Assembly (NCBI GenBank): GCA_011773465.1
Contig: WVXO01000064.1
Coordinates: 57,929-121,928 of the forward strand
DNA: 64,000 nt
Direction of reading: 5' to 3'
Source: Candidatus Aminicenantes bacterium
GTDB lineage: Bacteria > Acidobacteriota > Aminicenantia > Aminicenantales > Aminicenantaceae
Shown here: positions 1 through 64,000 of the stretch, in pieces
Numbering within the stretch: the first letter of the stretch is position 1
How the letters are laid out: each line of letters begins with the position of its first letter
Notes under the pieces: model-generated
The model's input: the letters and a program-made list of their open reading frames with translations, nothing else
What the model was told of the DNA's origin: nothing
The model's database searches: none
Made by a program: the position numbers and the translations under genes

Positions 1-1
1 A

Positions 2-1645
2 GAAACAGAGATGAAAAGGTTTGCCCGGATATTTTTCATCGGAAACAGGCTCTTTCGTTTCCTGATTAGGTATTATAAACCACTGCTGCGCTGGTCCCTA
101 TTCCACAGAAAAACTGTTATATCTGCTGCTCTCCTAGCCTTTTTTATCGCTTTGTTTATCATTGGAGCCGGTGTAATAAAAGTAGATTTTTTCCCCAAGG
201 AAGACATGGGACGCTTTAATATAAATCTTGAGCTCCCAATGGGATCGACTGTAGAAAAGACTAACCGTATAACCCAGCATATTGAAAGGCTTATCGCCCA
301 GATTCCTGAGGTAAAGGAGTATGTTTCTACTATTGGCGATACAGGGATGGTAATGTCCGACCTTACCGAGACTGCAGGAGGTAGTTCTGGGCCTGAGTTT
401 GGAAAGATACTCGTTAATATAGGCTATGATAACGAGAGAAAACGAAGCCAGTCTGAAGTTATCGAAGAGTTGGATTCAAAGTTGGCCGAGATCCCAGGGA
501 TTGAATACAGCTTCTTCGAAGTGGAAATGGGACCGCCCGTAGGAAGACCTGTAGCAATACAAGTATACGGGGAAGATTTTGAGGAGCTTAAAAATATAAG
601 CCAAACAGTTGAAAAACATTTAAAAAGTATTCCTGGCACGAGAAACGTTCAAAACAGTTTTCAAGAAAATAAACCTCAGATATCTATCAAAGTTGACAGA
701 ACAAACGCAGCAAAGTACGGAATCACTGCCCAAGAAATAACAATTCAAGTAATGGCAGCATTTCTTGGCTATGAAGCTACCGAAATCATGCTTGGCGATG
801 AACTCGTTGATGTTCGGGTCATTAATAAAGAAGCTCACAGGCAAAATTTTGAGGATGTGCTTGATACGCCTATATTCAGCACTGCAGGTATTAAGATGCC
901 ATTAAGCCAGTTTGCTCAGGTGGAAATTACAAAAGGTATATATAGAATCGATCGTCGCAACTTAAGACGTTCGGTGACAGTTGGTTGCGACGTCGATAAA
1001 GGTTATACGCCGCAGGAAATCTTTGCTTCAGTCCAGAAGCTTATGGAATTCACCCCGCCACCACAGGGATACAAACTAGAATACGGTGGAGAAGAGGAGG
1101 AGCGGCAGAGATCTTTCCAATCAATGACACGTGTGATGTTCCTCGGACTGATTCTTATTTTCTTTGTTCTAACGGCTCAGTTCGACTCCTTCAAGCAACC
1201 TTTAGTTATTCTTTTCACGGTTCCGCTTTCCATAATTGGTGTAGTAACAGGTCTGCTGATAACGAAGCTGACATTCAGTTTTATGGCTTTTGTTGGTGTC
1301 GTTGCCCTTGTTGGCATTGTGGTAAACGACGGTATAGTACTTATTGACTTCATAAATCAAAGACGTCGTCATGGAGTTGATCTCATAACGGCCATCTTCG
1401 ATGCCGGACCAAGAAGATTGAGGCCAGTTATGCTAACCACTGCTACAACAATCGGAGGACTCTTGCCTATCACACTCAACCTTGGAGGAGGGGGATCGTT
1501 CTGGGCGCCGCTAGGCACATCAATCATATTCGGATTATTATTCGCGACGATGCTGACTCTGGTTGTTGTGCCTTCTCTCTATTCCATCTTTGAAAGAAAG
1601 GCTTACAAAGAAGCTCTTTCTAAACATAGATCTCTAGGGGATTGA
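2..1645 (+). CDS. RND efflux transporter permease (AcrB/HAE1 family), C-terminal half. The gene is 5'-truncated by the window edge.
   Basis: The translation aligns with the AcrB periplasmic porter subdomain and TM7-12. Supporting segments include 'FFPKEDMGRFNINLELPMGSTVEKT', 'FMAFVGVVALVGIVVNDGIVLIDF' and 'RLRPVMLTTATTIGGLLPI'. The reading frame stays open to the window start. Confidence 0.85.
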   Translation, partial: ETEMKRFARIFFIGNRLFRFLIRYYKPLLRWSLFHRKTVISAALLAFFIALFIIGAGVIKVDFFPKEDMGRFNINLELPMGSTVEKTNRITQHIERLIAQIPEVKEYVSTIGDTGMVMSDLTETAGGSSGPEFGKILVNIGYDNERKRSQSEVIEELDSKLAEIPGIEYSFFEVEMGPPVGRPVAIQVYGEDFEELKNISQTVEKHLKSIPGTRNVQNSFQENKPQISIKVDRTNAAKYGITAQEITIQVMAAFLGYEATEIMLGDELVDVRVINKEAHRQNFEDVLDTPIFSTAGIKMPLSQFAQVEITKGIYRIDRRNLRRSVTVGCDVDKGYTPQEIFASVQKLMEFTPPPQGYKLEYGGEEEERQRSFQSMTRVMFLGLILIFFVLTAQFDSFKQPLVILFTVPLSIIGVVTGLLITKLTFSFMAFVGVVALVGIVVNDGIVLIDFINQRRRHGVDLITAIFDAGPRRLRPVMLTTATTIGGLLPITLNLGGGGSFWAPLGTSIIFGLLFATMLTLVVVPSLYSIFERKAYKEALSKHRSLGD

Positions 1646-1710
1646 TTCATCAAATCCGCCTTATTGTAGGGGCTTGATTTATCAAGCCCGCATTAGTGTA
1701 TGAGCTTGCC
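1637..1710. repeat. REP-like element (family A): two adjacent units, GTAG + GGGCTTGAT-TT-ATCAAGCCC palindrome.
   Basis: 'tgtaggggcttgatttatcaagccc', preceded by a degenerate copy 'ggggattgattcatcaaatcc'. Convergent intergenic region. Confidence 0.8.
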
Positions 1711-1811
1711 ACGTCGCTGCACTCCTCGCAATAACAATTCTTTTAGAGAGATTGCCGCGCTCCGTTCAGTCGCTCACAATGACATAGAAACACACGATTT
1801 TAGAAAAATAC

Positions 1812-3536
1812 CTATTTTTTATATCGTACTTTACCACCCACAATGGTAAAGACAATCTCAGTGTCTAAGATTTCATCATCGGGAACAGACATGATATCTT
1901 TGGAGAGAACTGTAATATCAGCCAGCTTTCCCGGCGTTAATGATCCCAGAATATCCTCTTGGAAAGCAGCATAGGCGCAATTTAGAGTGTATGAACGCAA
2001 GGCTTCTTCTCTGCTCATCCGCTGATCAGGATAAAATATTGTTCCATCCTTTAATTTTCGCGTAACCGTAGCATGAAAACAGGCTATGGGATCTATATAC
2101 TCAACCGGGACATCTGTTCCGTTGCAGATAATGGCTCCTGATTTCATCAGCTTTTGCCATACATAAGCACCTTCTTCAGCTCGTTTTTGCCCTAATCGCT
2201 TGATCACGTACGGGGCATCAGAAGTACAGTGAATTCCTTGCATTGAGGCAACGACTCCCAGTTGGCCGAATCTGGGGATATCGTCTGGGTGAAGATGCTG
2301 CGAGTGTTCAATGCGCCAGCGCAGGTTTTTTTTATCTGGATGAGCTTTGAATGCTCCCTCAAAAATGTTCAGAGTTTCCTGGTTAGCTCTATCTCCAATA
2401 GCATGTACACAAAGCTGGAAATCATCCTCAATCGCTATCTGCGCCGTTTCTTTGACAGAATCAACGGTAGAAGTATTCAAACCAGTGCTGGATGGAAGAT
2501 CTTCATACGGTTTAAGCAACCAGGCTCCGTGAGGGCCCAATGCACCGTCAAGCGAACGCTTAATGGCCCTTACAGTTAAATGATTTTTCCCGTTCCCGAT
2601 GATTTTATATTCAGAAAGACGTTCCTTCAGACGTTCGTTGCTGTCCCTAATCATGACCCAAAGCCGCATTCCAAGCTTGCCTTCCTCTGCTAGTTTCCTG
2701 AAGAGATCGATTGTTTCGAATGAGGAACCTGCATCATGAAAACTGGTAACTCCATTGGATAGACATTCCTCCACAGCAAGCTCAATCCCCCGCAGTTGTT
2801 CAGCTCTAACTTCTTCAGGGGTACGATTCTCTAGATAACGGCTCGATGCTCTGCGCAGCAGCCGCTGTGCTGTCTCTCTGAATGCCCCGATAGGATTTCC
2901 TTCAGAATCCTTTACAATTTCTCCTCCTGGCGGATCTTGTGTATCCTTTGAAATTCCTGCCAGCTCCATTGCCTTGGCGTTAGCAAAGGAAGCATGACCG
3001 CTGGCATGGGAGAATAAAGCTGGATTATCAGGAGAAACTTTGCTCAAAGTATGATGAAACGGTAGCCCGTCTACGTTTGGCTCGGGTGTCTTATCCCATT
3101 TTTCCTGATGCCAGCCTCTGCCAAAAATCCATTCCCCAGGTTTTGCTTTCTTTACTGCTTCCTTCGTCATCGCCACAACTTCATCCCAGTCCTTTACTTC
3201 CATAAAATTGAGAACCATCTTGGATCGCCCCAGACTTGTAAAATGGCCATGGCCATCAATGAAGCCAGGAATGGCCAAGTTCCCTTCCATGTCGATCACT
3301 TCAGTTTTTTCGGCTATGTAGGACCTTATTTCATCATTACTTCCTACAGCTATGATTCTATCTCCACTTACCGCCAATGCTTGTACCTCTGGTTTCGCAT
3401 CATCAACCGTAACTATCTTTCCGTTCATCAAAACCAGATCAGCTTTCTCTGGCTTCTGTAGCTCGCTTATACACGAACCGATAATCAAAAGACTTAAAAT
3501 GATAAAGAATAACTTGGAATATAGTCGATAAAACAT
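1812..3536 (-). CDS. Amidohydrolase family protein (amidohydrolase-3 / YtcJ-like metal-dependent hydrolase), secreted or lipoprotein.
   Basis: N-terminal signal with 'IIGSCIS'. The HxH metal motif 'GFIDGHGHF', plus 'HAIGDRA', 'HSQHL' and 'NGTDVPV', are typical of the TIM-barrel amidohydrolase fold. Length is 574 aa. Confidence 0.75.
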   Translation of the reverse strand: MFYRLYSKLFFIILSLLIIGSCISELQKPEKADLVLMNGKIVTVDDAKPEVQALAVSGDRIIAVGSNDEIRSYIAEKTEVIDMEGNLAIPGFIDGHGHFTSLGRSKMVLNFMEVKDWDEVVAMTKEAVKKAKPGEWIFGRGWHQEKWDKTPEPNVDGLPFHHTLSKVSPDNPALFSHASGHASFANAKAMELAGISKDTQDPPGGEIVKDSEGNPIGAFRETAQRLLRRASSRYLENRTPEEVRAEQLRGIELAVEECLSNGVTSFHDAGSSFETIDLFRKLAEEGKLGMRLWVMIRDSNERLKERLSEYKIIGNGKNHLTVRAIKRSLDGALGPHGAWLLKPYEDLPSSTGLNTSTVDSVKETAQIAIEDDFQLCVHAIGDRANQETLNIFEGAFKAHPDKKNLRWRIEHSQHLHPDDIPRFGQLGVVASMQGIHCTSDAPYVIKRLGQKRAEEGAYVWQKLMKSGAIICNGTDVPVEYIDPIACFHATVTRKLKDGTIFYPDQRMSREEALRSYTLNCAYAAFQEDILGSLTPGKLADITVLSKDIMSVPDDEILDTEIVFTIVGGKVRYKK

Positions 3537-3854
3537 GGTAGTATACCTCCTTTTTCTTAACTTTATGAATTAAATGAATAAATTGTCTTTCTTTTTCCAG
3601 CCATTGTTCGTTTGATGAAAACATATTATTTTCTTTACTGCGAGAATTCAAGCATTTTTGTGATTATCGGTGTGCCACTTCATAATAAGGCCTGATCCAA
3701 GGGATAGAAAGCGCGAGTAACTATTTTTTTTAGCCAGTTAACAAAGAAAACCTGTTTGATAAAGATCACACAAAAATAAATCATGGAAATATAAGAATAA
3801 AATGTTATAATACTTTGCCAACGCCTACCGTCACTTTTAGCAAAAAAGAAAACT

Positions 3855-5165
3855 ATGTCAAGAAATCTCGATAATTTACAGAATAACAGAGAAAAAAAAT
3901 TCATCTCCCTTCAGGTGGGAATCTCATTTCTACAGACGCTTCTCTCATTTTTCGTACCAGGAGGAGTTCTCGTCCTGGCAGTATCATTTCTTCTGCTTCG
4001 AGGATTGCCAACCCTTACTTTACCTCTGCTGATCCGCATGTGTCCGTATGCTGTTTTGGCTGCTGGGATATGGTTCGGATGGCGTTTTAACCGAAGCAGG
4101 TTGATTTTTGTCATTATTGTTCTAGCGTTAGCTGACAGATCATTGCTGATCTTTGCAGAAGGTAGTGGGGCTTCAGTAGGTGCGGGGCGTATTGTGTATA
4201 ATGCTATCTGCATCCTGTTACCGGCGAATCTAGTTGTGTTTTCCTTTATTAAGGAGCGGGGGTTTTTAACCTGGCATGGTAAGTGGCCCCTGGGCATGAT
4301 TCTTTTCCAGATAATTGCCGTTATACTGATTGGCGCTTGGAAGCAGTTAGGCTTGAGCCCTTATCTGGAATACTCATTTATAAAAATGCGTTTATTCAGC
4401 CTTATACCCATGGCCCAGCCAGGCTTGATAGCATTTGGAGCAGCCTTTTTTATTCTTATATTTCGCTATGTTCAGCACCGGGGTTCGATCGAGTGCGCTT
4501 TTTTCTGGACATTAGTCTCATCATTTTTTGCTCTGGCATTGGGCGATATAGGTCCCATGTCCACAATCTTTTTCGCCACAGCAGGCCTTGTCCTTGTCAT
4601 CTCGGTGCTTGAGACATCTTTTAACTTCGCCTTCTACGACGATTTGACCGGTTTGCCGGCCCGTCGAGCCTTTAACGAAACTCTCTCTAAGATTGGACGC
4701 CACTTTACAGTCGCGATGATTGAAGTAGACTCTTTTAAGAAAATAAACGACCGTTATGGCCTTCTTGTTGGGGATCAAGTTCTGCGTATGGTTGCCACAA
4801 AGCTTGAAAAAGTAACTGGAGGCGGTCTATCCTATCGTTATAGCGGACAAAGGTTCGGAGTAGTTTTTCCTGCCAAGTTTGTGGACGAAACAATTCCCCA
4901 TCTGGAAAGCCTGAGGAAGGGCGTCGAGATATATGGCTTCATTCTCCGCGGTGCAAAGCGTCCACGCAAGAAACCCGCGAATCCAGAAAAGTATAGAGGA
5001 CCTCAAAAGAGAGTTCCCCTTACTATTGCCATCGGCGCGGTAGAAAGGGAAGACACCAGTGTAAAGCCAAAGTATGTAATCAAGGCCGCGGATCAAGCGC
5101 TTTTAAATGCTCAAAATATGGGGGGCAACCAAATCGCCACCCAACCTCCTAAACCTTCTTATTGA
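3855..5165 (+). CDS. Polytopic membrane protein with a C-terminal degenerate GGDEF domain (likely inactive diguanylate cyclase or c-di-GMP receptor).
   Basis: About 6-7 hydrophobic helices are followed by 'DDLTGLPARRAFNE...IEVDSFKKINDRYG...GDQVLRMVA'. The catalytic GG(D/E)EF site reads 'RYSGQRF'. A lysine/arginine-rich ~30 aa insert follows. Confidence 0.7.
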   Translation: MSRNLDNLQNNREKKFISLQVGISFLQTLLSFFVPGGVLVLAVSFLLLRGLPTLTLPLLIRMCPYAVLAAGIWFGWRFNRSRLIFVIIVLALADRSLLIFAEGSGASVGAGRIVYNAICILLPANLVVFSFIKERGFLTWHGKWPLGMILFQIIAVILIGAWKQLGLSPYLEYSFIKMRLFSLIPMAQPGLIAFGAAFFILIFRYVQHRGSIECAFFWTLVSSFFALALGDIGPMSTIFFATAGLVLVISVLETSFNFAFYDDLTGLPARRAFNETLSKIGRHFTVAMIEVDSFKKINDRYGLLVGDQVLRMVATKLEKVTGGGLSYRYSGQRFGVVFPAKFVDETIPHLESLRKGVEIYGFILRGAKRPRKKPANPEKYRGPQKRVPLTIAIGAVEREDTSVKPKYVIKAADQALLNAQNMGGNQIATQPPKPSY

Positions 5166-5470
5166 AGAAGTCAGTAAATACGTCTAATTTATTTGACCTG
5201 GAATTTTAAAGAGAAACTACCTTTTTTCTCGACAACTGGTAATGTAAAAAAAAGTAAAAAAAGGGACAGGCTACTTTTTGGAAAGGAAGAAAGCTATCTT
5301 TACCCAGGAATTGGCCTCAAAGAAAAAGGTGCTTCCCCTTATGAAAAAGTATTGACTTCGCGCTATGGTCTATATAAATTAGCATGCTAGTTTACAAGCA
5401 TTCTTGACTAAGGACATGTTCGCAGTGAGCATGATCGATCAAACACTTATCCCAATAATCAACAAGTACG

Positions 5471-5630
5471 GGCTTGATAAATCAAGCCCCTACATGAATT
5501 AAGCCTCTGCATGAATTAAGCCTCTGCATGAATCAAGCCCCTGCGTGAATCAAGCCCCTACATGAATCAAGCCCCTACATGAATCAAGCCCCTACATGAA
5601 TCAAGCCTCTACATGAATTAAGCCCTAATA
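5471..5630. repeat. Family A palindrome followed by 8 tandem 17-bp half-site units (atgaatcaagcccctac).
   Basis: Directly read. The units abut with no spacers and vary at 1-3 positions (tt/tc, ctc/ccc). Confidence 0.9.
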
Positions 5631-5703
5631 TAAATAAAGCTCAGATAAAAAAATCCTGGAATCAAAAAGAATACAAAATATTTATGATGTTTACTTAATC
5701 AAC

Positions 5704-6363
5704 TTAGATTGTAAAGATTAGCTGGCTATCTTGCTTTTTATCTATTTTTGCATAGTGATCAAAAAAATTAAGCATTTCAGTGAGACTTTTTCCGGCCTCT
5801 ATCTTCTCTATTACTTTCTTTTCTATTATTTGAATGTTTTGAGCTGTATCTAAAACTTCAGCAGCTTCCTTTTCACTCATGACAATTATTCCGTCATCGT
5901 CGCCAATAATGATATCCCCTGGTGAAACAGATACTCCGCCGCAATTTACGCTCTCTTGTGTGGGAAAAATCTTAGAGGCTGTTCCTGCCATAGGAGTAAT
6001 ATACCTGGCGTAAACAGGAAAATTAATATTGCGTATTCCTTTTATGTCACGGCAAGCACCATCTACGACAATCCCTGCCAGCTTTTTCCTTTGAGCCTCG
6101 AGTGCAAATAATTCACCTACAAAAGCTATCTTATCTCCTTCTCCATCAATTACCAAAACCTCATCTTCGCTTGCATCGTGGAGAGCCTTCAGGACTGAAA
6201 GAAAATCACGTTTACAATGAACGGTTCGGGCGATGCCTATCATTTTTGTGCCATGGTTAACAGGACGCATTTCAGGATCCATTACCCTCAACTTTTCATT
6301 TACATCATAAATACAAGCCGTATCCAAGTTAGTTAGTCTTTCTTTTAATTTTATAAAATCCAT
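5704..6363 (-). CDS. RraA-family protein (4-hydroxy-4-methyl-2-oxoglutarate aldolase / oxaloacetate decarboxylase-like).
   Basis: 'EDEVLVIDGEGDKIAFVGELFALEAQRKKLAGIVVDGACRDIKGI' matches the RraA/MenG-like core 'VLVID...G..A..G.AG.V.DG..RD'. Confidence 0.75.
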   Translation of the reverse strand: MDFIKLKERLTNLDTACIYDVNEKLRVMDPEMRPVNHGTKMIGIARTVHCKRDFLSVLKALHDASEDEVLVIDGEGDKIAFVGELFALEAQRKKLAGIVVDGACRDIKGIRNINFPVYARYITPMAGTASKIFPTQESVNCGGVSVSPGDIIIGDDDGIIVMSEKEAAEVLDTAQNIQIIEKKVIEKIEAGKSLTEMLNFFDHYAKIDKKQDSQLIFTI

Positions 6364-6689
6364 AGTTCCTCCTTAGGATCTGTATTTTTTATGGTTTAAA
6401 ATACCTCATTCTTGACATTGAATAGCAGTTATTTTTATATATGTTATTGTGACGGTGAAAACAAGTAAATTCTGTGTCTAAGTTCCAATTCCTTGATGTT
6501 AGGCCTGAAACAGACACGCCCTTTCTGGTCATTGCAAAAGTCCCGGAAAAAAAGAATAGCATAATATCATAATATAATATTGAAAAACATAGATCCAATT
6601 GCCTAAAAAGGAGGTTTTCAATTACAGAACTGCACCATAAAATCGATAAATATCTGGTATGTTTATACGGAAATGATACCAAAGGTCGT

Positions 6690-6989
6690 TTGACCCGAAT
6701 TGATGACAAAGAAATTCTTCTTTATTCAGAGGGAAAGCTTGTAGGACATGCCTCTTTTGCTAAGGAAGGAAATAAGACTGGAGACTTGCATGTTTACCAA
6801 GATGTGATATATTTCCGCGCACATAACTCCCAATACCACCAGATTATAGACCTATTACGGAATGAGAATCCTGTCTATATCGGTTGGTATCCTAAGGCAG
6901 ATTCAACAGAGCAAAATGATGGATGCATATTTCACCACCTCTGGAGAGCCGCCCCGAGAAGACGAATGTTATCCGAAATAAAAGCCTGA
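6690..6989 (+). CDS. Hypothetical small protein (99 aa). The start codon is uncertain: TTG, or an upstream ATT.
   Basis: An ORF only. An 'AAAAAGGAGG' Shine-Dalgarno lies ~75 nt upstream with no ATG between. A sigma70-like TTGACA lies at 6408. Confidence 0.25.
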   Translation: MTRIDDKEILLYSEGKLVGHASFAKEGNKTGDLHVYQDVIYFRAHNSQYHQIIDLLRNENPVYIGWYPKADSTEQNDGCIFHHLWRAAPRRRMLSEIKA

Positions 6990-7051
6990 TAGAAAATAAA
7001 TCAAAGCAAAAGGAACTGCCTTTGCCTCTTGATATACTCCTTATATTAATC

Positions 7052-8284
7052 CTATGGCCCAAAAACATGGACCATATTATTCCAAGAATCCACAACATAT
7101 AGATTGTTGTCTATATCAAAACAAACTCCCCAGATTCCAGGGGCAACAACAAACTCCTCAATGAATCCTCCATATTCATCATATATCTGAATCATCCCAT
7201 CATGTCTGTCTGCTACATACACAAGCCCAAAGTTGTCTACACCAAGTCCCAAACAATTAACACACTGGCCCGGGGCTGTTCCAGCACCAACAAACTGGCT
7301 TAGATATACACCGTTATTCGTGAATACCTGAACACGGTCGTTTGCTTGATCCATAATATACAATCTTCCGCCGTCGGGGCTTGCTTTTATGATCCATAGG
7401 TTGGTGAACTGGCCTGGTCCAGTGCCCACGCCGCCCCATGTGAGCCTGAGGACAAATGTGGGATCAAACCATCTTACCAAATTGTTTGTATTATCGGGCA
7501 CATAGATATCGCCGTTCTCCGCGATGAAGCTGTCCCCTGGTCCTCCTACAGTAGCAAATTGGCCAATATAAGTTCCACTCGTATCAAATATCTGGACTCT
7601 GTTATTACCCCAATCCCCGACATACAGATTTCCATCAGGTGCATATTCAATATAGGTGGGAGTACCAAACTGACCATTTCCAGTCCCCTGGGAACCCCAT
7701 TGAGCAAGGTAGTTTCCGTCAGAATCAAATTTTTGGATTCGAAAATTATCCGAATCAGCGACAAAGATATTTCCGTCTTCATCTACAGCAACATCTCCGG
7801 GGAACTTAAACTCTCCATCTCCAGTCCCGAAACTTCCGAATGAAAATTTGAGAAGATACAGCCCTGTGAGTATAACCTCGTTGCTCGGAGTGGATGCTCC
7901 TGAAAGATTGTAGGAATAAACTTTATAGTAATAATAATTCGTTGGCTTTGTGCCAAACTCATCCTCGTAAAAAGCAGAATACCTGTTGGTAATGGTTGTA
8001 ACTAAAGTGGAACTGTCTGTTACACCTGGAGAGTCTGAGCGATATAACCTGTATTCTTGGAAGTTACCATCCACATTGATTGTCCATGAAATAACGGCTG
8101 ATGCTGTGGCGCTGTTAAATCGTGGTGTTGACAGATATACTGCACTTGGATTTGCAGGATCGCCCGGATCTCCTGGGTCCCCCTGGGGTCCTTGAGGTCC
8201 TGCTGATCCCGCTGGCCCCTCACATCCCGGAGTAAAAACCAGGATTAAAATAAATAAAGCAGTTAGACACATCACTTTCTTCAT
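7052..8284 (-). CDS. Lipoprotein with a collagen-like Gly-X-Y repeat, an FN3-like domain and NHL beta-propeller repeats.
   Basis: Signal plus lipobox 'LVFTPGC'. The Gly-X-Y run is 'GPQGPQGDPGDPGDP'. NHL repeats are recognisable, for example 'DGNIFVADSDNFRIQKFDSDGNY' and 'DGNLYVGDWGNNRVQIFD'. Confidence 0.75.
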   Translation of the reverse strand: MKKVMCLTALFILILVFTPGCEGPAGSAGPQGPQGDPGDPGDPANPSAVYLSTPRFNSATASAVISWTINVDGNFQEYRLYRSDSPGVTDSSTLVTTITNRYSAFYEDEFGTKPTNYYYYKVYSYNLSGASTPSNEVILTGLYLLKFSFGSFGTGDGEFKFPGDVAVDEDGNIFVADSDNFRIQKFDSDGNYLAQWGSQGTGNGQFGTPTYIEYAPDGNLYVGDWGNNRVQIFDTSGTYIGQFATVGGPGDSFIAENGDIYVPDNTNNLVRWFDPTFVLRLTWGGVGTGPGQFTNLWIIKASPDGGRLYIMDQANDRVQVFTNNGVYLSQFVGAGTAPGQCVNCLGLGVDNFGLVYVADRHDGMIQIYDEYGGFIEEFVVAPGIWGVCFDIDNNLYVVDSWNNMVHVFGP

Positions 8285-8521
8285 TTTAATTTCCTTTCTG
8301 CATATTTGCTTTTGAGTAGACTTTTATCACGGCCGAGAATTCCTGTCAAGATTTTTTCTCAGTTTCTCAGAAGTCAGAGCTCTGAAATAGTAATCACATT
8401 CCCCTGACTTTCTTAAACAAGCTTGAGAGTTTAGCTATCTTTAATTTTTTTGTGTGAACCTTAAAGCAATCAGGTAGAAAAATCTCATGAAAAATGGTAA
8501 ATTTTTACAATTATTGCTGTT

Positions 8522-9016
8522 ATGAGAAAGATTAATAACAATCAAAAAACTACTAATATCAGCATAACAAAGGCTCTGGGATGGCTTTTTGCATTATGTG
8601 TTATCTTGATCATAGCTTTTCTTTTTACTTCCTATCAGGTGGGACCTGTTAAAAAAACGCGCGGAATAGTATTACTTGAATATATCGGGCTTATTAAAGA
8701 CGAAAGAAGTAATGAGGAACTTATCAAGTATTTAAATAGCAGTGATGAGGTGGAGCAATTTGAGGCTATAGCTGCCATAGCCCAGAGAAGATATTCCCCG
8801 GATAACGCTCAGGCATTATTGAGCTATTTGAAATCAGGCATAGGCACAAAAAGAGTAAGAAATATTGCTGTTTGGGCCTTGGGGGAATTGCATGCCCAGG
8901 AAGCGAAGGAATTTCTCTATTCTTTAATAGGCAATGAGAATTTCGACCAGTATGAAGTTGACAAAGCAATAAAAAAAATTGAAGGAAAAATTCCAAAACC
9001 ATTTTGGAGAAGATAA
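8522..9016 (+). CDS. Membrane-anchored HEAT-repeat (PBS-lyase-like) protein.
   Basis: An N-terminal TM helix is followed by HEAT-like repeats 'QFEAIAAIAQRR...' and 'VRNIAVWALGELHAQEAKEFL'. Confidence 0.5.
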   Translation: MRKINNNQKTTNISITKALGWLFALCVILIIAFLFTSYQVGPVKKTRGIVLLEYIGLIKDERSNEELIKYLNSSDEVEQFEAIAAIAQRRYSPDNAQALLSYLKSGIGTKRVRNIAVWALGELHAQEAKEFLYSLIGNENFDQYEVDKAIKKIEGKIPKPFWRR

Positions 9017-9134
9017 AGTCCAGAATTGGCCTATCCGAAAGAACTTATATCGCTTCGCCTGACTGAACAAAGAAAGGACACTTCACTAACCGGAACCTCT
9101 TAAAATCAGTAACTTCATGGATTCAAATTTTACA

Positions 9135-9163
9135 TTGTAAAAATAACCGATCATTCCTATAAT
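9135..9163 (+). promoter_or_regulatory. Sigma70-like promoter TTGTAA-N17-TATAAT upstream of the lipoprotein gene at 9242.
   Basis: Hexamers and 17-nt spacer read directly. About 75 nt upstream of the start codon. Confidence 0.5.
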
Positions 9164-9241
9164 TATACAAATTAATATGAAACTAATATTGAATTGACAA
9201 AAATAAAAGAAGAAAAAACAAAAAACCTAGGGAGGCAATAA

Positions 9242-10126
9242 ATGTTTCACAAGAAAGCCTTTAAAACCCAGCTGGTATCTTTATCCATCATTCTGGCCTT
9301 CTCTATTCTAGTCGGATGTGCTGCTAAACTTCCTATCTGGGGAGATCCTCAAACAGGCCTGATCCTTCGATACCGAATGGCAGAAGACCAGGTGCTGAAA
9401 TATCAGTTAACGATTAAACAAACTCAGGACGTAGAGGTCATGGGTCAGCAAATGAAAACCGAGACAAAAGGTGAAATTGCCTTCACGGCAAAATCAAAAG
9501 GCCTGAAGGAAAATAATCATCAACTTGGTATCACTATTGATTCTATGAATATCAATATCAACAGTCCTCAAGGTGAAATTTCTCCGGACATGAGTAGTGT
9601 AGAGGGAAAAAGTTTTGACATGACTATGTCTGCGTTAGGAAAAGAATTGGATTTATCGGGCGCAGAATCTATCCAGTATGATTTAGGCCAGGCGGGCAAG
9701 CGTGATGTTGCCACAAATTTCCAGGCCGTATTCCCAGACTTGGCTAATAAGCCTGTAAAGGTCGGAGATACCTGGGCAAGTAAAGATGGTATTAATGAAA
9801 AAATTGGCAGCGGTGAAATCAAGATAAGTCTGGAAAGTCTTAATACCCTGGAAGGATTCGAGACTGTAGATGGACTGGAATGCGCCAAAATAACTGCAAA
9901 AATAACAGGAACCCTTGAAGGTGGAGGGAATCAAGGAGGCGCGGACCTGGCCTTTAAGGGAGACATAGAAGGCACTGAAACATGGCATTTTGCTTATAAA
10001 GAAGGTCTTTTTGTCAAACAGATTGCTGATGTGTTTACAAAAGGGACTGTTAGCGTCCGCGGACCACAGGAAATGTCTATTCCCCTGGCACAAAATATGA
10101 AAATTGAAATTAAACTGATCAAATGA
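9242..10126 (+). CDS. Hypothetical lipoprotein.
   Basis: Signal peptide with lipobox 'ILVGCAA'. No recognisable catalytic motif. Preceded by the canonical promoter at 9135-9163. Confidence 0.55.
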   Translation: MFHKKAFKTQLVSLSIILAFSILVGCAAKLPIWGDPQTGLILRYRMAEDQVLKYQLTIKQTQDVEVMGQQMKTETKGEIAFTAKSKGLKENNHQLGITIDSMNININSPQGEISPDMSSVEGKSFDMTMSALGKELDLSGAESIQYDLGQAGKRDVATNFQAVFPDLANKPVKVGDTWASKDGINEKIGSGEIKISLESLNTLEGFETVDGLECAKITAKITGTLEGGGNQGGADLAFKGDIEGTETWHFAYKEGLFVKQIADVFTKGTVSVRGPQEMSIPLAQNMKIEIKLIK

Positions 10127-10352
10127 GCAACTCAATAATTAACGATTGTTAAGATCGCATTTTTTTTGCCGATTGATCTAATAAATCATCTTAAAATCAA
10201 AAGGCATAAGCATCGGTCTTTTTTCTGTTCATAACGTTCCTCTCCTTTCTTCATTCGAAGTTGAACTAAGTTTTTTCTTGTTATATAAACCGTAGAAGAG
10301 CCCAGATGATAAAAATCACACTCTACTCAGGACATTTTAAATATTCAGGGCA

Positions 10353-11684
10353 TTGGATATTTTCCAGCAAATGAAAAATAAAGAAACTCCTAAGTTAAGA
10401 AGCGTAATGGGCCTGCCACACGCGACTGCAATGGTTGCTGGCACCATAATCGGCGCAGCGATTTTTGTCCAGCCTTCAGAAATAACCGGACAGGTTCCCT
10501 CAGTAGGCGGGATTTTCCTTGTTTGGTTGATTGCAGGCATATTGACATTTTTCGGAGCCTTGGTTTGTGCTGAGTTGTCTTCAATTTTTGCTCAATCTGG
10601 GGGAGTGTATATTTATCTGAAAGAGGCATTTTCTCCTTCCATTGGCTTTTTGTGGGGATGGAGCATGTTTTGGAGTATACATTCAGGAATTATCGCCGCG
10701 ATTGCAGTTATATTTGCTCGCTACATCGGTTTTTTTGTTGCCATGAGCGATGCCACAATTAAAGTCGTTGCCATTGGCGTTATCATCGTAATTTCTGCTA
10801 TCAATTACGTAGGTGTAAAACAGGGCAGCACAGTACAAACACTATTTACGTTGGGAAAAGTGGTGGCCATAGTTTTTATTGTTATCTTTGGTTTTGTGTT
10901 CGGCTCAAAAGTTCCTGGGCATTTTGTAACGAGAGGTATCGCTACTAATGAAATTTCCATCAGTCATTTCTTCCTCGCTTTGGTTGCCGGTCTATTCGCT
11001 TTTGGCGGCTGGCATATGGTTACCTACAACTCTGAGGAAACCATTAATCCCCGCAAAACTATTCCGCGCGCCTTGATGTTAGGAACAGTGATAGTCACTC
11101 TGTGCTATATCGCTATGAATGCGGTGTACATGTACATTTTACCGTTAAATGTAGTAGCCTCATCCAAGCGAATTGCCGCGGATGCGGCAAACACACTGCT
11201 AGGTTACGGAGGCGGTTCGCTCATGTCCGCCTTAGTTATATTTTCAACCTTTGGTGCTTTAACTGGTATTATCCTTTGTGGGCCTCGTGTCTATTATTCC
11301 ATGGCAAGAGATGGCCTGCTGTTCCGTTGGATTGGCGCAATACATGAACGGTACCGAACCCCTCACAGAGCTATTGTCATACAAACAGTCTGGTCATCGA
11401 TTCTGGTAGTAACCGGCACATATAAAAGGCTCTTCACTAGAGTAATCTATACCGAATGGATTTTCTTCTGTTTAATGACCATCGGTTTATTCTTGCTTCG
11501 ACGCAGGCCTGGCATTGCCCGAGGTTTCAGTATCTGGGGCTATCCTGTAATTCCAGCCATTTTTATCCTCTCGTCAGTTGCCATAGTAACCAATCAAATT
11601 ATATCTGACCCCTTAGAAAGTTTGTTTGGACTAGCCTTAGTTTTAGTTGGATTACCAGTCTATTTATTATGGATAAAAAAATAA
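10353..11684 (+). CDS. APC-superfamily amino acid permease.
   Basis: Twelve hydrophobic segments. The N-terminal signature 'ATAMVAGTIIGAAIFVQPSE...FFGALVCAELSS' is typical of the APC family. Confidence 0.8.
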   Translation: MDIFQQMKNKETPKLRSVMGLPHATAMVAGTIIGAAIFVQPSEITGQVPSVGGIFLVWLIAGILTFFGALVCAELSSIFAQSGGVYIYLKEAFSPSIGFLWGWSMFWSIHSGIIAAIAVIFARYIGFFVAMSDATIKVVAIGVIIVISAINYVGVKQGSTVQTLFTLGKVVAIVFIVIFGFVFGSKVPGHFVTRGIATNEISISHFFLALVAGLFAFGGWHMVTYNSEETINPRKTIPRALMLGTVIVTLCYIAMNAVYMYILPLNVVASSKRIAADAANTLLGYGGGSLMSALVIFSTFGALTGIILCGPRVYYSMARDGLLFRWIGAIHERYRTPHRAIVIQTVWSSILVVTGTYKRLFTRVIYTEWIFFCLMTIGLFLLRRRPGIARGFSIWGYPVIPAIFILSSVAIVTNQIISDPLESLFGLALVLVGLPVYLLWIKK

Positions 11685-11715
11685 TTTTTGAAAAAAATTT
11701 TAAGGAGTTTTAAAT

Positions 11716-12702
11716 ATGACCATTATCGATTTTCACAACCATTTTTATCCTCCCCAATACATTGAAGCTTTACAAAGCGGACCAAGCAATATCAAAGTGT
11801 CATTTGATTCTGAAAACAATCCGCTTCTACATTATCCGGGAGATTATAATATAGTTGTTCGGGAACACACGGATATTGACTTTCGGGCAGGGATTCTGAA
11901 AGAGGCTGGAATTGATAAACAGATTCTCACTTTTACTACTCCTGGAACCCATATCGAGTCTCCTGAACGTTCCGTTGAGTTAGCCCGCATGGTCAATAAC
12001 AGTTTCGCCAAAATAATGGATGAGCCCCAAGACTATTTCACAGCATTAGCCACACTTCCGCTCAACGACCCCCAGGCCTCGGTTGTTGAGCTAGAACGCG
12101 CCCTTAATGATCTGGGATTTAGAGGAGTGATGGTTTACAGCAATATCAACGGAACAGCACTGAGTGATAAATGCTTTTGGCCGTTATACGAAAAAGCCAA
12201 TGATTTAAATGCTGTGTTTTATATTCACCCCAGTTTTCCTGTGGGGGTGGAGGCAATGACTGATTACTGGCTTATGCCCCTGGTTGGATTCACCTTTGAT
12301 ACTACGTTGGCGGCGGCAAAACTGGTTTTTAGCGGAGTAGCCGAAAAATTTCCAAGAATAAGATGGGTTCTGGCCCATCTGGGCGGTGCAATTCCTTATC
12401 TTGCAGAGAGGCTTGATAGAGGATATTTTGCCTTCAAGGAATGCCGGGAGAATATCAATAAACCGCCGAGCGAATACCTTAAGAACTTTTACTATGATAC
12501 GGTAAACTTTGATCTAAATGCACTGAAGCTTGCGGTTGACTTTGCCGGTGCAGAGCATTTAGTCGCTGGAAGCGATTATCCTCATCAGATTGGAAGCCTG
12601 GGAAAAATGGTTGATAGCATCGAGAAGTTGAATATTTCTTCAAAAGAAAAAGAAGCTGTATACGGCGGAAATGCCAGCAAGCTATTGGAGATCATTCCCT
12701 AG
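11716..12702 (+). CDS. Amidohydrolase-2 family protein (ACMSD-like metal-dependent decarboxylase/hydrolase).
   Basis: 'IIDFHNHF' (HxH), 'VLAHLGGAIPY' and 'GSDYPH' are characteristic of PF04909-type TIM-barrel enzymes. Confidence 0.7.
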   Translation: MTIIDFHNHFYPPQYIEALQSGPSNIKVSFDSENNPLLHYPGDYNIVVREHTDIDFRAGILKEAGIDKQILTFTTPGTHIESPERSVELARMVNNSFAKIMDEPQDYFTALATLPLNDPQASVVELERALNDLGFRGVMVYSNINGTALSDKCFWPLYEKANDLNAVFYIHPSFPVGVEAMTDYWLMPLVGFTFDTTLAAAKLVFSGVAEKFPRIRWVLAHLGGAIPYLAERLDRGYFAFKECRENINKPPSEYLKNFYYDTVNFDLNALKLAVDFAGAEHLVAGSDYPHQIGSLGKMVDSIEKLNISSKEKEAVYGGNASKLLEIIP

Positions 12703-13702
12703 GATTAAAGGGATATGACTTTCCCAGGAATGAAAGGTTGCCGTCAGAATCAACAATGATGGCGCCGTAATCGAGGTATCTCTCTAATATTTTTGTCGGC
12801 TCCTGGCTTACAAACAGGGCCGTTGAGAGAGCATCACAAATAAGAGTTTCGGGCCCACAGACTGTTACGCTCTGTTTGCCTTGAGCAGGGTATCCTGTGC
12901 GTGGGTCAAAAACGTGATGGTAGCGAACTCCGTCCTTTAAAAAATATCTTTGATAATCACCTGTTGTTGCTGCTCCAAGGTTTGAGATTGATAAGACACC
13001 AAGAAAGCCGCTTTCCCGAGGATGCTTTATACCGATATTCCAGGATTGATCACTAGGATTTTTCCCCCAGCAGTAAAGATCGCCTCCAGCGTTTATAAAT
13101 CCCCTTGATATTCCCATCTGGAGTAAAGATTTCGACGCAAGGTCTATCCCGAAACCCTTGGCAATTGCTCCCCAATCAAGTTCCATGCCAGGCAGAAGGA
13201 TAAGAGCCTCATTTCTCTGTTCTATCTTTTCCATTCCGATGACTTTTAAAACAGATTTTATTTTTTCCGGGGCTGGCACAACATAGGATTTGTCAAAGAA
13301 TCCCCAAACTCGGGATAGCGGGGCTACTGTGACATCAAAACATCCATCGGAGTCATGATAAACTTTTAAGCTTCTCTCGAAAAGTTCTAAAACGAGCGGA
13401 GATGAGTAATCATCAGCTCCGGGTGAGAAGAGAGACTCTATTTCAGAAAATACTCGTTGCACCTCTTCCTGAGCTGATTTAGACATAGATGCTGAACTGA
13501 AGATATTTATCTCACAAATAGTATCAAAAGCAAGGATTGTTGATGTCTGCCACTTCTCTTTTGTACCACAACCAGGGAGAAGAAAAATAGAACCAAGCAG
13601 AAGGATACAGAGTTTTCTAGCCAATGGAAGTATCAATATGACTGGGTCCTTGTATTTCCAGGAAAAAATGGTTTGGAACACAGATAATCCTTTCTCCAGC
13701 AA
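12692..13702 (-). CDS. apbE: FAD:protein FMN transferase (ApbE family), lipoprotein.
   Basis: Lipobox 'FLLPGCG'. ApbE motifs include 'DVTVAPLSRVWGF', 'AIAKGFGIDL', 'INAGGDL', 'TTGDYQRYF' and 'HHVFDPRTGYPA'. The real start is probably downstream of the annotated one, as the signal begins near residue 30. Confidence 0.8.
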   Translation of the reverse strand: MLEKGLSVFQTIFSWKYKDPVILILPLARKLCILLLGSIFLLPGCGTKEKWQTSTILAFDTICEINIFSSASMSKSAQEEVQRVFSEIESLFSPGADDYSSPLVLELFERSLKVYHDSDGCFDVTVAPLSRVWGFFDKSYVVPAPEKIKSVLKVIGMEKIEQRNEALILLPGMELDWGAIAKGFGIDLASKSLLQMGISRGFINAGGDLYCWGKNPSDQSWNIGIKHPRESGFLGVLSISNLGAATTGDYQRYFLKDGVRYHHVFDPRTGYPAQGKQSVTVCGPETLICDALSTALFVSQEPTKILERYLDYGAIIVDSDGNLSFLGKSYPFNPRE

Positions 13703-14351
13703 AAGAAACGGGTGGAGAAGAGAGGCAGATTTTATGGCGGCAGGAAGATTCTGAGACCCAAGATTTTCTATCGTTGACTCTGAGAGTTATTTTTCCTCCT
13801 CTGGCTATGTATGATCTTGTGACATTTTCCTCCAAGGAAATCATCTCTGTCTTGCGACCATCCTTGTATACAGAAACATATTTTCCAGAGAAGAGGCGAG
13901 ATTGCCTGCTTTTAAATGAAACAATTGTCAAACAGGAGGAGAGCATGTGATTTTTATTCATTTCTCTCCAGAGAGAGTAGAATTTGCGAGATCTTATATC
14001 CCAGATTCTCCCTTCTTTTATTAGAGTGAAGGAAGGCAGATTTTTTCTGTGAAGAGGCCTGAATGAAAAGGTCAAACCAGCTTGGGTGGGTTTATGGACA
14101 TAGGTCAAGCCCCTCTGAGAGAGAATACGCCTTAGACCATTCTCACGGGGATGAGAATTGAGAAAAGAAAAGCTGTTTCCGTAGTTTGCGACATAATTAT
14201 GCAATTCTTCAAGGATTAAGGAGAAGATCTCTTCAGGATTGTCTGCAATAAGATAAAGCTCGCAGCCGCCTTTCCCTTTTTTTGCTGCCAGGAAAAGAGG
14301 AGTGAGAACAGGAGTTAAGATAACTTTTTTAAAAAAATCACGCCTCTCCAT
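13617..14351 (-). CDS. Hypothetical protein with a twin-arginine-like signal (start taken at MERRDFFKK).
   Basis: 'MERRDFFKKVILTPVLTPLFLAAK' resembles a Tat signal. Its 3' end overlaps the apbE start by ~86 nt, suggesting co-transcription. No known domain recognised. Confidence 0.45.
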   Translation of the reverse strand: MERRDFFKKVILTPVLTPLFLAAKKGKGGCELYLIADNPEEIFSLILEELHNYVANYGNSFSFLNSHPRENGLRRILSQRGLTYVHKPTQAGLTFSFRPLHRKNLPSFTLIKEGRIWDIRSRKFYSLWREMNKNHMLSSCLTIVSFKSRQSRLFSGKYVSVYKDGRKTEMISLEENVTRSYIARGGKITLRVNDRKSWVSESSCRHKICLSSPPVSFAGERIICVPNHFFLEIQGPSHIDTSIG

Positions 14352-14426
14352 TGCCGTCTCTTTCTTTATTATCTTAATAAAGCTATTGCTCAAAATTTTT
14401 ATTGAATTCTCATAGAAAGTCAACGG

Positions 14427-14539
14427 GGTCAGACCTTTCAAACTTTTATAAGTTGTATATTTTGGTATAATCTTATAAAGAACTGGGCCATTAAACAAGC
14501 TTCAAATGAAAAAATCATGAAAATTTGAAAGGTCTGACC
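14427..14539. promoter_or_regulatory. 16-bp inverted repeat (ggtcagacctttcaaa / tttgaaaggtctgacc) bracketing an extended -10 promoter-like TGGTATAAT (14463-14471).
   Basis: Both half-sites read directly and are perfect reverse complements ~80 bp apart. TTGACA-N17-TATTTT (14548-14576) follows. Upstream of the DoxX / Gfo-Idh-MocA operon. Confidence 0.45.
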
Positions 14540-14724
14540 ACGAAGTATTGACACGCCTTCTAAATCTGTATATTTTAGTGCTGATTTATTGGGTATCTTT
14601 TCTTAATCATGAACTCACGTAGTTTAAAACAAACTCTGAGCTATCGAAGAGTAAAATCTTACGTCTGCGAATGACTTATTGCAATATTTATGATTTTCTA
14701 TCCAAAACATAAGGTAGGGGAGAG

Positions 14725-15249
14725 ATGTTGAAAAAAACATTATTTTATCTAGCATTATATCCAACTCGGCTGCCAAATTATACTACGACTCAATTAACTG
14801 CTCTGATCGTTCTGAGGGTTCTTATTGGCTGGCATTTTCTGTATGAGGGTATCGTAAAAGTGCTTAATCCATATTGGTCTTCAGCTGGATTTCTTATAGA
14901 GGCAAAAGGAATATTTTCAGGACTGGCAACTTCTATAGTGGCCAGCCCCGAAGCTTTAAGAATAGTTGACTTTTTAAATATGTGGGGATTGATTGCGATC
15001 GGGTTGGGATTGATAGCAGGATGTCTGACTCGTATTGCAAGTGTTTCTGGAATTGCACTTTTATTTTTCTATTACGTTTTTAATCCGCCGTTTATCGGGT
15101 ATACATACTCAACCCCTGTCGAAGGAAGCTATATAATCGTTAACAAGAACTTAATAGAAATGTGTGCCTTGTTTGTTCTGACAATATTTCCTACGGGAAC
15201 AATCATCGGATTAGACAGGTTGATTTTCGTGAAAAAGAAACCTGAATAA
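14725..15249 (+). CDS. DoxX-family membrane protein.
   Basis: Four TM helices. 'TALIVLRVLIGWHFLYEGIVKV' matches the DoxX N-terminal signature. Confidence 0.65.
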   Translation: MLKKTLFYLALYPTRLPNYTTTQLTALIVLRVLIGWHFLYEGIVKVLNPYWSSAGFLIEAKGIFSGLATSIVASPEALRIVDFLNMWGLIAIGLGLIAGCLTRIASVSGIALLFFYYVFNPPFIGYTYSTPVEGSYIIVNKNLIEMCALFVLTIFPTGTIIGLDRLIFVKKKPE

Positions 15250-15283
15250 AAAATTCTGAAAATATTTTTTTGGAGGAATTCGA

Positions 15284-16981
15284 ATGAACCAGAAAAAAAA
15301 GAAAAAATCCTCTGATAAGCAGCGCAAAAAATCTACTATAAAAGAAAAGGTATCTGGCAAGATGAGCAAAAAGCCAGACAAGAAAGGAAAAGTGATGGAT
15401 CAAATAAGCAGAGAGCCTGAAAAAGAAGATAAGGTAAGTCTCGGGCGAAGGGATATTCTCAAAGCACTGGCGACAATTCCTGTATTTGGCCCGTTTTTAT
15501 ATGCCTTTTTAAAAAAGAAAATATCAGACGATTTTAAGAAAAAGGAGATTCTCGCGGAACTGGGCATAAGCAGGAAAGCACCAGCCGTTCTTCCTAAAAC
15601 CATCTTAAAAAAGTCCAAGGAACTCGTAAGGTTGGGAATTATCGGTTTCGGAGTCAGGGGCGAAGACCTCGTGCGTGGCGCTGGCTATGCTCATCCTGAC
15701 TGGATAGAGAAAAAAAAGAAACAAGCCAAAGAAAACAAATTGGATAAAGGCTTAGAAACATTCTTAAATCAGGAGGACTTGAATGTGGTTCTGTCCGGAG
15801 TCTGCGATGTGTTTGATGTCCGAGCAGAGAGAGGCATCGCTGCGTCTCTGAATGATGTCAGGCCCGGCGGAGGCTCTGGGTTATTAAAAGGAGCAAAACG
15901 TTATATTCACTACCAGGATCTTATCCAGAGCAATGATGTTGACGCTGTTATCATTGCAACCCCTGATCACTGGCATGCTCAAATGACTATCGATGCTGTC
16001 AACGCAGGAAAACATGTTTACTGCGAGAAGTGTATGACCAGGACCGTTGATGAAACATTTAAGATCAGCGAAGCTGTTAAGAACAGCGGAAAGGTTTTCC
16101 AATTAGGTCATCAAGGCCGACAACAGGAAAGCTATATCAAAGCCAAACAAATAGCGGAAAAGAATATTCTTGGAAAAATTACCCTCGTTGAGACAACAAC
16201 AAACCGCAACTCTCCCCAAGGAGCCTGGGTTTACGATATTCACGAAGAAGGAAGCCCTGAAACGATAGACTGGGAGCAGTTTCAAGGACCAGCTCCCCAC
16301 AAAGTGCCCTTCAGTCTCGAACGGTTTTTCCGCTGGCGCTGCTGGTTTGATTATGGAACGGGTCTCTCCGGTGATCTATTATCGCATGAATATGATGCTG
16401 CTAATCAGATCTTGGAGCTTGGCATTCCTAAATCAGTAGTGGCTTCTGGCGGCATCTTTTTTTTCAAAGACGGACGAGATGTCCCTGATGTTTTCCAAGC
16501 CGTGTATGAATACCGTGACAGGGATTTGACGCTTGTCTACAGCGCAACTCTCGCCAATGGCAGACACCGTGGGAAAATATTTATGGGCCATGACGCTTCA
16601 ATGGAGGTCGGCTCCAGCCTGACAGTCACAGCTGACTGGGAATCAACGCGGTATAAAGAAAAAATTATGAACAAGATCATAAACACATCATTACCGTTAT
16701 TCACCTACCAGCCCGGCTTAAAAGGAATTGACACAGTCACCTCAGCAACAGAAAGATATTTCGCCACTAGGGGGCTAATGTATACCATGAGAGGAGGAAG
16801 GCCGGTTAATACAACTCATCTCCATATCAAAGAATGGCTTGACTGTATCAGGAACGGCGGACAACCGAGTTGCAATATAGACCGCGGCTTCGAAGAAGCG
16901 ATAACCTGTCACATGGCAACTATTTCTTATCTGGAGGGGCGCAAGGTAGAATGGGACTCAGTGAACAAGAAAATTGTCTAA
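15284..16981 (+). CDS. Tat-exported Gfo/Idh/MocA-family NAD(P)-dependent oxidoreductase (glycoside 3-dehydrogenase-like).
   Basis: Lys-rich N-terminal extension, then Tat signal 'SLGRRDILKALATIPVFG'. Rossmann 'LGIIGFGVRGEDL' and 'VDAVIIATPDHWHAQMTIDAVNAGKHVYCEK' follow. The real start is probably an internal Met at about 15362 or 15395. Confidence 0.8.
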   Translation: MNQKKKKKSSDKQRKKSTIKEKVSGKMSKKPDKKGKVMDQISREPEKEDKVSLGRRDILKALATIPVFGPFLYAFLKKKISDDFKKKEILAELGISRKAPAVLPKTILKKSKELVRLGIIGFGVRGEDLVRGAGYAHPDWIEKKKKQAKENKLDKGLETFLNQEDLNVVLSGVCDVFDVRAERGIAASLNDVRPGGGSGLLKGAKRYIHYQDLIQSNDVDAVIIATPDHWHAQMTIDAVNAGKHVYCEKCMTRTVDETFKISEAVKNSGKVFQLGHQGRQQESYIKAKQIAEKNILGKITLVETTTNRNSPQGAWVYDIHEEGSPETIDWEQFQGPAPHKVPFSLERFFRWRCWFDYGTGLSGDLLSHEYDAANQILELGIPKSVVASGGIFFFKDGRDVPDVFQAVYEYRDRDLTLVYSATLANGRHRGKIFMGHDASMEVGSSLTVTADWESTRYKEKIMNKIINTSLPLFTYQPGLKGIDTVTSATERYFATRGLMYTMRGGRPVNTTHLHIKEWLDCIRNGGQPSCNIDRGFEEAITCHMATISYLEGRKVEWDSVNKKIV

Positions 16982-17084
16982 ACCGATTTCAGCTTTTTAA
17001 ATATGAATTTGAAAGGCACCCCGATAGTAACAATTCTACTAAATAGAAAAAAGCTATCGACTCATAAATGAAAGTGAGGTCAGC

Positions 17085-18302
17085 ATGAACGTAAAACTAC
17101 GCCTTGGCGTGATGATGTTTTTACAGTATGCAATCTGGGGCGCATGGGCTCCCGTGCTTTCAGCCTATTTAAAAGAAACCCTTGGATTCAGCGGACTACA
17201 CATTGGGATCATTTACAGCCTGCTACCTCTGGCTACGATAATTGCACCATTTATAGGCGGACAAATTGCTGACCGTTATTTCGCCTCCCAGAAAGTCGTG
17301 GGTTTCTTGCAGCTTACAGGCGGCGCTCTGCTTGTTATTATCTCAAATGTTACAGATTACAGAACCATGATGTGGCTGATGTTGTTTTACTGTCTCCTTT
17401 ATGCTCCAACACTTGCTTTGACCAATTCCATCGCTTTCATAAATCTCAAGGACCCTGAAAGGGACTTCGGGATAATAAGAGTATGGGGAACGATAGGATG
17501 GATCGTAGCGGGTCTTGTTCTAATGGGATGGAGATACACAGCCAAATCCTTTGAATCCGTAGTGTTTGCAGGAGACACTTTGCTTCTGGCTGGCATTTTT
17601 TCCCTTATTATGGGTATCCAGTCTTTCGCCTTGCCTCATACACCGCCCAAGAAAGAGGCGGCAAAGCCCTGGGCTTTCCTTGAAGCGCTCAAGATGATGA
17701 AGGAAAAAAACTTCGCTGTCTTCATCATTATTGCTTTTGTTGTGGCTACAGAGCTTATGTTCTACTACATCCTGACAGCACCCTTTCTGACATCGGAAAA
17801 AATAGGCCTTTCGAACGCTGCAATCCCGGGCGTGATGGTTATTGCCCAGGTGGCCGAGATCTTCGTCCTGGCGATTCTCCTGCCTTATCTTATTAAGAGA
17901 ATTGGCATCCGAAACATCCTGGTCATCGGTGTCTTAGCCTGGCCTGCCCGGTATATCATTTTCGCCATAGGTAAACCTTCATGGCTGGTCATCGCCTCAT
18001 TATCCCTTCATGGTTTCTGCTTTGTTTTCTTTTTTGCCGCAGCATTTATTTACGCTGATATGGTGGCACCAAGAGATATCCGGCATTCCGCGCAAAGCTT
18101 CATCATCCTTGTTACCTATGGAATCGGAAATTATTTAGGAAGCCTTTTTGCCGGCTGGATTCATGATTATTTCACGATAGCAGAAATAACAAATTGGACA
18201 GCTGTTTTTCTTGTCCCCTGCGTGTTGACTGTGCTCTGTGCTGTTGCCTTTCTGCTTTTCTTTAAACCGAAACAAACAGCAGTTCATCAGGAAAAGCGCT
18301 GA
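17085..18302 (+). CDS. MFS transporter of the nucleoside:H+ symporter (NupG/XapB-like) family.
   Basis: 'MNVKLRLGVMMFLQYAIWGAWAPVLSAYL' parallels the NupG N-terminus. Twelve TM helices. Confidence 0.7.
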   Translation: MNVKLRLGVMMFLQYAIWGAWAPVLSAYLKETLGFSGLHIGIIYSLLPLATIIAPFIGGQIADRYFASQKVVGFLQLTGGALLVIISNVTDYRTMMWLMLFYCLLYAPTLALTNSIAFINLKDPERDFGIIRVWGTIGWIVAGLVLMGWRYTAKSFESVVFAGDTLLLAGIFSLIMGIQSFALPHTPPKKEAAKPWAFLEALKMMKEKNFAVFIIIAFVVATELMFYYILTAPFLTSEKIGLSNAAIPGVMVIAQVAEIFVLAILLPYLIKRIGIRNILVIGVLAWPARYIIFAIGKPSWLVIASLSLHGFCFVFFFAAAFIYADMVAPRDIRHSAQSFIILVTYGIGNYLGSLFAGWIHDYFTIAEITNWTAVFLVPCVLTVLCAVAFLLFFKPKQTAVHQEKR

Positions 18303-18538
18303 GTTATGAGTGGTGGGGTATGTACAGCAAATTATAGATATCATGCCATGGAAAGTTAATTAAGGAAAGTCAGTTATGAGTAGCTAGTTATAAAACTTGG
18401 GTTATAAGTTCGGAGTTTTAGAAAATTTTAAATTTATTTCTTCCTGGCAATTCATCACTCACGACTCATGATTATTGGCCTGAACCCCGAACTAACAAAA
18501 CTTAACTCTTACTATTTCTATTAAAGGAGAAGGAGAAA

Positions 18539-19789
18539 ATGGCAAAAAGAAAATTGGGCGTTGGATTTATAGGAGCAGGTTTTATTACAAGATTTCACAT
18601 CCGCTCCTGGCTTAGTATCCGCGATGCAGATATTCTGGGAATAGTCTCCAGAACAGAGGAGAGAGCCAAAGAAGCCGCCGCCCTTGCCAAAAAACTCAAT
18701 GTTGGCGAGGCGAAAGCCTATAAATCGATAACCGACATGGTGGCTGATCCCGCAATAGATGCCATCTGGATATGTGCGCCGAACTTTGCTCGCCTTGAGA
18801 ATATGGAGGAGATTGTTGACGCACTAGAAAGAGGGAAAGGAGAACTAATCGGAGTTACGTGCGAAAAACCCCTTGGAAGAAACGTGAAAGAAGCACGAGC
18901 CATGCTCGAGCTTGTTCAAAAGGCAGGGCTTCTGGATGGATATCTTGAAAACCAGGTTTTTGCACCTTCTGTTGTCAGAGGAAAAGAGATTATCTGGACG
19001 CGCGGGGCTGCCATATCAGGGCGCCCCTATCTTGCCCGGGCAGCAGAAGAACACAGTGGCCCTCATATGCCCTGGTTCTGGGAAGGCGAGCTTCAGGGCG
19101 GCGGAGTACTCAATGATATGATGTGCCATTCTGTTGAAGAGGCCCGTTTCATGCTGACTCCTCCGGGTGCTGATAGAAACGCTCTCACACCTGTAAAAAT
19201 AAATGCTCATACTTCATGTTTGAAATGGCAGATTCCCGATTATGCAAGAATTCTCTATGAAAACAGCGGCGGCAAAACAGACTACATCAGAAGGCCTGCT
19301 GAAGATTTCGCCCGCTCTCTGTTAGAATACAAAGATGAAAATGGTGAGAAACTGATAGTCGAGACCACAACATCATGGAGCTTTGTGGGGGCTGGCCTTC
19401 GTTTGAGCATGGAATTGCTGGGGCCGGAATATTCTCTTTTGATCAACACCCTGGATTCAGGCTTAAAGGTGTTTTTTAGCCGGAATGTAAAGGGGAGCGC
19501 GGGAGAGGACCTTGTAGAAAAACAAAACGCTGAAATGGGACTCATGCCCGTAGTGAGTGATGAAGAGAGTGAATACGGATACATAGCGGAAAACCGCCAC
19601 ATGATTCTGTCTTTCCTGCGGGGTAAACGTCCAGAAGAAAACTTCGCTGATGGCGTTAATGTAACAGAGCTCCTGATGACAGCCTACATGAGCGCCGAGC
19701 AAGAGAAGACAATCGCCTTTCCACCTCCTGATCTTGATTCATTTGTACCGGCTGTTGCCAAAGGAGAATGGAACCCAAAGAAATCCTGA
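18539..19789 (+). CDS. Gfo/Idh/MocA-family oxidoreductase (cytoplasmic).
   Basis: 'KLGVGFIGAGFITRFHIRSW' Rossmann motif and 'AIWICAPNFARLENMEE'. No signal peptide. Confidence 0.75.
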   Translation: MAKRKLGVGFIGAGFITRFHIRSWLSIRDADILGIVSRTEERAKEAAALAKKLNVGEAKAYKSITDMVADPAIDAIWICAPNFARLENMEEIVDALERGKGELIGVTCEKPLGRNVKEARAMLELVQKAGLLDGYLENQVFAPSVVRGKEIIWTRGAAISGRPYLARAAEEHSGPHMPWFWEGELQGGGVLNDMMCHSVEEARFMLTPPGADRNALTPVKINAHTSCLKWQIPDYARILYENSGGKTDYIRRPAEDFARSLLEYKDENGEKLIVETTTSWSFVGAGLRLSMELLGPEYSLLINTLDSGLKVFFSRNVKGSAGEDLVEKQNAEMGLMPVVSDEESEYGYIAENRHMILSFLRGKRPEENFADGVNVTELLMTAYMSAEQEKTIAFPPPDLDSFVPAVAKGEWNPKKS

Positions 19790-19967
19790 TAAGAATCAAA
19801 GCCATGCTATTTAGACAGGAGACATCATGAAAAAGAAGCATCGCCAAATCAGTGATTGGAGAAGGTTTTGGGAAATAGCCTAGCTCCCTTCAGATTTTTA
19901 ACGCCATTCTCCATTCGCTCTTCTCGGCGTCTGCGTAACTCGCTCCGCTCAGACATACTCGCCAAAA

Positions 19968-20006
19968 AATGGGCGCCAAAAAATGGGGACAGGCCCCATT
20001 TTTGTA
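19968..20006. repeat. Family C palindrome (A-run, GGGGNC hairpin, T-run), terminator-like.
   Basis: 'aaaaaatgggcgccaaaaaatggggacaggccccatttttg'. Confidence 0.6.
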
Positions 20007-20042
20007 GGAGAGAGGATACCCTCGACTTGTGGACAGAACATC

Positions 20043-20072
20043 AGAAAATGGGGCCTGTCCCCATTTTTTGCC
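20043..20072. repeat. Family C palindrome, reverse complement of the 19975-20000 copy.
   Basis: 'agaaaatggggcctgtccccatttttt'. Confidence 0.6.
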
Positions 20073-20184
20073 CCTCGAAGAGCGAATTCCGAAGGCTAAA
20101 TCTTCAATGGTCGCTGCAGCTATTTCCCAAAACCTTTGTCCTGAACATAGCAACCGGTTATCACGCAAATGGAGGTATTTACTC

Positions 20185-21672
20185 ATGAAAAAGAAATTTT
20201 ACCTATTCATTGCCTTTGTGTTTATTATCTCAATTCCTTTCCAGGGCGAGGATCAGATAAAAAAAGCTGAAAAGAAAATCAGGCAGTCTGATATATCAGA
20301 AATTAAAGAAGAGGTGGCGAAGACAAATTGGGAGGCTGTTCGGATAAAAAAATTCCCGATTTCAGTGCAGTGCTGGACATTCAGGAAGTTTACATTTTTT
20401 GAAACACTGAAAAAGGTAAAAGAACTCGGTCTAAATCATTTGCAGCCCTATCCAGGTCAGCCGCTCAGCCACGATATGCCTGATGTTAAATTTGACCACA
20501 ACCTCAGCGATGTTCTCATAAACAGAGTGAAAAGTACATTAAAGGATCATGGAATTTCCCTTGTCAGTTACGGAGTTGTGGGTTTTGAAAACAATGAAGA
20601 AAGCATGCGGAAGGTTTTTGATTTTGCAAGAAAAATGGAAATTAGAACTATCGTCACTGAACCGGAATTTGATGACTACTCTCTCATTGAACAAATGGTC
20701 AAGGAATACAACATAAATATTGCCATTCATAATCATCCCGAGCCTTCAAAATATGCCCGCCCCGAAACAGTTCTTGACCATGTTAAGGGGCTCGACACGC
20801 GAATTGGCTCATGCGCAGATACCGGACACTGGATGCGCGCCGGCCTTAAACCTGTGGAGGCACTCAGGTTGCTCAAGGGACGCATCCTGGATGTTCATCT
20901 AAAGGACCGGAATAAATTCGGCACTGAAGGAGCCTACGATGTTCCTTTTGGAAAGGGAATGGCAAATATCAAGGACATACTTGCTGAACTTACCCTGCAG
21001 AATTTTTACGGCTACCTTGCCGTAGAGTATGAAAACCCGGATGAAGTCGACAATCCCTCGCCTTTAGTCAAAAAAAGCATCGAATACATAAAAAGTATAA
21101 CCTACTATGAGGGGTACGAAGAGATATTAAAAAGAACTCATGGTAGATACTCCAAGCATGGCTGGAACCATTATGGACCCGGCTACTTTGAACTTGATGA
21201 GAAAACTGGAATACTGAAAGGGCAGGGCGGAATGGGTCTTTTCTGGTACAGCGTGAAGAAGTATCAAAATTTTGTCATGGAACTTGACTATAAGTGTGCG
21301 GATAAAGCTACAAATTCAGGAATTTTTATTAGAGTTCCTGATATGCCGAAAAACGATGATTATATTTATCATTCCTTCGAGATTCAGATCAACGACGTCG
21401 GCAAGGGAATTCATAAGACAGCTGCTGTCTATGATGCAGAAGCACCCAGTTCTGATGCCTTCAAAGAGCCAGGTGAATGGAACCACTTCAAGATCACATT
21501 TAAAGATAAAAATATCCAGGTAGAATTAAACGGTACTCAGGTGATTGACTGGGATGCTGAGCCGAGAGGAAAAGTCAGAGATTTTGCAGAGGAGGGTTAC
21601 ATTGGTTTACAGAACCATGACAGCCAATCACCGGTTTATTTCAGGAATATCTTTGTAAAAGAATTAAAATAA
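20185..21672 (+). CDS. Secreted fusion protein: sugar-phosphate isomerase/epimerase (xylose-isomerase-like TIM barrel) N-terminal domain plus DUF1080 (3-keto-glycoside hydrolase-like) C-terminal domain.
   Basis: Signal peptide 'MKKKFYLFIAFVFIISIPFQG'. The TIM-barrel region includes 'IAIHNHPEP...GSCADTGHWMRAG...DVHLKD'. The C-terminus 'GIFIRVPD...SFEIQINDVGKG...GEWNHFKITFKDKNIQVELNGTQV...GYIGLQNHDSQSPVYFRNIFVKEL' matches DUF1080. The start is moved to the signal-peptide Met. Confidence 0.7.
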   Translation: MKKKFYLFIAFVFIISIPFQGEDQIKKAEKKIRQSDISEIKEEVAKTNWEAVRIKKFPISVQCWTFRKFTFFETLKKVKELGLNHLQPYPGQPLSHDMPDVKFDHNLSDVLINRVKSTLKDHGISLVSYGVVGFENNEESMRKVFDFARKMEIRTIVTEPEFDDYSLIEQMVKEYNINIAIHNHPEPSKYARPETVLDHVKGLDTRIGSCADTGHWMRAGLKPVEALRLLKGRILDVHLKDRNKFGTEGAYDVPFGKGMANIKDILAELTLQNFYGYLAVEYENPDEVDNPSPLVKKSIEYIKSITYYEGYEEILKRTHGRYSKHGWNHYGPGYFELDEKTGILKGQGGMGLFWYSVKKYQNFVMELDYKCADKATNSGIFIRVPDMPKNDDYIYHSFEIQINDVGKGIHKTAAVYDAEAPSSDAFKEPGEWNHFKITFKDKNIQVELNGTQVIDWDAEPRGKVRDFAEEGYIGLQNHDSQSPVYFRNIFVKELK

Positions 21673-21743
21673 ATTAGAAAAGAACTCAGAATATAATAAA
21701 TATGGCAAATAAGAAGAAACTTATATTATAATAAAGTCTCAAA

Positions 21744-23966
21744 ATGGAGGGAAAAATGAAGAAAGGGATCGCATCAATCTTTATCGCAGCATTTATTTTT
21801 TTCTTCTCTCTTTATGGATTTCAAGAACAACAAGAGCAATTTCCGCCTGAAAAATACGAGGTTGAAGTCAGGCTGATTTTAGTTGATGTCATCGTGACAA
21901 AGGATGGGGAATTTGTAAAAGACCTAACCCAAGAGGACTTTGAACTCTACGAAGACGGGAAAAAAGTCCCCATAAACTCGTTTGAACTCGTGAGCTTTGA
22001 GGAAAGAGAGCTGAAGATTTTAGAAGAGCCGGAGGAAAAAAGATCTGTTCTTCCTAAGAAAAAACTTGCTGTCATATTTGACGCCATCAATTCCTGGAAG
22101 AGAGAAGTCAAGATAGAAAGCGAAAAAATCGTTGATCAACTTTTTTCATTAATCAAACTTGGCCATGAGGTGATGATACTTCAACTTGACAGGAGAAGGG
22201 GGCTTGAAATCCTCCAACCTTTCACAACCAGCGAGGCTTTCATAAGAAAAGCTGTTGAGAAGGCCTCAGGCACCATATGGAAGCTAGGCTATGATATAGC
22301 CGAGCCCATTGATGAGACAACACGGGATTTCACACCTTCCAGAGGCACTGGAGGGCGAGAGGATGACAGGCTCGTCTCTGACGCTGAGTATTATAAGAAC
22401 ATGACAAGACTGGAGTACTTGTATTTAGAACAACAGAAATTTGAGAAAACAATCGGAGGAATCTTGGCCTCGTGTAATATGTTAAGGAATCTGCCAGGCA
22501 GGAAATCCATACTCCTTATAAGTGCCGGCATTCCAGACCTTTCTCCAGGGGATATGCTCCCCAAAATTCGATCCGGCATCGCAGGCGAAGAAATAGAAAG
22601 GGTTCGCGATGATAAATTATATGCATCGATTCAAAATATGCGAGTATTTGATCCCTTTAACATCTTGAAGGGAAAGACCTTCAGAGATGGAGAAGAAGTC
22701 ATAAAAGAGGTAATCCGCTATGCTAATGCTCAAAATGTCTCACTCTATTCTTTAGACTCTGATATATATGTAAAAAATATCTATTCTGGCACCACTGCAG
22801 AATATTACCAACAATACCAAGCAGAACATCTCAAGACCAGAGAGCAAGATAAGATTAGGAAGGTCCAAAACTTAGCTTGGTTGTCTGAAGATACAGGGGC
22901 AGAGTCATTGAGGGGGGCCAAGAAATTCGATCAATTCCTCCAGGTCATGAGTACAGATTTAACCTACTATTACCAATTGAGTTTTTACCCGCAGAGGCCA
23001 GAGGCGGATGACAAGTACCACAAATTAAAGGTCAAAGTAAAGCGCAAAGGTGTTGACGCGCGTTTTAGAAAAGGATACACAGACTACTCCCTGGAAGAAT
23101 TCAATAAAATGCTTCTTATCACTGCTTATTATAATCCTTCTGTGTTTGAACAATTGCCTTTCAAAGGAGAGTATGTCCCCTTCATTACCAAAGCTGGAAA
23201 ATATGAGCCCTGGATGAATATTGCCCTGCCGGCGAGGGATATTTTCATAGAGAGATTCATCGAGCATGCACCAAAAATATTTGACCTTCATATCTGGATA
23301 AGCGATAAAAGAAGCGGAGAGAAGAGCTTCAGTGGAGATATAAAACTTCCATTTAACATAAATCCTTCTTTCATGGATTTTGTAAAAAAAGTTGACTATC
23401 TAACCTTTCACTTCAAAGGTCCAGAGCTTCCTTTCAAGCATAATGAGTATAAAGCAGTTTTAGCTCTTGTTGACCCTCAAACCAATGAAATCGGCGCCTG
23501 GGAATCATCGCTTGCTATTCCTGATTTTAGGAAGAGCAAAGAGGCAGCGGTAGTAAATTGTGTCTTGGGCGATTTGACTCAAAATCCCAAACCGGCAAGA
23601 AAATCTTTTGCGCTCTCTAAACAAGATGGAGGCCTCGAGTATGGTCCAATAAAGTTTTATCCAAAAGTGACCAACCAGTTCTTCAAGCAGGAAAAAGCCT
23701 CTGTTTTTGCGCAGATCTATCTTCCTCAGGGAAAAGAAGATATTCAGCCTGAATTCATAATCAGGAGTGAAGACAAATCCATTCGTTATGTTCCAGGAGA
23801 GCTTGTTGCTGAGTCTTGGGATAAAAAATCAAAAATCTGGAGTGCGATATTTTCTTTAGATTTTAACCAAGCAACCCTCGGAGAAAATATTTTCAGGATT
23901 GAAATGGCTGGAACTGGGGAAAAGGTTGTTTCAAGCAGAGAGATCGAGCTGACTATACTCTACTAA
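21744..23966 (+). CDS. VWFA-related acidobacterial-domain protein (large secreted protein).
   Basis: Signal peptide. 'VRLILVDVIVTKDGEFVKDLTQEDFELYEDGKKVPINSFE' is the hallmark start of the VWFA-related Acidobacterial domain (TIGR03436-type). Confidence 0.65.
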   Translation: MEGKMKKGIASIFIAAFIFFFSLYGFQEQQEQFPPEKYEVEVRLILVDVIVTKDGEFVKDLTQEDFELYEDGKKVPINSFELVSFEERELKILEEPEEKRSVLPKKKLAVIFDAINSWKREVKIESEKIVDQLFSLIKLGHEVMILQLDRRRGLEILQPFTTSEAFIRKAVEKASGTIWKLGYDIAEPIDETTRDFTPSRGTGGREDDRLVSDAEYYKNMTRLEYLYLEQQKFEKTIGGILASCNMLRNLPGRKSILLISAGIPDLSPGDMLPKIRSGIAGEEIERVRDDKLYASIQNMRVFDPFNILKGKTFRDGEEVIKEVIRYANAQNVSLYSLDSDIYVKNIYSGTTAEYYQQYQAEHLKTREQDKIRKVQNLAWLSEDTGAESLRGAKKFDQFLQVMSTDLTYYYQLSFYPQRPEADDKYHKLKVKVKRKGVDARFRKGYTDYSLEEFNKMLLITAYYNPSVFEQLPFKGEYVPFITKAGKYEPWMNIALPARDIFIERFIEHAPKIFDLHIWISDKRSGEKSFSGDIKLPFNINPSFMDFVKKVDYLTFHFKGPELPFKHNEYKAVLALVDPQTNEIGAWESSLAIPDFRKSKEAAVVNCVLGDLTQNPKPARKSFALSKQDGGLEYGPIKFYPKVTNQFFKQEKASVFAQIYLPQGKEDIQPEFIIRSEDKSIRYVPGELVAESWDKKSKIWSAIFSLDFNQATLGENIFRIEMAGTGEKVVSSREIELTILY

Positions 23967-24120
23967 ACACCTACAGCTTATTTAAGCAGTATCTTTGTAA
24001 GGGAAATAAAATAAACATAAAAAAGACAGTAATCGGCTCGGAGGGGGAGATAATTTCTTAAAATATATTTAGCGTTTTATTCCTGAAGGGCAGTTAGTTT
24101 CAGAATCTTTTGATTAGAAC

Positions 24121-24543
24121 CTAATCCTGGTTTGATATCCATTCCTTTATAAGCTTATCAATCTTATCGCGAACCTCTCGAAATTTTTGCAGTTTCTCCT
24201 CTTCAGATCCCATCTGCATAGCAGGATCTTCTATATCCCAATGAATCCTTTCGCCCGCACCTAGAAATACCGGGCACTGCTTCTCGGCATTGGCGCAAAC
24301 AGTGATCAAGTAATCAAAATCTATTTTTCCCATGTATTCATCCACATGTTTGGAACCATGTCCTTCTAAGCTAATCCCAACCTCTTCCATAACTCTTATC
24401 GTGTAGGGAGCAATCCCTAATGGTCTTATTCCAGCGCTGTAGGCTTCGAATTCATCGCCAGCATATTTCCTGAGAAATGCCTCTGCCATCTGACTGCGCG
24501 CGGAATTTCCGGTACAAATAAAAAGAACTTTTGCCTTCTTCAT
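24121..24543 (-). CDS. arsC: Arsenate reductase / low-molecular-weight protein-tyrosine phosphatase family (ArsC, LMW-PTP type).
   Basis: P-loop 'CTGNSARS' (CX5R) at the N-terminus. 140 aa. 'ITVCANAEKQCPVF' carries the downstream Cys pair of thioredoxin-coupled ArsC. Confidence 0.75.
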   Translation of the reverse strand: MKKAKVLFICTGNSARSQMAEAFLRKYAGDEFEAYSAGIRPLGIAPYTIRVMEEVGISLEGHGSKHVDEYMGKIDFDYLITVCANAEKQCPVFLGAGERIHWDIEDPAMQMGSEEEKLQKFREVRDKIDKLIKEWISNQD

Positions 24544-24743
24544 AACAAACTCTCTCTTAATTTTTTATGCATCTCTATAAAATCCCCCCAATAACCCTTT
24601 AACAACAACAACGACATATTATTATAACACCGATCGGGATTTTAATGCTCCTGGAATTTTATGATGTGGAAAGAGTGAAAAAAGAAAACAATCCCTTTAT
24701 CTTATGTTCTGTCCCAGAGTAGAAACCGTCCGCTTTCTTTCGG

Positions 24744-24788
24744 GAAATGGGGCCTGGCCCCATTTTAGTGGCCCCATTTTAGCAATTT
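24744..24788. repeat. Family C palindrome plus an adjacent half-site, in a divergent promoter region.
   Basis: 'gaaatggggcctggccccattttagtggccccatttt'. Confidence 0.6.
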
Positions 24789-24825
24789 TGGAAATTTGGA
24801 TAGACTATGATATTAATAATTTAAT

Positions 24826-25806
24826 GTGGAGGCTATGATGAAAGCAACAAACCTTGAACTCAGTTCTATGAATCGGCGCGAATTTTTCACATTAGCTGCT
24901 GGGATGAGCACATCAATGTTCCTTTCGCATCCGGAGATAATAAGTCTCTTACATAGAAATGGAAATTTTTATAGTTCCCGGGAAAAACTGGTGGGAACTG
25001 CTCAGGTCAAGCTGTCAAAGACTCAACAAATTTTCTATAAAATTATTAGGCAGGCCAGGAAAGAGGGCTGGTCATCTCTTTCTATCGGAGCATGTATGGG
25101 GAAAGTCGCCCTGCTTTTTCTAAATACAGAGTATGTCGCAGGAACGCTTGAAGGAGAAGGCCCGGAAATCTGCAGAGTTGACCTCACAGGATTGGACTGC
25201 GTAACCTTTTTTGAAAACGTGTTGTGTATTTCAAGAATCTTAAAAAAAGATAAAACATCATTTGACGATCTTAAGGGTGAACTTACTTTTACCCGATATA
25301 GAGAGGGGATACTGACTGACTACACCTCACGCTTGCACTACACTTCTGACTGGATTTATGACAACGAAAAGAAAAAGGTAGTAAGGAATATCACTAAGGA
25401 AATCGGTGGTGAAGAATTTCTCTTAAAGATCTCATTCATATCAAAAAATCCGCATTATTATCAGGCCCTGAAGGAATTTCCAGAATTTATAGTGACAATA
25501 GCTAATCTTGAAAAAGAAATAAACAAGCGCCAGCACTGGTATATTCCCAAAATTAAGATTAAAGGAGCGCAAAAACATATTCAAACAGGAGATATTATTG
25601 CCCTGGTAACAGATAAAGAGGGCCTGGATTATGGACATACAGGTCTGGGTTATCAAGATGAGAGAGGGAAAATAAGATTTCTACATGCTTCGCTCAAAGA
25701 AAAAAAAGTGGTCCTGGATGCAGAACTCTATGAATATGTGCAATCTGTCGAAACACATACTGGCATTACAGTAGCAAGACCGTTAGAAATTAAGCGGGTG
25801 AAGTAG
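24826..25806 (+). CDS. Tat-signal secreted protein, putative NlpC/P60-superfamily-like hydrolase (DUF1460-like).
   Basis: 'NRREFFTLAAGMSTSM' Tat motif. 'GLDCVTFFENVLCISR' is a cysteine-containing motif. The real start is likely ATG 24838, after the GGAGG at 24827-24831. Confidence 0.35.
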   Translation: MEAMMKATNLELSSMNRREFFTLAAGMSTSMFLSHPEIISLLHRNGNFYSSREKLVGTAQVKLSKTQQIFYKIIRQARKEGWSSLSIGACMGKVALLFLNTEYVAGTLEGEGPEICRVDLTGLDCVTFFENVLCISRILKKDKTSFDDLKGELTFTRYREGILTDYTSRLHYTSDWIYDNEKKKVVRNITKEIGGEEFLLKISFISKNPHYYQALKEFPEFIVTIANLEKEINKRQHWYIPKIKIKGAQKHIQTGDIIALVTDKEGLDYGHTGLGYQDERGKIRFLHASLKEKKVVLDAELYEYVQSVETHTGITVARPLEIKRVK

Positions 25807-25846
25807 GGAATGGGGACGTATAATTAAGCTTATCTAATCTCGCACT

Positions 25847-27514
25847 TCATATTTTAAATATCTGCAGCATGAAAATTCCTATGATCCCCGCCATAATAAG
25901 ATAATATATCATCGGGATTAGTGTTTTGCGGATGAGTAAGCCCTCTCTTCCCAGAAGGCCGACAACTGCCGACGCGGCGACGACATTATGAACACAGATC
26001 ATATTCCCTGCAGCCCCTCCCACTGCTTGAAGGGCAACAATTACAACAGGAACAGCGCCTATCTTCAGGGCAGTGGCAAACTGAAAAAGGGAAAACATCA
26101 TGTTGCTGAAAGTATTGCTTCCGGCAATGAAAGCTCCCATTGCTCCTATTACAGCGGCAAAGGCGGTCCAGCCTTTTCCTATAAGGGCCGCTGTAGCGCT
26201 GGCCAACACAACAGGCATCTTGTCCAATCCTCCTGAGACTCCGCTGTTAATAAAAACTTTGACCATAGGAACTGCAAACCCGAGAGCGATTGCAGGACCG
26301 AGAAGCATTCTAAAAGAACGATCTGCAGCCTTCCTGACCTGGTTTCTCGACATTTTCTGAATGAAGATTGCCATACCAGCCACAACCAAAAACAAGAAAC
26401 CAGGCAAATAGAAAGGTTGAAAGCTAGTACTGATAGAAGTCTGAAAAATATTGGTCCACTTTATAGAAACAGAAGCCAGAGCATTTTTTAGAAAAGGCCA
26501 GAGGCGGCTGAAGAGGAGAAACAGTGCAACAAGAATATAAGGAAGCCAAGCTCTAAAAATGCTTATTTCCGATTTTAAATCATTTCCTTCTTCTATTTTT
26601 TGAGCTATCCAGTCTTGAGGCCACGTTTCTTTTGTCGGAAAGTCCCAGACCTTCCTGGGCATAAGAAAACCTGCCTTTGCCAGGGGAACAACGATTAAGA
26701 GCCCTAAAAGGGATCCCACCAGAGAAGGGAACTCTGGTCCTAGGAATACTCCAGTCAGAGTATAAGGAACTGTAAAGCAGAGACCAGCAAAGAGGGCGAA
26801 GGGAAAAATGGAAAGACCTTCCTTCCAACTTCTCTTTTGGCCGAAAAAACGGGTCATCATAACTACAAGGATTATGGGAATAAGAGTTCCGGTGATTCCA
26901 TGAATAATAGCCACTTTTCCCCCGATCGAATTCAAATAGAGAGCGAAATCTAAATTGTGTGTGTTCAAATAGTTTACGACTTCAATTTGCCCGTTTAATC
27001 CTGCGCTAACGCCGATCAGGATTGGAGTGCCAACCGCTCCGAAAGAAACGCAAGTACTCTGAATAATCAAGGATACCATTACAGCCGCCATAGCTGGAAA
27101 ACCTATGGCTACCAGCAAAGGGGCCGCCACCGCAGCAGGCGTCCCAAAGCCAGCAGATCCTTCGATGAAAGAGCCGAATAGAAAAGCAATAATTATCGCT
27201 TGAGCTCGGCGATCGGGGGAGATGAGGAACATGCTCTTCCTGATAGAGAAGATTGCGCCGCTCTCCTGCTGGAGATTCAAGAGAAGAATGGCACCCAGGA
27301 TAATATAAAGAATTGAGGCTGCTGTTATCAGGCCATCGATAGAAGCAGCAGCTAACTGAGAAAAAGGAACTTTCCAGACTATAAAAGCTAAGAAGCAAGT
27401 AATGAGATAAGCAATGGGCATGGCTCTTGTTGCCGGCCATCTAAAAAGGACTATAAGCCCGAATACTGAGATTATAGGCAAAAGAGCAACTAGAGCTAAA
27501 ACACCCAGGCTCAT
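25847..27514 (-). CDS. lctP: L-lactate permease (LctP family).
   Basis: 555 aa polytopic protein. '[33 protein letters not shown]' and overall topology are typical of LctP. Confidence 0.8.
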
Positions 27515-27700
27515 TCACAAAGTCCTTTAATTAGCCTCTTCCTTGACTTTATTTAATTCCTCGACTTTATAAATCAAGAAGAGCTTCGTGTCAAATAAAT
27601 CTCAGTTTCTTGGCTTTGAAATCCAAATTATGCTGCAAAAAAACTGACAGATGTTAAATACTAATTTGATAATAAATAGAAAGCTCATTTTATATTTCAT

Positions 27701-27729
27701 TTGACTATCATCTAAGCAATTGATATAAT
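27701..27729 (+). promoter_or_regulatory. Sigma70-like promoter TTGACT-N17-TATAAT, about 480 nt upstream of the Ser/Thr kinase gene.
   Basis: Consensus-quality hexamers with exact 17-nt spacing, inside a 690-bp AT-rich intergenic region. Confidence 0.5.
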
Positions 27730-28207
27730 CATGAAGAATTTGTGCAGGGAGCGCGGGTAATAAAATATCCAAAAACTAATTTAAAAAGAGCTGTATTGCA
27801 TCTTTTCATTGCAGCTATCTCCGTTTTCAGGAGAAAAAAGGATCAATTTTTAAGAAACAAAACTATTAGCAACAAAATCATGGTTAGTTTTGTCCACCTT
27901 AAGCCCATCAGATGGATATACCGTGCATTGCCTGCTGCGCTATATTTACTTATAGAAAATAGTCTAGATAAGCGCGCATATCTTGCTGTGCTGCTAGCAG
28001 CCAAAATAAAACATAACACTTATTCAACTAATCAGCTTATGAAAAAAGTAGTAAAAAAACCTTCTATCCAGTTCCCATCGATCAAAAATAGGCATATGTG
28101 TTTGATATGTCAAACACGTACACAACGTGAATCAAGCTCTATCAGAATTGACTATTTTCTAAGTAATTGATAATATTTGCCATAGTAAAGGCAGGAAGCA
28201 GTGGTAC

Positions 28208-30247
28208 ATGATATGTCCTAAATGTCACTTTGATAATCCCGCTGACACTAGCTCTTGCGGCAAGTGTGGGGAACATCTTTTTCTGTCGAATAAGGTTCCT
28301 CGTTCTAAGACAGAAACTATTCTAGCACCCAAGCCAGAATTAAGCGTGGGGACAACGTTTGCCGGAAGGTACCGCATAATAGAAGAGCTGGGCAGAGGGG
28401 GAATGGGCAAAGTCTACAAGGTAGTCGATAGTGAAATCAAGGAAAGCATGGCCTTAAAACTCTTAAATCCTGAGATTGCTGTAGACAAGAGCACACTTGA
28501 TCGCTTCCGAAACGAACTGAAATTTGCCCGCAAGATCACTCACAAGAATGTCTGTCGGATGTATGACCTCAACAAGGAAAAAGAAAACTACTATATTACT
28601 ATGGAGTATATGCCCGGTGAGGATTTAAAAAGTTCGCTTAGAAGAGCAGGGCGAATAAGTGTAGGGAAAGCTATCTTCATTGCTAAGCAGGTATGTGAAG
28701 GCTTGGCCGAAGCTCACCGCTTGGGAGTTGTGCATCGGGATCTAAAGCCGCAAAACATCATGATCGATAAAAAAGGGAATGCACACATTCTGGATTTTGG
28801 CATAGCTCGGTCTCTTAAGGCAAAAGGGATAACGGTGACGGGGACGATGATTGGAACGCCGGACTACATGTCACCTGAACAGGTTGAAGCAGAAGAGATA
28901 GACCAGCGTTCTGATATCTATGCTCTAGGCGTGATCCTTTATGAAATGCTTACAGGGACACTTCCTTTTGAAGGGAATACTCCTTTAAGCATTGCCGTGA
29001 AGCAAAAAACAGAGAAACCTCCGAATCCCAGAGACCTCAATCCTAAGATATCTGAAGAATTAAGCCAAGTGATACTTAGATGTATGACTAAGGAAAAAAA
29101 TAGAAGATATCAAAAAGCAGAGCATCTCCTTACTGACTTGGAAAATATAGATAAAGGCCTACCAACTACAGATAAGTTTCTCCCTGAGATAGAATTTAAG
29201 AAGGCAACTACAAGAAAGCATCTTGTACCCTGGGCTCTTCTTTTCATCGCTGTGATTACAATCACCGGATATTTATTCTATGATAAAGTTCTGCGCGGAG
29301 GACAGAAGGAGCAGGAGAACTCGGCTATGATTGCTGAACCCATTGCTGAGGAAAATTCTGTGTCGGCTTCTCAGTCTGGATTTATGGAAATTAATTCTAT
29401 CCCCGAAGGCGCAGGTGTTTATATTGATAATAAATACGAAGGAATAACGCCGATCAAACATGGGATTCTTCCCGGAACTTACAGAATAAGAATAAAAAAA
29501 GATCCTGAGTATGAAGAGATATCAGATGAAATCGAAGTAAAAACTAGGGAGACGTCTTCAAAAAACTATGTGTTAAGTGCAGCATACTTCCTTGAGGTAA
29601 AGACAGTTCCAGAAGGGGCCGATGTAAGAATTGACGGTAATTATAAAGGCAAGACACCTATAAAAGTAGAACTACCCAAGAGAACATGCCGATTGAAGAT
29701 AGAAAAAGGAGGGGAATGGTCGAATATTGATGAGTCGCTAACTTTAAATCCTGGCATAAACTCCTTCGAACGCTCTCTAAGAAGAATAACGCACAGCCTA
29801 TCCATAAAAACAGACCCACCCGGGGCAGGTGTTTCAATCGGGGGTGAGCCAATAGGAATAACTCCTGTGAAAAAAATGGATTTATTCGGCAACTACTACA
29901 TAAAAATAGAGAAGAAAGGCTATGAAACAATCGAAGAGCCGATTAATGTAGAGGCTGACACTGAAAAGACATACGACTTAATAAAACTTGAGAATAAAGT
30001 AGGTAAAATCATATTAAAAGTTCACCCTTATGCTAATGTTTTTTTAGATGGAAAATTAATCGGAGAAGTTCCGCCCACAATAATTCAAGAAGTTAAGGAA
30101 GGAAAACATACGATTGAATTTGTTTCGCAAAAACTAAGTAAAAAGATTACAGTTGAGCTGGAAATTAATGGCGAAGAAACCAAAGAAATCCGAATGAATA
30201 TGAAGTCAGGAAAAAAAGAAATATTGAAATTGAATTCAGAACAATAA
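28208..30247 (+). CDS. Ser/Thr protein kinase with an N-terminal zinc ribbon, one TM helix and extracytoplasmic PEGA domains.
   Basis: Zinc ribbon 'CPKCHFDNPADTSSCGKCG'. Kinase motifs 'GRGGMGKVYK', 'HRDLKPQNIM', 'DFGIAR' and 'SPEQ'. TM helix 'WALLFIAVITITGYLF'. PEGA repeats 'INSIPEGAGVYIDNKYEGITP', 'VKTVPEGADVRIDG' and 'IKTDPPGAGVSIGG'. Confidence 0.9.
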   Translation: MICPKCHFDNPADTSSCGKCGEHLFLSNKVPRSKTETILAPKPELSVGTTFAGRYRIIEELGRGGMGKVYKVVDSEIKESMALKLLNPEIAVDKSTLDRFRNELKFARKITHKNVCRMYDLNKEKENYYITMEYMPGEDLKSSLRRAGRISVGKAIFIAKQVCEGLAEAHRLGVVHRDLKPQNIMIDKKGNAHILDFGIARSLKAKGITVTGTMIGTPDYMSPEQVEAEEIDQRSDIYALGVILYEMLTGTLPFEGNTPLSIAVKQKTEKPPNPRDLNPKISEELSQVILRCMTKEKNRRYQKAEHLLTDLENIDKGLPTTDKFLPEIEFKKATTRKHLVPWALLFIAVITITGYLFYDKVLRGGQKEQENSAMIAEPIAEENSVSASQSGFMEINSIPEGAGVYIDNKYEGITPIKHGILPGTYRIRIKKDPEYEEISDEIEVKTRETSSKNYVLSAAYFLEVKTVPEGADVRIDGNYKGKTPIKVELPKRTCRLKIEKGGEWSNIDESLTLNPGINSFERSLRRITHSLSIKTDPPGAGVSIGGEPIGITPVKKMDLFGNYYIKIEKKGYETIEEPINVEADTEKTYDLIKLENKVGKIILKVHPYANVFLDGKLIGEVPPTIIQEVKEGKHTIEFVSQKLSKKITVELEINGEETKEIRMNMKSGKKEILKLNSEQ

Positions 30248-30303
30248 AATTACTTATATATTTTAAAATCGCGCCTTAATAACTATAACCAAAAAAAACA
30301 ATT

Positions 30304-32265
30304 ATGGCAGTCAATAAAATATATAAGTCAAAATTTTTAGCTTATTTGCTAATTTTCTCCTTTCTCTTTTTGATAACCACAGAAGCCTTGCCAAACACAG
30401 TAAATTCTGATTCTGATGAAGAATTTAAGCCTGTGGTGAGAGTACAAGAGGAAAAAGAAAAAATCCCAGATACCCAAAAAGATCGCTTTGACAAATTATT
30501 TGAGGAAGGGAAGAAGCTTTGCCAAGAAGAGATGGATTATGAAGGTGCAATAGAAAAATTTAATGAAGCATTAGACCTTGCTGTAACAAAAGCACAAAAA
30601 GCAGACGTTTTTTATCATATGTCTCTTGCTCATTATGGGGATCTAGGCAGGAAGGGAACCAAAGAGCTTTACGAGATAATAGGAAAGCTTATAGAAGTGG
30701 ATTATTATCGAGAACTGGACGAGATTTTATCCCCACTGAAGTATGTAGAATTATTCGAAGAGATAAAAAAAGAATATGGAGCTTTGAAAGTACAATCAAA
30801 GCCAGCGGGAGCAGATGTCTATTTAAGAGACAGTGAAATTCCTGCAGGAAAGACGCCTTTAATAATTGGTGCCAAGGCAGGGCCGCTGACAATAAAAATA
30901 AAAAAGGGAAATAAGACGAAAAGCGATATCCTCAAGGTGGTTGCCGGGAAAGAAACAACATCATCAGTCTATGTCTTAAAGGGTGGATCAACTTTATTAT
31001 ATGTCTTAGGAGGTATAGCGTTAGCAGCAGGTACAGGAGCTGTCTTATTATTAAAAGGCGGAGCTGGAGCAACAACCGGTAGTATTCAGGTTAATTCCAC
31101 TCCACAAGGAGCAAGCATATACCTTAACGGGAAAGATACAAGGCAAACGACAAACTCCACCCTAATTGATGTATCCCCTGGAAGTCATACTGTAACACTG
31201 GTTAAAGAAGGATATGAAGATTATGAAGAGAATATTTCTGTAACAGCAGGGCAAACAACAACTGTAAACGCAAATCTAGCGGCAGTCATCATAACAGTAA
31301 CAAATCCTACAAGCAGCACTATCTGGACGAAGGGAGTTGAAGTGGAGATAACATGGGGAAGCAGCGGTTCACCTAGTTTTCAAGCAAATGTTAAAAAAAG
31401 CGCCAGATTAAATCTTTTATCAAAATCAGGGAGAAATCCATTGCCATCCTTTCGCAGAAGAGCTCTTAGATCCAGACATTATTTTCGGAGCTTAATAAGG
31501 ACAAGAAGAGAGTTAAATAACAAAAGTAATATGGACCTGTCGAGCATTATGGAAATAAGTTCGTCCAAAACTACAGAAATAAATTTAAATAGATCATCCA
31601 ACTCTCCAGATGCCTTAAGAAAGCTTTCCGCCGGTCATAAAGAAGTCAATATCTCTCATCAGAGAGCAAAAAACTTAGGTGTCATAAAAAAGAATAAAAG
31701 CTACACAAAGGTTAATTCGCCTATTTCTAAAGCAATTTCTCCTCAAATATTTAAATCATCAAACAAGGCAAGTGCGTTGTCTTTAACAAATGTGAAGATT
31801 GACCTCTACAAAGGAGGTATCTTCCAGGAAACAATTGAATCCGAAACAGAGAATGATGGCACGTATACATGGACAGTGAATACATCTCTTGCAGACGGCT
31901 CAGACTATAGGGTGAGGATCTCTTCTGTCAGTGAACCTGGAATCTATGATGAAAGTGATAATTTCACGATTGAAGTAAAATCTATCAACGTCATTGAGCC
32001 TGCAAGTAGCACTACCTGGATAAAAGGTAATTCAGCTACTATCAATTGGACATCTGCAGGAACAATAAACGATGTGAAGATTGAGCTCCATAGAGGAGGC
32101 AGCTTCGTACAAACAATCGTATCCAGCACAACAGATAATGGCGTCTATACATGGACACAGGTGAATCCAGCTCTTCCAGCTGCGCCGAATTACAAGGTAA
32201 AGATCATCTGTATCAGTGTTCCTGAAATTTACGATGAAAGTGATAATTTCACAATCACTGACTAA
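30304..32265 (+). CDS. Secreted protein with PEGA domains and two C-terminal Kre9/KNH-like repeats. The first repeat is split by an AT-rich basic insertion.
   Basis: Signal peptide. PEGA repeats 'VQSKPAGADVYLRD' and 'VNSTPQGASIYLNGKD...VKEGYEDYEE'. Repeats 'TNPTSSTIWTKGVEVEITW...' and 'IEPASSTTWIKGNSATINW...YDESDNFTI'. Confidence 0.6.
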   Translation: MAVNKIYKSKFLAYLLIFSFLFLITTEALPNTVNSDSDEEFKPVVRVQEEKEKIPDTQKDRFDKLFEEGKKLCQEEMDYEGAIEKFNEALDLAVTKAQKADVFYHMSLAHYGDLGRKGTKELYEIIGKLIEVDYYRELDEILSPLKYVELFEEIKKEYGALKVQSKPAGADVYLRDSEIPAGKTPLIIGAKAGPLTIKIKKGNKTKSDILKVVAGKETTSSVYVLKGGSTLLYVLGGIALAAGTGAVLLLKGGAGATTGSIQVNSTPQGASIYLNGKDTRQTTNSTLIDVSPGSHTVTLVKEGYEDYEENISVTAGQTTTVNANLAAVIITVTNPTSSTIWTKGVEVEITWGSSGSPSFQANVKKSARLNLLSKSGRNPLPSFRRRALRSRHYFRSLIRTRRELNNKSNMDLSSIMEISSSKTTEINLNRSSNSPDALRKLSAGHKEVNISHQRAKNLGVIKKNKSYTKVNSPISKAISPQIFKSSNKASALSLTNVKIDLYKGGIFQETIESETENDGTYTWTVNTSLADGSDYRVRISSVSEPGIYDESDNFTIEVKSINVIEPASSTTWIKGNSATINWTSAGTINDVKIELHRGGSFVQTIVSSTTDNGVYTWTQVNPALPAAPNYKVKIICISVPEIYDESDNFTITD

Positions 32266-32440
32266 AAGTCTATAACTGCAATTGAATAAATAATCAAAAC
32301 TGTTTGAAATAAAGTTAATTCATCTGATATCGGCGAGGCATCCAAATATATATTAAATTGTTTAGCGATCAATCTTCAAAAAATTTGCCAGATAAGAAAC
32401 ACCAAACACAGAAGAGAACAAATAAGAAAGATAAGAAAGC

Positions 32441-32947
32441 ATGAAAAAAATTTATAAGCCAATCATTACTTTTTTAATTTTGCTTAATATCTCATTATCT
32501 GCATCGCTTACTTGTTTCAGTCAGGATGAAAAGGAGAAAAAAGGAACCTTAAATCCCAAAAAAATAAGCTCTCTCCAAAAATCATTATTAATCCCGGGTT
32601 GGGGTCAGATAGCAGAAAAGAGATATCTGGAAGGAATTTTATTCTTATCAGCAGAAATCTTTTGTTTTTATAAGATATTTTCATATAATCACAAGGGGAA
32701 TGATTATTATAATCTATACAAAAGAGCGGATAATGTCAGTGATGCCACCAAATACAGAGACCTGACAGAGAAGTTTGACACCAAGAGGAACAGGTTTATT
32801 CTGGCGGCGGCGAGTGTCTGGATCATTAATCTTATTGACATATATATTATTGTAAAAAAAAAGGATGAAAAAGAGAGAAATCTAAGATTAAAGTTTAAGT
32901 TCAATGAAAATAAAGATCTGGCATTTACCATTTCTTATAGCTTTTAG
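32441..32947 (+). CDS. Small membrane protein with a PGWGQ motif (DUF5683-like).
   Basis: Signal or TM segment. 'LLIPGWGQIAEKRYLEGILFLSAEIF' and a second TM helix 'FILAAASVWIINLIDIYII'. Confidence 0.35.
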   Translation: MKKIYKPIITFLILLNISLSASLTCFSQDEKEKKGTLNPKKISSLQKSLLIPGWGQIAEKRYLEGILFLSAEIFCFYKIFSYNHKGNDYYNLYKRADNVSDATKYRDLTEKFDTKRNRFILAAASVWIINLIDIYIIVKKKDEKERNLRLKFKFNENKDLAFTISYSF

Positions 32948-33632
32948 TATTCTTCTTCACCCGTCCTGCAAGGACCGCCTATTCGACAATCCCTTTGATC
33001 CCGAGGCAGGGGAAATCGTCTTTGAGGTAGTTAGCACTATTTTAACTCCTTCCTACGTCCCGCTCTGCCTTACCTGGGACGGCAGCACCATATGGAATGT
33101 CGATGGCTACAATGAGACGCTCTACAGCCTCGACAAGCTTAGTGGAGCTCAAGTTAGAGCTTTAACATCTCCTCTTCCGGGAACAACAGGAATAGCCTAC
33201 GACGGCCAAGACCTCTGGGTATGCAGTGAATTGTCTGTTGATGTTTATAAAATAAATCTGTTAAACGGTGTGATCCAAAAAAGGCTCAATTTGCAAAGAG
33301 GCTCTTTTACAGCTATCGAGTATGGCTTGGATTCTTTATGGCTAGCTGATATTCAATCAAACATGATAATCAGGGTGGACCCAGAAACCGCTGAGATAAT
33401 CTCTTCATTTTCCAATCCGGGCGTTAGCGTAGATGGCTTAGCCTTTGACGGGAATGATTTTTGGATTTCTGACTCTTCAACCCTTACTATCTATCAAGTA
33501 ACCACTGAGGGGAGAGTCTTGAGGACTTTCCTTTCCCCTGGCCAATCTCCTCGAGGATTAGCTTTTGATGGGCATTATCTATGGAATGTGGATGGGGATC
33601 GAAAAATATATCAGTTGAGATTTCAAAATTGA
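32904..33632 (+). CDS. Lipoprotein made of 'DG..LW..D' beta-propeller-type repeats.
   Basis: Lipobox 'LLHPSC'. Four repeats, for example 'LTWDGSTIWNVDGYNETLYSLD' and 'LAFDGHYLWNVDGDRKIYQL'. The same repeat type occurs in CDS 48747-50372. Confidence 0.5.
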   Translation: MKIKIWHLPFLIAFSILLHPSCKDRLFDNPFDPEAGEIVFEVVSTILTPSYVPLCLTWDGSTIWNVDGYNETLYSLDKLSGAQVRALTSPLPGTTGIAYDGQDLWVCSELSVDVYKINLLNGVIQKRLNLQRGSFTAIEYGLDSLWLADIQSNMIIRVDPETAEIISSFSNPGVSVDGLAFDGNDFWISDSSTLTIYQVTTEGRVLRTFLSPGQSPRGLAFDGHYLWNVDGDRKIYQLRFQN

Positions 33633-35506
33633 ATTCTCTTAAAAATTTTACCCTAGTTTTTTTGCTTCTTTTCCTCATTTCTAGAGAAACTAATGCTTCA
33701 AATATGGGCTTGACGAATCAAATCCCTACAAAAGAAGATACATTGATTAGTTTAAAAGGCGAATACCTGGCCTACAGTTATGACTTTAATCAATTATACG
33801 GAGAAAATGTTGAATTCGAATTCTCTTCGTATAGTGTTTCCTGCCGTCAAATAAAGATAGATATTACTCCCAGAATATTTTATGCCTTTGGAGAAGTCAT
33901 TTTAAAAAAGGAGGATGAGAAACTAAATGGAGATGAATTCTTATTTGACTCTCAGGCAAAAAGAGGAACACTTATTAGCTACGGAGAAAAGATTGAAGTT
34001 AAAGAAATTGATAATGAGGGAAAGGAAATTTCTTTAAAAAAAAATGATGTTTTGACCGAGTTAACTCTTGCAAAAATTCAAAAATCATTGATTTATTTCG
34101 CTGGTCAGACGATCCATATAACAACCGATTTTGAAGTCTACGGATACAATGTGACTCTATTTGTAGAAGGCTTAGAATCCGTTAAGTTTAAGAAATTTAG
34201 ATTATCTGGCGGCATTGGCCAAAGAAGAAACGGAATTTCTTTAAACAGAGTATGGTATACAAAGTCCCAGGGCTTGATAGGGAGGGTGAGTTATTCCTAT
34301 GAAAAAGAGAAAAAAGTAAATAGTTTAACCCAGCTCAACTATGAAGAACATTCGTTCTTAAAAAATTATTCTGGGCTTAAGCGACAGGTAGACATTATTA
34401 GCTCAACAACCATAAATCTAAAAGATGATTTAAATCTTGGTCTAGCAGGAAACTATAATTCGAGTAATCTCTGGAATACACTCTTTTGGTTGAATAAAAA
34501 CTGGAGTAAAAAAATTAGTACGCAAGTAAATTTTTCATACAACAAGCCTATAAACCTTAAAGGAGAAGCCTGGTTTGGTCTTCAATCAAACATTGATACA
34601 GGAAAATTTGGAAATATTTCATTTTCAGGTAAATACGAGATTCAAAATCAGATGTTGGCCAATTTTTCATACGGAAATACTTTTTTGAAAAATATCAATT
34701 TCCTTTTATCCTCCACTTATTCCCAGATTAAGATTACTGAGAGCTCTGATTATTCTAAAATATTCTCGGGCGCAGTTAACCTCTCTTATAGTTCTCGAAT
34801 ATTTAATGTTTCCACGGATTATTTCTTGAATTATGACCTTTTTGGGGATCAACTCCTTTCACAGCCGCAACTCAGATTGGGGCTTAATCCATTTCAATTT
34901 TATGGGGGGCTAATATCTGCCAACATTTACAATATATTTATCTATAATAATTTGAAAAGAGGCGGAACCGAGGAAGACAGCTATAGTAATAATACAGTTC
35001 TCACTCTTTCAACCCAACCTGTTTTTCTCCATAAAAGCATGAGTCTAAATTATAGTTTTTCTCTCGAACAATTTGTCGAAAAAGAAGGAAGGAATTTCAC
35101 CTCTGGCGGATTTATCTTTAATCTAAACAAAAGTATTGTAAAGGGTATTTCTTTAGAAGGCCTCTACAGCCTTCAATCGAGAAGGAAAACAGAGGATTGG
35201 CTCATTGAGGGGACGACAAGTCAAGACTTGAGTGCTGTCTTAAAAGTTAATCCTTCAGAAAGATTAAATGGATGGATCTCTTTTTCTTACGACCCTAAAA
35301 ATAGTCAGTGGCGGCAGTCATTTGCTGATATTTCGGTAGGAATTATTAGGTACTGGAAACTTCATACTTTAATTCATTATGACTTTCTTTTAGAAAAGAT
35401 AAACAACGTCGATTTATATTTGATCCGTGATGCCGGAAGATTTCAGCTAAGGTTTATCTGGCGGAGTCTTTCCAAACAGTTTCTGATCGAATTGGTCCCA
35501 AGATGA
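33581..35506 (+). CDS. Large beta-rich hypothetical protein, possibly an outer-membrane protein. Start uncertain.
   Basis: Hydrophobic signal-like segment 'FTLVFLLLFLISRETNASN'. Asn/Ser/Tyr-rich alternating beta-strand character and a C-terminal aromatic residue near the end. The annotated start overlaps the upstream gene, so the true start is probably internal. Confidence 0.35.
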   Translation: MECGWGSKNISVEISKLNSLKNFTLVFLLLFLISRETNASNMGLTNQIPTKEDTLISLKGEYLAYSYDFNQLYGENVEFEFSSYSVSCRQIKIDITPRIFYAFGEVILKKEDEKLNGDEFLFDSQAKRGTLISYGEKIEVKEIDNEGKEISLKKNDVLTELTLAKIQKSLIYFAGQTIHITTDFEVYGYNVTLFVEGLESVKFKKFRLSGGIGQRRNGISLNRVWYTKSQGLIGRVSYSYEKEKKVNSLTQLNYEEHSFLKNYSGLKRQVDIISSTTINLKDDLNLGLAGNYNSSNLWNTLFWLNKNWSKKISTQVNFSYNKPINLKGEAWFGLQSNIDTGKFGNISFSGKYEIQNQMLANFSYGNTFLKNINFLLSSTYSQIKITESSDYSKIFSGAVNLSYSSRIFNVSTDYFLNYDLFGDQLLSQPQLRLGLNPFQFYGGLISANIYNIFIYNNLKRGGTEEDSYSNNTVLTLSTQPVFLHKSMSLNYSFSLEQFVEKEGRNFTSGGFIFNLNKSIVKGISLEGLYSLQSRRKTEDWLIEGTTSQDLSAVLKVNPSERLNGWISFSYDPKNSQWRQSFADISVGIIRYWKLHTLIHYDFLLEKINNVDLYLIRDAGRFQLRFIWRSLSKQFLIELVPR

Positions 35507-35964
35507 AAAAATATTTAGTTGTTTTTGTTCTTGTTATATCATTAGTATTTTTCTGGAATTGTATCTCGTTCAAGGCTGGTAACCTTTTACCATCTGAGAA
35601 CCAGGTTGAATCTATTCATTTATGTAAAAAAATAGATGACAGCAGTGACTTACTAAAGCCTTTAGATATTCAGTCCGAATTCACTCTTAAGGATGATCGT
35701 GTTATCTGTTTTATAAAATTAAAAGATATCTCCACAAAGATTGACTTAAAATGGAAATGGTATTCTCCTGATAAGAAGTTGGTAAGGGATACCGGAAATA
35801 TAATCGTAAGTAAGGGCGACAGATATCTTGCGGCCGCCACTGCTTATGACATGTACAAACTTAATCCTGAGAATATCGCTGAAGGGCAATGGACTGTAGT
35901 CATTTTTATGAATGATAAATTTATTGGAAAAAAATTGTTTCAAATTTTACCATCCTCGCGATAG
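35503..35964 (+). CDS. Hypothetical secreted or membrane protein.
   Basis: ATGA start/stop overlap with the upstream gene, giving operon coupling. Signal 'KYLVVFVLVISLVFFWNC'. Confidence 0.4.
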   Translation: MKKYLVVFVLVISLVFFWNCISFKAGNLLPSENQVESIHLCKKIDDSSDLLKPLDIQSEFTLKDDRVICFIKLKDISTKIDLKWKWYSPDKKLVRDTGNIIVSKGDRYLAAATAYDMYKLNPENIAEGQWTVVIFMNDKFIGKKLFQILPSSR

Positions 35965-36027
35965 CCTTGACTGCTTTCCGAGATAATTTTTTCATTCTTC
36001 TTGCAAACTGCCCGTTTCATATGAATA

Positions 36028-36822
36028 ATGTTAATAATGAAAAATAGTGATAATTCAGAAAAAAATTCTGTTCCCTCAATATTGGCAGCTCTGAAGTCAT
36101 ATGATGGATGCGAGTTTGATGTAAGGTTAACAAAAGACAGAGCTTTGGTCCTTTACCACGATGCTAAGTACAATGGCCGTAGACTTCTTGAAACAAATTT
36201 CAAAGACCTTAATGGAGTGCATACTCTCCAGGAACTGGTCGGTCACCCTCAAGTAATAGAATCAATCAATAATAACGGTAAAACACTCTGGATAGAAACA
36301 AAAGAGGATACCACTTTGGGAATAAAAAGAGACCTTGTCTACTGCCAAGAATTGGCCAGGAGTATTACAGACCTGTTAAATGATTCTTATTTGAAATCAG
36401 AAAATATCCGAATAATTTCTTTCAGTTCAGAAATCTTAAAACACATAAAGGGTTTCCTCACCTGCAGGATAGTCCCTTACATTTTTACAAGAACGGATTC
36501 ATTAATCCGATACTACAACCATAAAACAATCTTCCAGATGTTTATATCCCTTCGACGGTACATCCTGGATACTAAAAAAATGGGGATCAATGGCCTTCTT
36601 TTCTATAAGCGGTATTTGCGGGGATTCTTCTCACTTTTTCAGCCATCACTGGAAGAGATCAAATTGCTAGGAAAAGATAATTTCATCCTAGGGACCGGTG
36701 TGGAAACACTCGAAGAAGAAAAGTTTTTCAAAGATATTGTTTGCGTCACTGATTATCGTGGGGAGCGAAAAGGCGGAAGAGGTAAAGATGCCGGCCCTCT
36801 TATTTGTCACAGAGGATTATGA
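36028..36822 (+). CDS. Glycerophosphodiester phosphodiesterase-like (GDPD family) protein.
   Basis: 'GCEFDVRLTKDRALVLYHD' matches the GDPD 'E.D(V/L)..T.DG..V..HD' motif. Confidence 0.5.
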   Translation: MLIMKNSDNSEKNSVPSILAALKSYDGCEFDVRLTKDRALVLYHDAKYNGRRLLETNFKDLNGVHTLQELVGHPQVIESINNNGKTLWIETKEDTTLGIKRDLVYCQELARSITDLLNDSYLKSENIRIISFSSEILKHIKGFLTCRIVPYIFTRTDSLIRYYNHKTIFQMFISLRRYILDTKKMGINGLLFYKRYLRGFFSLFQPSLEEIKLLGKDNFILGTGVETLEEEKFFKDIVCVTDYRGERKGGRGKDAGPLICHRGL

Positions 36823-37703
36823 CTATGAAGGGAATACTCAGAATTTTTAAGAAAAAGAAGCCAAAGTGGGCCTTAGTGCTTATGGGAGGCGGTTCTAGAG
36901 GACTAGCACACATAGGGATACTCGATGTCCTCCAAAAGAATGGATTAATTCCAGATATTATCGTAGGAACTTCCATGGGAGCTGTAATCGGAGGGCTCTT
37001 TGCATCTGGAATTTCTCCGACAAAATTGAAAGAGATAGCGAATGATTTTAACATAAATAATTTTATCGAAAGGCCTAACCTGCCTATTTTATCAAAAAAA
37101 TCACAAATCAATATTTTAGATTTCCTTATGCTCGAAAGTTATAAGAGCAAGCTTCTGAAGAAATTGGGGCTTAATAGGGAAGATAAAATAGAAGCCTATT
37201 TAAGAAGCTTAATAGGAGAAATTTGCATAGAAGAGCTACCTATGAAATTTGCATGTAATGCAGTTGATTTAATATCTGGAAAGGAGATTATTTTCAAAAA
37301 AGGAAAACTCTATAAAGCTCTTCGGGCTACAATGTCTCTGCCAATCTTATTTGAACCAACAAGTATTGATGATATGCTGCTCCTGGATGGAGGAGTTCTC
37401 AACAATGCACCTGTGGGAATAGCAAGAAATCTCGATGCCCATAAGGTAATTCTTGTGGATGTGCATAAAGACCTAAAAGAAGTTCCTACAGAAGAAATAA
37501 AGAATACATTCCAGCTTCTTTATAGGATGGTGGAAACCATGGTGGACTATAAAACAGAAGAGAAGATAAAGACAGCGGATTTTGTAATTAGAGTTGATTT
37601 AGAAATGGATGCACTCGATTACTCTGATCCTTTAGGTATAGTTGAAGCAGGAGAGAATACCGCAAACGAAAATATCAATAAAATCAAGAGCTTTGTTTCT
37701 TAA
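36804..37703 (+). CDS. Patatin-like phospholipase.
   Basis: Oxyanion 'MGGGSRG', nucleophile elbow 'GTSMG' and catalytic 'DGG' ('LLDGGVLNN'). Confidence 0.85.
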   Translation: MSQRIMTMKGILRIFKKKKPKWALVLMGGGSRGLAHIGILDVLQKNGLIPDIIVGTSMGAVIGGLFASGISPTKLKEIANDFNINNFIERPNLPILSKKSQINILDFLMLESYKSKLLKKLGLNREDKIEAYLRSLIGEICIEELPMKFACNAVDLISGKEIIFKKGKLYKALRATMSLPILFEPTSIDDMLLLDGGVLNNAPVGIARNLDAHKVILVDVHKDLKEVPTEEIKNTFQLLYRMVETMVDYKTEEKIKTADFVIRVDLEMDALDYSDPLGIVEAGENTANENINKIKSFVS

Positions 37704-37766
37704 AATCTGAAGGTTCTTTGTTTGCCTTGAGTAAGGTATGATTAATACTATATATGGGTTAATATT

Positions 37767-37795
37767 ATGTAGGGGCTTGATTCATCAAGCCCACC
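37767..37795. repeat. REP-like element, family A, single copy.
   Basis: 'atgtaggggcttgattcatcaagccc'. Confidence 0.8.
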
Positions 37796-37899
37796 TGTTG
37801 AATATAAAAAGAATTTGTATGTTTCTGATTTATCAAATACACATTTTAATATCATAAAAAGGTGGATTTGATAAGTCAAATCCCTGCAAAAATAAAATT

Positions 37900-38436
37900 A
37901 TGGCTCAGCCAAAGCCTTTCTCGCCAGCGAAGCTTATCTGCGGGATTATTTCCTCCAAAGAGCTTCCTTTTAAAAAAGCAGAAGAACGCCTTGTTCAGCT
38001 TTATGGTTCTGTAGACATAACAAGTCCTCTATTCAAATTCAACTTTACTGATTATTATGAAAAACAGATGGGCAAAAATCTAAAAAGAAAATTTTTAAGC
38101 TTTGCTGAGCTTATTATTCCTGAAAAGTTAGGTGAGATAAAGCTTCAGACAAACGAACTTGAAGAAGAAATAAGAGAAGAATTAAAGGAAAGCCGAAGAG
38201 TTGTCAACCTTGATCCAGGCTATTTGACTCAGTCTGCTTTAATCATGGCAACTGCCAAAGATTTTGCTCATCGGATTCCTCTTCAGCACGGAATTTATGC
38301 CCATCTAGAATTGTTATTCAGCAAAAAAAGCATCAAAACTCTGGACTGGACGTATCCTGATTATAGAACCGAAGAATATCATAAATTTTTTATGGAAGTC
38401 AGGCGGACTTATCTCTCTCAGCTGGCGAATTTGTAA
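37900..38436 (+). CDS. Conserved hypothetical protein (DUF4416-like).
   Basis: A 178 aa soluble protein. Assignment is from memory of the family; no motif-level proof. Confidence 0.3.
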   Translation: MAQPKPFSPAKLICGIISSKELPFKKAEERLVQLYGSVDITSPLFKFNFTDYYEKQMGKNLKRKFLSFAELIIPEKLGEIKLQTNELEEEIREELKESRRVVNLDPGYLTQSALIMATAKDFAHRIPLQHGIYAHLELLFSKKSIKTLDWTYPDYRTEEYHKFFMEVRRTYLSQLANL

Positions 38437-38455
38437 TCCGGTTGGGCCCTGCTTA

Positions 38456-39247
38456 TTACAATCTACTACTTCTTATGAAGATCAAATAATCTTTTAAGGA
38501 TGGATCTTTTCCAAGGAGCGCTTCAGAAGAGTGTACGGCCGCCAAAATTTCTTTATCCAGGGGGTCAAGGATGGCAGCATCTAAGCCCTTCTGGAGAGCA
38601 AGCACAAGAAAAGCCCTGTTCAACGATTTCCGTCTTGGAAGGCCAAAAGACACATTGCTCACTCCAGCAATCGTATTCACTGATGGCAAATTCTCCTTTA
38701 TTTTCTCGAGAGTTTCAAGAAAAAGCTCTCCAGCTTTCTGGTCGACGCCGATGGGACGGACCAGAGGATCTATGAATATGTCTTTATGATTCACTCCCTC
38801 TTTGTCCAGTAGATTAACCATTTTGCGAGCTATCGAAAGCTCTTTATCAGAGGTTTTTGGCAGACCCTCATCATCAAGGCAGAGGACGATTACGCGAGGC
38901 CTCCACTCCTTGATAAGGGGAAGAAAAGTCTTTATTCTATTTGTCTCACCACTAAGAGAATTCACCAGGGCCCGTCCGTTATGAATTCTTAATCCTGCTT
39001 CCATGGCTTCAGGATTGGGAGTATCAATGGAGAGAGGAATGCTCAGCTCTTTTTGAAGGAGAGGGATAGTCCATTTGAGTGTTTGCACTTCTTTATCCAT
39101 AAGGGCAGCAGTATTAAGATCTATATAACTGGCCCCGGCTTTCTCTTGTTTTTTAGCTTGATTAACAAGGTATTTTTTATCCTTACGGTTTAAGGCTTCC
39201 AAGACAGGACGCCTGCTGGAATTAAGTCTTTCCCCAACAATAATCAT
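38456..39247 (-). CDS. Pterin-binding methyltransferase of the AcsE/MtrH family (methyltetrahydrofolate:corrinoid methyltransferase-like).
   Basis: 'MIIVGERLNSS' start and 'IDLNTAAL', 'LSIDTPNPEAMEAGL', 'IDPLVRPIG' and 'GVSNVSFGLP' are collinear with AcsE/MtrH pterin-binding barrels. Confidence 0.7.
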   Translation of the reverse strand: MIIVGERLNSSRRPVLEALNRKDKKYLVNQAKKQEKAGASYIDLNTAALMDKEVQTLKWTIPLLQKELSIPLSIDTPNPEAMEAGLRIHNGRALVNSLSGETNRIKTFLPLIKEWRPRVIVLCLDDEGLPKTSDKELSIARKMVNLLDKEGVNHKDIFIDPLVRPIGVDQKAGELFLETLEKIKENLPSVNTIAGVSNVSFGLPRRKSLNRAFLVLALQKGLDAAILDPLDKEILAAVHSSEALLGKDPSLKDYLIFIRSSRL

Positions 39248-39277
39248 CGGTTTTAGTTAATCTATTATGGTCTTAAA

Positions 39278-39450
39278 GGTGGGCTTGATAAATCAAGCCC
39301 CTACAAATGAATCAAATCCCCACATTTTATATTATGTAGGTGTTTGATTTATCAAACACACATCTATGATTATTCAAATAAACAAGGCTTGATAAATCAA
39401 ACCCCTACAAATAAATCAGGCCCTTACAATCTAATTCAATTAAGGTTTGG
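39278..39450. repeat. Composite cluster of family A REP-like units in both orientations.
   Basis: 'gggcttgataaatcaagcccctacaaatgaatcaaatcccc', 'gtaggtgtttgatttatcaaacac' and 'ggcttgataaatcaaacccctacaaataaatcaggccc'. Confidence 0.8.
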
Positions 39451-39469
39451 TGAATTAAACCGGCACATT

Positions 39470-40627
39470 TTAATCTTCTTCAATATCGAGCGCAGAAATT
39501 TCTCTCAGCTTTCTCACAATTTCTGGAAGCTCTTCCAGGACAGTTTTAACATCTTCTTCAGTATTAAAGCGGCCTAAAGACATTCGGATGGAGGAGCGGG
39601 CAACTTCAGGCCTAAGTCCTATAGCTTCGAGAACATGTGAGACTTCCTCGGCTCCTTCGCTGCACGCAGAACCAGTCGAGACATAGATTTCCTTCGTGGC
39701 CAGTGCTAAAAGAATGGCTTCTGCTTCTAAACCATAGAAGGAAAAATTCAAAGTCCCTTTAATCCTCTTTATCTCATGGCCGTTGAATTTCACTTTTGGT
39801 ATTTTTTCCTTAATTCCCTGTTTCAGCTGTTCGGCCAGCTTTGCTATCCTTTTTTTATCCTTATCTTTTTTTTCTGTAATGATCCTTACGGCTTCTCCAA
39901 AGCCAACGATGCCTATTGTATTCTCGGTACCAGCTCTCATTTCTCGCTCTTGATGTCCACCATAAATAAGCGGCAGGATATCTGTCCCTTTCCTAATATA
40001 GAGAGCACCAACTCCTTTAGGTCCATAGATCTTATGAGCGGAAACCGAAAGCAGGTCCACACCCAACTTATTAACATTGACATCTATCTTGCCGAAAGCC
40101 TGAACAGCATCGGTATGAACCAGGACCCCTCTTTCTTTTGCAATTTTGCTTATTTTCTCGATGGGCTGGATTGTTCCCAACTCATTATTAGCAAGCATGA
40201 TTGAGATAAGAGCTGTCTGAGAGGTAATCGCCTTCTTGAGAAAATCGACATCCACGGTCCCATATTGATCCACTGGCACATAAGTGACTTTCATACCCTT
40301 CTCCTCCAGATAGCCAGCTGTATTCATAACAGCTGGGTGTTCAATAGCAGAGGTGATAATTTCGTTTTTTTCAGGCAAAGCATCGAGAATACCTCGAATA
40401 GCAAAATTATCTGACTCTGTTCCTGAAGCAGTAAAGATAATTTCAGTCCTCACAGCTCCTAAAGCCTTGGCAATGACTTCTCGGGCTTCAGTGATGATAT
40501 CTTTGACTTTTCTTCCGATAGGGTAAAGAGAAGACGGGTTTCCGAAGTGTTCTTTGCTAAATTGAGACATTTTTTCCGCGACAGCTGGGTCTAGAGGAGT
40601 TGTCGCATTATTATCTAGGTATATCAT
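39470..40627 (-). CDS. nifS: Cysteine desulfurase (NifS/IscS class V aminotransferase).
   Basis: 'MIYLDNNATTPLDP' start. PLP-lysine motif 'SVSAHKIYGPKG'. Active-site Cys loop 'STGSACSEG'. Confidence 0.9.
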   Translation of the reverse strand: MIYLDNNATTPLDPAVAEKMSQFSKEHFGNPSSLYPIGRKVKDIITEAREVIAKALGAVRTEIIFTASGTESDNFAIRGILDALPEKNEIITSAIEHPAVMNTAGYLEEKGMKVTYVPVDQYGTVDVDFLKKAITSQTALISIMLANNELGTIQPIEKISKIAKERGVLVHTDAVQAFGKIDVNVNKLGVDLLSVSAHKIYGPKGVGALYIRKGTDILPLIYGGHQEREMRAGTENTIGIVGFGEAVRIITEKKDKDKKRIAKLAEQLKQGIKEKIPKVKFNGHEIKRIKGTLNFSFYGLEAEAILLALATKEIYVSTGSACSEGAEEVSHVLEAIGLRPEVARSSIRMSLGRFNTEEDVKTVLEELPEIVRKLREISALDIEED

Positions 40628-40663
40628 TTAAAAACCTCTTTTTTCGTATAATACGTTTATAAT

Positions 40664-40795
40664 GTGGGCTTTATGAATCAAGCCCCTACAAATTAATCAC
40701 GTTTCTTCAAAATAAACAAGGTGGGTTTGATAAATCAAACCCCTACAAATCAATCAAATCCTAGCAATTTATCAAGCCCCTACAATCTAATCAGG
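40664..40795. repeat. Composite cluster of family A REP-like units.
   Basis: 'gggctttatgaatcaagcccctacaaatt...gggtttgataaatcaaacccctacaaatcaatcaaatcc...atcaagcccctacaatctaatc'. Closely similar to the 39361-39445 portion on the other side of nifS. Confidence 0.8.
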
Positions 40796-40807
40796 TTCCT
40801 CCTTTTC

Positions 40808-42133
40808 TTATTCGTCCAAAGGATTCATAACCAGGCCAGACTTGAGCTTGGGAAAAAAGTCAGTGGACTTATGAGGCATGAGTTCCCCGTTCTCGACGAC
40901 GTCTCTGATTTGATGAAGAGAAACAGGCTTCAGAAGAAAAATCATTTGAAATTCTCCCTGCTTAACCTCATCAATCCCCTGGTCAAGATTCCTTATGTAG
41001 TTCACGTTGTTCTCCAGGGAGAAAGGTTCAGAAGATAAGGCTTCGAGCTTATCGATGATGAGAGAATGGAGAATAGCCACATCCAAACGTTTCCACTCTC
41101 TGGATCTCTCTTCGATTATTTCCTTATCTAAAAGATCTTCAGACTTGAGATTAAAGATGAAAAACTTTTCAAATTGAGAAATATAAGCAGCAAAAGTATG
41201 ACTCTCGTTGAGGACTTTATTTTGAGCTTCTTCAAGCTTGGATTTATCTGAAGTGTCGGGCCAGTCTATCTCAGATATTTCAAAATAGGGGAGGAGGAGA
41301 TTCTTGAGTTCCTCTTCTGAAAGTTTATCCAGACCCTTAACCAGCCTGTACGTGGGCAGAATCACCAGCCCTGGATCCTCAAGCTTAAAAAGAGTCATCA
41401 TGATGTAGTTGAAAGGTTCATCGCCCTTAGCTTCTTTCATTTTTTTGAGGACTTCTTTTTGATAGTTGAGGGAAGTTTCATAACGGTGATGTCCATCGGC
41501 AATGATCAGCACTTTATCTGCCATAGCTTCCTGAATCCTCTGGATCAACTCTTTTTCTTTAATGATCCATAATCGATGGAGAAAATTAGCGTCATCTCTC
41601 GTTTCTGCTCCAGGCTCCGCATTTTGCCTGGCTCTTTCGATTGCCTGAGAGACATTGTTTTTGTCATCGCTGTAAAGGAGGAAGATCTGACCCGTGTTTG
41701 TGTTTGTAGCCCGTAAGAGGTTCAACCTATCTATTTTATGTTTGGGAAAGGTTTTCTCGTGAGGGAGAACTTTTTTTGAAGAGAATTCTTCAAGTTTTAC
41801 CCTTGTGATAAGCCCTGTTCTTTTTTTATTTTCGCCTCTAATCTGGAATTCCTGTTCATAAAGATAGAGAGCGTCTTGATTTTCTCTGATAAGAAGGCCT
41901 TCCTTCTCCCATTCATCCAAGTAGATCTTGGCTCTTTTATATCTATCCTTTTCAACATGGTCGGGGTCATCATCTTTTCCCAGGATAATTCTCACCACAT
42001 TATAAGGATTCCTTCTATAATAATCTTCCTGCATTGCTGGAGTAATCCGGTCATAGGGCTCGGTGATGACCTCCTCCAATTTTATTTTCTGAATATTATA
42101 TCGCAAACCTTTGAAAGGTCTTATTTCTGCCAT
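40808..42133 (-). CDS. DUF1015-family protein.
   Basis: 'IRPFKGLRYN' N-terminus typical of DUF1015. 441 aa. Confidence 0.6.
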   Translation of the reverse strand: MAEIRPFKGLRYNIQKIKLEEVITEPYDRITPAMQEDYYRRNPYNVVRIILGKDDDPDHVEKDRYKRAKIYLDEWEKEGLLIRENQDALYLYEQEFQIRGENKKRTGLITRVKLEEFSSKKVLPHEKTFPKHKIDRLNLLRATNTNTGQIFLLYSDDKNNVSQAIERARQNAEPGAETRDDANFLHRLWIIKEKELIQRIQEAMADKVLIIADGHHRYETSLNYQKEVLKKMKEAKGDEPFNYIMMTLFKLEDPGLVILPTYRLVKGLDKLSEEELKNLLLPYFEISEIDWPDTSDKSKLEEAQNKVLNESHTFAAYISQFEKFFIFNLKSEDLLDKEIIEERSREWKRLDVAILHSLIIDKLEALSSEPFSLENNVNYIRNLDQGIDEVKQGEFQMIFLLKPVSLHQIRDVVENGELMPHKSTDFFPKLKSGLVMNPLDE

Positions 42134-42225
42134 TTTACCTCCGTTCTAATCCCAATCTTATTGAGCTAATTGCTTATGATGGCTGCACCATCCACTGATA
42201 AGGAAAATGCTATTTTAAATAATTT

Positions 42226-43137
42226 CTAAGCTAATCTCTCTTTTAGAATCTTGACAACCTCCATACCTGCTCTTTTTTGGCCTTCCTTGGCAGCAGCCCC
42301 GATATGAGGGGTTGCAATCACATTTGGATTATCGATAAGAGAGAAATCATCCGGCGGTTCTTTCTCATATACGTCCATCCCTGTGGCTCTGACTTTTCCA
42401 GATTCGAGAGCCCGGAGAAGTGCGCCCTCGTCCACAGTCCCTCCCCGTGAGGCGTTGATGATGATAACTCCCTCCTTCATTTTTTCGAACTCAGGCTCGC
42501 TTATTATATGTTTCGTATCTTCTGTTAAGGGCACATGAAGAGTGATGATGTCTGCCTGTGCAATAAGTTCTTCAAGACTAACCTGTTTTAGGTCAAGATC
42601 TGTTTTTACATCAATAACATCATAGGCGATGACTTTCATGCCAAAGGCGAGGGCGCGCCGGGCAACCTCTTGGCCAATTCTTCCTATGCCGATGATCCCC
42701 AGAGTTTTTCCGTATAGCTCTGTTCCTGAGAGAATTTTTTTCTCCCACTTGTGCTCTTTCATGGAAAGATTTGCTCTTCCGTGGTTTCTAACAGCAGCTA
42801 GCATCAATCCAAAAGTATGTTCTGCAACGGAAATAGATGTTGCGGCAGGTGTATTTGCTACCTGAATTCCTTTTTCCTGAGCTGCAGCGACATCGATGTT
42901 ATCAAGACCTATTCCGGCTCTAACGATGAGCTCCATGTTTGAGGCAGCCTCGATAGCATTTTTAGTAACTTTTGTCGCTCCTCTAACGACAGCCGCATGA
43001 AAATCGGGGATTGTTTTGATCAATTCCTCTTCATCCATTCCTGTTTTTAAAGTGACTTCAAAACCCGGAATGGATTTGAGTTCTTCAAAAGCTTCCGGGC
43101 TTAAAGGATCGGCTACGAGTATTTTTTTCATTCCCAA
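42226..43137 (-). CDS. serA: D-3-phosphoglycerate dehydrogenase / D-isomer-specific 2-hydroxyacid dehydrogenase (short form).
   Basis: NAD fold 'LGIIGIGRIGQEVARRALAFGMKVIAYD', catalytic region 'NASRGGTVDE' and 'TPHIGA'. Confidence 0.8.
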   Translation of the reverse strand: MGMKKILVADPLSPEAFEELKSIPGFEVTLKTGMDEEELIKTIPDFHAAVVRGATKVTKNAIEAASNMELIVRAGIGLDNIDVAAAQEKGIQVANTPAATSISVAEHTFGLMLAAVRNHGRANLSMKEHKWEKKILSGTELYGKTLGIIGIGRIGQEVARRALAFGMKVIAYDVIDVKTDLDLKQVSLEELIAQADIITLHVPLTEDTKHIISEPEFEKMKEGVIIINASRGGTVDEGALLRALESGKVRATGMDVYEKEPPDDFSLIDNPNVIATPHIGAAAKEGQKRAGMEVVKILKERLA

Positions 43138-44273
43138 TTCTCCTTTAAAATAGCTTCAGCTGCCCCTACAGCACTTCCTCTCTCAAAATCAAATCCCAGT
43201 TCAGAGAGTGTCATCTCAAGCGCTGTGAGAGCAGTTATTATATCGAAGCCTCCCATGTATCCAAGGTGGGCTATCCGGAATATCTTTCCTTTGTAGGGAT
43301 CTTGGCCGCCTGCAATGTAGGCCATGTACTTTCCCTGCATGGTCTTAACAAGTTTCAAACCATCAATTCCGGCAGGAACCTTAACAGCTGTCAGGATGTT
43401 TCCAGGACTTTTAGAGAGAAGCTCCAGACCGATAGCTTTTACTCCTGCCCTTGTAGCATCGCCCAGGATGCGGTGATGTTCAAAAAGCTTCTCCAAGCCT
43501 ACTGATTTAATAATATCCAGAGCTTTTTTCTGCTGGATTATGAGCGAAACTGCAGGAGTATAGGGTGTTGTTCTTTTTTCCAAGTTTTTCTTATATTTTT
43601 TGGCATCAAAATAAAATTTTGGCAGAGTTGATTTTTCCACTAAATCCCAGGCTTTGGGACTAAAAGAAAGGTAGGCGAGGCCGGGCGGGATCATGAATGA
43701 CTTTTGGGAACCTGCAACCATAACATCCACCTTCCACCCGTCTACGGGACAGGGAGTAGCCCCTAGTCCAGAAATTCCGTCAACGACTAGGATTGCATCT
43801 GACTTAGCTAAAACCTCTCCGAATCCCTGAATGTCATAAACTGTCCCCGAAGAAGTTTCAGAAAGGGTAGCAAAAACCGCCTTTGTTTCAGGGTTGGCTT
43901 TTAGTTCTTCTGCAAGCTGGTCTTTAGAAAACGGCTCACCCCATTCCAGAATGACTTCTCTAACTTCTGCTCCATAACTCCGGCAAATTTGACCCCATCT
44001 CTCGCCGAATTTTCCTCCGCTGAGAGTGATTACTTTTTCCCCCGGGTTGAGAGTACTGCAAACAGCAGCTTCCATGGCTCCTGTTCCAGATGAAGTTAAA
44101 ACAAATACATCTTGCTCTGTCTCAAATACGTACTTCAGCCCCTCTGTCACTTCCATAAAAATATCTGAAAATTCAGGAGTTCGGTGATGGATAATTGGAT
44201 TTGCGGCTGCAGATAGTACATTTTCAGGAACAGGCGTAGGACCGGGAGAAAGAAGGTAATATTTTTTTATCAT
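43128..44273 (-). CDS. Class V aminotransferase (serine-pyruvate / alanine-glyoxylate / archaeal-type phosphoserine aminotransferase).
   Basis: 'LLSPGPTPVPENV' N-terminus. PLP-lysine region 'VDVMVAGSQKSFMIPPGL'. Overlaps serA by 10 nt. Confidence 0.8.
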   Translation of the reverse strand: MIKKYYLLSPGPTPVPENVLSAAANPIIHHRTPEFSDIFMEVTEGLKYVFETEQDVFVLTSSGTGAMEAAVCSTLNPGEKVITLSGGKFGERWGQICRSYGAEVREVILEWGEPFSKDQLAEELKANPETKAVFATLSETSSGTVYDIQGFGEVLAKSDAILVVDGISGLGATPCPVDGWKVDVMVAGSQKSFMIPPGLAYLSFSPKAWDLVEKSTLPKFYFDAKKYKKNLEKRTTPYTPAVSLIIQQKKALDIIKSVGLEKLFEHHRILGDATRAGVKAIGLELLSKSPGNILTAVKVPAGIDGLKLVKTMQGKYMAYIAGGQDPYKGKIFRIAHLGYMGGFDIITALTALEMTLSELGFDFERGSAVGAAEAILKENWE

Positions 44274-44452
44274 ATGAGTCCTCCTTTTGATACATAAATT
44301 ATCGAGTCTTCCCCTATGAGATTTATATATCTCTCAAGGAGCGATTCTTATAAAATAATACAAATCTAACGGGATGAATAACGATAATTTAAATCATATA
44401 AATCGGGATAGATCCGACAATTTAAACTAACAAAATTTGGGGTGTCAGTCAA

Positions 44453-45583
44453 TCAAAGTCTGATTAGTATTTCTGTCAGGAGAGCTGTTCTCTCTATGAG
44501 AGAGGATAGAATGAGGTGCTCGTTTTCCGCATGAATTCCTTCTCCGTCAGGACCCAGGCCATCCAGAGTAGGGATTCCAAGGCTGGAAGCTATCGAAGCA
44601 TCAGAGCCACCTCCAGTCTTGCCCGCATCCAGTTTCATATCCAAAGACGAAGCAATTTTTCTGACTTCAGAGAGGAGATCCGTCGAAGCTTCTGTTTTTT
44701 CCATAGGAGGAGCAAAGCTTTCTATAGAAAATTTGATTTTAGCGCCTTTGAGGATTGGTTTCAGATGCTTCAGAGACGTGACGAGTTTTTCCTTCTGGAT
44801 TTTTTGCCAGAACCTTATATCCAGAATGGCCCAAGCTTTCTCAGCCACTATGTTTGGCTTTTCTCCTCCTCCTATCAAGCCGGTGTTGATCGTTATGTTT
44901 TTTGTTTTTAGCTTTTGGACTCGGCCAAGCTGCAGCATTAGTTCATCAATAGCGTTGATTCCTTTCTCGGGAGTTCCCGCATGAGCTGCTTTACCTTTGG
45001 CTTCCAAGCGGATAACAATACGACCTTTTCTTTGCATCTTTAATGCCCCTCCTGGAAGGGAAGGCTCAAGGCAAAGCACATAGTCTGATTTTCTTGATAA
45101 GGTTCTAATGGCATCATAAGATATATCACTGCCTATCTCTTCGGCTGAATTTATGAAAACGGCAATTTTCTTTTTGGGCTGGATATCTAGCTCTTTTAGT
45201 GCCCTGAGAGAATATATGGCCATAACGAGACCAGCCTTCATATCCAAGGCTCCGGGGCCGAACACCTTATTTTCAGATACATAAAAGGGCATTTTGCGAA
45301 TCTTCCCCACAGGCCAAACCGTATCGATATGAGTAAGGATTAGAATCTGCTCCTTTTTATCTTTAAGGCCAGAAGAAGGATACTCAGCAAGGTAAAATGT
45401 GCCTAGCTCTTTTTGGGGAAATCGAGTTATTTTGGCGCCAGTTTTTTTTAACTCATCTATGACATAAGAAGAGCACGTATCTACAGCCTTTTTTTCTCCA
45501 GAGGGAGATTCGCGGCCCACTATTTCTTTCAGAAGGCGTATCATCTCTCCCTGGCGAGATCTAAAGTAATGAAAGAAATCCAT
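44453..45583 (-). CDS. M20-family metallopeptidase (ArgE/DapE/carboxypeptidase G2-like).
   Basis: 'LILTHIDTVWP', 'GPGALDMKAGL' and 'NSAEEIGS' are M20 metal and catalytic motifs. Confidence 0.8.
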   Translation of the reverse strand: MDFFHYFRSRQGEMIRLLKEIVGRESPSGEKKAVDTCSSYVIDELKKTGAKITRFPQKELGTFYLAEYPSSGLKDKKEQILILTHIDTVWPVGKIRKMPFYVSENKVFGPGALDMKAGLVMAIYSLRALKELDIQPKKKIAVFINSAEEIGSDISYDAIRTLSRKSDYVLCLEPSLPGGALKMQRKGRIVIRLEAKGKAAHAGTPEKGINAIDELMLQLGRVQKLKTKNITINTGLIGGGEKPNIVAEKAWAILDIRFWQKIQKEKLVTSLKHLKPILKGAKIKFSIESFAPPMEKTEASTDLLSEVRKIASSLDMKLDAGKTGGGSDASIASSLGIPTLDGLGPDGEGIHAENEHLILSSLIERTALLTEILIRL

Positions 45584-45718
45584 GAATTCTCCTCCTCTCT
45601 GCGATTATAAATGTATCATATAAAAAGGAGACAGGCTACTTTTTTATCCTCAGTGCTGCTCTCTTTGTGGCCTTTTTAAACCTCATTTCCAGGCCTGAAA
45701 AATAAATAGCGCCTTTTC

Positions 45719-46897
45719 TCAAATAAACAAAGATTTGGCCTTTCTAAAAGACTCGCTAACTCCTCTAAAAATTCTTCCCAAAGGGCGCTGCCCGAGCTTA
45801 ATGGCCTGGAAGCGGCAAACCTCATGGCAGCACATACAGTGGATACAGCGGCCTCTATCTATCCAAACTGAATCCCCGTCAAATCTTGCTGCTCCTTTAG
45901 GGCATATGTTTACACACTCCACACATAAAGTGCATTTATTCATGACAATCCTTGGAGCGAGTGTCAGCTGGCTTTGGACGAAACCGTGAAGGAATGAGGG
46001 GATCTTTCTCTTGATAAAACCCGCAGCAACAGCTGAATGTTTAAAATTCCTTACTTCAACACCACTTATATCTTCTCCTGCAATCTCTATCTTCTCGATT
46101 TTGCCTATTCCTAAGCCCCTTTCGTGAGCGTTCTGAGTCGTGAAGATGTTCATAGGATTAAAACCCACAATTCTTGATGCAACAGCATCCACTGCTACGC
46201 TATCTTGAGAGGCAATGATGAGCCCAACTCTTTTAGGATTTCCTCCGGATGGTCCTTCACCCTGCATACCTACTATCGCGTCCATGATGGTCAGATGCGG
46301 CGGAGCACAAGAGAAGATATCCACGAGCATCTGGCTAAAAACATCGTTCCCTTTATACAGGCGATGATAATCGAGGCGAAGTCCGTACGGGATTATGCCG
46401 AACATGTTTTTCACGGCCCCTGTTAATGCAGTAAGAGAATGGGTCTTCAATTTGGGAAGATTCAGGATATATTCTGCTTCATGAATAAAAGGAGAAATAA
46501 GGACCTTTTTTAAAATTTGCCCCTTGCAGTTGATTTCTCTAAATCCTCTTTCCTTCAAGTTGACAAGGGGGACACCCAGATCATTGCAGATCCGACGGTA
46601 ACCGGAGAGAAGGAAGCCATCTTTCTCCTTTGATTGGATGTCATCTCCAACTGTTATATCAATATTTAATTCTAACAAAAGGAGCAGGACTTCTCTTGTA
46701 AAGGAAGGATGAGTTACGATAGCATCATCTGGAGATGAAGGAGGGGAGAGATGATTTATTTTGACAAAGACTTTGCTTCGAGGCTTAATGATTTTCTCTA
46801 AGTCGCCCAGAAGAGACAGGTTCCTCTTCAAAGCAGTATGGATCTCTTCACTATTATAGTCAGCAACTTTTACTATCGAGACTTTTGCCTTTTTCAT
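45719..46897 (-). CDS. DUF362-domain protein with a C-terminal 2x[4Fe-4S] ferredoxin domain.
   Basis: C-terminal cysteines 'CTLCVECVNICP' and 'CIHCMCCHEVC'. The N-terminal 'KVSIVKVADY' region is DUF362-like. Confidence 0.65.
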   Translation of the reverse strand: MKKAKVSIVKVADYNSEEIHTALKRNLSLLGDLEKIIKPRSKVFVKINHLSPPSSPDDAIVTHPSFTREVLLLLLELNIDITVGDDIQSKEKDGFLLSGYRRICNDLGVPLVNLKERGFREINCKGQILKKVLISPFIHEAEYILNLPKLKTHSLTALTGAVKNMFGIIPYGLRLDYHRLYKGNDVFSQMLVDIFSCAPPHLTIMDAIVGMQGEGPSGGNPKRVGLIIASQDSVAVDAVASRIVGFNPMNIFTTQNAHERGLGIGKIEKIEIAGEDISGVEVRNFKHSAVAAGFIKRKIPSFLHGFVQSQLTLAPRIVMNKCTLCVECVNICPKGAARFDGDSVWIDRGRCIHCMCCHEVCRFQAIKLGQRPLGRIFRGVSESFRKAKSLFI

Positions 46898-46982
46898 TTT
46901 TTTATTATATGCAAGAAAAGATAGAAAGGCGAGACTATAAATGGAGTCTTCATATGATGATATTTGGGGGATGGCATCGCTC

Positions 46983-47128
46983 CCAAAAGATTTTTTACAC
47001 CATTCAAATTCCGCACTTCTCGGCGGCTGCGTAACCCGCGCTACTCAAACATACTCGCTGGTCCACTACGTGGACTCCCTTCGAAGAACAGAATTTAAAG
47101 GCTAAATCTTTTAAGGTCGCTTCATCCA
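46983..47128. repeat. Family B repeated element (copy 2), with a short central hairpin 'ggtccactacgtggac'.
   Basis: 'ccattcaaattccgcacttctcggcggctgcgtaacccgcgctactcaaacatactcgct' ... 'cagaatttaaaggctaaatcttttaaggtcgc'. Immediately upstream of CDS 47150. Confidence 0.7.
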
Positions 47129-47149
47129 TCCCTCAAATACTCCTGCGTT

Positions 47150-48589
47150 ATGACAAATTACTTACTCATCATGGAGAACGATGTGCTTAAGGCAAGACAA
47201 AGAGGATTGACAAGGAAGGATGAGTTTATTACTTTCTTGGCTATGAATATCTTAATCATCGCTGGCGGAATTTCATTAATCATCTTGATCTGTTTTTTCT
47301 TTCTGTTTGCCCTTTACAGTCTTCTGGAGAAAGAAAAAAGAGCTTTCTGGCGCAGCAGCGTTGTCGTTCTTCTTTTAATTATAATAAGCCTTATTTTTTT
47401 CCTAGTTGAACCCCCGTTAAAAAATTGGCTGTTTGCCATCGCCCTTATTGTACTCTTACTGGATCTTGTAATCCTGCTCTTTTCTCCTTTAAAAAGAAAA
47501 TCAACAGAAATTGTAGGGAAACAGAAAAAAATTGATGAAAGAGATGTTATCTTTGCTCGTTTTGAATATAAGGAAGGCACTGCGACTTATAAGGAGTATT
47601 ATACGAGAAAACCTGAATGCAAGAAGATAGATGATGAAATAAGAAGAATTCCTGACATCCTCTCTCCTCCTCATCTGAAAAAACATCCACATCTTTTCTC
47701 TCTGGCTTCTGCAGAGTTTGGCTTTCTTGAACATCAATTAACTCAGGTAAGTGGAAGAGAAAGTAGAGAAAAGTCTCAATTATCACCTTCTGAAAGCACT
47801 CGAATAATAAAGGAAATTATAAAATATTTGGGTTCTGATCTGTGCGGCATCTCTTCTTTAGATCAAGCTTATGTTTACTCCCATGTGGGGAGAGGGCCAG
47901 AACATTATGGTGAGGAAATAAAGCTTGAGCACACTTACGCCATTACTTTTGCTTTAGAGATGGATTTAGGGATGGTTGCAACTGCGCCTAAAGAACCTGT
48001 TATTGTCGAGACTGGGAAGAAATATATCGAAGCGGCAAGAATATCTATCATCGTTGCTGATTTCATCCGCCGCCTTGGATATCCAGCCAGAGCCCATATC
48101 GCGGGAAGCAATTATCAGGCTATGCTACCTCCACTCGCCTGGCTGGCTGGATTAGGAGAATTAGGAAGGCTGGGGATTCTTATCACCTCCAAATACGGGC
48201 CCAGAGCGAGATTAGGGCTTATTACAACCGATATTCCTCTGATTGAGGATAAACCGAAAAAATTGGGTATCCAGAATTTCTGCCAGAAATGCTATAAATG
48301 CGCTAGAAATTGTCCGGCCCAGGCTATTCCTTACGAAAAGAAGGTAGAGGTAAACGGAGTGTTGAAATGGGCGCTTAATCGAGAGGAATGCTATAAATTC
48401 TGGAGAAGAGCAGGTACTGACTGTGCTGTTTGTATTTATGTCTGCCCTTACAGCAAATCGGACAATGCCTTCCACGGCTTTATCAGGAAAGTTATGGAAA
48501 ATTCTGCTGTTGCCCAGTCCTTTTCAGTCTGGGCTGATGACTTTTTCTACGGTCGCGTTCCCCTTCGCAGAAAATCACCTTTAGGTTAA
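47150..48589 (+). CDS. Membrane-anchored reductive-dehalogenase / epoxyqueuosine-reductase (RdhA/QueG)-like Fe-S protein.
   Basis: Three N-terminal TM helices. 'AGLGELGRLGILITSKYGPRARLGLITTDIPL...FCQKCYKCARNCPAQAI...CAVCIYVCP' parallels RdhA/QueG cores. Confidence 0.6.
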   Translation: MTNYLLIMENDVLKARQRGLTRKDEFITFLAMNILIIAGGISLIILICFFFLFALYSLLEKEKRAFWRSSVVVLLLIIISLIFFLVEPPLKNWLFAIALIVLLLDLVILLFSPLKRKSTEIVGKQKKIDERDVIFARFEYKEGTATYKEYYTRKPECKKIDDEIRRIPDILSPPHLKKHPHLFSLASAEFGFLEHQLTQVSGRESREKSQLSPSESTRIIKEIIKYLGSDLCGISSLDQAYVYSHVGRGPEHYGEEIKLEHTYAITFALEMDLGMVATAPKEPVIVETGKKYIEAARISIIVADFIRRLGYPARAHIAGSNYQAMLPPLAWLAGLGELGRLGILITSKYGPRARLGLITTDIPLIEDKPKKLGIQNFCQKCYKCARNCPAQAIPYEKKVEVNGVLKWALNREECYKFWRRAGTDCAVCIYVCPYSKSDNAFHGFIRKVMENSAVAQSFSVWADDFFYGRVPLRRKSPLG

Positions 48590-48626
48590 GATGTGATGAA
48601 TCAGACCCATTCAAATATGAAAAAAG

Positions 48627-48758
48627 TGCGGGTTTGATAAATCAAACTCTTACAGATTCTAAGAAAAAATGAGCTCGATGAATCAAGCCCCTACAATAAA
48701 TAAAGGTGGGCTCGATGAATCAAGCCCCTACAGATGAATCAAGCCCCTACTTAATGGG
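48627..48758. repeat. Cluster of family A REP-like units.
   Basis: 'gggtttgataaatcaaactcttaca', 'gctcgatgaatcaagcccctacaa' and 'gggctcgatgaatcaagcccctacagatgaatcaagcccctac'. Confidence 0.8.
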
Positions 48759-50372
48759 CTTATTGTATTTTTTTTCTCCCAGGGGAGACCACATTCCATA
48801 GCTTTCTTCATGGATCCGGCATTTGCCTTCAGATGTCCAACTGAATCCGTAGTTATAGCCGAACCACAGGTATTTATCTCCGCCTCCATTCTCGGTGGTG
48901 ATGATATAGCGAGCAGCTACATTCCCGATTCCAAGCACCTTTCTCCCTGGCAAATTTGTATCTCCTTTATTAGCATCAAAAGGAATCCAGCCATAAGGTG
49001 GGAGATAAACTTCAGTCCAGCGGTGATAGACATCATCATAGCTGGCGTCATCTCCACGGCGGCTGACTGCGCCCACATAGCGAATGGGAACTCCCAGAGT
49101 TCGGCAGAGGGCAATCATAGAATATGAATATTCTGAGCAGGAAGCCGTGCCTCGTTTAAGAACTGTAGGAGCAGGATTCCAGCCTCCCAAAGGCTTGAGG
49201 TTATAAGTCAGGTGATTTCCTAGAAAATCATAGATGCGGCGGGCAATCCAGTAAGGATTCTTTTCCTTTCCAGCGATTTTTTGAGCAAGATTCTTGATAT
49301 AAGGATCATTGATACAATATTTATCCCCATCCTGGGTATATTTTTTTCTTATTTCTTTAGGGATGTCTTCCAGGCCGCCTATTTTATCCGGATAAATAAA
49401 GTACTCCGCAGCATATATGTTTGCTTTCACTTTCCAGCCTGGCTTGACGACTGAATTGCCTTTTAAATCTTTGAAATTAAAATGAGCAATTTTCTGTCCC
49501 CAGCTATCTTCGATAATTTCACTCGGTTCAAGGTCAAACCCGACAGGTTCCAGGAGCGATTGATTGTCACGGATTTGGGGAATAGGAAGATAGATGTCTA
49601 AAGTCTTTACTGTCCCTGGACCGTAGTTTCGAAATTCTTTTATAAAATGAAGGGACATCTGACGCTCATCCCACTTGGAGAAAATATCTTTACTGAAGAC
49701 ATCTATCTTGTATATCTCATCATTTTCATAATCGACATTCCAAAGTGAATTATCTCCCCAGGCTAGGCCATAGGCGAACGGACCATAGGCACGCAGAGAA
49801 GAAAGGCACAGTCCATCAGAAGGATTGACTAGATAAATCCGGTCTTCACTCCTATCTGTTACCCATAAATATTTACCGTCATATGCGATACCTGCTGGTT
49901 CTTGGGCCGGAGAGGGAAAGTTTTGGACCATCATCCCGTCCTCGGGGGAAACTTTGATCAGGATATCTCTCCTGTAGTCAACGATCCAGACATATTTTCC
50001 GTCCCAGGCAAGATCACGAGGATTGGAGCTGTTTGATTCCAGGATCGATAGAGCTCTTCCTGTTTCAGGGTCTAAGAGGTACATGTATTTCTCCCCAGAA
50101 TCTATATGCCAGAGATGTTTTCCGTCCCAAGCCAGCCCTTCAGGATGGTGGCCAGGAGAGTCAAAACTTTTAATAATTTTTCCACTCTCTGGATTTACCT
50201 TGTAGATTTTATCTGTAAAATTATCCGCAAGCCAAAGATTTTTCCCATCATAGGTTAGACCTGTCGGGCACGGCCCGGGCGTTTTTATTACTTTTTGGAT
50301 GTCTCCAACTTTTGCCCAGGATAAAGATGAAAGAAGAATCAAAATACAAATGCCTATGCTTATCCTTTTCAT
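48747..50372 (-). CDS. Secreted protein with N-terminal 'DG..LW..D' beta-propeller repeats and a C-terminal transglutaminase-like cysteine protease domain.
   Basis: Signal peptide. Repeats 'LTYDGKNLWLADNFTDKIYKVN' (four copies). Transglutaminase core 'GTASCSEYSYSM...HRWTEVYLPPYGWIPFDANKGD' (Cys-His-Asp). Confidence 0.7.
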   Translation of the reverse strand: MKRISIGICILILLSSLSWAKVGDIQKVIKTPGPCPTGLTYDGKNLWLADNFTDKIYKVNPESGKIIKSFDSPGHHPEGLAWDGKHLWHIDSGEKYMYLLDPETGRALSILESNSSNPRDLAWDGKYVWIVDYRRDILIKVSPEDGMMVQNFPSPAQEPAGIAYDGKYLWVTDRSEDRIYLVNPSDGLCLSSLRAYGPFAYGLAWGDNSLWNVDYENDEIYKIDVFSKDIFSKWDERQMSLHFIKEFRNYGPGTVKTLDIYLPIPQIRDNQSLLEPVGFDLEPSEIIEDSWGQKIAHFNFKDLKGNSVVKPGWKVKANIYAAEYFIYPDKIGGLEDIPKEIRKKYTQDGDKYCINDPYIKNLAQKIAGKEKNPYWIARRIYDFLGNHLTYNLKPLGGWNPAPTVLKRGTASCSEYSYSMIALCRTLGVPIRYVGAVSRRGDDASYDDVYHRWTEVYLPPYGWIPFDANKGDTNLPGRKVLGIGNVAARYIITTENGGGDKYLWFGYNYGFSWTSEGKCRIHEESYGMWSPLGEKKYNKPIK

Positions 50373-50536
50373 GAAAACCTCCTTTAAACGCTTCTAGCTT
50401 TCTCCAATTATAAAAAAAAGATAAGTCTTTAGCAAAGATTTTTGATTTATTATTTTAGGAAGGCTCTTTGGTTTGACAGTCGAGCTTTAAATAATATATG
50501 GTTAAAAAAATCAACCCAATTTGAAAGGAGAAGGGA

Positions 50537-51862
50537 ATGGATACCACTCGTAGGAATTTTCTTAAAAGCATTGGTTTGGGCATCGGGAGTTTAAGTGTTT
50601 TTGGTTTATCCGCAAAAAGCGCCCAAGCTGAACTCAAGAAAAAATTGGCCAAGATAAAAGATTCATCTCCAACCGATATCGCGCAAGATGAAGATTTCTG
50701 GTTCTATGTCCAGCAGGCATTTGATTGTGACCGAAGTATCATAAATCTTAACAACGGAGGTGTTCATCCAGCCCCAAAAATTGTCATGGATGCTGTTCAC
50801 AGATATCTTGATTTCGCTAACGGCGCTCCTGTTTATAACTCATGGCAAGTCCTCCGGCCCAGAAAAGAACTCATAAGAAAAAAACTGGCTGATACTTTCG
50901 GGTGCTCGCCTGAGGAGATTGCCATCACCAGGAATGTAACTGAAGCCATGCAGATAGGTCTCCTTGGGATAGATCTTAAGCAGGGTGATGAACTCTTGAC
51001 CACAACCCATGACTATCCTTCCATGAAATATGCCCTTTTGCAGAGAGAAAAAAGGGAAGGAGTCAAAGTCAAGATGTTTCCTTTTTGCTATCCGCCCAAA
51101 AACATAAATGAACTGGCTGATGCCTTTAAGAAAAATATCACTCCCAGGACCAAGCTCATTGAAGTCTGTCACATCACCAATTTGACGGGTCAGATCTTTC
51201 CGATTAGAGAAATCTGCCAGATGGCAAAAGAGCGAGGAATAGAAGTGGTGGTAGACGGAGCTCATGCTTTTGGACACTTCGAGTTCAAGCAGAAGGACCT
51301 CGACTGCGATATCTACGGTGCTAATCTCCACAAATGGATGATGGCTCCTATAGGCACAGGTTTTCTCTATGTAAAAAAAGAAAAAATCAAGAAGATATGG
51401 CCCCTTTTTCCTGCTCTTGATCCTCAAGGTGATGACATCAGAAAATTTGAACACATCGGAACTCATCCTGATTACCTGGAGCTTGCCGTAGGTGAGGCCT
51501 TGGCCTTCCATCATGGGATCGGTGGTAAGAGAAAAGAAGAGAGAATGCGCTATCTGAGGAATTACTGGGCAAGAGCTCTTGAAAAGCTTCCCGGCGTAAA
51601 AATTCTAACTTCTTATGACCCAGAACAGTCTTGTGGTATAGGAACTTTCACAGTAGAAAACATGGATCTGTCTAAGTTGGTACAGATTCTGTTCGAGAAA
51701 CATAAAATCTACATCATCACAGTCGGAGTGCCATCTTTTGAACTGGATGGTGAACAGATTACTGGGATACGCGTAACGCCAAGCATCTACACAACCCTTC
51801 GCGAATTGGATACCTTTATCGAAGCAGTTTCCTATTATGTAAAACACGGGCTTCCGCAATGA
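50537..51862 (+). CDS. Tat-exported class-V-fold PLP-dependent enzyme (isopenicillin-N-epimerase / cysteine-desulfurase-like).
   Basis: 'TTRRNFLKSIGLGIGSLSVFGLSAKSAQA' Tat signal. 'VVVDGAHAFGH' and 'NLHKWMMAPIGTGFLYV' with PLP lysine. Confidence 0.7.
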   Translation: MDTTRRNFLKSIGLGIGSLSVFGLSAKSAQAELKKKLAKIKDSSPTDIAQDEDFWFYVQQAFDCDRSIINLNNGGVHPAPKIVMDAVHRYLDFANGAPVYNSWQVLRPRKELIRKKLADTFGCSPEEIAITRNVTEAMQIGLLGIDLKQGDELLTTTHDYPSMKYALLQREKREGVKVKMFPFCYPPKNINELADAFKKNITPRTKLIEVCHITNLTGQIFPIREICQMAKERGIEVVVDGAHAFGHFEFKQKDLDCDIYGANLHKWMMAPIGTGFLYVKKEKIKKIWPLFPALDPQGDDIRKFEHIGTHPDYLELAVGEALAFHHGIGGKRKEERMRYLRNYWARALEKLPGVKILTSYDPEQSCGIGTFTVENMDLSKLVQILFEKHKIYIITVGVPSFELDGEQITGIRVTPSIYTTLRELDTFIEAVSYYVKHGLPQ

Positions 51863-52001
51863 AGAAATGAAATCTCTTCTCTCGAAGATATCTCGAATAG
51901 AGATACTTAGCAGAGGTAAAAACAATTACCCAAGACACGGATATTTAGCAAGGATAAAGATAATCACCTGAGATAAAGATATTTGAGGAGTATAGCACAA
52001 G

Positions 52002-53225
52002 ATGAGATGGAATTTGGAACATGATCTTGATTTGATAAGGAAGGAATTCCCGATTTTAGAACGCTGTGTTTATCTCATCAGCAATTCATTGGGAGCTGTT
52101 CCCGGGAGAGCGCTGGAGAATCTACAGAAATTTTATCAGATTTGGGCAGAGGAAGGTGTGAGCGCTTGGGAGAAGGAATGGTGGGGCCTTTCGCGAAAAG
52201 TAGGAAATCAGGTGGCTTATTTTCTGGGAGCAGGCGAAGATGAAGTGACAATGATACCTAATGCAACTCACTGTCATTGGGTCGCTCTTTCGACTAAATT
52301 TCTTGCCCAAGACGAGAGAAGAAAAAAGATTGTCATGACAGACCATGACTTTCCTTCCATGATATACGCGGTCTCAAGAATCTCAGACTTCAGGGGATGG
52401 AAGGTTGAGATAGTGAGAAGTAACGGCAATCCAGGAATTGACGTCGAAGATATTTTAAAACGAATAGATGAAGAAACCCTTTTTGTTGCCACCTCCCATG
52501 TTTATTATAAATCAGCTTATATCCAGAACATAAAACAGATTTCTTCCAGGGCACGAGAAGTAGGCGCTCTGACTCTTATCGACGGCTATCATGCACCGGG
52601 TATCATTCCCGTGGATGTCAAACAACTTGATGCAGACTTTTATATAGGAGGCTGTCTGAAGTGGCTGTGCGGAGGGCCGGGAAACGCTTTCCTTTATGTT
52701 AGACCAGAGCTTTCAGAGAATCTCGATCCTCAGTTAACTGGCTGGTTTGCTCACCGAGAACCTTTCCTTTTTGCTCAAGATATGGAGTATGCCAGGGGAG
52801 GACAAAAGTTCATGTCAGGTACTCCGCCGGTACCTTGCCTTTACACAGCAAGGGCTGGCCTGGAGATCCTGAAAAAAATTGGAATCCCTGAAGTACGGGA
52901 TAAGTCGCTCTCCCTTACTGAGTTGATCATAAAAAAAGCCAAAGAAAGAGGATATCGTATTTTCACACCTGAAGAGAATAACCTCAGGGGAGGATCAGTC
53001 TCAATCAGCTTGCCCCATGCTTTTCCCCTTAAGCAGGCTCTAGATAAGCGTAGAGTTAAGGTTGATTTCAGGAAAGGGGATGATAAAGAACCAGATGTTA
53101 TAAGAGTGGGCCCTCATTTTTACAATAACGATGAAGAAATCGATATCTTATTCAAAGAAATCGATGCTATTTATGCTTCAGGAGAATTTAAGAAATTTCC
53201 AACGGGAATAAAGCATGTGACCTGA
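52002..53225 (+). CDS. Kynureninase-like class-V-fold PLP-dependent enzyme.
   Basis: 'YLISNSLGAVPG' (compare kynureninase 'YLDGNSLGA.P') and 'GGCLKWLCGGPG' (compare 'SYKYLN.GPG'). Confidence 0.5.
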   Translation: MRWNLEHDLDLIRKEFPILERCVYLISNSLGAVPGRALENLQKFYQIWAEEGVSAWEKEWWGLSRKVGNQVAYFLGAGEDEVTMIPNATHCHWVALSTKFLAQDERRKKIVMTDHDFPSMIYAVSRISDFRGWKVEIVRSNGNPGIDVEDILKRIDEETLFVATSHVYYKSAYIQNIKQISSRAREVGALTLIDGYHAPGIIPVDVKQLDADFYIGGCLKWLCGGPGNAFLYVRPELSENLDPQLTGWFAHREPFLFAQDMEYARGGQKFMSGTPPVPCLYTARAGLEILKKIGIPEVRDKSLSLTELIIKKAKERGYRIFTPEENNLRGGSVSISLPHAFPLKQALDKRRVKVDFRKGDDKEPDVIRVGPHFYNNDEEIDILFKEIDAIYASGEFKKFPTGIKHVT

Positions 53226-53237
53226 TGCAAAATTAAG

Positions 53238-54272
53238 ATGGAAAAAATATCAAGGCGGAATTTTTTGGATGATTCATTGTTTTTAATGGGTTCTGCTCTT
53301 TTTCTCCCCTTTAGTTCACTCCGCTTGAAAGGGAAGGCTTTCTTGGATAACAGGGAAAATTCGAAAGAATACCCTTCTTACCTCGCACTTGATAAGAAAG
53401 GGACGCTTTCCGAGCGCGAAGAGAAATTGTATTCAATATATGAGAACTGCCATCTTTGTCCCCGAGATTGTCGCGTCAACAGGAAGGAAGGCCAAGTTGG
53501 AAGATGTCAGGCTACTTCCAGGGTAAAAATTTCAAGTGCTGCTCCCAGTTTTGATGAAGAACCCCTTTTGGTAGGGAAAAGCGGGTCTGGCGCCATATTC
53601 TTTTCCAACTGCGGGTTAAGGAGTGTTTACAGCCATGATTATAAGATTAGTATCGAAGGGGAGGGGATAGAAATATCAGACCAGAAATTGGCAGAAGAGA
53701 TGGTCAAACTCCAAAAAAAAGGATGTCACAATATCAATCTTGTTACTCCCACTCACTACGCACCCAACATCGTCAGCGCCATCCAGAAGGCTATCCCCCT
53801 GGGTTTCCGAATTCCTGTGGTCTATAATACACGCGGGTATGAGAAACAGGAAACTTTACAGCTTCTGGACGGCATAATCGATATCTACCTTACTGAGTGC
53901 AAATACATGGATTCTGAGCAGGCAGGTAAGTACTCGGCTGAGGCTTACAATTATCCTCACCATGCTAAGCTTGCCATTAAAGAGATGTACCGGCAGGTCG
54001 GGGATCTAAAATTAGATTCAAGAGGAATTGCTGTACGAGGATTGATTGTGAGGCATCTGATCCTCCCCAACAGGATAGCTGGAACAGAGAAATTTTTAAT
54101 ATTCATTGCCGAAAACCTTTCCAAGACTACCTACATTAATATTATGAATCAGTATCAACCTCGATACAAAGCCTCCGAATATCCTGAAATAGCCCGGAGC
54201 ATTAAGAGAAGCGAGTATAATGAAGCTCTAAAATGGGCCAAGAAATATGGCCTTACTCACCTGGCAAGATAG
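53238..54272 (+). CDS. PflX-type (COG1313) radical-SAM-fold protein with a degenerate CxxxCxxC motif and a Tat-like N-terminus.
   Basis: 'CHLCPRDCRVNRKEGQVGRC' matches the PflX N-terminal 'C.LCPR.C.V.R..G..G.C'. 'EEPLLVGKSGSGAIFFSNCGLRSVYSHD' aligns with 'EEP..SG..GSGTIFFSGCNLRCVFCQN', with two Cys replaced by Ser. N-terminus 'MEKISRRNFLDDSLFLMGSALFLP'. Confidence 0.55.
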   Translation: MEKISRRNFLDDSLFLMGSALFLPFSSLRLKGKAFLDNRENSKEYPSYLALDKKGTLSEREEKLYSIYENCHLCPRDCRVNRKEGQVGRCQATSRVKISSAAPSFDEEPLLVGKSGSGAIFFSNCGLRSVYSHDYKISIEGEGIEISDQKLAEEMVKLQKKGCHNINLVTPTHYAPNIVSAIQKAIPLGFRIPVVYNTRGYEKQETLQLLDGIIDIYLTECKYMDSEQAGKYSAEAYNYPHHAKLAIKEMYRQVGDLKLDSRGIAVRGLIVRHLILPNRIAGTEKFLIFIAENLSKTTYINIMNQYQPRYKASEYPEIARSIKRSEYNEALKWAKKYGLTHLAR

Positions 54273-54454
54273 GTTAAGAAATAATAGAAAAAACCTGAAA
54301 TTTAGCCAGAGATTTACGGGTGGGGGGTGTCTAAAATATAAGTTCTGAGAGATCATTTCAGCATTCAGTAAAGGACCGACAAACTTGTTGATTTAGTTTT
54401 AGATTTGCCTTAAATTAATTATTGGAAGACATTTGTGCTTAGAGGATTATTTTA

Positions 54455-56815
54455 ATGAAAATCCTTAGAATTTTTCTCCTTACTCTCATTTCATTTTGCC
54501 TACTGCTTCAAGGAATTCATGCTGAAATTGACTATCGATGGAAGGATGTCTACATAGGCGCTTTGGAGGCCAAGGCCTGGGGCGGCCTTGTCCTTGCTCC
54601 AAGTCAAGATAGTGTATTTGCTTTTCGAATCCAAATTGAAAAAGAAAATGAAGTTGCTGACGGAAATGACATTTTATATCTCATATCTGAAGTTGGCCCC
54701 CACTCTCCCGACTGTTCGTATGCAAGGATAAAACTGGATTTGAGCCTTCCTTTTAAAAGAGGGAATGAAACTCCGGTTCTTATAAAGCCTCCCTCAAGAT
54801 CAGATACATTAGTTTTGGAGTGGTCACGTCAGGATGAGCGAACAGTCATAGGAAGGATAACTTCTCCACCGAATGTAAAGATTAATCTTATTCATTATTT
54901 CCCCTGGAATTTTGAAGGAACATATCTCATTCTTCCTGATGGCCAGATAAAAGGAGAGAGTTCGGGTGTAATTAAATATCATTATTTGCTCTGGACAGAT
55001 ACAAAAGGAGATCTAATCACAGATTCTCTTGGTGATGAGTTGGCTGTTTCTTTCTTTATGGAAGATAATAGAGCTATTTATTTTGTGGCAGGAGTAGGGA
55101 AGGAAGAAAAGATTTTGAGCGCCCGCACGTATCGCTATAAAAACAAAGGAGCAATCGATTCTATGCTAGAGGAGGAAAGAAACAGATATAGAGGCAAAAG
55201 AGTAAGAATAGAGGGACTCCACGAAGGCACGGCACGGGCAATCACAAATAACCTATTCTGGATGGTGCTTTATCAACCTGGCAGCCATAGACTTTACACG
55301 CCAGGAGGGCGCGGATTGATCTTTTCCACTCCCGAAGGAAATCCTGGTCATTGGACGATATTCGAATGGGATTCATTCTTCAACGCCTTAGGGGCATCTG
55401 TGGAAAGTTCTAAGCATGCGAAAGACATTTTAAAGGCTGTCCTGGAAACTCAGTACGCTAATGGCAATATCCCTAACTGGAGAAGCCGGTTTGGAGGGAC
55501 ACCAGACAGGTCTCATCCTCCAATAGGTTCTTATATTGTCTTGAAATTATTCCAGAGGCTGGGAGATTTGGACTTTCTGAGATATGCTTATCCTTATCTT
55601 ATAAGGTGGCATTATTTCTGGAAGCAGGAGAAAGATAACGGACAACTTCGCCGGGATGGAAATAGAGATGGTCTTCTTGAATGGGGAACAGATACAGAAT
55701 TTTTGCCTCAGAGTGTTCCCCCCTGGAAAGAAAATATAGAAGGAAAAAAACGAGCTATGCGAGAGTCAGGACAGGATGATCTGCCTAATTGGGACGATGC
55801 TCCCTTCAGTCAGGAAACGGGAACGTTAATTATGAACTGCATCGATTTAAACAGCCTCTATACTCTCGACGCTTGGTGCCTGGCTGAAATTGCAAATATC
55901 CTTGATAAAAGAGACGATTATAACAACTTCTTCTCCGAATATGAGGCTATGAAGGAGCTTATAAACGAGCATCTTTGGGATGAGAGAGAAGGATTTTATT
56001 TTGATCGCTACTGGGATAGCAGATTCTCAACAAGAAAAGCAGCCTCGAATTTTTATCCTCTGCTTGCCGGTATTCCAGATAAAACGAGGGCCTTACGAAT
56101 GCTCAGACATCTCCTTGATCCTGAAGAGTTCTGGGGTGAATTCGTAATACCTACGATCTCCCGGGATGATCCCTCTTATAAAGATCAGCAGCGCTGGAGA
56201 GGGGCAATCTGGCCTCCTACCAATTATTTAATTTATCAAGGTTTAAAGGCTTATCATTTTGATGCTATAGCTTCTGAGCTAGCCAAAAAAAGCTCTGACT
56301 TGTTCCTCCGGACATGGGAAAATTTCCAGCTTTGTCCAGAAAATTTTGATTCAAGGACAGGAGAAGCAGGAGGGCAAAGATTCCAGAGTTGGGGTTCTCT
56401 TTTTGCTTTAATTGCTCTGGAAGAGTACTTAGATTTTACTCCCTGGGAGGGATTCAGGTTTGGAATGATTGATCCTGATGGAAGAGGCAAGCTTTCCAGA
56501 ATTTCCATCCAGGATCGTCACTATGATGTAGAGGTTTCACCCTCTGGGATTAGGCTTAAAGAAGAAGGTAAAGAGATTTTTAGGGCGAAGGGAAGCGCCG
56601 TTTTTCGCCAGTTTCTTTATTCTGAAAATGAAATCTCATTTGAAGTGATAACGTTAGAGAGAAGAGAGATAAGGATTCAATTTCTAACCAAAGGAAAATA
56701 TGAACTTTTGGTGGATGACGAGACAAAAAAGGTGTTTAAAGGAAAAGGAGTGAAGTTTAGAGTTCCTGAAGGCGAACATTCTGTTTTGATTCTTCTTTTA
56801 GAAAAACAGGGATAA
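54455..56815 (+). CDS. Secreted (alpha/alpha)6-barrel glycoside hydrolase, GH63-like (processing alpha-glucosidase / mannosylglycerate hydrolase family).
   Basis: Signal peptide. 'HWTIFEWDSFFNALG' resembles the GH63 'FLWDEGFH' motif. Trp and acidic residue-rich C-terminal barrel. Confidence 0.45.
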   Translation: MKILRIFLLTLISFCLLLQGIHAEIDYRWKDVYIGALEAKAWGGLVLAPSQDSVFAFRIQIEKENEVADGNDILYLISEVGPHSPDCSYARIKLDLSLPFKRGNETPVLIKPPSRSDTLVLEWSRQDERTVIGRITSPPNVKINLIHYFPWNFEGTYLILPDGQIKGESSGVIKYHYLLWTDTKGDLITDSLGDELAVSFFMEDNRAIYFVAGVGKEEKILSARTYRYKNKGAIDSMLEEERNRYRGKRVRIEGLHEGTARAITNNLFWMVLYQPGSHRLYTPGGRGLIFSTPEGNPGHWTIFEWDSFFNALGASVESSKHAKDILKAVLETQYANGNIPNWRSRFGGTPDRSHPPIGSYIVLKLFQRLGDLDFLRYAYPYLIRWHYFWKQEKDNGQLRRDGNRDGLLEWGTDTEFLPQSVPPWKENIEGKKRAMRESGQDDLPNWDDAPFSQETGTLIMNCIDLNSLYTLDAWCLAEIANILDKRDDYNNFFSEYEAMKELINEHLWDEREGFYFDRYWDSRFSTRKAASNFYPLLAGIPDKTRALRMLRHLLDPEEFWGEFVIPTISRDDPSYKDQQRWRGAIWPPTNYLIYQGLKAYHFDAIASELAKKSSDLFLRTWENFQLCPENFDSRTGEAGGQRFQSWGSLFALIALEEYLDFTPWEGFRFGMIDPDGRGKLSRISIQDRHYDVEVSPSGIRLKEEGKEIFRAKGSAVFRQFLYSENEISFEVITLERREIRIQFLTKGKYELLVDDETKKVFKGKGVKFRVPEGEHSVLILLLEKQG

Positions 56816-56837
56816 TTTAGATAGTCTCTTATCCCTT

Positions 56838-57683
56838 CTATTTTTTCCATTCTAAATAGGCCCTTTTCAGCGTGTCACCTCTGACTCCCTGTCTTAGAGC
56901 CTCCAGAGCTAAAACCTCTTCTGGAGGGATATTGCCAAGGTTTACGTTAATCCCCAGGCGAAGGATTAAAGCTTGCTGCTGATTTTTCAAGGGAGCCTCC
57001 CACATTAAACAGTTCGTGTCTTTGACTCCAGCAATGATGTGATCGACTTCTTCGTGCTTGATCTCTCCTTCTTTGTCAAATATTCCTACGGACTTCCCGG
57101 CCTCTCTGGCTTCGATAATAACCTTAAAAGCTCCATTTTCCATATCTTCTCCTATCAACTGGTGAACAAGAGAAATAGGAAGAACTTCTTTTGGATCTTT
57201 TTTTCCTACTTCAGTAATGACTTTGAAGCCCTTATCCAAAGATTTTTTAATGGCATCCTGTCTGGTTTCTTTATCTATCTCGATCGTTCCATCAGAGACT
57301 TCAATCGCAGAAAATCCAAGCGTCTTGGCTAATTCTAAATATTCGTCAAAGACATCTTGCCAGATAGCTATCTCCAGAAAGGTGCCTCCGGGCATGACTT
57401 CTATATCGGAAGAAGTGATCATCTCATTCTTTTTGTTCAAAAGGTCCTTATCATAGAAGGCCGAAGTCCCAAAGGTCAGTTTGATGATATCGATGTAGTC
57501 GCCCTCAACCTGAATCAAATCTTCGAGGCGATGAAGGCCCATTCCTTTATCAATAACCATGGTTACGCCCGTCTCTCTGGGTTTGGATGTTCTCCCTTCA
57601 ACGGGCATCTTGATAATATCTCCCCAAGCTTTGCTCATCTTTATCTCCTTTTTGGTTTTTTCAGGGTCAGACTTTGTCATCAT
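56838..57683 (-). CDS. comA: (2R)-phospho-3-sulfolactate synthase (ComA) family protein.
   Basis: 'KPRETGVTMVIDKG', 'GDYIDIIKLTFGTS', 'ITEVGKK', 'IIEAREAGKSVGIFDK' and 'EAPLKNQQQALI...VNLGNI...LRQGVRGDT' are collinear with archaeal ComA. Confidence 0.75.
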   Translation of the reverse strand: MMTKSDPEKTKKEIKMSKAWGDIIKMPVEGRTSKPRETGVTMVIDKGMGLHRLEDLIQVEGDYIDIIKLTFGTSAFYDKDLLNKKNEMITSSDIEVMPGGTFLEIAIWQDVFDEYLELAKTLGFSAIEVSDGTIEIDKETRQDAIKKSLDKGFKVITEVGKKDPKEVLPISLVHQLIGEDMENGAFKVIIEAREAGKSVGIFDKEGEIKHEEVDHIIAGVKDTNCLMWEAPLKNQQQALILRLGINVNLGNIPPEEVLALEALRQGVRGDTLKRAYLEWKK

Positions 57684-57739
57684 ATTGAGAATTGGTCTGT
57701 ATTTTATTAGTGAACATCACCTCATGATAAAGTCTGACC

Positions 57740-58711
57740 CTATTTCAAAAGATCTCCCCAGCAATCATTTGGATTTGAGAGAACAGAAGCAATTTTAGTG
57801 ATTGTCTTGTGATGGATAAGCTGGCTTACATATTTTAACCTTGCCAGAGCCATTTCTTTCTTGTCGAATCCCAAAACTGGTATTTTATCGTAGAGAATCA
57901 CGTTCTCGGCTATTTTCTGGGAAATATTGTCAAACAAGGCTTTTGCGGCTTTTCTCGTATCGTCTATGAGATTCAGAAGAAAACCTTTTCGCCCTTCTTC
58001 AATCCGAGGAAACAATATTACGACAGACTTGGGAGTTTTGAGTTCTTCAAGGTCAGTTTTGTAGGGGGAGAGATCAAGGGCGATCTTTTTCTGCCATTCT
58101 TCACCAGCTTCTTGAGTTTCAATTTTTGGTAAGAACTGAGGAAAATCATGCATCAAGGTACCTAATCGCACGTTATCAACGAGCGAACCCATAAACCATG
58201 ATACGAGATCATTTTCAATTCGGAAGTGGAGGGTTTCTGTTGAAAAGAGTTTGAGCCCTTTGGCCAGGCCACTAAGGAGATAGACGGTTTTTCCGCTTCC
58301 AGCTCCTCCTATAACAACAAACATTTGATCTTTCTTTTCTTGGTAGAGCGCGCAGGCGTGAAAATTATAAATCCCGTGCTTTCTCTCCAGTAAATAAAGA
58401 GCATATCTATAAAGGAATCCCTGGTTTCCCCACAAACTAAACCGTAAGTCCGAAGCTTCTCGAGTGAGCTTAAGAAAAGGCCCCTTGAATCTGGCTTTTC
58501 CTCTTGAAAATTCGAAAGAAGGCTCCTCCATAGATTCTTCAACCGAGATATATCCATCAAGGTCTGCTGAATATGGTATGCTCTCAACATCTTTAAAATC
58601 TGTAAGAAGCGACATGACTTCCGTCTGGAGTGGAAAGTGAAAAAGGAGCTCTTCTCTATTAGATTCGATCCCGATTTTTGCCTCTAGTATCTTTATCCCT
58701 GCCTTGTACAC
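57740..58711 (-). CDS. HprK-related P-loop kinase-like protein. GTG start.
   Basis: 'HACALYQEKKDQMFVVIGGAGSGKTVYLLSGLAKGLKLFSTETL' parallels the HPr kinase C-terminal domain 'HG.L....G.GvLi.G.SG.GKSE.ALEL...G..L.ADD'. Confidence 0.4.
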   Translation of the reverse strand: MYKAGIKILEAKIGIESNREELLFHFPLQTEVMSLLTDFKDVESIPYSADLDGYISVEESMEEPSFEFSRGKARFKGPFLKLTREASDLRFSLWGNQGFLYRYALYLLERKHGIYNFHACALYQEKKDQMFVVIGGAGSGKTVYLLSGLAKGLKLFSTETLHFRIENDLVSWFMGSLVDNVRLGTLMHDFPQFLPKIETQEAGEEWQKKIALDLSPYKTDLEELKTPKSVVILFPRIEEGRKGFLLNLIDDTRKAAKALFDNISQKIAENVILYDKIPVLGFDKKEMALARLKYVSQLIHHKTITKIASVLSNPNDCWGDLLK

Positions 58712-58922
58712 AACTTTTTCCTTGTTTATCTTAGATAACTACATGATACAAAATAAAATTTAACTCTACAATAATTTGATGCGACAGGAATGAAAATAGA
58801 GTGCTGGCTGTTGGGGAGAAAATAAGCAAAAGGGGAAAAGGAGGATTAGATCCTGCCCAGCCAGCCTAGCAGGGTCATTAAGTTTAGTCGAGAAAATAGA
58901 GAAAAAATGGAAAAAACAATTC

Positions 58923-59615
58923 TTATTTGATAGCGGTGTGAATGGCAGAAACACCCAGGAAAAGTGACCGATAAGTAACCCGAGCGAATCCCGCCTCACG
59001 TAGTATCGAGGAAAATTCCTCAGGAGGAAAAAAGCGCGGGATCGTGTAAGCAAGATATCTGTAAGCGGCTTTAGAGCCTGAGAGAAGAGACCCTAGTTGT
59101 TTTACAGTCAGTCTTATATAAAGATGAAAAAGCCTCTGGATAATTCTCATAGAAGGCTGACTAGTTTCAAGATTCACAAAATGTCCTTCAGGCTTGAGAA
59201 CACGATGAAACTCCTTTAGATGGGCAACCAGCTCTCGTTTGTTAGGATATATGTTTCGGGTGGCAAAAGAGATGGTCACCAGGTTGAATGTCATGTCAAC
59301 AAAAGGCAAACGCCCTGACTCAGCAAGAACAAAAGAGAAGTTTGGAATTTCTCTTTTCTCTAGGGCTCTATTTATCATCGGATGACAGAAATCGACAGAA
59401 ACAATCTTAACTTTTTCACCTGCCAGACGTGAAAGGTTAAGAGCCATTTCTCCAGTACCGCTGCACACATCCAGCCATAGAAAGCCTCTTGCTTTGACCG
59501 CTTCCCTAGCTGCTTTTCTCCGCCAAAGAATATCAAGCCCAAATGTCAGGATATGATTGACAAGCTCATAAGTTTTTGCAGCTTCAGAAAATATTTTTTG
59601 AATGCCTTTTCTCAT
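58923..59615 (-). CDS. ubiE: Class I SAM-dependent methyltransferase, UbiE/MenG/COQ5-like.
   Basis: 'IFSEAAKTYELVNHILTFGLDILWRR' and SAM motif I 'LDVCSGTGEMAL'. Confidence 0.7.
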   Translation of the reverse strand: MRKGIQKIFSEAAKTYELVNHILTFGLDILWRRKAAREAVKARGFLWLDVCSGTGEMALNLSRLAGEKVKIVSVDFCHPMINRALEKREIPNFSFVLAESGRLPFVDMTFNLVTISFATRNIYPNKRELVAHLKEFHRVLKPEGHFVNLETSQPSMRIIQRLFHLYIRLTVKQLGSLLSGSKAAYRYLAYTIPRFFPPEEFSSILREAGFARVTYRSLFLGVSAIHTAIK

Positions 59616-59680
59616 TCATTACTCTCTAAACTTACTTTAAGAATTCGGCCTAGAATATATCCACAGAAAATATAATTAAG

Positions 59681-59905
59681 TTGGGCTTGATAAATCAAGC
59701 CCCTAAATAAGACAAATCAAGCCGTTGCAAAGAATATTTCCTGTCTCTTTCTTTTTTCCCTGTTTTATAAACTAAAAGCCATAAATATTAATAACGTGGG
59801 TTTGATAAATCAAGCCCCTACATAAGAAAATTCAATCCATCCAATATAATTACGTGGATCTGATATATCAAGCTCCTGCATAAAACAAATCAGACCGCTA
59901 TGTAA
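59681..59905. repeat. Cluster of family A REP-like units.
   Basis: 'gggcttgataaatcaagccccta', 'gggtttgataaatcaagcccctacat' and a degenerate 'ggatctgatatatcaagctcctgcat'. Confidence 0.75.
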
Positions 59906-60019
59906 GAAAAATTTGATCCCTGCAATATTTGTAGACCGGCATGTTATTTTTTGTTAGAATACTTTGCTTGCTGAGACGGGGAAGATTATTATTAATATTT
60001 TTTTATTGAAAGGAGGAAC

Positions 60020-61651
60020 ATGAAAATCAAAAAAAATCGTTTACTAATTTGTTTGTTTACCGTCACTCTGCTTCTCGCAGCCACCTCCTCAGCCAGAGTT
60101 ACTCCTACCTATGCTATTGTTAATTGCAAGATTATTTCTGTTACTGGTTCACCCATCGAGAAAGGAACCATCATCATCAGGGATGGACTTATCGAATCCT
60201 TGGGACCCCAAGGAAAAATTTCAATTCCAGAAGATGCTGAGATAATCAAAGCTGAAGGCCAGTTCGCTTATCCAGGCTTGATTGATGCCCATACAAATTC
60301 CTTTCTCGAGCTTCCTAAAGAAGAGCCAAGAAGACCAGGAGCTGCGAGTACAGCGGCGGTTGACCCTCAGCAAAAGGAGAAAGCCCAGCATCCTGATTTA
60401 ATGGCTCTTAAGCTTTTAAAACCCAAAAAAACAGCTGTAGCAGACCTTCATAAAATCGGAATCACAACTGTCCTGGTTGCACCTGAAAGAGGAATCTATG
60501 CCGGCCAAAGCGTTCTTTTGAATGTTAATGGAGAAAATGCAGAACCGATGGTTATTAAAAGCCCTGTTGCTCTTCATGTGAATTTTACGACCGCACGCGG
60601 AACCTACCCTTCCAGTTTGATGGGAACAATGGCTTTTCTCAGACAGTCTTTTCTGGATACTGGACATTACTCCTCTCATAAGTCTCTATTTACAAAATCA
60701 CCTCGAGGCCTTAAACGACCTGAACATAATCCTTTTTTAGAAGCTCTTTCACCCTATGCAGTTAAAAAAAGTCCTATCTTTTTTAATTGTGCAAACTTGG
60801 AAGACATCAAGCGTGCCCTCGGACTTATCAAGGAATTCAAGCTCAACGGCTTTCTCACCGGAGCAAATGAAGCCTGGAGAGTGGCCGACCTACTCACCAA
60901 GCATGCTAAAGTTCCACTTCTTGTATCTCTCAATTTCAAGCCTCCAATGACAAGCATTTATGTCAATCAAGGTGAAGAACTAAAGAAAAAAGCAGAAGAA
61001 GAAATTTATCCTGCTAATGCTGCGAACCTCTATAAAAAGAGATTAACGTTTGCGTTTACCTCCCAGGGATTAAAAAAATCATCAGACATTCCAAAAAACG
61101 TCCAAAAAGCTATTAAGGCCGGCTTACCTAAGGAAGAAGCTCTCAAGGCCATGACCATTATCCCCGCCAAATTCTTGGGAGTGAGCAGCTTTCTGGGGAG
61201 CCTTGAACCGGGAAAAATCGCAAATATTATTCTTACTTCCGGTGAAATCTTCGATGAGAAGACGAAGGTGAAAAGAGTGTTTGTCGACGGTATATCTTTT
61301 GAAATTAAAGAGCCCCCTAAGGGAGAGCAGCCTGCAAAGGTGAATATCGCTGGAAAATGGAGCGTCACAGTCTCCAGTCCTATGGGGGAGATGGAATCGA
61401 CTATGGAACTCGAACAAGAAGGAAACGAAATCAGCGGAAGCATCTCATCGAGCATGGGTAAATGGGAAATAAGAGACGGAATTTTAAGCGGAAATGAACT
61501 CGCCTTAAGCATAACAGCTACAATAATGGGAGAAACGATGGATATGTCTTTCAGCGGGACAGCAGAAAGAGACTCTATAGAAGGAACAATTACTATCATG
61601 GAATGGAGTGCAGAGCTGAAAGCAACAAGAATCCCTGACAGGGAATATTAA
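60020..61651 (+). CDS. Secreted amidohydrolase-family protein (first of three tandem paralogs) with an extra C-terminal beta domain.
   Basis: Signal peptide. Metal motif 'AYPGLIDAHTNSF'. 'NCANLED' and overall TIM-barrel amidohydrolase pattern. Confidence 0.65.
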   Translation: MKIKKNRLLICLFTVTLLLAATSSARVTPTYAIVNCKIISVTGSPIEKGTIIIRDGLIESLGPQGKISIPEDAEIIKAEGQFAYPGLIDAHTNSFLELPKEEPRRPGAASTAAVDPQQKEKAQHPDLMALKLLKPKKTAVADLHKIGITTVLVAPERGIYAGQSVLLNVNGENAEPMVIKSPVALHVNFTTARGTYPSSLMGTMAFLRQSFLDTGHYSSHKSLFTKSPRGLKRPEHNPFLEALSPYAVKKSPIFFNCANLEDIKRALGLIKEFKLNGFLTGANEAWRVADLLTKHAKVPLLVSLNFKPPMTSIYVNQGEELKKKAEEEIYPANAANLYKKRLTFAFTSQGLKKSSDIPKNVQKAIKAGLPKEEALKAMTIIPAKFLGVSSFLGSLEPGKIANIILTSGEIFDEKTKVKRVFVDGISFEIKEPPKGEQPAKVNIAGKWSVTVSSPMGEMESTMELEQEGNEISGSISSSMGKWEIRDGILSGNELALSITATIMGETMDMSFSGTAERDSIEGTITIMEWSAELKATRIPDREY

Positions 61652-61662
61652 AGGAGAGAGCC

Positions 61663-62988
61663 ATGAAGAGAAATACCATCGGTTTTATCTTAGTTGTGAG
61701 TCTTGTGATTTTTTCAAGCTTTTCCTTCGGACAGGATCTCCTGATAAAGAACGGTACCATACTCACGGTTACCAAAGGGACAGTACCCAAAGGAGACATT
61801 CTCATAATCAAAGGCATAATAAAGCAGATCGGAGAGAACATCAAAGCACCTAGAGGAGTAAAAATCATAGATGCGTCAGGGAAATATGTTATCCCGGGTA
61901 TAATAGATTCACACACGCATATAGCCCTCACAGGAACAAATGAAAGCGCTGAAGCAATAACCGCTGAAGTCAAAATGCGGGATGTTCTCAATGCTGAAGA
62001 CCGTTCCATCTATACTGCGATATCAGGTGGAGTGACCATGGTCCATACCATGCATGGTAGCGGCAACCCGATAGGAGGCGAGAACATCGTCATCAAGACG
62101 AAATGGGGAAAGACCTCAGAAGAGATGATCGTTCACGATGCATACAGAACCTTAAAATTTGCCTTGGGTGAAAATCCCAAGAGATCTAATTCTCGTACCA
62201 TAGGAACGCCTCGCTATCCACAATCCCGCATGGGAGTGAATGCCATTATACGCCGTGAGTTTCTTAAGGCAAAGAACTATATGGAACAGTGGGACCGTTA
62301 CTTAAAAGCGAAAAAATCCAAAAAGTCTGCAAAGAATTTGATCGCACCTCGCAAAGACCTAAGGATGGAGCAGTTGGCAGATATGCTTCGTGGAAAAATG
62401 ATAGCCCGTTGCCACAGTTATAGAGCTGATGAAACCCTGGAATTCATTAAACTTTCTAAAGAATTTGGATTTAAGATAGCCTGTTTTGAGCATGTATCTG
62501 AAGCTTTCAAAATAGCCAAGGAACTCGCTGAGGAAAAAATCGGCATCTCCGTCTTTCTTGATAACTGGGCCTATAAGGTCGAAGCTTCTGAAGGGATTGC
62601 CTACAGTGCTTCCTACTGCACAAAAAAAGGAGTCCTTGTTTCCCTAAATTCTGACAGCGGGGAGAGAATCCGGCGGTTATTCAATGATGCAGCTAAAGCC
62701 ATGAAATACGGACGGCTCTCTGAGGAGGAAGCCCTGAAGCTCGTCACCATCAACCCAGCCATCCAGCTTGGTGTGGAAAAGATTGCAGGAAGCCTGGAAG
62801 TCGGCAAGCATGGAGATATCGCCATCTTTAATGAACATCCTTTGATCGCCTATACCCACTGTGAAAAGACAATAATCGAGGGAGAAGTCTATTTTGATCG
62901 AACTCAGTATCTCAAAGAGAGAGAAGAGATGGAGAAAAGAAAGAAAGAAGAAGAGAAAAAGAAAGAGAAAAAGGGAGGGAAAAAATGA
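61663..62988 (+). CDS. Secreted amidohydrolase-family protein (second paralog) with a Lys/Glu-rich C-terminal tail.
   Basis: Signal peptide. 'VIPGIIDSHTHIALTG' (HxH) and 'GDIAIFNEHPL'. The tail is 'KRKKEEEKKKEKKGGKK'. Confidence 0.7.
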   Translation: MKRNTIGFILVVSLVIFSSFSFGQDLLIKNGTILTVTKGTVPKGDILIIKGIIKQIGENIKAPRGVKIIDASGKYVIPGIIDSHTHIALTGTNESAEAITAEVKMRDVLNAEDRSIYTAISGGVTMVHTMHGSGNPIGGENIVIKTKWGKTSEEMIVHDAYRTLKFALGENPKRSNSRTIGTPRYPQSRMGVNAIIRREFLKAKNYMEQWDRYLKAKKSKKSAKNLIAPRKDLRMEQLADMLRGKMIARCHSYRADETLEFIKLSKEFGFKIACFEHVSEAFKIAKELAEEKIGISVFLDNWAYKVEASEGIAYSASYCTKKGVLVSLNSDSGERIRRLFNDAAKAMKYGRLSEEEALKLVTINPAIQLGVEKIAGSLEVGKHGDIAIFNEHPLIAYTHCEKTIIEGEVYFDRTQYLKEREEMEKRKKEEEKKKEKKGGKK

Positions 62989-64000
62989 CCAAGAGAACCT
63001 TCGTCTTTGCTGTAATTCTCATTATCTGTGCTTCTTTCTGCTTATCTCAAGAAAAAAGCCCGAGCGTTATTGCTATAAGAGGGGCGAATATCATCCCTGT
63101 TGTGGGTGAGGATATAACTGAAGGGACGATTCTTATAAAGGCTGGATTAATCGAAGCTGTCGGAAAGAACATTGATATCCCTGAGGGTGCAAAAATCATA
63201 AAAGCAGAAGGCCTTTTTGCCTATCCAGGCATGATCGACAGCTCATGTTATCTGGGCCTACAAGAGATAGGTTCTATAAGGGCAACTGTCGATTACAGAG
63301 AAACAGGCAGATTTAACCCCCAGGCTAAGACAGTGGAAGCTCTGCGACCTGACTCCATGCATATTCCTATCGCAAGGTCAAACGGGATAACAACGGCACT
63401 TGCAGCTCCTTCAGGCGGGCTAATTTCAGGTCAGAGTGGTTTGATCAGGCTGGTCGGCTGGACTCCTGAAGAGATGATAATTAAAAGTTCAGTCGCCATG
63501 CATATCCAATTTCCTTCCTTACCTCGGTTAAGGAGGAGAAGAGAAACGCAACCTCGGGAAGAGGCTTCTAAACAGATTCAAGAATTGAAGGAAATCCTGA
63601 AACAGGCTCGCTATTATCAGAAAAGAAAAGACGTAGCCAAGAAAAACTTGGGACTGCGTTTGCCTGAGTTTGATGAAAAATTAGAATTTCTTCTTCCTGT
63701 GGTTAACGGCGAACTTCCTGTCATGATTTCTGTTCACGCTGAGAAAGATATTAAAGCAGCTATCAAATTCGTCAAGGAAGAAAAGCTTAAGGCAATATTC
63801 TATGGCGTCACTGAAGGATGGAAGGTCGCTGAGGATATAAAAAAATCAGGAATTCCGGTTGTTTTCAGCTCTCTTAATTCAGTGCCTCCCAAATGGGAAG
63901 ACGGCTATGATGCATTCTACAGGAATCCTGGTGTCCTGGCAAAAGCTGGCGTCAAATTTGCTTTTTCCTCAGGAAGCGCAAGCCTAGCCAAGGATTTGCC
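62985..64000 (+). CDS. Secreted amidohydrolase-family protein (third paralog), 3'-truncated by the window edge.
   Basis: ATGA overlap with the previous stop. Signal 'FVFAVILIICASFC'. 'AYPGMIDSSCYLGL' aligns with the metal site of the two upstream paralogs. Confidence 0.6.
   Translation, partial: MTKRTFVFAVILIICASFCLSQEKSPSVIAIRGANIIPVVGEDITEGTILIKAGLIEAVGKNIDIPEGAKIIKAEGLFAYPGMIDSSCYLGLQEIGSIRATVDYRETGRFNPQAKTVEALRPDSMHIPIARSNGITTALAAPSGGLISGQSGLIRLVGWTPEEMIIKSSVAMHIQFPSLPRLRRRRETQPREEASKQIQELKEILKQARYYQKRKDVAKKNLGLRLPEFDEKLEFLLPVVNGELPVMISVHAEKDIKAAIKFVKEEKLKAIFYGVTEGWKVAEDIKKSGIPVVFSSLNSVPPKWEDGYDAFYRNPGVLAKAGVKFAFSSGSASLAKDL

Follow-up and report, generated by a model that had tools for sequence, protein, structure and literature searches.

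A co-oriented Aminicenantes gene string encoding a predicted Tat-exported PLP enzyme, a kynureninase-like protein, a degenerate radical-SAM homologue and a secreted glycosidase

Introduction

Do two PLP enzymes, a degenerate radical-SAM homologue and a glycosidase that follow one another on an Aminicenantes contig form a single extracytoplasmic system, or are they neighbours whose functions are only loosely coupled? The question is raised by a stretch of 64,000 nucleotides (the window), for which an earlier note had proposed that three adjacent genes, here g1, g2 and g3, make up a coherent periplasmic PLP module. The elements on which this proposal was built are all present: three ORFs on the plus strand with spacers of 139 bp (g1-g2) and 12 bp (g2-g3), the Tat motif and the PLP lysine of g1, the likeness of g2 to kynureninase, and the degenerate radical-SAM motif of g3 (Table 1). 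A fourth ORF, g4, starts 182 bp beyond g3. The parts of the string are mostly of known kinds, however, and do not constitute an obligate three-part system. As the explanation that we consider probable, we propose an Aminicenantes-specific, co-oriented string with four recognisable and loosely coupled products, in which g3 and g4 form the core, g1 and g2 are accessory, and g3 is a pseudo-enzyme.

Table 1. Coordinates of the genes, motifs and control elements of the string within the window
Feature	Position	Strand	Basis or sequence
Putative sigma-70-like promoter, TTGACA-18-TATGGT	50473..50502	+	Upstream of g1; consensus match only
AGGAG-type ribosome-binding site	~50526-50533	+	Between promoter match and g1
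g1, PvdN/C-DES-like class-V (fold-type I) PLP enzyme, 441 aa	50537..51862	+	Pfam, NCBIfam, aligned relatives
g1 Tat signal peptide, aa 1-31	50537..50629	+	T-R-R-N-F-L-K, h-region SIGLGIGSLSVFGLSA, c-region K-S-A-Q-A, then E
g1 Schiff-base lysine K266	51332-51334	+	Alignment
g2, kynureninase-family class-V PLP enzyme, 407 aa	52002..53225	+	Aminotran_5 and KYNU_C
g2 lysine K220	52659-52661	+	Alignment
g3, PflX (COG1313)-type radical-SAM-derived protein, 344 aa	53238..54272	+	Begins 12 bp past the g2 stop codon
g3 Tat-like N-terminus, aa 1-28	53238..53321	+	S-R-R-N-F-L-D-D, then h-region SLFLMGSALFLPFSSL; no AxA site
g3 N-terminal four-cysteine motif (C71, C74, C78, C90)	53448..53507	+	CHLCPRDCRVNRKEGQVGRC; alignment
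g3 degenerate radical-SAM cluster motif CGLRSVYS (C125, S129, S132)	53610..53633	+	Alignment, codons
g4, GH63/MGH1-like glycoside hydrolase, 786 aa, Sec-type signal	54455..56815	+	Pfam profiles

Results

Very probable Tat export of the PvdN-like PLP enzyme g1

g1 belongs to the Aminotran_5 family (PF00266; 2e-43, 149 bits, threshold 21.5) and carries the key residues D240, K266 and R412, the last of which binds the carboxylate. K266, located in the sequence NLHKW, aligns with the lysine in the HKW motif of PvdN, and both K266 and D240 align with their counterparts in relatives. PvdN (PDB 5i90), the periplasmic pyoverdine-tailoring enzyme of Pseudomonas, is the best solved relative by sequence (2e-34) and also the top Foldseek match of an AF2 model, which is poor (pLDDT 60, shallow alignment) and was used for this match alone. 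Both proteins share the class-V fold, the Tat signal and the absence of the desulfurase cysteine, and the PvdN model NF051467 aligns with g1 from end to end, signal included. In contrast, identity to PvdN reaches only ~24%, and the score for NF051467 is 166 bits at a cut-off of 650. PvdN is the nearest family, of which g1 is no equivalog. A pyoverdine context (pvdM or pvdO-type genes, NRPS genes) did not appear in the Pfam scan of 39 of the 49 window ORFs of at least 150 aa, and the host, a member of the Aminicenantes, is uncultured and presumably anaerobic. The second-best solved relative is the cystine C-S lyase C-DES of Synechocystis (PDB 1elq/1n2t; 3e-29), which likewise belongs to a class-V subgroup lacking the persulfide-forming cysteine but is a cytoplasmic protein without signal peptide.

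The N-terminus of g1, MDTTRRNFLKSIGLGIGSLSVFGLSAKSAQA/E, matches the S/T-R-R-x-F-L-K consensus, with a 16-residue uncharged h-region followed by AQA. The homologue search with g1 yielded only proteins from Aminicenantes, with identities of 75% or higher, and among 120 homologues 118 keep both [ST]RRxFLK and AxA. An AmiA-like amidase and further ORFs with RR N-termini are encoded in the window, suggesting that the organism uses Tat. On the strength of the consensus motif, its conservation and the precedent of PvdN, export of g1 by Tat as a PLP holo-enzyme is very probable, in agreement with the earlier note. The protein would fold and bind PLP in the cytoplasm before being exported by Tat, and would act in the periplasm on the alpha-amino-acid end of its substrate as a lyase, decarboxylase or transaminase, like PvdN and C-DES.

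The principle behind such export is not new: PvdN and PtaA are experimentally established Tat-exported PLP holo-enzymes of Pseudomonas (PMC6206403). PtaA (periplasmic transaminase A) has been found outside siderophore clusters as well (PMC6206403) and is described as an ordinary transaminase. By its description it resembles the predicted g1 product in that enzyme and cofactor cross the membrane together by Tat, whereas g1 is nearest to the group of PvdN and the C-S lyases. g1 adds a presumably anaerobic, non-siderophore candidate to the short list of PLP enzymes carried by Tat together with their cofactor, which suggests that PLP chemistry occurs more widely in the periplasm than the Pseudomonas cases would indicate.

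A role of g1 or g2 as cysteine desulfurase (SufS/IscS/NifS) was considered and rejected because the catalytic cysteine is absent. At its position, the IscS-like gene of the window reads STGSACS, while g1 reads ITVGVPS and g2 RRVKVDF, and both score far below the cut-offs of the cysteine desulfurase families. Whichever reaction g1 catalyses, it would not be that of a desulfurase.

g2 is a kynureninase-like protein without export signal

g2 is likewise a member of Aminotran_5 (PF00266; 137.5 bits, threshold 21.5) and additionally contains a KYNU_C domain (58.5 bits, threshold 27). Its key residues are K220 and D194, both aligned with relatives, and R368. The best solved relative is the kynureninase of P. 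fluorescens (1qz9; 5e-51 over residues 8-370), which shares the aligned PLP lysine, the C-terminal arginine and the KYNU_C domain. The residue preceding the lysine is Leu in g2 rather than Tyr, and the score for the kynureninase equivalog TIGR01814 (156.9 bits) stays below its cut-off of 246.4. No family of the tryptophan or kynurenine pathway was matched among the window ORFs scanned against Pfam. Lacking a signal peptide, g2 is assigned to the cytoplasm, where it would work as a kynureninase-family enzyme.

g3 descends from a radical-SAM enzyme and has lost two cluster ligands

Direct searches with g3 returned no match in Pfam (PF04055 included), NCBIfam or PDB sequences, even at E <= 10; its homology was established via a large protein collection. 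Proteins with 65-74% identity to g3 match PF04055 and carry the JGI name “putative pyruvate formate lyase activating enzyme”, and these orthologues score 37-55 bits at a threshold of 29.5. g3 is therefore related to the Radical SAM superfamily by descent and is most likely not a functional member. With PflX (COG1313) and the related AmmeMemoRadiSam family (TIGR04337) it shares the N-terminal CxxCPRxC...C motif and a similar overall length. Unlike most of the PflX family, it has the sequence C-x3-S-x2-S and a Tat-like extension of ~44 aa. The AF2 model of g3 is mediocre (pLDDT 70), and its best TM matches, LipA, a viperin-like protein, SuiB and HydE, are weak (TMq 0.36-0.40, E > 0.01).

While intact relatives present the cluster motif as C-x3-C-x2-C, C129S and C132S occur in all 29 members of the clade to which g3 belongs; cysteine occupies both positions in 85/85 intact homologues. 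The serine codons, AGT and AGC, each lie one T>A change from TGY and are identical in five independent assemblies. Seven further clade-specific changes affect positions that are otherwise invariant. In view of these changes and of the two substituted ligands, g3 most likely no longer performs radical-SAM chemistry. Serine occasionally ligates Fe-S clusters, and loss of the cluster is therefore something that we only infer. The description of g3 in the earlier note, as a degenerate PflX-type homologue with a Tat-like N-terminus, is borne out. The degenerate clade is nested within the clade of syntenic orthologues, on a long stem, and in both of its genomes that were found in a scan of the genome collection a second, intact copy (L011, L018) lies elsewhere.

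g3 is under purifying selection. Its dN/dS amounts to 0.136-0.150, compared with 0.12-0.135 for g4 and 0.061 for an intact g3 orthologue pair, and on these values a pseudogene was rejected. The four cysteines C71, C74, C78 and C90 are invariant across the intact and degenerate clades.

We propose that the ancestor of g3 was a PflX-type radical-SAM enzyme that had gained a Tat signal. In one sublineage, serine would then have taken the place of two of the three residues that ligate the SAM-cleaving [4Fe-4S] cluster, along with the seven other changes. This would have left a pseudo-enzyme whose function lies in binding, in structure or at a second site, and which kept its N-terminal Cys4 site and may be backed up by the intact paralogue.

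A Tat-signal radical-SAM subfamily

The most unusual aspect of the locus is the Tat-signal radical-SAM subfamily. In g3, SRRNFL is followed by a 16-residue h-region and then R/K, departing from the consensus by D-D after F-L and by the missing AxA site. Across the g3 family, 77/80 loci keep the Tat motif, and the intact PflX-type orthologues of g3 bear Tat-type signals too. Textbook Tat signals form the N-termini in Desulfobacterota and other phyla; they consist of TRRDFIK, a G/S/L-rich h-region and SLHA or SLYA, and end exactly where the signal-less homologues begin. PflX-type proteins with canonical Tat signals, which Aminicenantes, Desulfobacterota and other phyla encode, frequently have a further Tat-tagged radical-SAM protein as partner. 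Why a SAM-dependent radical fold should stand behind an export signal is a question that we did not find addressed in the searchable literature; for radical-SAM enzymes that are exported or bear a Tat signal, as for PflX and AmmeMemoRadiSam, our searches yielded no pertinent paper.

The RR pair seemed to be missing in 23 of 28 degenerate-clade proteins, which a check of the DNA traced mostly to gene-call artefacts. A general erosion of the signal in this clade was rejected, and only the verified losses stand.

The string and its conservation

g4 is a member of the GH63/MGH1-like hydrolases (PF22422, 159.6 bits; PF03200, 64 bits) and would be a Sec-exported glycosidase. It resembles the periplasmic GH63 alpha-glucosidase of the E. 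coli YgjK type and MGH1-like hydrolases in its MGH1-like, trehalase and GH63 C-terminal domains and its secretion signal; for the YgjK-type model NF007525 it scores 72 bits at a cut-off of 625. Throughout the syntenic clade, g3 is followed by g4.

The string is probably transcribed from the predicted promoter upstream of g1, and the plus-strand terminator scan placed no terminator-like site within any of its spacers. The promoter and terminator counts barely exceed shuffled expectation (17 sigma-70-like sites in the whole region versus 12.6 expected), so that these scans do not settle the operon structure. Rfam, tRNA and RNA-folding checks yielded nothing in the window or the g1-g2 spacer (folding z = -1.0).

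The conservation of the neighbourhood, which the earlier note had put forward as a check, is found: the order g1-g2-g3-g4 recurs in relatives, though only within the Aminicenantes, where g3-g4 is the sole constant part. Of the 34 syntenic loci, both PLP genes are present at 19, g1 alone at six, g2 alone at seven and neither at two, and at locus L096 a remnant of g2 with an internal deletion is left. Thus, g3-g4 would be a stable core, from which different lineages lost the accessory g1 and g2 independently.

Discussion

Whether g1, g2 and g3, perhaps with g4, form one interdependent extracytoplasmic system for PLP-dependent modification or scavenging can be weighed against these patterns. Such a system would account for a gene order that is kept down to ~55% g3 identity with short spacers, including the g2-g3 spacer and a 4-bp g1/g2 overlap at locus L086, and for a class-V PLP gene immediately preceding g3 at 32/34 informative loci. 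It would also fit the Tat-type N-termini of g1 and g3 and the Sec signals of g4 and of an upstream transglutaminase-like gene. However, more than 15 flanking genes are syntenic too, so shared ancestry accounts for much of the conserved order. Moreover, g2 lacks an export signal, either PLP gene or both can be absent from syntenic loci, and none of 55 g3 relatives outside the Aminicenantes has a class-V PLP neighbour. In addition, the catalytic cluster ligands of g3 were lost in this clade, yet g1 and g2 remained strongly constrained (dN/dS 0.08-0.12). A single interdependent system is consequently unlikely, and the three-gene periplasmic module of the earlier note is not sustained. The PLP-adjacent loci, together with L086, where the four-gene string is retained despite a different downstream block, nevertheless hint at more functional coupling than our preferred explanation of a loosely coupled string allows.

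Two further readings concern g3 itself. Were it a functionless relic heading for loss in this lineage, with the Cys>Ser changes merely inactivating, the loss of two of three ligands, a dN/dS about twice that of the intact pair, the intact paralogue in the same genomes, the loss of the RR pair or the whole signal in some clade members and the four other representatives of the wider family without CX3CX2C would all be expected. Against this stand a dN/dS of ~0.14 at dS 0.4-0.7, which equals that of g4 and indicates strong purifying selection, a reading frame that is intact in ~30 sequence clusters and at least 16 DNA-verified loci, the invariance of S129 and S132 in the clade, the full conservation of the Cys4 motif, C125, C163 and C221, and a signal deletion that is precisely in frame; we regard a relic as very improbable. 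It is also improbable, though not to that extent, that the RR N-terminus of the g3 family is a membrane anchor or a chaperone-binding vestige that keeps the protein at the cytoplasmic face, with only g1 and g4 leaving the cytoplasm. SAM and the low-potential reductant that radical-SAM chemistry requires are not known to occur outside the cytoplasm, and the absence of papers on exported radical-SAM enzymes from our literature searches, the lack of AxA and the fairly hydrophobic h-region in Aminicenantes versions, and the signal-less state of 148 of the 150 best wider PflX-family representatives all agree with a cytoplasmic location. In contrast, the textbook signals of other phyla sit exactly before the start of signal-less homologues, cytoplasmic RR with a single N-terminal helix would put the domain outside, and RR loss and in-frame signal deletion have been seen solely in the cluster-less clade. 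Taken to its full extent, export would make Tat-signal PflX-type proteins Fe-S proteins active outside the cytoplasm and g1, g3 and g4 of the Aminicenantes an extracytoplasmic enzyme set, with the lineage of the window having captured an exported radical-SAM protein that became a cluster-less periplasmic pseudo-enzyme; this scenario appears unlikely to us.

No new system is established by the locus, and its practical value lies in well-defined constructs for testing. Under the explanation that we prefer, g3 offers a datable natural experiment, in which two identical T>A changes removed cluster ligands and selection persisted, and the intact orthologues and the paralogue allow a side-by-side comparison.

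Gene string and its transcription

Three + strand ORFs, g1 (a PvdN-like class-V PLP enzyme with Tat signal), g2 (a kynureninase-like PLP enzyme) and g3 (a PflX-type, radical-SAM-derived protein), are separated by 139 and 12 bp, exactly reproducing the coordinates and spacers of the earlier note. After a further 182 bp follows g4, a GH63/MGH1-like glycosidase of 786 aa. By consensus match, a putative TTGACA-18-TATGGT promoter and a strong ribosome-binding site lie 5' of g1. A terminator scan detects no + strand terminator-like hairpin in any spacer of the string, and the g1-g2 spacer displays neither significant RNA structure on folding nor an Rfam match. As read from sequence, transcription of g1-g4 as one operon is plausible.

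Features of the window and of related loci (L-numbers, from a genome-collection search anchored on g3)
Feature	Location	Strand	Remarks
g1	50537-51862	+	441 aa
g2	52002-53225	+	407 aa
g3	53238-54272	+	344 aa
IscS/NifS-like gene	39470-40627	-	STGSACS
AmiA-like amidase	24826-25806	+	RR-type, MNRREFFTLAAG...
GFO/IDH/MocA oxidoreductase	15284-16981	+	RR-type
Third ORF	13617-14498	-	RR-type
Reductive dehalogenase-like ORF	47150-48589	+	
DUF362-ferredoxin gene	45719-46897	-	
Beta-propeller/transglutaminase-like gene	48747-50372	-	5' of g1
Partial paralogue of its repeat region	about 32900-33650	+	27-37% identity
ComA/P-loop/UbiE block	56838-59615	-	
Large ORFs	21744-23966; 33581-35506		no Pfam match
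g2 remnant	L096 1552-1866		aa 3-33 joined to aa 331-407
g3 lacking signal	L081 4324-5253		
g3 in two frames	L133 4501-5489		broken near residue 160
Intact g3 paralogue	L011 8001-9026; L018 8001-9023		62-65% identity, Tat-type N-terminus
Same paralogue type	L083 759-1790; L084 144-1175		
Radical-SAM pair	L028 2842-3840; 3973-5082	+; -	example from set L026-L080

g3 has lost two cluster ligands and stays under purifying selection

The most unusual element of the string is g3, a conserved cluster-less descendant of a Tat-signal radical-SAM subfamily. On its own, g3 has no Pfam, NCBIfam or PDB sequence match; thousands of relatives are found in a large protein collection. None of the closest, ~30 clusters at 82-100% identity, matches PF04055; relatives at ≤74% identity do, under the JGI name ‘putative pyruvate formate lyase activating enzyme’. 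Intact orthologues, in which CX3CX2C is kept, score 37-55 bits with Radical_SAM (threshold 29.5); no curated NCBIfam equivalog model recognises them. In the alignment, the cluster motif FFSNCGLRCV(Y/F)CQN of intact proteins contrasts with FFSNCGLRSVYS(H/Q/P)D in the window's clade: positions 129 and 132 are Ser in all 29 degenerate sequences and Cys in all 85 intact ones. Seven more intact-invariant positions are replaced (H104, G106, T119, N134, D220, A230, and Y242), while the N-terminal motif C71/C74/C78/C90 as well as C125, C163, and C221 are retained. The Ser codons, AGT and AGC across five independent assemblies, are each a single T>A from TGY. With PF04055-matching relatives and two lost cluster cysteines, the previous reading of g3 as a degenerate PflX homologue is borne out. 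An NCBI protein from the MAG of an uncultured Candidatus Aminicenantes bacterium matches the g3 product at 100% identity; this NCBI version is 309 aa long and begins only at residue 36 of the window's ORF.

Pseudogene status of g3 is rejected, since dN/dS values of 0.136-0.150 (at dS 0.41-0.71, pairs within the cluster-less clade) reflect purifying selection, about two-fold relaxed. One intact g3 pair at similar dS yields 0.061, and the same genome pairs give 0.12-0.135 for g4, 0.119 for g2, 0.081 for g1, and 0.05-0.11 for ComA. In a neighbour-joining tree, a long stem leads to the cluster-less clade, which branches from within the clade of syntenic orthologues. Both cluster-less-clade genomes of the collection harbour a second, intact g3 paralogue in a different context (L011, L018); at L083 and L084, a gene of this paralogue type directly precedes one for an aldehyde:ferredoxin oxidoreductase (AFOR_N/AFOR_C) and one of family GH95. 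In CP070825 (L003), the sole Aminicenantes chromosome in the locus set that is complete, one g3 copy is seen, and it is intact. The otherwise intact-type orthologue of L133 is split into two frames, whether by a true frameshift or by faulty assembly.

In the wider PflX family, four 50%-identity cluster representatives (P0302, P0312, P0319, and P0337) have an incomplete CX3CX2C and keep the N-terminal CxxCxxxC...C. Judged by these sequences, radical-SAM ligands may have been lost repeatedly within the family.

Gain and loss of the Tat-like N-terminus

SRRNFL followed by 16 uncharged residues is conserved in the alignment of Aminicenantes g3 proteins, and relatives in Desulfobacterota, Acidobacteriota, Planctomycetota, and other groups carry a canonical signal (TRRDFIK, a G/S/L-rich h-region, and SLHA or SLYA). 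The RR motif is present in 77/80 g3-family loci. In the wider family, the best 150 cluster representatives (50% identity) include only 2 with an extension of this kind; in the others, the protein opens with the conserved (Y)P(S/A)YL and runs for about 300 aa to its C-terminus. A signal rare in the wider family and canonical in the subfamily indicates that the latter arose from cytoplasmic PflX-type ancestors by gain of a Tat signal. Our literature search found no paper describing a Tat-signal PflX-type subfamily.

The RR pair survives in most of the cluster-less clade, with DNA-level verification for at least 14 loci. It is altered to SQRNLL in one lineage (L002/L095) and to ARSNFL in P0008, and in L081, P0027, P0028, and P0030 the whole signal is deleted exactly in frame (MKKIS-NPKEYPSYL), which brings back the signal-less architecture. 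At L081, where ~35 aa are gone, synteny is otherwise identical and the 12-nt spacing after g2 is unchanged. No verified signal loss is seen among intact g3 proteins; apparent cases were rejected as start codons called inside the signal. Public gene calls often place starts of g3 or its orthologues inside or past the signal (window 53238-53345; L082 5974-6000; L007). We favour the longer g3 ORF because the upstream RR segment is conserved. By alignment, the L003 orthologue starts with ATA, which lies 8 nt downstream of AAAGGAG.

g1 is a Tat-type PLP enzyme, g2 carries no signal

g1 matches Aminotran_5 (Pfam, 2e-43), and its top NCBIfam model is PvdN, a periplasmic pyoverdine-tailoring enzyme, aligned end to end at 166 bits versus a cut-off of 650. 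The nearest solved structures by sequence are PvdN (5i90, 2e-34) and then the cystine C-S lyase C-DES; 5i90 again ranks first in a structure search with a low-confidence AF2 model (pLDDT 60). K266 in NLHKW, previously proposed as the PLP lysine, aligns with the HKW of PvdN, which supports that assignment, and D240 and R412 sit where relatives have the pyridine-N aspartate and substrate-carboxylate arginine. The N-terminus, MDTTRRNFLKSIGLGIGSLSVFGLSAKSAQA/E, reads as a textbook twin-arginine signal, of which [ST]RRxFLK and AxA are kept in 118/120 homologues. Tat export with bound cofactor is established for the PLP enzymes PvdN and PtaA, and an active-site-lysine mutant of PvdN is not transported (PMC6206403). 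g1 fits this precedent; its sequence makes it, in all likelihood, a genuine Tat-exported PLP enzyme, as the earlier note had claimed.

g2 combines Aminotran_5 with the kynureninase C-terminal domain (Pfam) and matches P. fluorescens kynureninase at 5e-51. It is kynureninase-like as described, but its score of 157 bits lies below the kynureninase equivalog cut-off of 246. Its N-terminus shows no signal peptide and g2 is therefore cytoplasmic, which argues against a wholly periplasmic module. Aligned to the window's own IscS/NifS-like gene, both g1 and g2 lack the persulfide-forming cysteine and are consequently not cysteine desulfurases.

The string is conserved but not obligate

Among the g3-anchored loci, the g1-g2-g3-g4 order recurs in relatives, confined to Aminicenantes, down to ~55% g3 identity. 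In syntenic loci with judgeable upstream content, both g1 and g2 precede g3 in about 19, including all 10 cluster-less loci; g1 only is found in six (L006, L014, L017, L022, L023, L096), g2 only in seven (L004, L010, L013, L104, L105, L133, L148), and neither in two (L020, L102). The g3-g4 pairing is constant. At L096, a g2 remnant between intact g1 and g3 shows g2 loss by internal deletion, and L086 retains the four-gene string, with a 4-bp g1/g2 overlap, despite a different downstream block. The upstream flank is variable (DUF362-ferredoxin, RDH-like, and transglutaminase-like genes); downstream usually lies a convergent ComA/P-loop protein/UbiE block. Of the three-gene periplasmic PLP module proposed earlier, the Tat-exported PLP enzyme stands as likely, but g2 is signal-less and g1 and g2 are each missing in many loci; g1, g2, and g3 are not an obligate periplasmic module.

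No class-V PLP or GH63 neighbour occurs at any of 55 non-Aminicenantes loci. There, in 31 of the 43 loci with room, the next gene, usually convergent, encodes a radical-SAM protein of the AmmeMemoRadiSam type (TIGR04337, 354 bits versus a cut-off of 220). This protein likewise has RR or KR at its start (T[KR]REFLK), and it contains a hydrophobic stretch with Cys. Neither AMMECR1 nor Memo genes are seen near these pairs in L026-L080.

Other genes of the window

Three more ORFs have an RR-type N-terminus that runs on into 14 or more uncharged residues. One is AmiA-like, and AmiA is a classical Tat substrate. Such N-termini fit an active Tat pathway. Neither tatA nor tatC is seen within the window. 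Two large ORFs are listed with the low-GC 30-38 kb stretch, as are PEGA-domain proteins. This stretch also holds the partial paralogue of the secreted beta-propeller/transglutaminase-like protein encoded 5' of g1. The reductive dehalogenase-like ORF passes an NCBIfam subfamily cut-off (163 bits versus 160), has several N-terminal transmembrane-looking segments in place of the usual Tat signal, and adjoins the DUF362-ferredoxin gene. The block convergent to g4, here and in most syntenic Aminicenantes loci, encodes a phosphosulfolactate synthase (ComA, 343 bits), a 323-aa P-loop protein (GGAGSGKT) with no family or PDB match, and a UbiE-type methyltransferase.

What the first reader, a model, noticed from the sequence alone, without database searches (positions are those of the whole stretch)
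53238..54272. PflX-type radical-SAM homolog that has lost two of three cluster cysteines and carries a Tat-like signal
The N-terminal four-Cys motif of COG1313/PflX proteins is intact (CHLCPRDCRVNRKEGQVGRC). In the segment that aligns to the canonical radical-SAM site (..GSGTIFFSGCNLRCVFCQN..) this protein reads GSGAIFFSNCGLRSVYSHD. Cys2 and Cys3 of CxxxCxxC are both Ser, which should abolish the SAM-binding [4Fe-4S] cluster. The protein also begins MEKISRRNFLDDSLFLMGSALFLP, an RR-x-FL twin-arginine-like motif followed by a hydrophobic stretch. A radical-SAM fold with no radical-SAM cluster that is exported fully folded would be a repurposed scaffold: a periplasmic Fe-S or zinc-ribbon protein. 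It sits directly after two PLP enzymes, one of them also Tat-targeted.
Basis: partly seen in the sequence, partly recalled or inferred. Interest (0 to 1): 0.8.

Follow-up and report, generated by a model that had tools for sequence, protein, structure and literature searches.

The report
Radical-SAM homolog without its SAM cluster
An Aminicenantes bacterium carries a well-conserved copy of an uncharacterised radical-SAM enzyme family (PflX) that has specifically lost the iron-sulfur site needed for radical chemistry yet is still kept by natural selection, and it carries a weak export-signal-like N-terminus that its normal relatives share.

Summary
ORF 53238-54272 encodes a 344-aa PflX/COG1313-type protein. 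Its N-terminal Cys4 motif is intact, but the CxxxCxxC motif reads C125-x3-S129-x2-S132. This is not an error or a dying gene. All 30 protein clusters and about 20 contigs of one monophyletic Aminicenantes clade share it, while about 160 other family members keep C-C-C. The gene occupies the same slot (PLP1-PLP2-PflX-GH63-ComA) where sister lineages hold a canonical enzyme. dN/dS is 0.13-0.14, like its neighbours. The loss is targeted: only H104, G106, C129, C132 and D220 (plus mostly N134) among family-conserved positions are replaced. D220 and N134 align to PFL-AE Asp129 and Asn38, which are SAM/cluster-site residues. AlphaFold2 (pLDDT 89.6) still gives a PFL-AE-like radical-SAM barrel. Two of three reference MAGs with this gene also carry a canonical paralogue elsewhere. 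The Tat part is only partly supported. S-R-R-N-F-L plus a hydrophobic stretch is present and translated, but canonical relatives share it, so it is not linked to the Cys loss. It fails the curated Tat HMM. However, a large separate PflX clade in other phyla has textbook, HMM-passing Tat signals with an intact motif. Best reading: a selection-maintained, non-radical pseudoenzyme; export is possible but unproven.

The parts
53238..54272 (+). Gene for the 344-aa PflX-type radical-SAM-fold protein lacking Cys2 and Cys3 of the SAM-cluster motif (stop codon included)
   Evidence: ORF and translation. 7595 homologues, the closest named 'radical SAM protein [Candidatus Aminicenantes bacterium]'. AlphaFold2 model pLDDT 89.6. 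Foldseek top hit PFL-AE 3c8f, E=1.5e-7.
53238..53369 (+). N-terminal extension (residues 1-44) absent from short-form homologues of other phyla: an n-region with the RR motif, a hydrophobic stretch of about 13-16 residues, then a basic linker
   Evidence: Non-Aminicenantes homologues align only from about residue 46. Constant 44 codons and omega 0.31 within the clade, so it is translated. Low pLDDT with a helix at 6-19. NCBI's shorter start (TTG at 53343, giving 309 aa) is therefore probably wrong.
53250..53267 (+). S5-R6-R7-N8-F9-L10, a twin-arginine-like motif
   Evidence: Read directly from the sequence. Conserved in C-S-S, canonical type-1 and canonical type-2 Aminicenantes genes. No TIGR01409 or PF10518 hit for this protein; 12.1-12.7 bits (cut-off 16.7) in canonical relatives.
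53448..53507 (+). C71-x2-C74-x3-C78-x11-C90 N-terminal four-Cys motif (putative auxiliary metal or Fe-S site)
   Evidence: All four Cys are invariant in 96 family sequences and present in 141-143 of the 142-143 representatives that cover each of these columns (151 sequences aligned). The region is modelled with pLDDT about 95 as coil plus a short helix.
53547..53555 (+). S104-F105-D106, replacing the family-invariant H-F-G of the PHFGEE motif
   Evidence: H104 and G106 are 100% conserved in 50 canonical sequences. In the C-S-S clade they are S/N and D/N/T/A, which is variable and therefore relaxed.
53610..53639 (+). Degenerate radical-SAM cluster motif C125-G-L-R-S129-V-Y-S132-H133-D134 (canonical: C-x3-C-x2-C-Q-N)
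   Evidence: Codons TGC...AGT...AGC. Aligns to PFL-AE C29/C33/C36/H37/N38. Ser is fixed at both positions in 30/30 clusters, while position 133 (Q/H/P) and 134 (D/N) vary.
53895..53897 (+). E220, replacing the family-invariant Asp of the D-x-K motif at the end of strand beta4
   Evidence: D220 is 100% conserved in canonical sequences, and Glu is fixed in the clade. It aligns to PFL-AE Asp129, a ligand of the active-site K+ that also binds the SAM carboxylate (PMC10267522).
52002..53225 (+). Upstream class-V PLP enzyme (kynureninase/SufS-like, no signal); its stop lies 12 nt before the target's start codon
   Evidence: Pfam Aminotran_5 at 7e-40 plus KYNU_C. TIGR01814 at 157 bits, below its 246 cut-off. 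The PLP2-PflX pairing is conserved in most type-1 Aminicenantes loci, canonical or not.
50537..51862 (+). First gene of the likely operon: a Tat-signal-bearing class-V PLP enzyme (PvdN-like)
   Evidence: Aminotran_5 at 2e-43. Best NCBIfam match is PvdN at 166 bits, below its cut-off. The N-terminus passes TIGR01409 at 16.9 bits against 16.7. A promoter-like site lies at 50473-50502, and there is no + strand terminator before the target.

Best explanation
The gene encodes a positional orthologue of a PflX/COG1313-family radical-SAM enzyme. In one Aminicenantes lineage, the site that binds the SAM-cleaving [4Fe-4S] cluster was selectively dismantled. The changes are C129S and C132S, plus D220E, usually N134D, and relaxation of H104 and G106. 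The rest of the protein was kept: the N-terminal Cys4 metal site, the partial TIM barrel and about 90% of family-conserved residues.

With one of three cluster cysteines left, and with the counterparts of PFL-AE Asn38 and Asp129 altered, it most likely cannot bind the radical-SAM cluster or cleave SAM (inferred). Purifying selection equal to that on neighbouring genes shows it still does something useful (shown).

The most likely mode of action (inferred) is a non-radical role that uses what is conserved. It would bind the family's unknown substrate or partner in the barrel and hold a metal or Fe-S centre at the Cys4 site, acting as a binding, scaffold or electron-transfer subunit. The ancestral radical chemistry would be supplied by a second, canonical paralogue found elsewhere in the same genomes.

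The protein is probably co-transcribed with two PLP enzymes. Its 44-residue N-terminal extension is a family trait of the Aminicenantes proteins and resembles a weak or degenerate Tat signal. Export is plausible but unproven (about 0.4).
For: Motif loss is real and clade-wide.

A single origin, nested within canonical Aminicenantes sequences.

Same syntenic slot as canonical orthologues: RDH-TGase-PLP1-PLP2-PflX-GH63-ComA-P323-P230-P543.

Selection:
- omega is 0.13-0.144, against 0.063-0.171 for nine neighbouring genes in the same genome pairs. Canonical orthologues at similar low dS give 0.15-0.21.
- The relative-rate excess is only 1.1-1.5x and mostly not significant.

Targeted nature of the loss:
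- 94 of 104 family-conserved columns are retained. The otherwise invariant positions that are replaced are H104, G106, C129, C132 and D220.
- Only 9 clade-private fixed positions exist.
- Ser129 and Ser132 are fixed in 30/30 clusters, with one synonymous AGT>AGC change, while adjacent positions drift.

Mapping to PFL-AE:
- S129=C33, S132=C36, D134=Asn38, E220=Asp129; K222=Lys131 is retained.
- In PFL-AE, Asp129 ligates the K+ that binds the SAM carboxylate, and Asn38 contacts the GGE motif and the cluster (PMC10267522).

The fold is retained: pLDDT 89.6, and the best PDB match is PFL-AE at E=1.5e-7, TM 0.68.

The Pfam Radical_SAM hit is lost here but present in orthologues.

A canonical type-2 paralogue sits in the same MAGs as the C-S-S gene in two cases: SRP068000_co2_7 (L001+L007) and CSMAG_2323 (L002+L008).

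The N-terminal extension is translated (omega 0.31) and shared with canonical relatives.
Against: No biochemical data exist for any PflX-family member (literature searches), so the substrate and the 'partner' role are conjecture.

Strict conservation of Ser, rather than drift, at both former Cys positions could mean the hydroxyls still ligate a metal or cluster.

omega is about twice that of deeply diverged canonical clades (0.05-0.07), so some relaxation cannot be excluded.

Co-occurrence with the canonical paralogue rests on 2 of 3 MAGs against 0 of 4 canonical-type MAGs. The sample is small, MAGs are incomplete and the search was pattern-limited.

One MAG contig (L030) carries only a remnant of the C-S-S gene, with an internal deletion and PLP2 missing. 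If that is not a co-assembly artefact, the gene is dispensable in at least one lineage.

Confidence: 0.7

Rival explanations
1. The protein is still a working radical-SAM (or at least cluster-binding) enzyme with unconventional ligation. A cluster would be held by Cys125 plus the hydroxyls of Ser129 and Ser132, or by other residues, and SAM would still be bound and cleaved or used differently.
For: Both replacements are Ser, the closest isostere of Cys and a known occasional Fe-S ligand (general knowledge). Both are strictly fixed in 30/30 clusters while neighbouring positions 133, 134, 104 and 106 vary. Lys222 (=PFL-AE Lys131) and most barrel residues are retained.
Against: Two of the three ligands are changed at once. 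The changes coincide with replacement of the counterparts of Asn38 and Asp129 and with relaxation of invariant H104 and G106, which looks like abandonment of the site. No new Cys was gained: the Cys inventory (C71, C74, C78, C90, C125, C163, C221) is shared with canonical Aminicenantes relatives. The Pfam Radical_SAM signal is lost entirely.
Confidence: 0.1
2. The protein is a Tat-exported periplasmic Fe-S or metal protein. The RR N-terminus directs the folded, cofactor-loaded scaffold across the membrane. SAM is unavailable there, so the SAM cluster became dispensable and was lost.
For: - S-R-R-N-F-L followed by a hydrophobic stretch of 13-16 residues and a basic c-region, conserved and translated.
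- The extension ends exactly where short-form homologues start.
- Fe-S proteins are classical Tat cargo (general knowledge).
- The upstream PLP1 has an HMM-passing Tat signal, so the organism probably has a Tat system.
- 102 of 120 relatives of P0204 in other phyla combine a textbook Tat signal with an intact CxxxCxxC. P0204 and P0282 pass TIGR01409 at 23.6 and 20.3 bits, and NCBI names several of these relatives 'twin-arginine translocation signal domain-containing protein'.
- In 3 of 6 loci examined, those genes lie next to tatA-tatC.
Against: - The window protein's N-terminus gets no Tat HMM hit. Aminicenantes relatives are sub-threshold and match only the RR motif.
- Acidic residues (DD, ED, GE) follow F-L where Tat signals usually have a basic or neutral residue, and there is no clear AxA site.
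- The extension is equally present on canonical C-C-C proteins, which should need cytoplasmic SAM and reductant. It therefore does not explain the Cys loss in this clade alone.
- One C-S-S sublineage reads SQRNLL.
- No tatA or tatC lies in the window or in any Aminicenantes locus.
- On the core-domain tree the Aminicenantes proteins do not group with the Tat clade.
Confidence: 0.3
3. It is a gene on its way to becoming a pseudogene, made redundant by the canonical paralogue, or a sequencing or assembly artefact.
For: omega is about 2x higher than in deeply diverged canonical clades. H104 and G106 are variable. L030 carries a deleted remnant of the C-S-S gene. NCBI's gene call truncated the N-terminus.
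Against: Intact full-length ORFs on about 20 independent contigs and in 30 protein clusters from many samples. dS is 0.3-0.8 with dN/dS 0.10-0.19, no different from neighbouring housekeeping-like genes. There are no indels within the clade, even in the N-terminal extension. Identical substitutions in every member exclude error.
Confidence: 0.04

Closest known systems
PflX / COG1313 / KEGG K04070 family ('putative pyruvate formate-lyase activating enzyme', uncharacterised radical SAM proteins)
   Same: Full-length homology (65-74% identity to canonical Aminicenantes members, 42-53% to other phyla). Same N-terminal CxxCxxxC...C motif, same barrel, and the same genomic slot as canonical orthologues.
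   Different: It lacks Cys2 and Cys3 of CxxxCxxC and the family-invariant H104, G106 and D220. It fails Pfam PF04055, which canonical members pass. The family has no NCBIfam model and no literature that I could find.
E. coli pyruvate formate-lyase activating enzyme (PflA; PDB 3C8F/3CB8/8FO0)
   Same: Best structural match of the model (Foldseek E=1.5e-7, TM 0.68 normalised to the target) and the only PDB sequence-profile match. The cluster loop, the D-x-K strand and Lys131 align.
   Different: 12% identity. The window protein has an extra N-terminal Cys4 module and a C-terminal extension. Glycyl-radical activase NCBIfam models score far below threshold even for canonical relatives (16-29 bits against cut-offs of 131-425). 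None of the eight annotated neighbouring genes is a glycyl-radical enzyme. The cluster ligands C33 and C36 are absent here.
HemW/RSAD1-type haem chaperones (a radical-SAM scaffold used for a non-radical job)
   Same: A precedent for a radical-SAM fold repurposed for binding and transfer rather than radical catalysis. E. coli HemW has only weak SAM cleavage activity and acts as a haem chaperone (as summarised in PMC10320005).
   Different: HemW keeps its [4Fe-4S] cluster, which is needed for haem transfer. It belongs to the HemN-like branch, not the PFL-AE-like branch. No haem link was seen here.
Tat-signal-bearing PflX clade (e.g. P0204, P0361, P0372, P0467; Treponema, Chitinivibrionia, Fibromonadaceae, Elusimicrobia and Alphaproteobacteria MAGs)
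   Same: Same family and the same long-form architecture: an N-terminal RR extension, a linker, then the PflX domain.
   Different: Those proteins have textbook Gly/Ala-rich Tat signals ending in LFA that pass TIGR01409 and PF10518, and they keep C-C-C. Half of the loci examined sit beside tatA-tatC. The Aminicenantes proteins do not group with them on the core-domain tree and have Leu/Phe-rich, sub-threshold signals.

Membership tests
Radical SAM superfamily (PF04055) | Three-Cys CxxxCxxC (or variant) motif after strand beta1 that ligates the SAM-binding [4Fe-4S] cluster | tested here: not met
   C125-x3-S129-x2-S132. Aligned to PFL-AE C29/C33/C36.
Radical SAM superfamily (PF04055) | Pfam PF04055 score at or above the gathering threshold (29.5 bits) | tested here: not met
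   No hit even at E<=10. Canonical orthologue L040 scores 33.9, paralogue L057 37.7 and distant L012 36.0 bits.
Radical SAM superfamily (PF04055) | Partial (beta/alpha)6 TIM-barrel fold | tested here: met
   AlphaFold2 pLDDT 89.6 with six beta-alpha units. 25 PDB matches at E<=1e-3, all radical SAM enzymes, led by PFL-AE.
Radical SAM superfamily (PF04055) | Conserved SAM-contacting residues (counterparts of PFL-AE Asn38, Asp129, Lys131 and the GGE region) | tested here: inconclusive
   N134D and D220E are altered, while K222 and the T170-P171-T172 region are retained. Residue roles are taken from PMC10267522. The mapping is by profile alignment, not by structure superposition.
Radical SAM superfamily (PF04055) | Reductive cleavage of SAM | not testable with these tools
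   Needs anaerobic biochemistry.
PflX / COG1313 family | Full-length homology to proteins annotated as PflX-type 'putative pyruvate formate lyase activating enzyme' | tested here: met
   E values from 1e-204 down to 1e-147 for the 120 best hits, many with that JGI name. 909 cluster representatives at E<=1e-30.
PflX / COG1313 family | N-terminal CxxCPxxC...GxC four-Cys motif preceding the radical-SAM core | tested here: met
   C71, C74, C78 and C90 are invariant in alignment A3 and conserved in essentially every representative that covers those columns (141-143 of 142-143; 151 sequences aligned, 8-9 gapped).
PflX / COG1313 family | Score against the COG1313 or K04070 profile itself | not testable with these tools
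   Neither COG nor KEGG profiles are in the available libraries, and NCBIfam has no dedicated model.
Tat (twin-arginine) substrates | S/T-R-R-x-F-L-K consensus near the N-terminus | tested here: met
   S5-R6-R7-N8-F9-L10 (D, not K, at the next position). Conserved across Aminicenantes orthologues and paralogues except L003/L039, which read SQRNLL.
Tat (twin-arginine) substrates | Curated Tat-signal HMM (TIGR01409 cut-off 16.7 bits; PF10518 cut-off 22.7 bits) | tested here: not met
   No hit for the window N-terminus. L040 scores 12.1 and L057 12.7 bits. The positive control PLP1 scores 16.9 bits. P0204 (23.6) and P0282 (20.3) from other PflX clades pass.
Tat (twin-arginine) substrates | Moderately hydrophobic h-region of about 12-20 residues, followed by a c-region with a signal-peptidase site | tested here: inconclusive
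   SLFLMGSALFLPF is 13 residues. Mean Kyte-Doolittle hydropathy over the 18 residues after the motif is 1.05. The c-region is basic (RLKGKA) with no clear AxA. No TatP or SignalP was available.
Tat (twin-arginine) substrates | Tat machinery present, and export demonstrated | not testable with these tools
   No tatA or tatC in the 64-kb window or the Aminicenantes loci. The whole genome is not available, and export needs experiments.
Glycyl-radical enzyme activases (PFL-AE family) | Equivalog or subfamily HMM above cut-off, and a cognate glycyl-radical enzyme nearby | tested here: not met
   Canonical relatives score 15-32 bits against cut-offs of 131-425. None of the eight neighbouring proteins scanned is a GRE. 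No conserved neighbour exists across phyla.

The most novel reading that the evidence does not exclude
Long-form PflX proteins, including this one, are genuinely Tat-exported radical-SAM-fold Fe-S proteins that work outside the cytoplasm, where SAM and low-potential reductants are not expected. The C-S-S clade would then be a natural experiment showing that the SAM cluster is dispensable for that extracytoplasmic function. The conserved Cys4 site and barrel would carry the real activity, for example periplasmic redox or sulfur chemistry together with the adjacent Tat-exported PLP enzyme.
Probability: 0.2. Interest if true: 0.8.

Novelty: new variant of a known kind. Interest (0 to 1): 0.55.

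Why it matters
Radical SAM enzymes form one of the largest enzyme superfamilies, and automated annotation names them from fold or HMM similarity. This case is clean and evolutionarily well controlled:
- It sits at the same locus as canonical orthologues.
- The loss happened once.
- Only the active site was ablated.
- Purifying selection is unchanged.

It shows that a radical-SAM scaffold can be kept after losing the radical machinery. NCBI nevertheless labels it 'radical SAM protein'.

It also gives a handle on an entirely uncharacterised family (PflX/COG1313; more than 5,000 cluster representatives at 50% identity). Whatever the C-S-S protein still does must depend on the Cys4 site and the barrel, not on SAM cleavage.

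The side finding is that a large PflX clade pairs textbook Tat signals with an intact SAM-cluster motif, sometimes next to tatAC. I found no literature on this. If export is real, it raises the question of what a radical-SAM enzyme does in the periplasm.

Tried and rejected
- **First AlphaFold2 run.** Using 27 close relatives gave pLDDT 40 and was discarded. A 96-sequence alignment was needed.
- **Literature.** 'PflX' + 'radical SAM', 'COG1313' and 'K04070' returned nothing relevant. 'Radical SAM' + 'twin-arginine' + 'periplasmic' returned no paper on an exported radical SAM enzyme. 'Radical SAM' + 'pseudoenzyme' returned nothing useful.
- **C. jejuni CgdH2.** I considered it as a precedent for motif loss and rejected it, because it keeps CxxxCxxC.
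- **Conserved neighbours across 33 non-Aminicenantes loci.** Nothing was shared beyond close relatives, so there is no functional hint from context.
- **Type-2 paralogue context.** Its neighbours are thiolases, a hydrolase, a multihaem cytochrome and rubrerythrin, which is uninformative.
- **P230 as a possible TatC.** Rejected; it is a UbiE-like methyltransferase. A tblastn search with TatA and TatC found none in the window or the Aminicenantes loci.
- **tat linkage in the Tat clade.** It held in 3 of 6 loci, so it is not universal.
- **Common origin of the Aminicenantes extension and the Tat clade.** The NJ core-domain tree does not support it. Bootstrap values were not displayed, so the question is unresolved.
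- **Failed runs.** A Biopython bootstrap timed out. The first N-terminal dN/dS script used a landmark pattern that was too strict and was redone.
- **Model coordinates.** They are not exposed, so Cys-Cys distances and the zinc-ribbon question could not be measured.
Full report

Yes. Its start codon lies 12 nt after the stop of the upstream PLP gene.

It has thousands of homologues. The closest are annotated 'radical SAM protein [Candidatus Aminicenantes bacterium]' or 'putative pyruvate formate lyase activating enzyme'.

In alignments, the segment GSGAIFFSNCGLRSVYSHD lies column for column on GSGTIFFSNCGLRCVFCQN of relatives. A family profile finds only E. coli PFL-activating enzyme in the PDB, aligned exactly on its C29-x3-C33-x2-C36 cluster motif. 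hhalign confirms C125=C29, S129=C33 and S132=C36.

The Ser codons are AGT and AGC, each one transversion from a Cys codon. The N-terminal C71-x2-C74-x3-C78-x11-C90 motif is intact, and all four Cys are invariant in 96 family sequences.

Pfam Radical_SAM gives no hit for this protein even at E<=10. Its canonical orthologue, paralogue and a distant relative score 34-38 bits against a cut-off of 29.5.

**2. It is a clade property, not an error or a one-off**

- All 30 protein clusters at >=81% identity read C-S-S, and 161 other family proteins read C-C-C.
- Among 93 fetched loci, every one at >=81% identity is C-S-S and every one at <=76% is C-C-C.
- The C-S-S sequences form one clade nested inside canonical Aminicenantes sequences, so the loss happened once.

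**3. Orthology and paralogy**

The C-S-S genes sit in the arrangement RDH-like / transglutaminase / PLP1 (Tat signal) / PLP2 / PflX / GH63 / ComA / P323 / methyltransferase / P543. Other Aminicenantes lineages have a canonical C-C-C gene in the same slot. The C-S-S genes are therefore positional orthologues of working-type enzymes.

A second, canonical paralogue (type 2, motif CGMRCVFCQN) lies in an unrelated context. Two of the three reference MAGs that hold a C-S-S gene also hold this paralogue (L001+L007, L002+L008). None of the four MAGs with a canonical type-1 gene showed it. The numbers are small and the scan was pattern-limited. The window itself has no second copy.

**4. Selection**

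| Gene set | omega (Nei-Gojobori) |
|---|---|
| C-S-S clade, core domain | 0.13 (dS 0.3-0.8) |
| C-S-S gene, HSP-based pairs | 0.144 |
| Nine neighbouring genes, same genome pairs | 0.063-0.171 (GH63 0.131, PLP2 0.112) |
| Canonical orthologues, deep divergence | 0.05-0.07 |
| Canonical orthologues, comparable low dS | 0.15-0.21 |

Any relaxation is therefore at most about 2-fold, and possibly nil.

Tajima relative-rate tests show only a 1.1-1.5x excess of changes in the C-S-S lineage, mostly not significant. The gene is a constrained coding gene.

One caveat: contig L030 carries only a remnant of a C-S-S-type gene, with residues ~65-230 deleted and PLP2 missing. That is either loss in one lineage or a co-assembly artefact.

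**5. The change is surgical**

Of 104 columns that are >=85% conserved in 50 canonical sequences, the clade keeps 94; other Aminicenantes subclades keep 99-104 of theirs. Six of the ten changed columns are replaced throughout the clade: five positions invariant in canonical sequences (below) and the conservative V98I.

| Position | Change in the clade | Behaviour |
|---|---|---|
| H104 | S or N | variable |
| G106 | D, N, T or A | variable |
| C129 | S | fixed |
| C132 | S | fixed |
| D220 | E | fixed |

N134 becomes D in most members. Only nine positions are fixed in the clade and absent from all canonical Aminicenantes sequences.

By profile alignment, D220 corresponds to PFL-AE Asp129, N134 to Asn38, and the retained K222 to Lys131. 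In the PFL-AE/SAM structure:
- Asp129 (with Asp104) ligates the active-site K+, which also binds the SAM carboxylate.
- Asn38 hydrogen-bonds to the GGE motif and, through its backbone amide, to the cluster.
- Lys131 lies next to the cluster sulfurs (PMC10267522).

The extra substitutions therefore fall in the SAM/cluster pocket. This part is inferred from alignment; I could not superpose coordinates.

**6. Fold**

An AlphaFold2 run on 27 close sequences failed (pLDDT 40). With 96 diverse family members the model is confident (pLDDT 89.6, with residues 45-344 mostly above 94).

Foldseek against the PDB returns PFL-AE first (E=1.5e-7, TM 0.68 normalised to the target). Lipoyl synthase, DesII, SkfB, viperin and QueE follow. 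The radical-SAM partial barrel is retained.

Residues 71-95, which carry the Cys4 motif, are modelled as coil plus a 3-residue helix. That does not look like the paired hairpins of a zinc ribbon, but I could not measure distances.

**7. The N-terminal extension and the Tat question**

Residues 1-44 precede the point where short-form homologues from other phyla begin. The extension has a constant 44 codons within the clade and omega 0.31, similar to 0.26-0.52 in canonical clades. It is therefore translated, and NCBI's shorter start (TTG at 53343, 309 aa) is probably wrong.

Its layout is signal-peptide-like: a conserved S-R-R-x-F-L, a variable hydrophobic stretch of 13-16 residues, and a basic linker of variable length.

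Four points count against treating it as an established Tat signal:
- (a) Canonical type-1 and type-2 Aminicenantes proteins share it, so it is not tied to the Cys loss.
- (b) TIGR01409 and PF10518 give no hit for the window protein and only 12.1-12.7 bits (cut-off 16.7) for canonical relatives, whereas the PLP1 control passes at 16.9.
- (c) Acidic residues follow F-L, and there is no clear AxA site.
- (d) One C-S-S sublineage reads SQRNLL.

One point counts for it. The exhaustive representative search and a follow-up search uncovered a large PflX clade in Treponema, Chitinivibrionia, Chitinispirillales, Fibromonadaceae, Elusimicrobia, Spirochaetes and Alphaproteobacteria MAGs. In that clade:
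- 102 of 120 proteins combine a textbook Tat signal (M.LSRR.FIKGGLVAAGTAAAALGG...LFA) with an intact CxxxCxxC.
- Two tested N-termini pass TIGR01409 at 23.6 and 20.3 bits.
- NCBI names several of them 'twin-arginine translocation signal domain-containing protein'.
- In 3 of 6 loci examined, the gene lies 0.9-3.1 kb from tatA-tatC (against 81-83).

On a core-domain NJ tree, the Aminicenantes proteins do not group with that clade (support values not shown). The window and the Aminicenantes loci hold no tatA or tatC. I put export of the window protein at roughly 0.3-0.4.

**8. What it most likely is and does**

- *Shown:* a PflX-family, radical-SAM-fold protein whose SAM-cluster site was specifically ablated once in an Aminicenantes lineage, at the ancestral locus, and which has remained under purifying selection since.
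- *Inferred:* it can no longer bind the SAM cluster or generate a 5'-deoxyadenosyl radical. It works through the retained Cys4 metal site and barrel as a binding, scaffold or redox subunit. The canonical type-2 paralogue supplies the radical chemistry.

The family's substrate is unknown. There is no dedicated NCBIfam model; canonical relatives hit NrdG, AmmeMemoRadiSam and GRE-activase models only weakly. No neighbour is conserved across phyla, and I found no literature. Within Aminicenantes the PLP2-PflX pair is conserved whether or not the motif is intact. The promoter/terminator scan is compatible with a PLP1-PLP2-PflX transcript.

**9. Rivals**

- Unconventional ligation by Ser hydroxyls is the main alternative. 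It is supported only by the strict fixation of Ser at both sites.
- Pseudogenisation and artefact are effectively excluded.

**10. Comparison with known systems, and novelty**

It is a member of the PflX/COG1313 homology family. It fails two defining features of the radical SAM superfamily as an enzyme class (the three-Cys motif and the Pfam threshold) while keeping the fold. The nearest functional analogy is a radical-SAM scaffold used for a non-radical job, as in HemW, although HemW keeps its cluster.

Motif-less radical-SAM homologues are not unheard of. A few other PflX representatives also have degenerate motifs (P0270, P0277, P0295, P0260; clusters of 1-3 members). I therefore rate this a new variant of a known kind. 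Its value is the unusually clean evolutionary control, and the pointer it gives to the undescribed clade of Tat-signal-bearing PflX proteins.

Noticed in passing
L094:6001-7053, L095:6001-7053, L096:6001-7038 (and P0204 relatives, P0355-P0473): A large PflX clade in Treponema, Chitinivibrionia, Chitinispirillales, Fibromonadaceae, Elusimicrobia, Spirochaetes and Alphaproteobacteria MAGs carries textbook Tat signals that pass the TIGR01409 HMM, together with an intact CxxxCxxC motif (102 of 120 proteins). In 3 of 6 loci examined the gene lies 0.9-3.1 kb from tatA-tatC. I found no literature on exported radical SAM enzymes.
   Followed up: partly
window 50537-51862 (+): A class-V PLP enzyme with a Tat signal (MDTTRRNFLKSIGLGIGSLSVFGLSAKSAQA) that just passes TIGR01409 at 16.9 bits against 16.7. 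Its best NCBIfam match is the periplasmic pyoverdine-tailoring enzyme PvdN, far below that model's cut-off (166 against 650 bits). It is probably a periplasmic PLP enzyme of unknown function.
   Followed up: partly
window 53343 (TTG) versus 53238 (ATG): NCBI's record for this protein (P0001, 309 aa) starts at an internal TTG. The 35 codons upstream of it are conserved, show no indels and have dN/dS about 0.3, so the longer ORF is the likely true gene. Similar truncated calls exist for P0031 and P0120.
   Followed up: yes
L003:7989-9032 and L039 (identical): One sublineage of the C-S-S clade has lost the twin arginine (MKKFSQRNLLEDS...) while keeping the hydrophobic stretch.
   Followed up: no
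L030:1061-1315: Contig from the MAG binchicken_co34_557. PLP1 is followed directly by a remnant of a C-S-S-type gene that lacks residues ~65-230, its N-terminus and its C-terminus. PLP2 is absent. This is either gene decay in one lineage or a co-assembly artefact.
   Followed up: partly
L077:8001-8989: A canonical (C-C-C) type-1 orthologue with a single frameshift near residue 160. This is either a sequencing error or a pseudogene in a different Aminicenantes lineage.
   Followed up: partly
P0270, P0277, P0295, P0260, P0263 (representatives): Other rare PflX-family representatives have degenerate cluster motifs (T..CC, D-C-C, C-A-H, C-C-R), and some also carry D220E or changes at H104. P0263 keeps C-C-C but has the same PSFD and D220E changes as the window protein. 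Their clusters hold only 1-3 members.
   Followed up: partly
window 47150-48589 (+): A reductive-dehalogenase-family protein (TIGR02486 at 163 bits, cut-off 160) with a long hydrophobic, multi-TM-like N-terminus in place of the usual Tat signal. It is conserved upstream in the type-1 loci.
   Followed up: no
window 48747-50372 (-) and L096:11226-13038: A secreted beta-propeller plus transglutaminase-core protein lies near the PflX gene in the window. A PQQ-like beta-propeller gene and a Transglut_core gene also lie near the Tat-type PflX in a Spirochaetes contig. This may be coincidence.
   Followed up: no
window 58923-59615 (-): The conserved neighbour 'P230' is a UbiE/COQ5-like SAM-dependent methyltransferase (LDVCSGTGE motif). 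It is not TatC, as its size had suggested.
   Followed up: yes

Follow-up and report, generated by a model that had tools for sequence, protein, structure and literature searches.

The window, meaning the whole stretch of 64,000 nucleotides of Candidatus Aminicenantes DNA that was analysed, holds three open reading frames of interest on its minus strand according to its ORF listing, transcribed in the order UbiE > X > ComA. The first encodes a UbiE/MenG-type methyltransferase (58923-59615), the second a protein of 323 residues with a GTG start, here called X (57740-58711), and the last, which is the final gene of the unit, a member of the phosphosulfolactate synthase family, ComA, of 281 residues (56838-57683). 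UbiE and X are separated by 211 nt, and a spacer of 56 nt (57684-57739) lies between the X stop and the ComA start, with no terminator-like site in it. The positions, the strand and the ComA and X motifs quoted in a preliminary description of this locus are all reproduced. Its 56-bp distance and common strand for X and ComA are likewise correct, whereas its placing of X downstream of ComA has to be reversed, since X lies upstream in the order of transcription.

Judged from its sequence, ComA is a bona fide member of the ComA family. All of the ComA motifs are present (EGDYIDIIKLTFGTS, EVGKK, EAREAGKSVGIFDK, EAPLKNQQQ, VNLGNI and LRQGVRGDT), and the protein matches PF02679 in Pfam (1.8e-90, 303 bits against a cut-off of 25.2) as well as the NCBIfam equivalog TIGR03849 (arch_ComA), whose cut-off of 280 bits is passed with 343 bits. 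The phmmer alignment with M. jannaschii ComA (1QWG, 2.5e-60) runs over the full length, residues 37-273, and brings EVGKK, E(A/G)RE(A/S)GK, EAPxKxQQ and LRxGxRGDT of the two proteins into register, in agreement with the strong, near full-length match reported previously. Because homologous ComA proteins comprise 266-269 residues, compared with 281 here, the internal Met16 may be the true start. In Aminicenantes loci, ComA is always followed by convergent genes.

Fold and conserved residues of protein X

Protein X contains the HPr-kinase-like Walker A sequence VVIGGAGSGKT that had been recognised in it, with the P-loop GGAGSGKT at residues 135-142 (58286-58309, minus strand). Neither Pfam nor NCBIfam contains a family that matches X at E<=0.01, and only a sub-threshold P-loop match is returned; specifically, there is no match to an Hpr_kinase domain in Pfam or NCBIfam and none to PEPCK_ATP in Pfam, and a phmmer search against the PDB gives nothing useful. 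All 522 homologues of X are annotated as "hypothetical", and the family is rare, with 164 representatives at 50% identity among 1.84 billion proteins. Members of odd length reveal no informative fusions. X is treated here as the founding member of an unannotated family of putative P-loop kinases.

The AF2 model of X, which is confident (pLDDT 92.9, pTM 0.91), resembles PEP carboxykinase and HPr kinase. In Foldseek searches, ATP-PEPCK structures rank best (6at3_B, E 1.1e-6; also 2pc9 and 1ii2), with TMq of 0.44-0.50, TMt of about 0.3 and rmsd of 8-9 Å over 320-420 aligned columns that span both X domains. HprK/P structures come next (1knx, 1ko7, 3tqf and 1jb1, E 4e-4 to 5e-3), aligned over about 200 columns of the core domain only, with TMq of about 0.24. 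At the level of the predicted model, a TM score of about 0.45 together with an rmsd of 8-9 Å indicates that X and PEPCK belong to the same superfamily but to different families; compared with PckA (~530-540 residues), X is 40% shorter.

The alignment of profiles by hhalign places X residues 111-147 on residues 225-260 of E. coli PckA (probability 85%, E 6.5e-6, only 36 columns), and X H118, K141 and T142 thereby fall on PckA His232, a metal ligand, Lys254 and Thr255. His118 (codon 58358-58360, minus strand) is invariant in the family (alignment A2), G135, G140 and K141 are invariant family-wide (alignments A1 and A2), and the H118/K141/T142 set as a whole is invariant or nearly so. His118 is presumably the counterpart of the conserved histidine that precedes the P-loop of HprK/P. 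Against the PDB, the X profile gives matches at the P-loop level only, among them HprK 3tqf (E 0.0025 over the P-loop region). HprK/P and the HprK-related RiPP kinases share the fold of the core P-loop domain with X, which also displays the HprK/P-type pattern His...GxxGxGK(T/S)...acidic. In contrast to HprK/P, X has S-T-E or T-D in place of the DD motif and carries additional N- and C-terminal domains, and its genomic context is neither HPr/PTS nor RiPP, the neighbourhoods of about 160 loci containing no ptsH or other PTS genes. Collectively, the model and the profile alignment place X, as had been proposed, in the PEPCK/HprK P-loop kinase fold, and no resolution into an unrelated fold was found.

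Linkage of X and ComA and the surrounding genes

ComA comes directly after X on the same strand in 74/74 Aminicenantes species loci with room and in 66/70 divergent metagenome loci, the latter belonging to a branch of 35-73% identity and covering GC contents of 0.29-0.73; with these counts, the adjacency is far beyond chance. Genomes were scanned with alignment A1 and metagenomes with A4, A2 and A3 being too divergent, and the metagenome genes come from our own ORF calling with a GC3 filter against antisense ORFs in high-GC contigs. Gaps between the two genes in relatives start from an overlap, with a median value of 13 nt, and the X stop overlaps the ComA start in L006, L102-L114 and L174. 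Beyond the pair, the flanks are unrelated and fall into at least 8 different architectures. The carriers are all uncultured MAGs or metagenome contigs; neither plasmids nor defence systems gave a match. Restriction of the cluster to a single genome, which would have spoken against a functional unit, is thus not observed, as the pair recurs across distant lineages.

Three X-related proteins of distant branches have no ComA partner: P0172 has a dGTPase-like gene after it, P0199 lies between RtcA and a metallophosphoesterase, and the gene of P0190 converges on that of an Ldh_2 protein beside IleRS, an arrangement that may be coincidence. The link to ComA therefore defines one subfamily and not the whole X superfamily.

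The methyltransferase does not share this conservation. Its identity is clear from PF01209 (3.2e-50) and TIGR01934 (192.8 bits against a cut-off of 158). Among 71 Aminicenantes loci with room, it lies less than 400 bp from X in 45, stands 1-3.5 kb away in 8 and is absent in 18, and the 81 loci outside Aminicenantes contain one stray weak match (L124). UbiE is a lineage-specific neighbour outside the conserved X–ComA module; of the three-gene arrangement put forward previously, only the X–ComA part holds.

Further genes recur around the pair; some of the loci counted in what follows are near-duplicates (L145/L146, L163/L165 and L129/L130). Pyruvate kinase (PK, in the order IclR>PK>X>ComA) or PPDK is found directly 5' of X in 6 loci, with PK in the same operon in L100 and L101. 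TctCBA (TctABC) or DASS uptake systems occur near the pair in 13 loci, TauE, YeiH/PSE, PHO4 or a Mo/FeS-NrfD complex in 22, Ldh_2, D-2-hydroxyacid dehydrogenase or a LarA-type racemase (LarAH5) in 13, and GntR-FCD or IclR regulators in 9. At least one category (uptake, dehydrogenase/racemase, sulfite/sulfate handling, regulator) is represented in 40 of the 50 multi-gene metagenome loci. The Mo/FeS-NrfD complex has no Tat signal and is read as facing the cytoplasm, and the best NCBIfam match of the Ldh_2 neighbour is L-sulfolactate dehydrogenase (ComC-like). SuyAB does not appear among the recurrent annotated neighbours. These sulfonate-cluster categories adjoin the pair in the metagenome loci, whereas none adjoins it in the window, where no transporter, exporter or PK/PPDK lies beside the pair. 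This Aminicenantes genome has the core pair only; an MFS transporter is added in some relatives, and it stands 5' of the pair in many Aminicenantes.

A putative desulfonation route

The preliminary description had suggested that a kinase and ComA could together run the ComA reaction in reverse and thereby desulfonate sulfolactate. This reading best explains the conserved neighbours, and it is favoured because PK/PPDK, uptake systems, sulfite exporters or an oxidoreductase, ComC-like and racemase genes and regulators of catabolic type are conserved around the pair. X and ComA would accordingly constitute an obligate two-gene C3-sulfonate module, a sulfolactate kinase followed by ComA in reverse, a reading whose chances of being right or wrong are judged to be about equal. 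As a candidate (2R)-3-sulfolactate 2-kinase, X would use ATP to phosphorylate the 2-hydroxyl of (2R)-3-sulfolactate, giving (2R)-2-phospho-3-sulfolactate. ComA, working opposite to its coenzyme-M role, would then act as an enolase-like beta-eliminase that splits phosphosulfolactate (PSL) into PEP and sulfite, and pyruvate kinase or PPDK would convert PEP to pyruvate with recovery of the ATP. The sulfite would leave through TauE or YeiH/PSE, or be oxidised by the cytoplasm-facing Mo/FeS/NrfD complex. The racemase and dehydrogenase neighbours would deliver the R-enantiomer; known sulfolactate degraders need S-to-R processing ahead of desulfonation (PMC13436972). Sulfolactate as the substrate of X and the direction of the flux are both presumed from this context, and the route is putative. 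For the Aminicenantes genome itself the same direction is extrapolated, and it is the least constrained step, because no transporter, exporter or PK/PPDK adjoins the pair in the window.

The proposed net reaction, sulfolactate to pyruvate and sulfite, would be ATP-neutral and identical to that of SuyAB. The clusters of SuyAB in Paracoccus, Chromohalobacter and Roseovarius resemble the X–ComA loci in having an importer (the TTT system SlcHFG), a sulfite exporter or dehydrogenase, a dedicated regulator, and ComC with a second dehydrogenase serving as racemase (PMC5812351, PMC13436972); SlcHFG is a known sulfolactate importer (PMC5812351). In the X–ComA loci, the slot of SuyAB is held by X and ComA (plus PK/PPDK), and in contrast to SuyAB, C–S cleavage would come after ATP-dependent phosphorylation, with PEP and not pyruvate as the product. 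The phosphosulfolactate intermediate would be common to ComA/ComB/ComC of class I methanogens, YitD/YitC of B. subtilis and XcbB of Xanthobacter. The partner of ComA is a predicted P-loop kinase here, whereas the other systems use the ComB phosphatase or the XcbC eliminase, and, unlike in the coenzyme-M systems, the genes around the pair are of a catabolic type and the flux is proposed to run backwards. The chemical logic would be identical to that of glycerate 2-kinase and enolase (glycerate to 2-phosphoglycerate to PEP): the 2-hydroxyl of a 3-substituted lactate is phosphorylated and the 3-substituent is beta-eliminated to give PEP. The leaving group would be sulfite instead of water, and the enzymes of the two routes come from unrelated protein families.

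The breakdown of sulfoquinovose, which counts among the largest global fluxes of organosulfur, yields mainly sulfolactate and DHPS. The final C–S cleavage is at present credited to few enzymes, and a review of July 2026 lists only the SuyAB, Xsc, CuyA and glycyl-radical routes. The literature search found neither a description of a kinase/phosphosulfolactate desulfonation route nor a demonstration of the ComA reaction running in reverse. The X–ComA pair may represent a previously unrecognised and widespread route of C–S cleavage, using sulfolactate kinase and ComA as phosphosulfolactate sulfite-lyase, a proposal that stands evenly poised between acceptance and rejection. If it is true, a kinase with reversed ComA would be a fifth mechanism of C–S cleavage, ATP-neutral and working without oxygen, radical chemistry or an Fe–S enzyme, and a rare "hypothetical" protein family would gain a function. 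Furthermore, the annotation of ComA genes in bacterial metagenomes, which at present points to the synthesis of coenzyme M or sulfolactate, would have to be revised. The sulfonate cycle would then include abundant anaerobes that are uncultured, Aminicenantes among them; together with further uncultured bacteria of sediment and soil, Aminicenantes would be secondary degraders of sulfoquinovose-derived sulfonates.

Alternative explanations and intergenic regions

The same enzymes might operate in the opposite direction, with ComA fixing sulfite onto PEP and X replacing ComB in the dephosphorylation of phosphosulfolactate to sulfolactate, either by passing the phosphate to ADP or by HprK/P-like phosphorolysis; the sulfolactate would then serve sulfite detoxification with export, or be a biosynthetic precursor. 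By sequence, ComA is an archaeal-type synthase, and X occupies the partner slot because a ComB-like gene is not among the recurrent neighbours; however, neither ComDE, Xcb nor other downstream biosynthetic genes are seen around the pair. PPDK could provide the PEP, but PK directly 5' in the same operon (L100 and L101) would compete for it. In an operon against sulfite stress, it would be plausible to find ComA beside an exporter or oxidase of sulfite, and TauE, YeiH and the MFS transporter could export sulfolactate instead of sulfite; nevertheless, detoxification needs no racemase or dehydrogenase partners, and both the high-affinity TctCBA/DASS uptake and the GntR-FCD/IclR regulators are typically associated with the catabolism of organic acids. 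A rough estimate from textbook free energies puts the sum of the two steps (PEP + sulfite + ADP = sulfolactate + ATP) near equilibrium, although a simple phosphoester is, taken alone, a thermodynamically unfavourable phosphoryl donor to ADP. Taking this into account, synthesis of sulfolactate by the pair is rather unlikely.

It is improbable that X is a regulatory protein kinase/phosphorylase, similar to HprK/P or to the PPDK regulatory protein, that switches ComA or a neighbouring PEP enzyme. Regulatory kinases may be encoded beside their targets, as in ppsR-ppsA and aceK, and HprK/P structures are significant fold matches to X, with HprK also among the weak sequence matches (E 0.0025). However, PEPCK, a small-molecule kinase, gives the highest-ranking and most extended structural match, which covers both domains, and the Pfam Hpr_kinase match is absent. 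The near-universal, tight adjacency to ComA, with frequent stop/start overlap, suits consecutive enzymes better.

A different option is raised by the neighbours that score as C4-acid genes: X could be a PEP carboxykinase of reduced size, converting oxaloacetate to PEP for ComA. The racemase and fumarase-like genes pass the NCBIfam cut-offs as malate racemase and fumarate hydratase, and because of these scores part of the X–ComA context could reflect C4-dicarboxylate metabolism; together with a malate-type dehydrogenase and dicarboxylate transporters (both DASS and Tct carry dicarboxylates) they would funnel to oxaloacetate. PEPCKs also head the fold matches, with the metal-binding His and the P-loop aligned, but X has 323 residues against about 540, most of the PEPCK N-terminal domain is missing, no Pfam PEPCK match is obtained, and the hhalign match spans 36 columns only. 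Moreover, PK/PPDK and sulfite exporters or oxidases in the same operons would hardly make sense if PEP and sulfite were both consumed, and the fate of phosphosulfolactate is left unexplained, which makes this option quite improbable.

That UbiE, X and ComA are tailoring enzymes which phosphorylate and methylate a RiPP or small secondary metabolite, as also suggested in the preliminary description, is extremely improbable: HprK-related kinases occur in RiPP clusters and UbiE adjoins X in the window, but X misses the HprK-related RiPP kinase models that NCBIfam presumably holds, the spacer offers neither a precursor ORF nor an Rfam element, UbiE is dispensable (displaced in 8/71 and absent in 18/71 Aminicenantes loci), and in other lineages the genes around the pair belong to primary metabolism.

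The earlier finding that the UbiE–X spacer encodes no precursor peptide is repeated with the ORF listing. No Rfam family is matched in the spacers, and promoter-like sites at the locus are not above chance. An insert of 100 nt in the spacer occurs only once in the window and has no significant fold (z = -1.76). The ~85 nt directly 5' of X (58712-58796, minus strand) contain an AAGGA ribosome-binding site. In alignment A5, which comprises five close relatives, this segment is nearly invariant and the distal spacer has large indels, a pattern that, weak as it is at such divergence, possibly marks the pair's own control region.

Gene arrangement in the window

The three open reading frames reported in the preliminary description are confirmed, all on the minus strand and transcribed in the order UbiE > X > ComA. 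The first (58923-59615) encodes a UbiE/MenG-type methyltransferase (PF01209, 3.2e-50; TIGR01934, 192.8 bits vs a cut-off of 158). It is followed, after a spacer of 211 nt, by an ORF of 323 aa with a GTG start, here termed X (57740-58711), which shows 100% identity to the NCBI MAG protein GTN73_09600, and, after a further 56 nt, by ComA (56838-57683; PF02679, 1.8e-90). The strong, near-full-length ComA match described earlier is upheld: the protein exceeds the 280-bit cut-off of the NCBIfam equivalog TIGR03849 (arch_ComA) with 343 bits, aligns over the full length with the solved M. jannaschii enzyme 1QWG (2.5e-60) and keeps the previously quoted motifs intact. By sequence, it belongs to the ComA family. 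Phosphosulfolactate synthase structures recently deposited in the PDB include 9cm1, 24fo and 24gz; the 60 chains of 9cm1 suggest, tentatively, that it forms a cage or is a designed particle, and may bear on ComA quaternary structure.

A scan of the spacers reveals no terminator-like sites between the three genes and no match to Rfam families, and shuffled sequence gives promoter-like matches at least as often. The ~85 nt just 5' of X are conserved among close relatives and the remaining spacer carries large indels; the conserved stretch is compatible, on weak evidence, with a separate control region for the X-ComA pair. Within the same spacer, a ~100-nt segment (58797-58900, minus strand) is present in the window and in two relatives (L016 and L017) and absent in two others (L012 and L015). 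It contains the 8-bp inverted repeat GCTGGCTG...CAGCCAGC, is single-copy in the window, and its predicted fold is not significant (z = -1.76).

Fold and conserved residues of X

X matches no model in Pfam or NCBIfam, no PADLOC model beyond a P-loop and no PDB sequence. A word-index search returned 522 homologues, all annotated as "hypothetical" apart from one obvious EcfA2 misannotation, and only 164 cluster representatives emerged from an exhaustive profile search of 1.84 billion. The family is well conserved and real, but rare.

The AlphaFold2 model, built from 31 homologues, is confident (pLDDT 92.9, pTM 0.91). When it is compared with the PDB by Foldseek, ATP- and GTP-dependent PEP carboxykinases rank first (6at3_B, E 1.1e-6), aligning over 320-420 columns at TM values, normalised to X, of 0.44-0.50; next come the HPr kinase/phosphorylases (E 4e-4 to 5e-3, TMq ~0.24), matching in the core domain only. 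The hhalign comparison of the X profile with the E. coli PckA sequence superimposes X 111-147 on PckA 225-260 (probability 85%, E 6.5e-6), placing H118 on His232 and the P-loop residues K141/T142 on Lys254/Thr255. In the alignment, H118, G135, G140 and K141 are invariant across the whole family, and R90, S157-T158-E159, H162, E238, K266 and R291 are further conserved inside the ComA-linked branch. The Foldseek ranking, the residue placement and the invariant positions together indicate that X is a new family of the PEPCK/HprK P-loop kinase superfamily and retains the catalytic core. The kinase fold anticipated in the preliminary description is thereby supported, and an unrelated fold was not seen. 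At the family level X matches neither HprK/P, nor PEPCK, nor RiPP kinases, with which it has the fold and catalytic core in common.

Two distant X-like genes were also encountered. On metagenome contigs (L010:544-2946 and L011), the subfamily protein P0199, with ~21% identity to X, lies between RNA 3'-phosphate cyclase (RTC) and metallophosphoesterase genes. Starts and stops overlap, and the group resembles a cassette for RNA-end healing or repair that includes a kinase of the PEPCK/HprK fold. The second, P0190 (L009:7742-9494; 22% identity, high-GC contig), occurs without ComA and is convergent with an Ldh_2 (ComC-family) gene that abuts an isoleucyl-tRNA synthetase gene; this neighbourhood is possibly coincidental.

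Linkage and neighbours of the X-ComA pair

A survey of 80 species-representative Aminicenantes genomes gave 74 loci with enough sequence after X to hold ComA, and in every one of them ComA is the next gene downstream, in the same orientation (median gap 13 nt, range -25 to +267). Taken alone, this adjacency is weak evidence, because the lineage is broadly syntenic. A metagenome scan seeded with a more distant branch, which shares only 35-40% identity with the X of the window, gave 80 loci (GC 0.29 to 0.73), whose named carriers are Deltaproteobacteria and Armatimonadetes MAGs. Here ComA immediately follows X in 66 of the 70 loci with room, some metagenome loci being near-duplicates, and the stop codon of X and the start codon of ComA frequently overlap. 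Since the adjacency persists in this branch amid wholly different flanks (at least 8 architectures), X>ComA is a conserved functional module; chance adjacency is excluded.

UbiE lies outside this module. In Aminicenantes, it is found within 400 bp of X in 45 loci, is displaced by 1-3.5 kb in 8 and is absent in 18; the inserted genes that displace it include an opposite-strand hydrolase (in the locus L001) and a sulfatase-TPR protein. In the metagenome loci outside Aminicenantes, UbiE shows no association with the pair. The inserted sulfatase-TPR protein (641 aa, same strand; L026:7840-9765, also L029 and L032, from three Aminicenantes genomes) represents another sulfur-ester enzyme adjoining the pair. 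About a third of the Aminicenantes loci have an MFS transporter upstream in the same orientation, as MFS>[UbiE>]X>ComA.

Neighbours in other lineages were counted on the same strand within four genes of the pair, following GC3-filtered gene calling (our own ORF calls), clustering and annotation of the recurrent neighbours. Sulfite/sulfate handling is represented in 22 loci, by the TauE/SafE sulfite exporter, the YeiH/PF03601 "putative sulfate exporter", a PHO4 transporter, or an FeS-NrfD fusion protein with a molybdopterin subunit after it. No Tat signal is present at the N-terminus of this subunit, and the complex therefore faces the cytoplasm, as does SoeABC, which it resembles in architecture. 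Enzymes of 2-hydroxyacids occur in 13 loci (Ldh_2, a PGDH-like D-2-hydroxyacid dehydrogenase, a LarAH5-type nickel racemase), the best NCBIfam match of the Ldh_2 neighbour being L-sulfolactate dehydrogenase, below cut-off. Uptake systems are likewise seen in 13 loci, with TctC/B/A directly after ComA or DASS (Na_sulph_symp/CitMHS) directly before X. GntR-FCD or IclR regulators and a two-subunit class-I fumarase-like hydro-lyase are each found in 9. PEP-to-pyruvate enzymes occur in 6: pyruvate phosphate dikinase (PPDK) directly upstream of X in 4 and pyruvate kinase (PK), as IclR>PK>X>ComA, in 2. Of the loci comprising at least four genes (50), 40 contain one or more of these classes. Two further loci show the orders X-ComA-2-hydroxyacid dehydrogenase-PF03601-GntR (L174) and X-ComA-IS-LarA (L173). 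The pair in the window has none of these neighbours; it is flanked by UbiE on one side and by a convergent GH63-like glycosidase on the other, and the annotated part of the window contains no other sulfite-handling genes.

Candidate route of desulfonation

ComA has been linked to three metabolites only, PEP, sulfite and phosphosulfolactate (PMC9457059). Given this restricted set and the tight junction of its gene with ComA, the kinase X most simply makes or uses phosphosulfolactate. The favoured and most likely scheme comprises three steps, the first two of which were already the main idea of the preliminary description. X would convert (2R)-sulfolactate and ATP into phosphosulfolactate; ComA, running in reverse through an enolase-like beta-elimination, would release PEP and sulfite; PEP and ADP would then yield pyruvate and ATP. 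The net reaction would be that of SuyAB, ATP-neutral and without an oxygen-sensitive Fe-S lyase, and chemically the route would mirror the glycerate 2-kinase and enolase steps. By an estimate from textbook values, not a computation, the X and ComA steps would lie near equilibrium, pulled by PK and sulfite removal.

This route is favoured because the accessory genes match the SuyAB set and because PK or PPDK beside X fits PEP as product. The SuyAB clusters of known sulfolactate degraders contain the same accessory genes as the surroundings of X-ComA, and their TTT importer is SlcHFG (PMC5812351). Sulfoglycolysis yields the S-form and the lyases take the R-form, hence an S-to-R inversion is needed (PMC13436972); ComC-type and other dehydrogenases for this inversion are common to both settings, as are sulfite export or oxidation and a dedicated regulator. 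The sequence data establish the gene identities, the fold and conserved catalytic residues of X, the linkage and the neighbour repertoire; that X acts on sulfolactate, that flux runs towards PEP and sulfite, and that the conclusion extends to this Aminicenantes genome is inferred.

The same chemistry could also proceed forward, with X substituting for ComB either to detoxify sulfite or to make sulfolactate. This reading is plausible at a rather low probability; the presence of PK, uptake systems, catabolic regulators and racemases speaks against it. A regulatory role, in which X would be a protein kinase of the HprK or PDRP kind acting on ComA, is disfavoured and improbable, given the full-length PEPCK-like architecture of X and the tight, often overlapping adjacency of the two genes. 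About as improbable is a mini-PEPCK feeding ComA with PEP from C4 acids: neighbours called as malate racemase and fumarase offer some support, but this reading would not account for the exporters, for PK or for what becomes of the product. Tailoring of a RiPP or small metabolite by UbiE, X and ComA, the earlier alternative, finds no support and is very improbable.

For a route of kinase plus reversed ComA, no description was found in full-text literature, nor any mention of a "sulfolactate kinase", most subscription-journal papers lying outside this coverage. For C3-sulfonate C-S cleavage, a July 2026 review of sulfoquinovose cycling gives only SuyAB, Xsc, CuyA and glycyl-radical enzymes. X-ComA is proposed as an organosulfonate desulfonation cluster, combining a new kinase family with a known enzyme run backwards.

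Elsewhere in the window, a Ser/Thr protein kinase with three PEGA domains and a PEGA + Kre9/KNH-like protein (28208-32265, plus strand) are followed by three ORFs without a Pfam family (32904-35964). A 344-aa protein with a Cys-rich motif (53238-54272, plus strand) has no Pfam match in the scan, and its homologues carry a precomputed Radical_SAM match; two class-V aminotransferase/kynureninase-like genes lie upstream (50537-53225), in a block syntenic across Aminicenantes. The glycosidase convergent with ComA (54455-56815, plus strand) is a 786-aa MGH1-like/GH63/trehalase-type glycoside hydrolase with a signal-peptide-like N-terminus. Its position beside ComA is kept in most Aminicenantes, and in some relatives a GT2/mannosylglycerate-synthase-like gene (cluster c25) is inserted between the two. 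Divergent from UbiE, a run of paralogous amidohydrolase genes (60020-62988 and onward, plus strand; 543 aa, 441 aa and more), the 543-aa protein having a long C-terminal extension past its amidohydrolase domain, is conserved across Aminicenantes.
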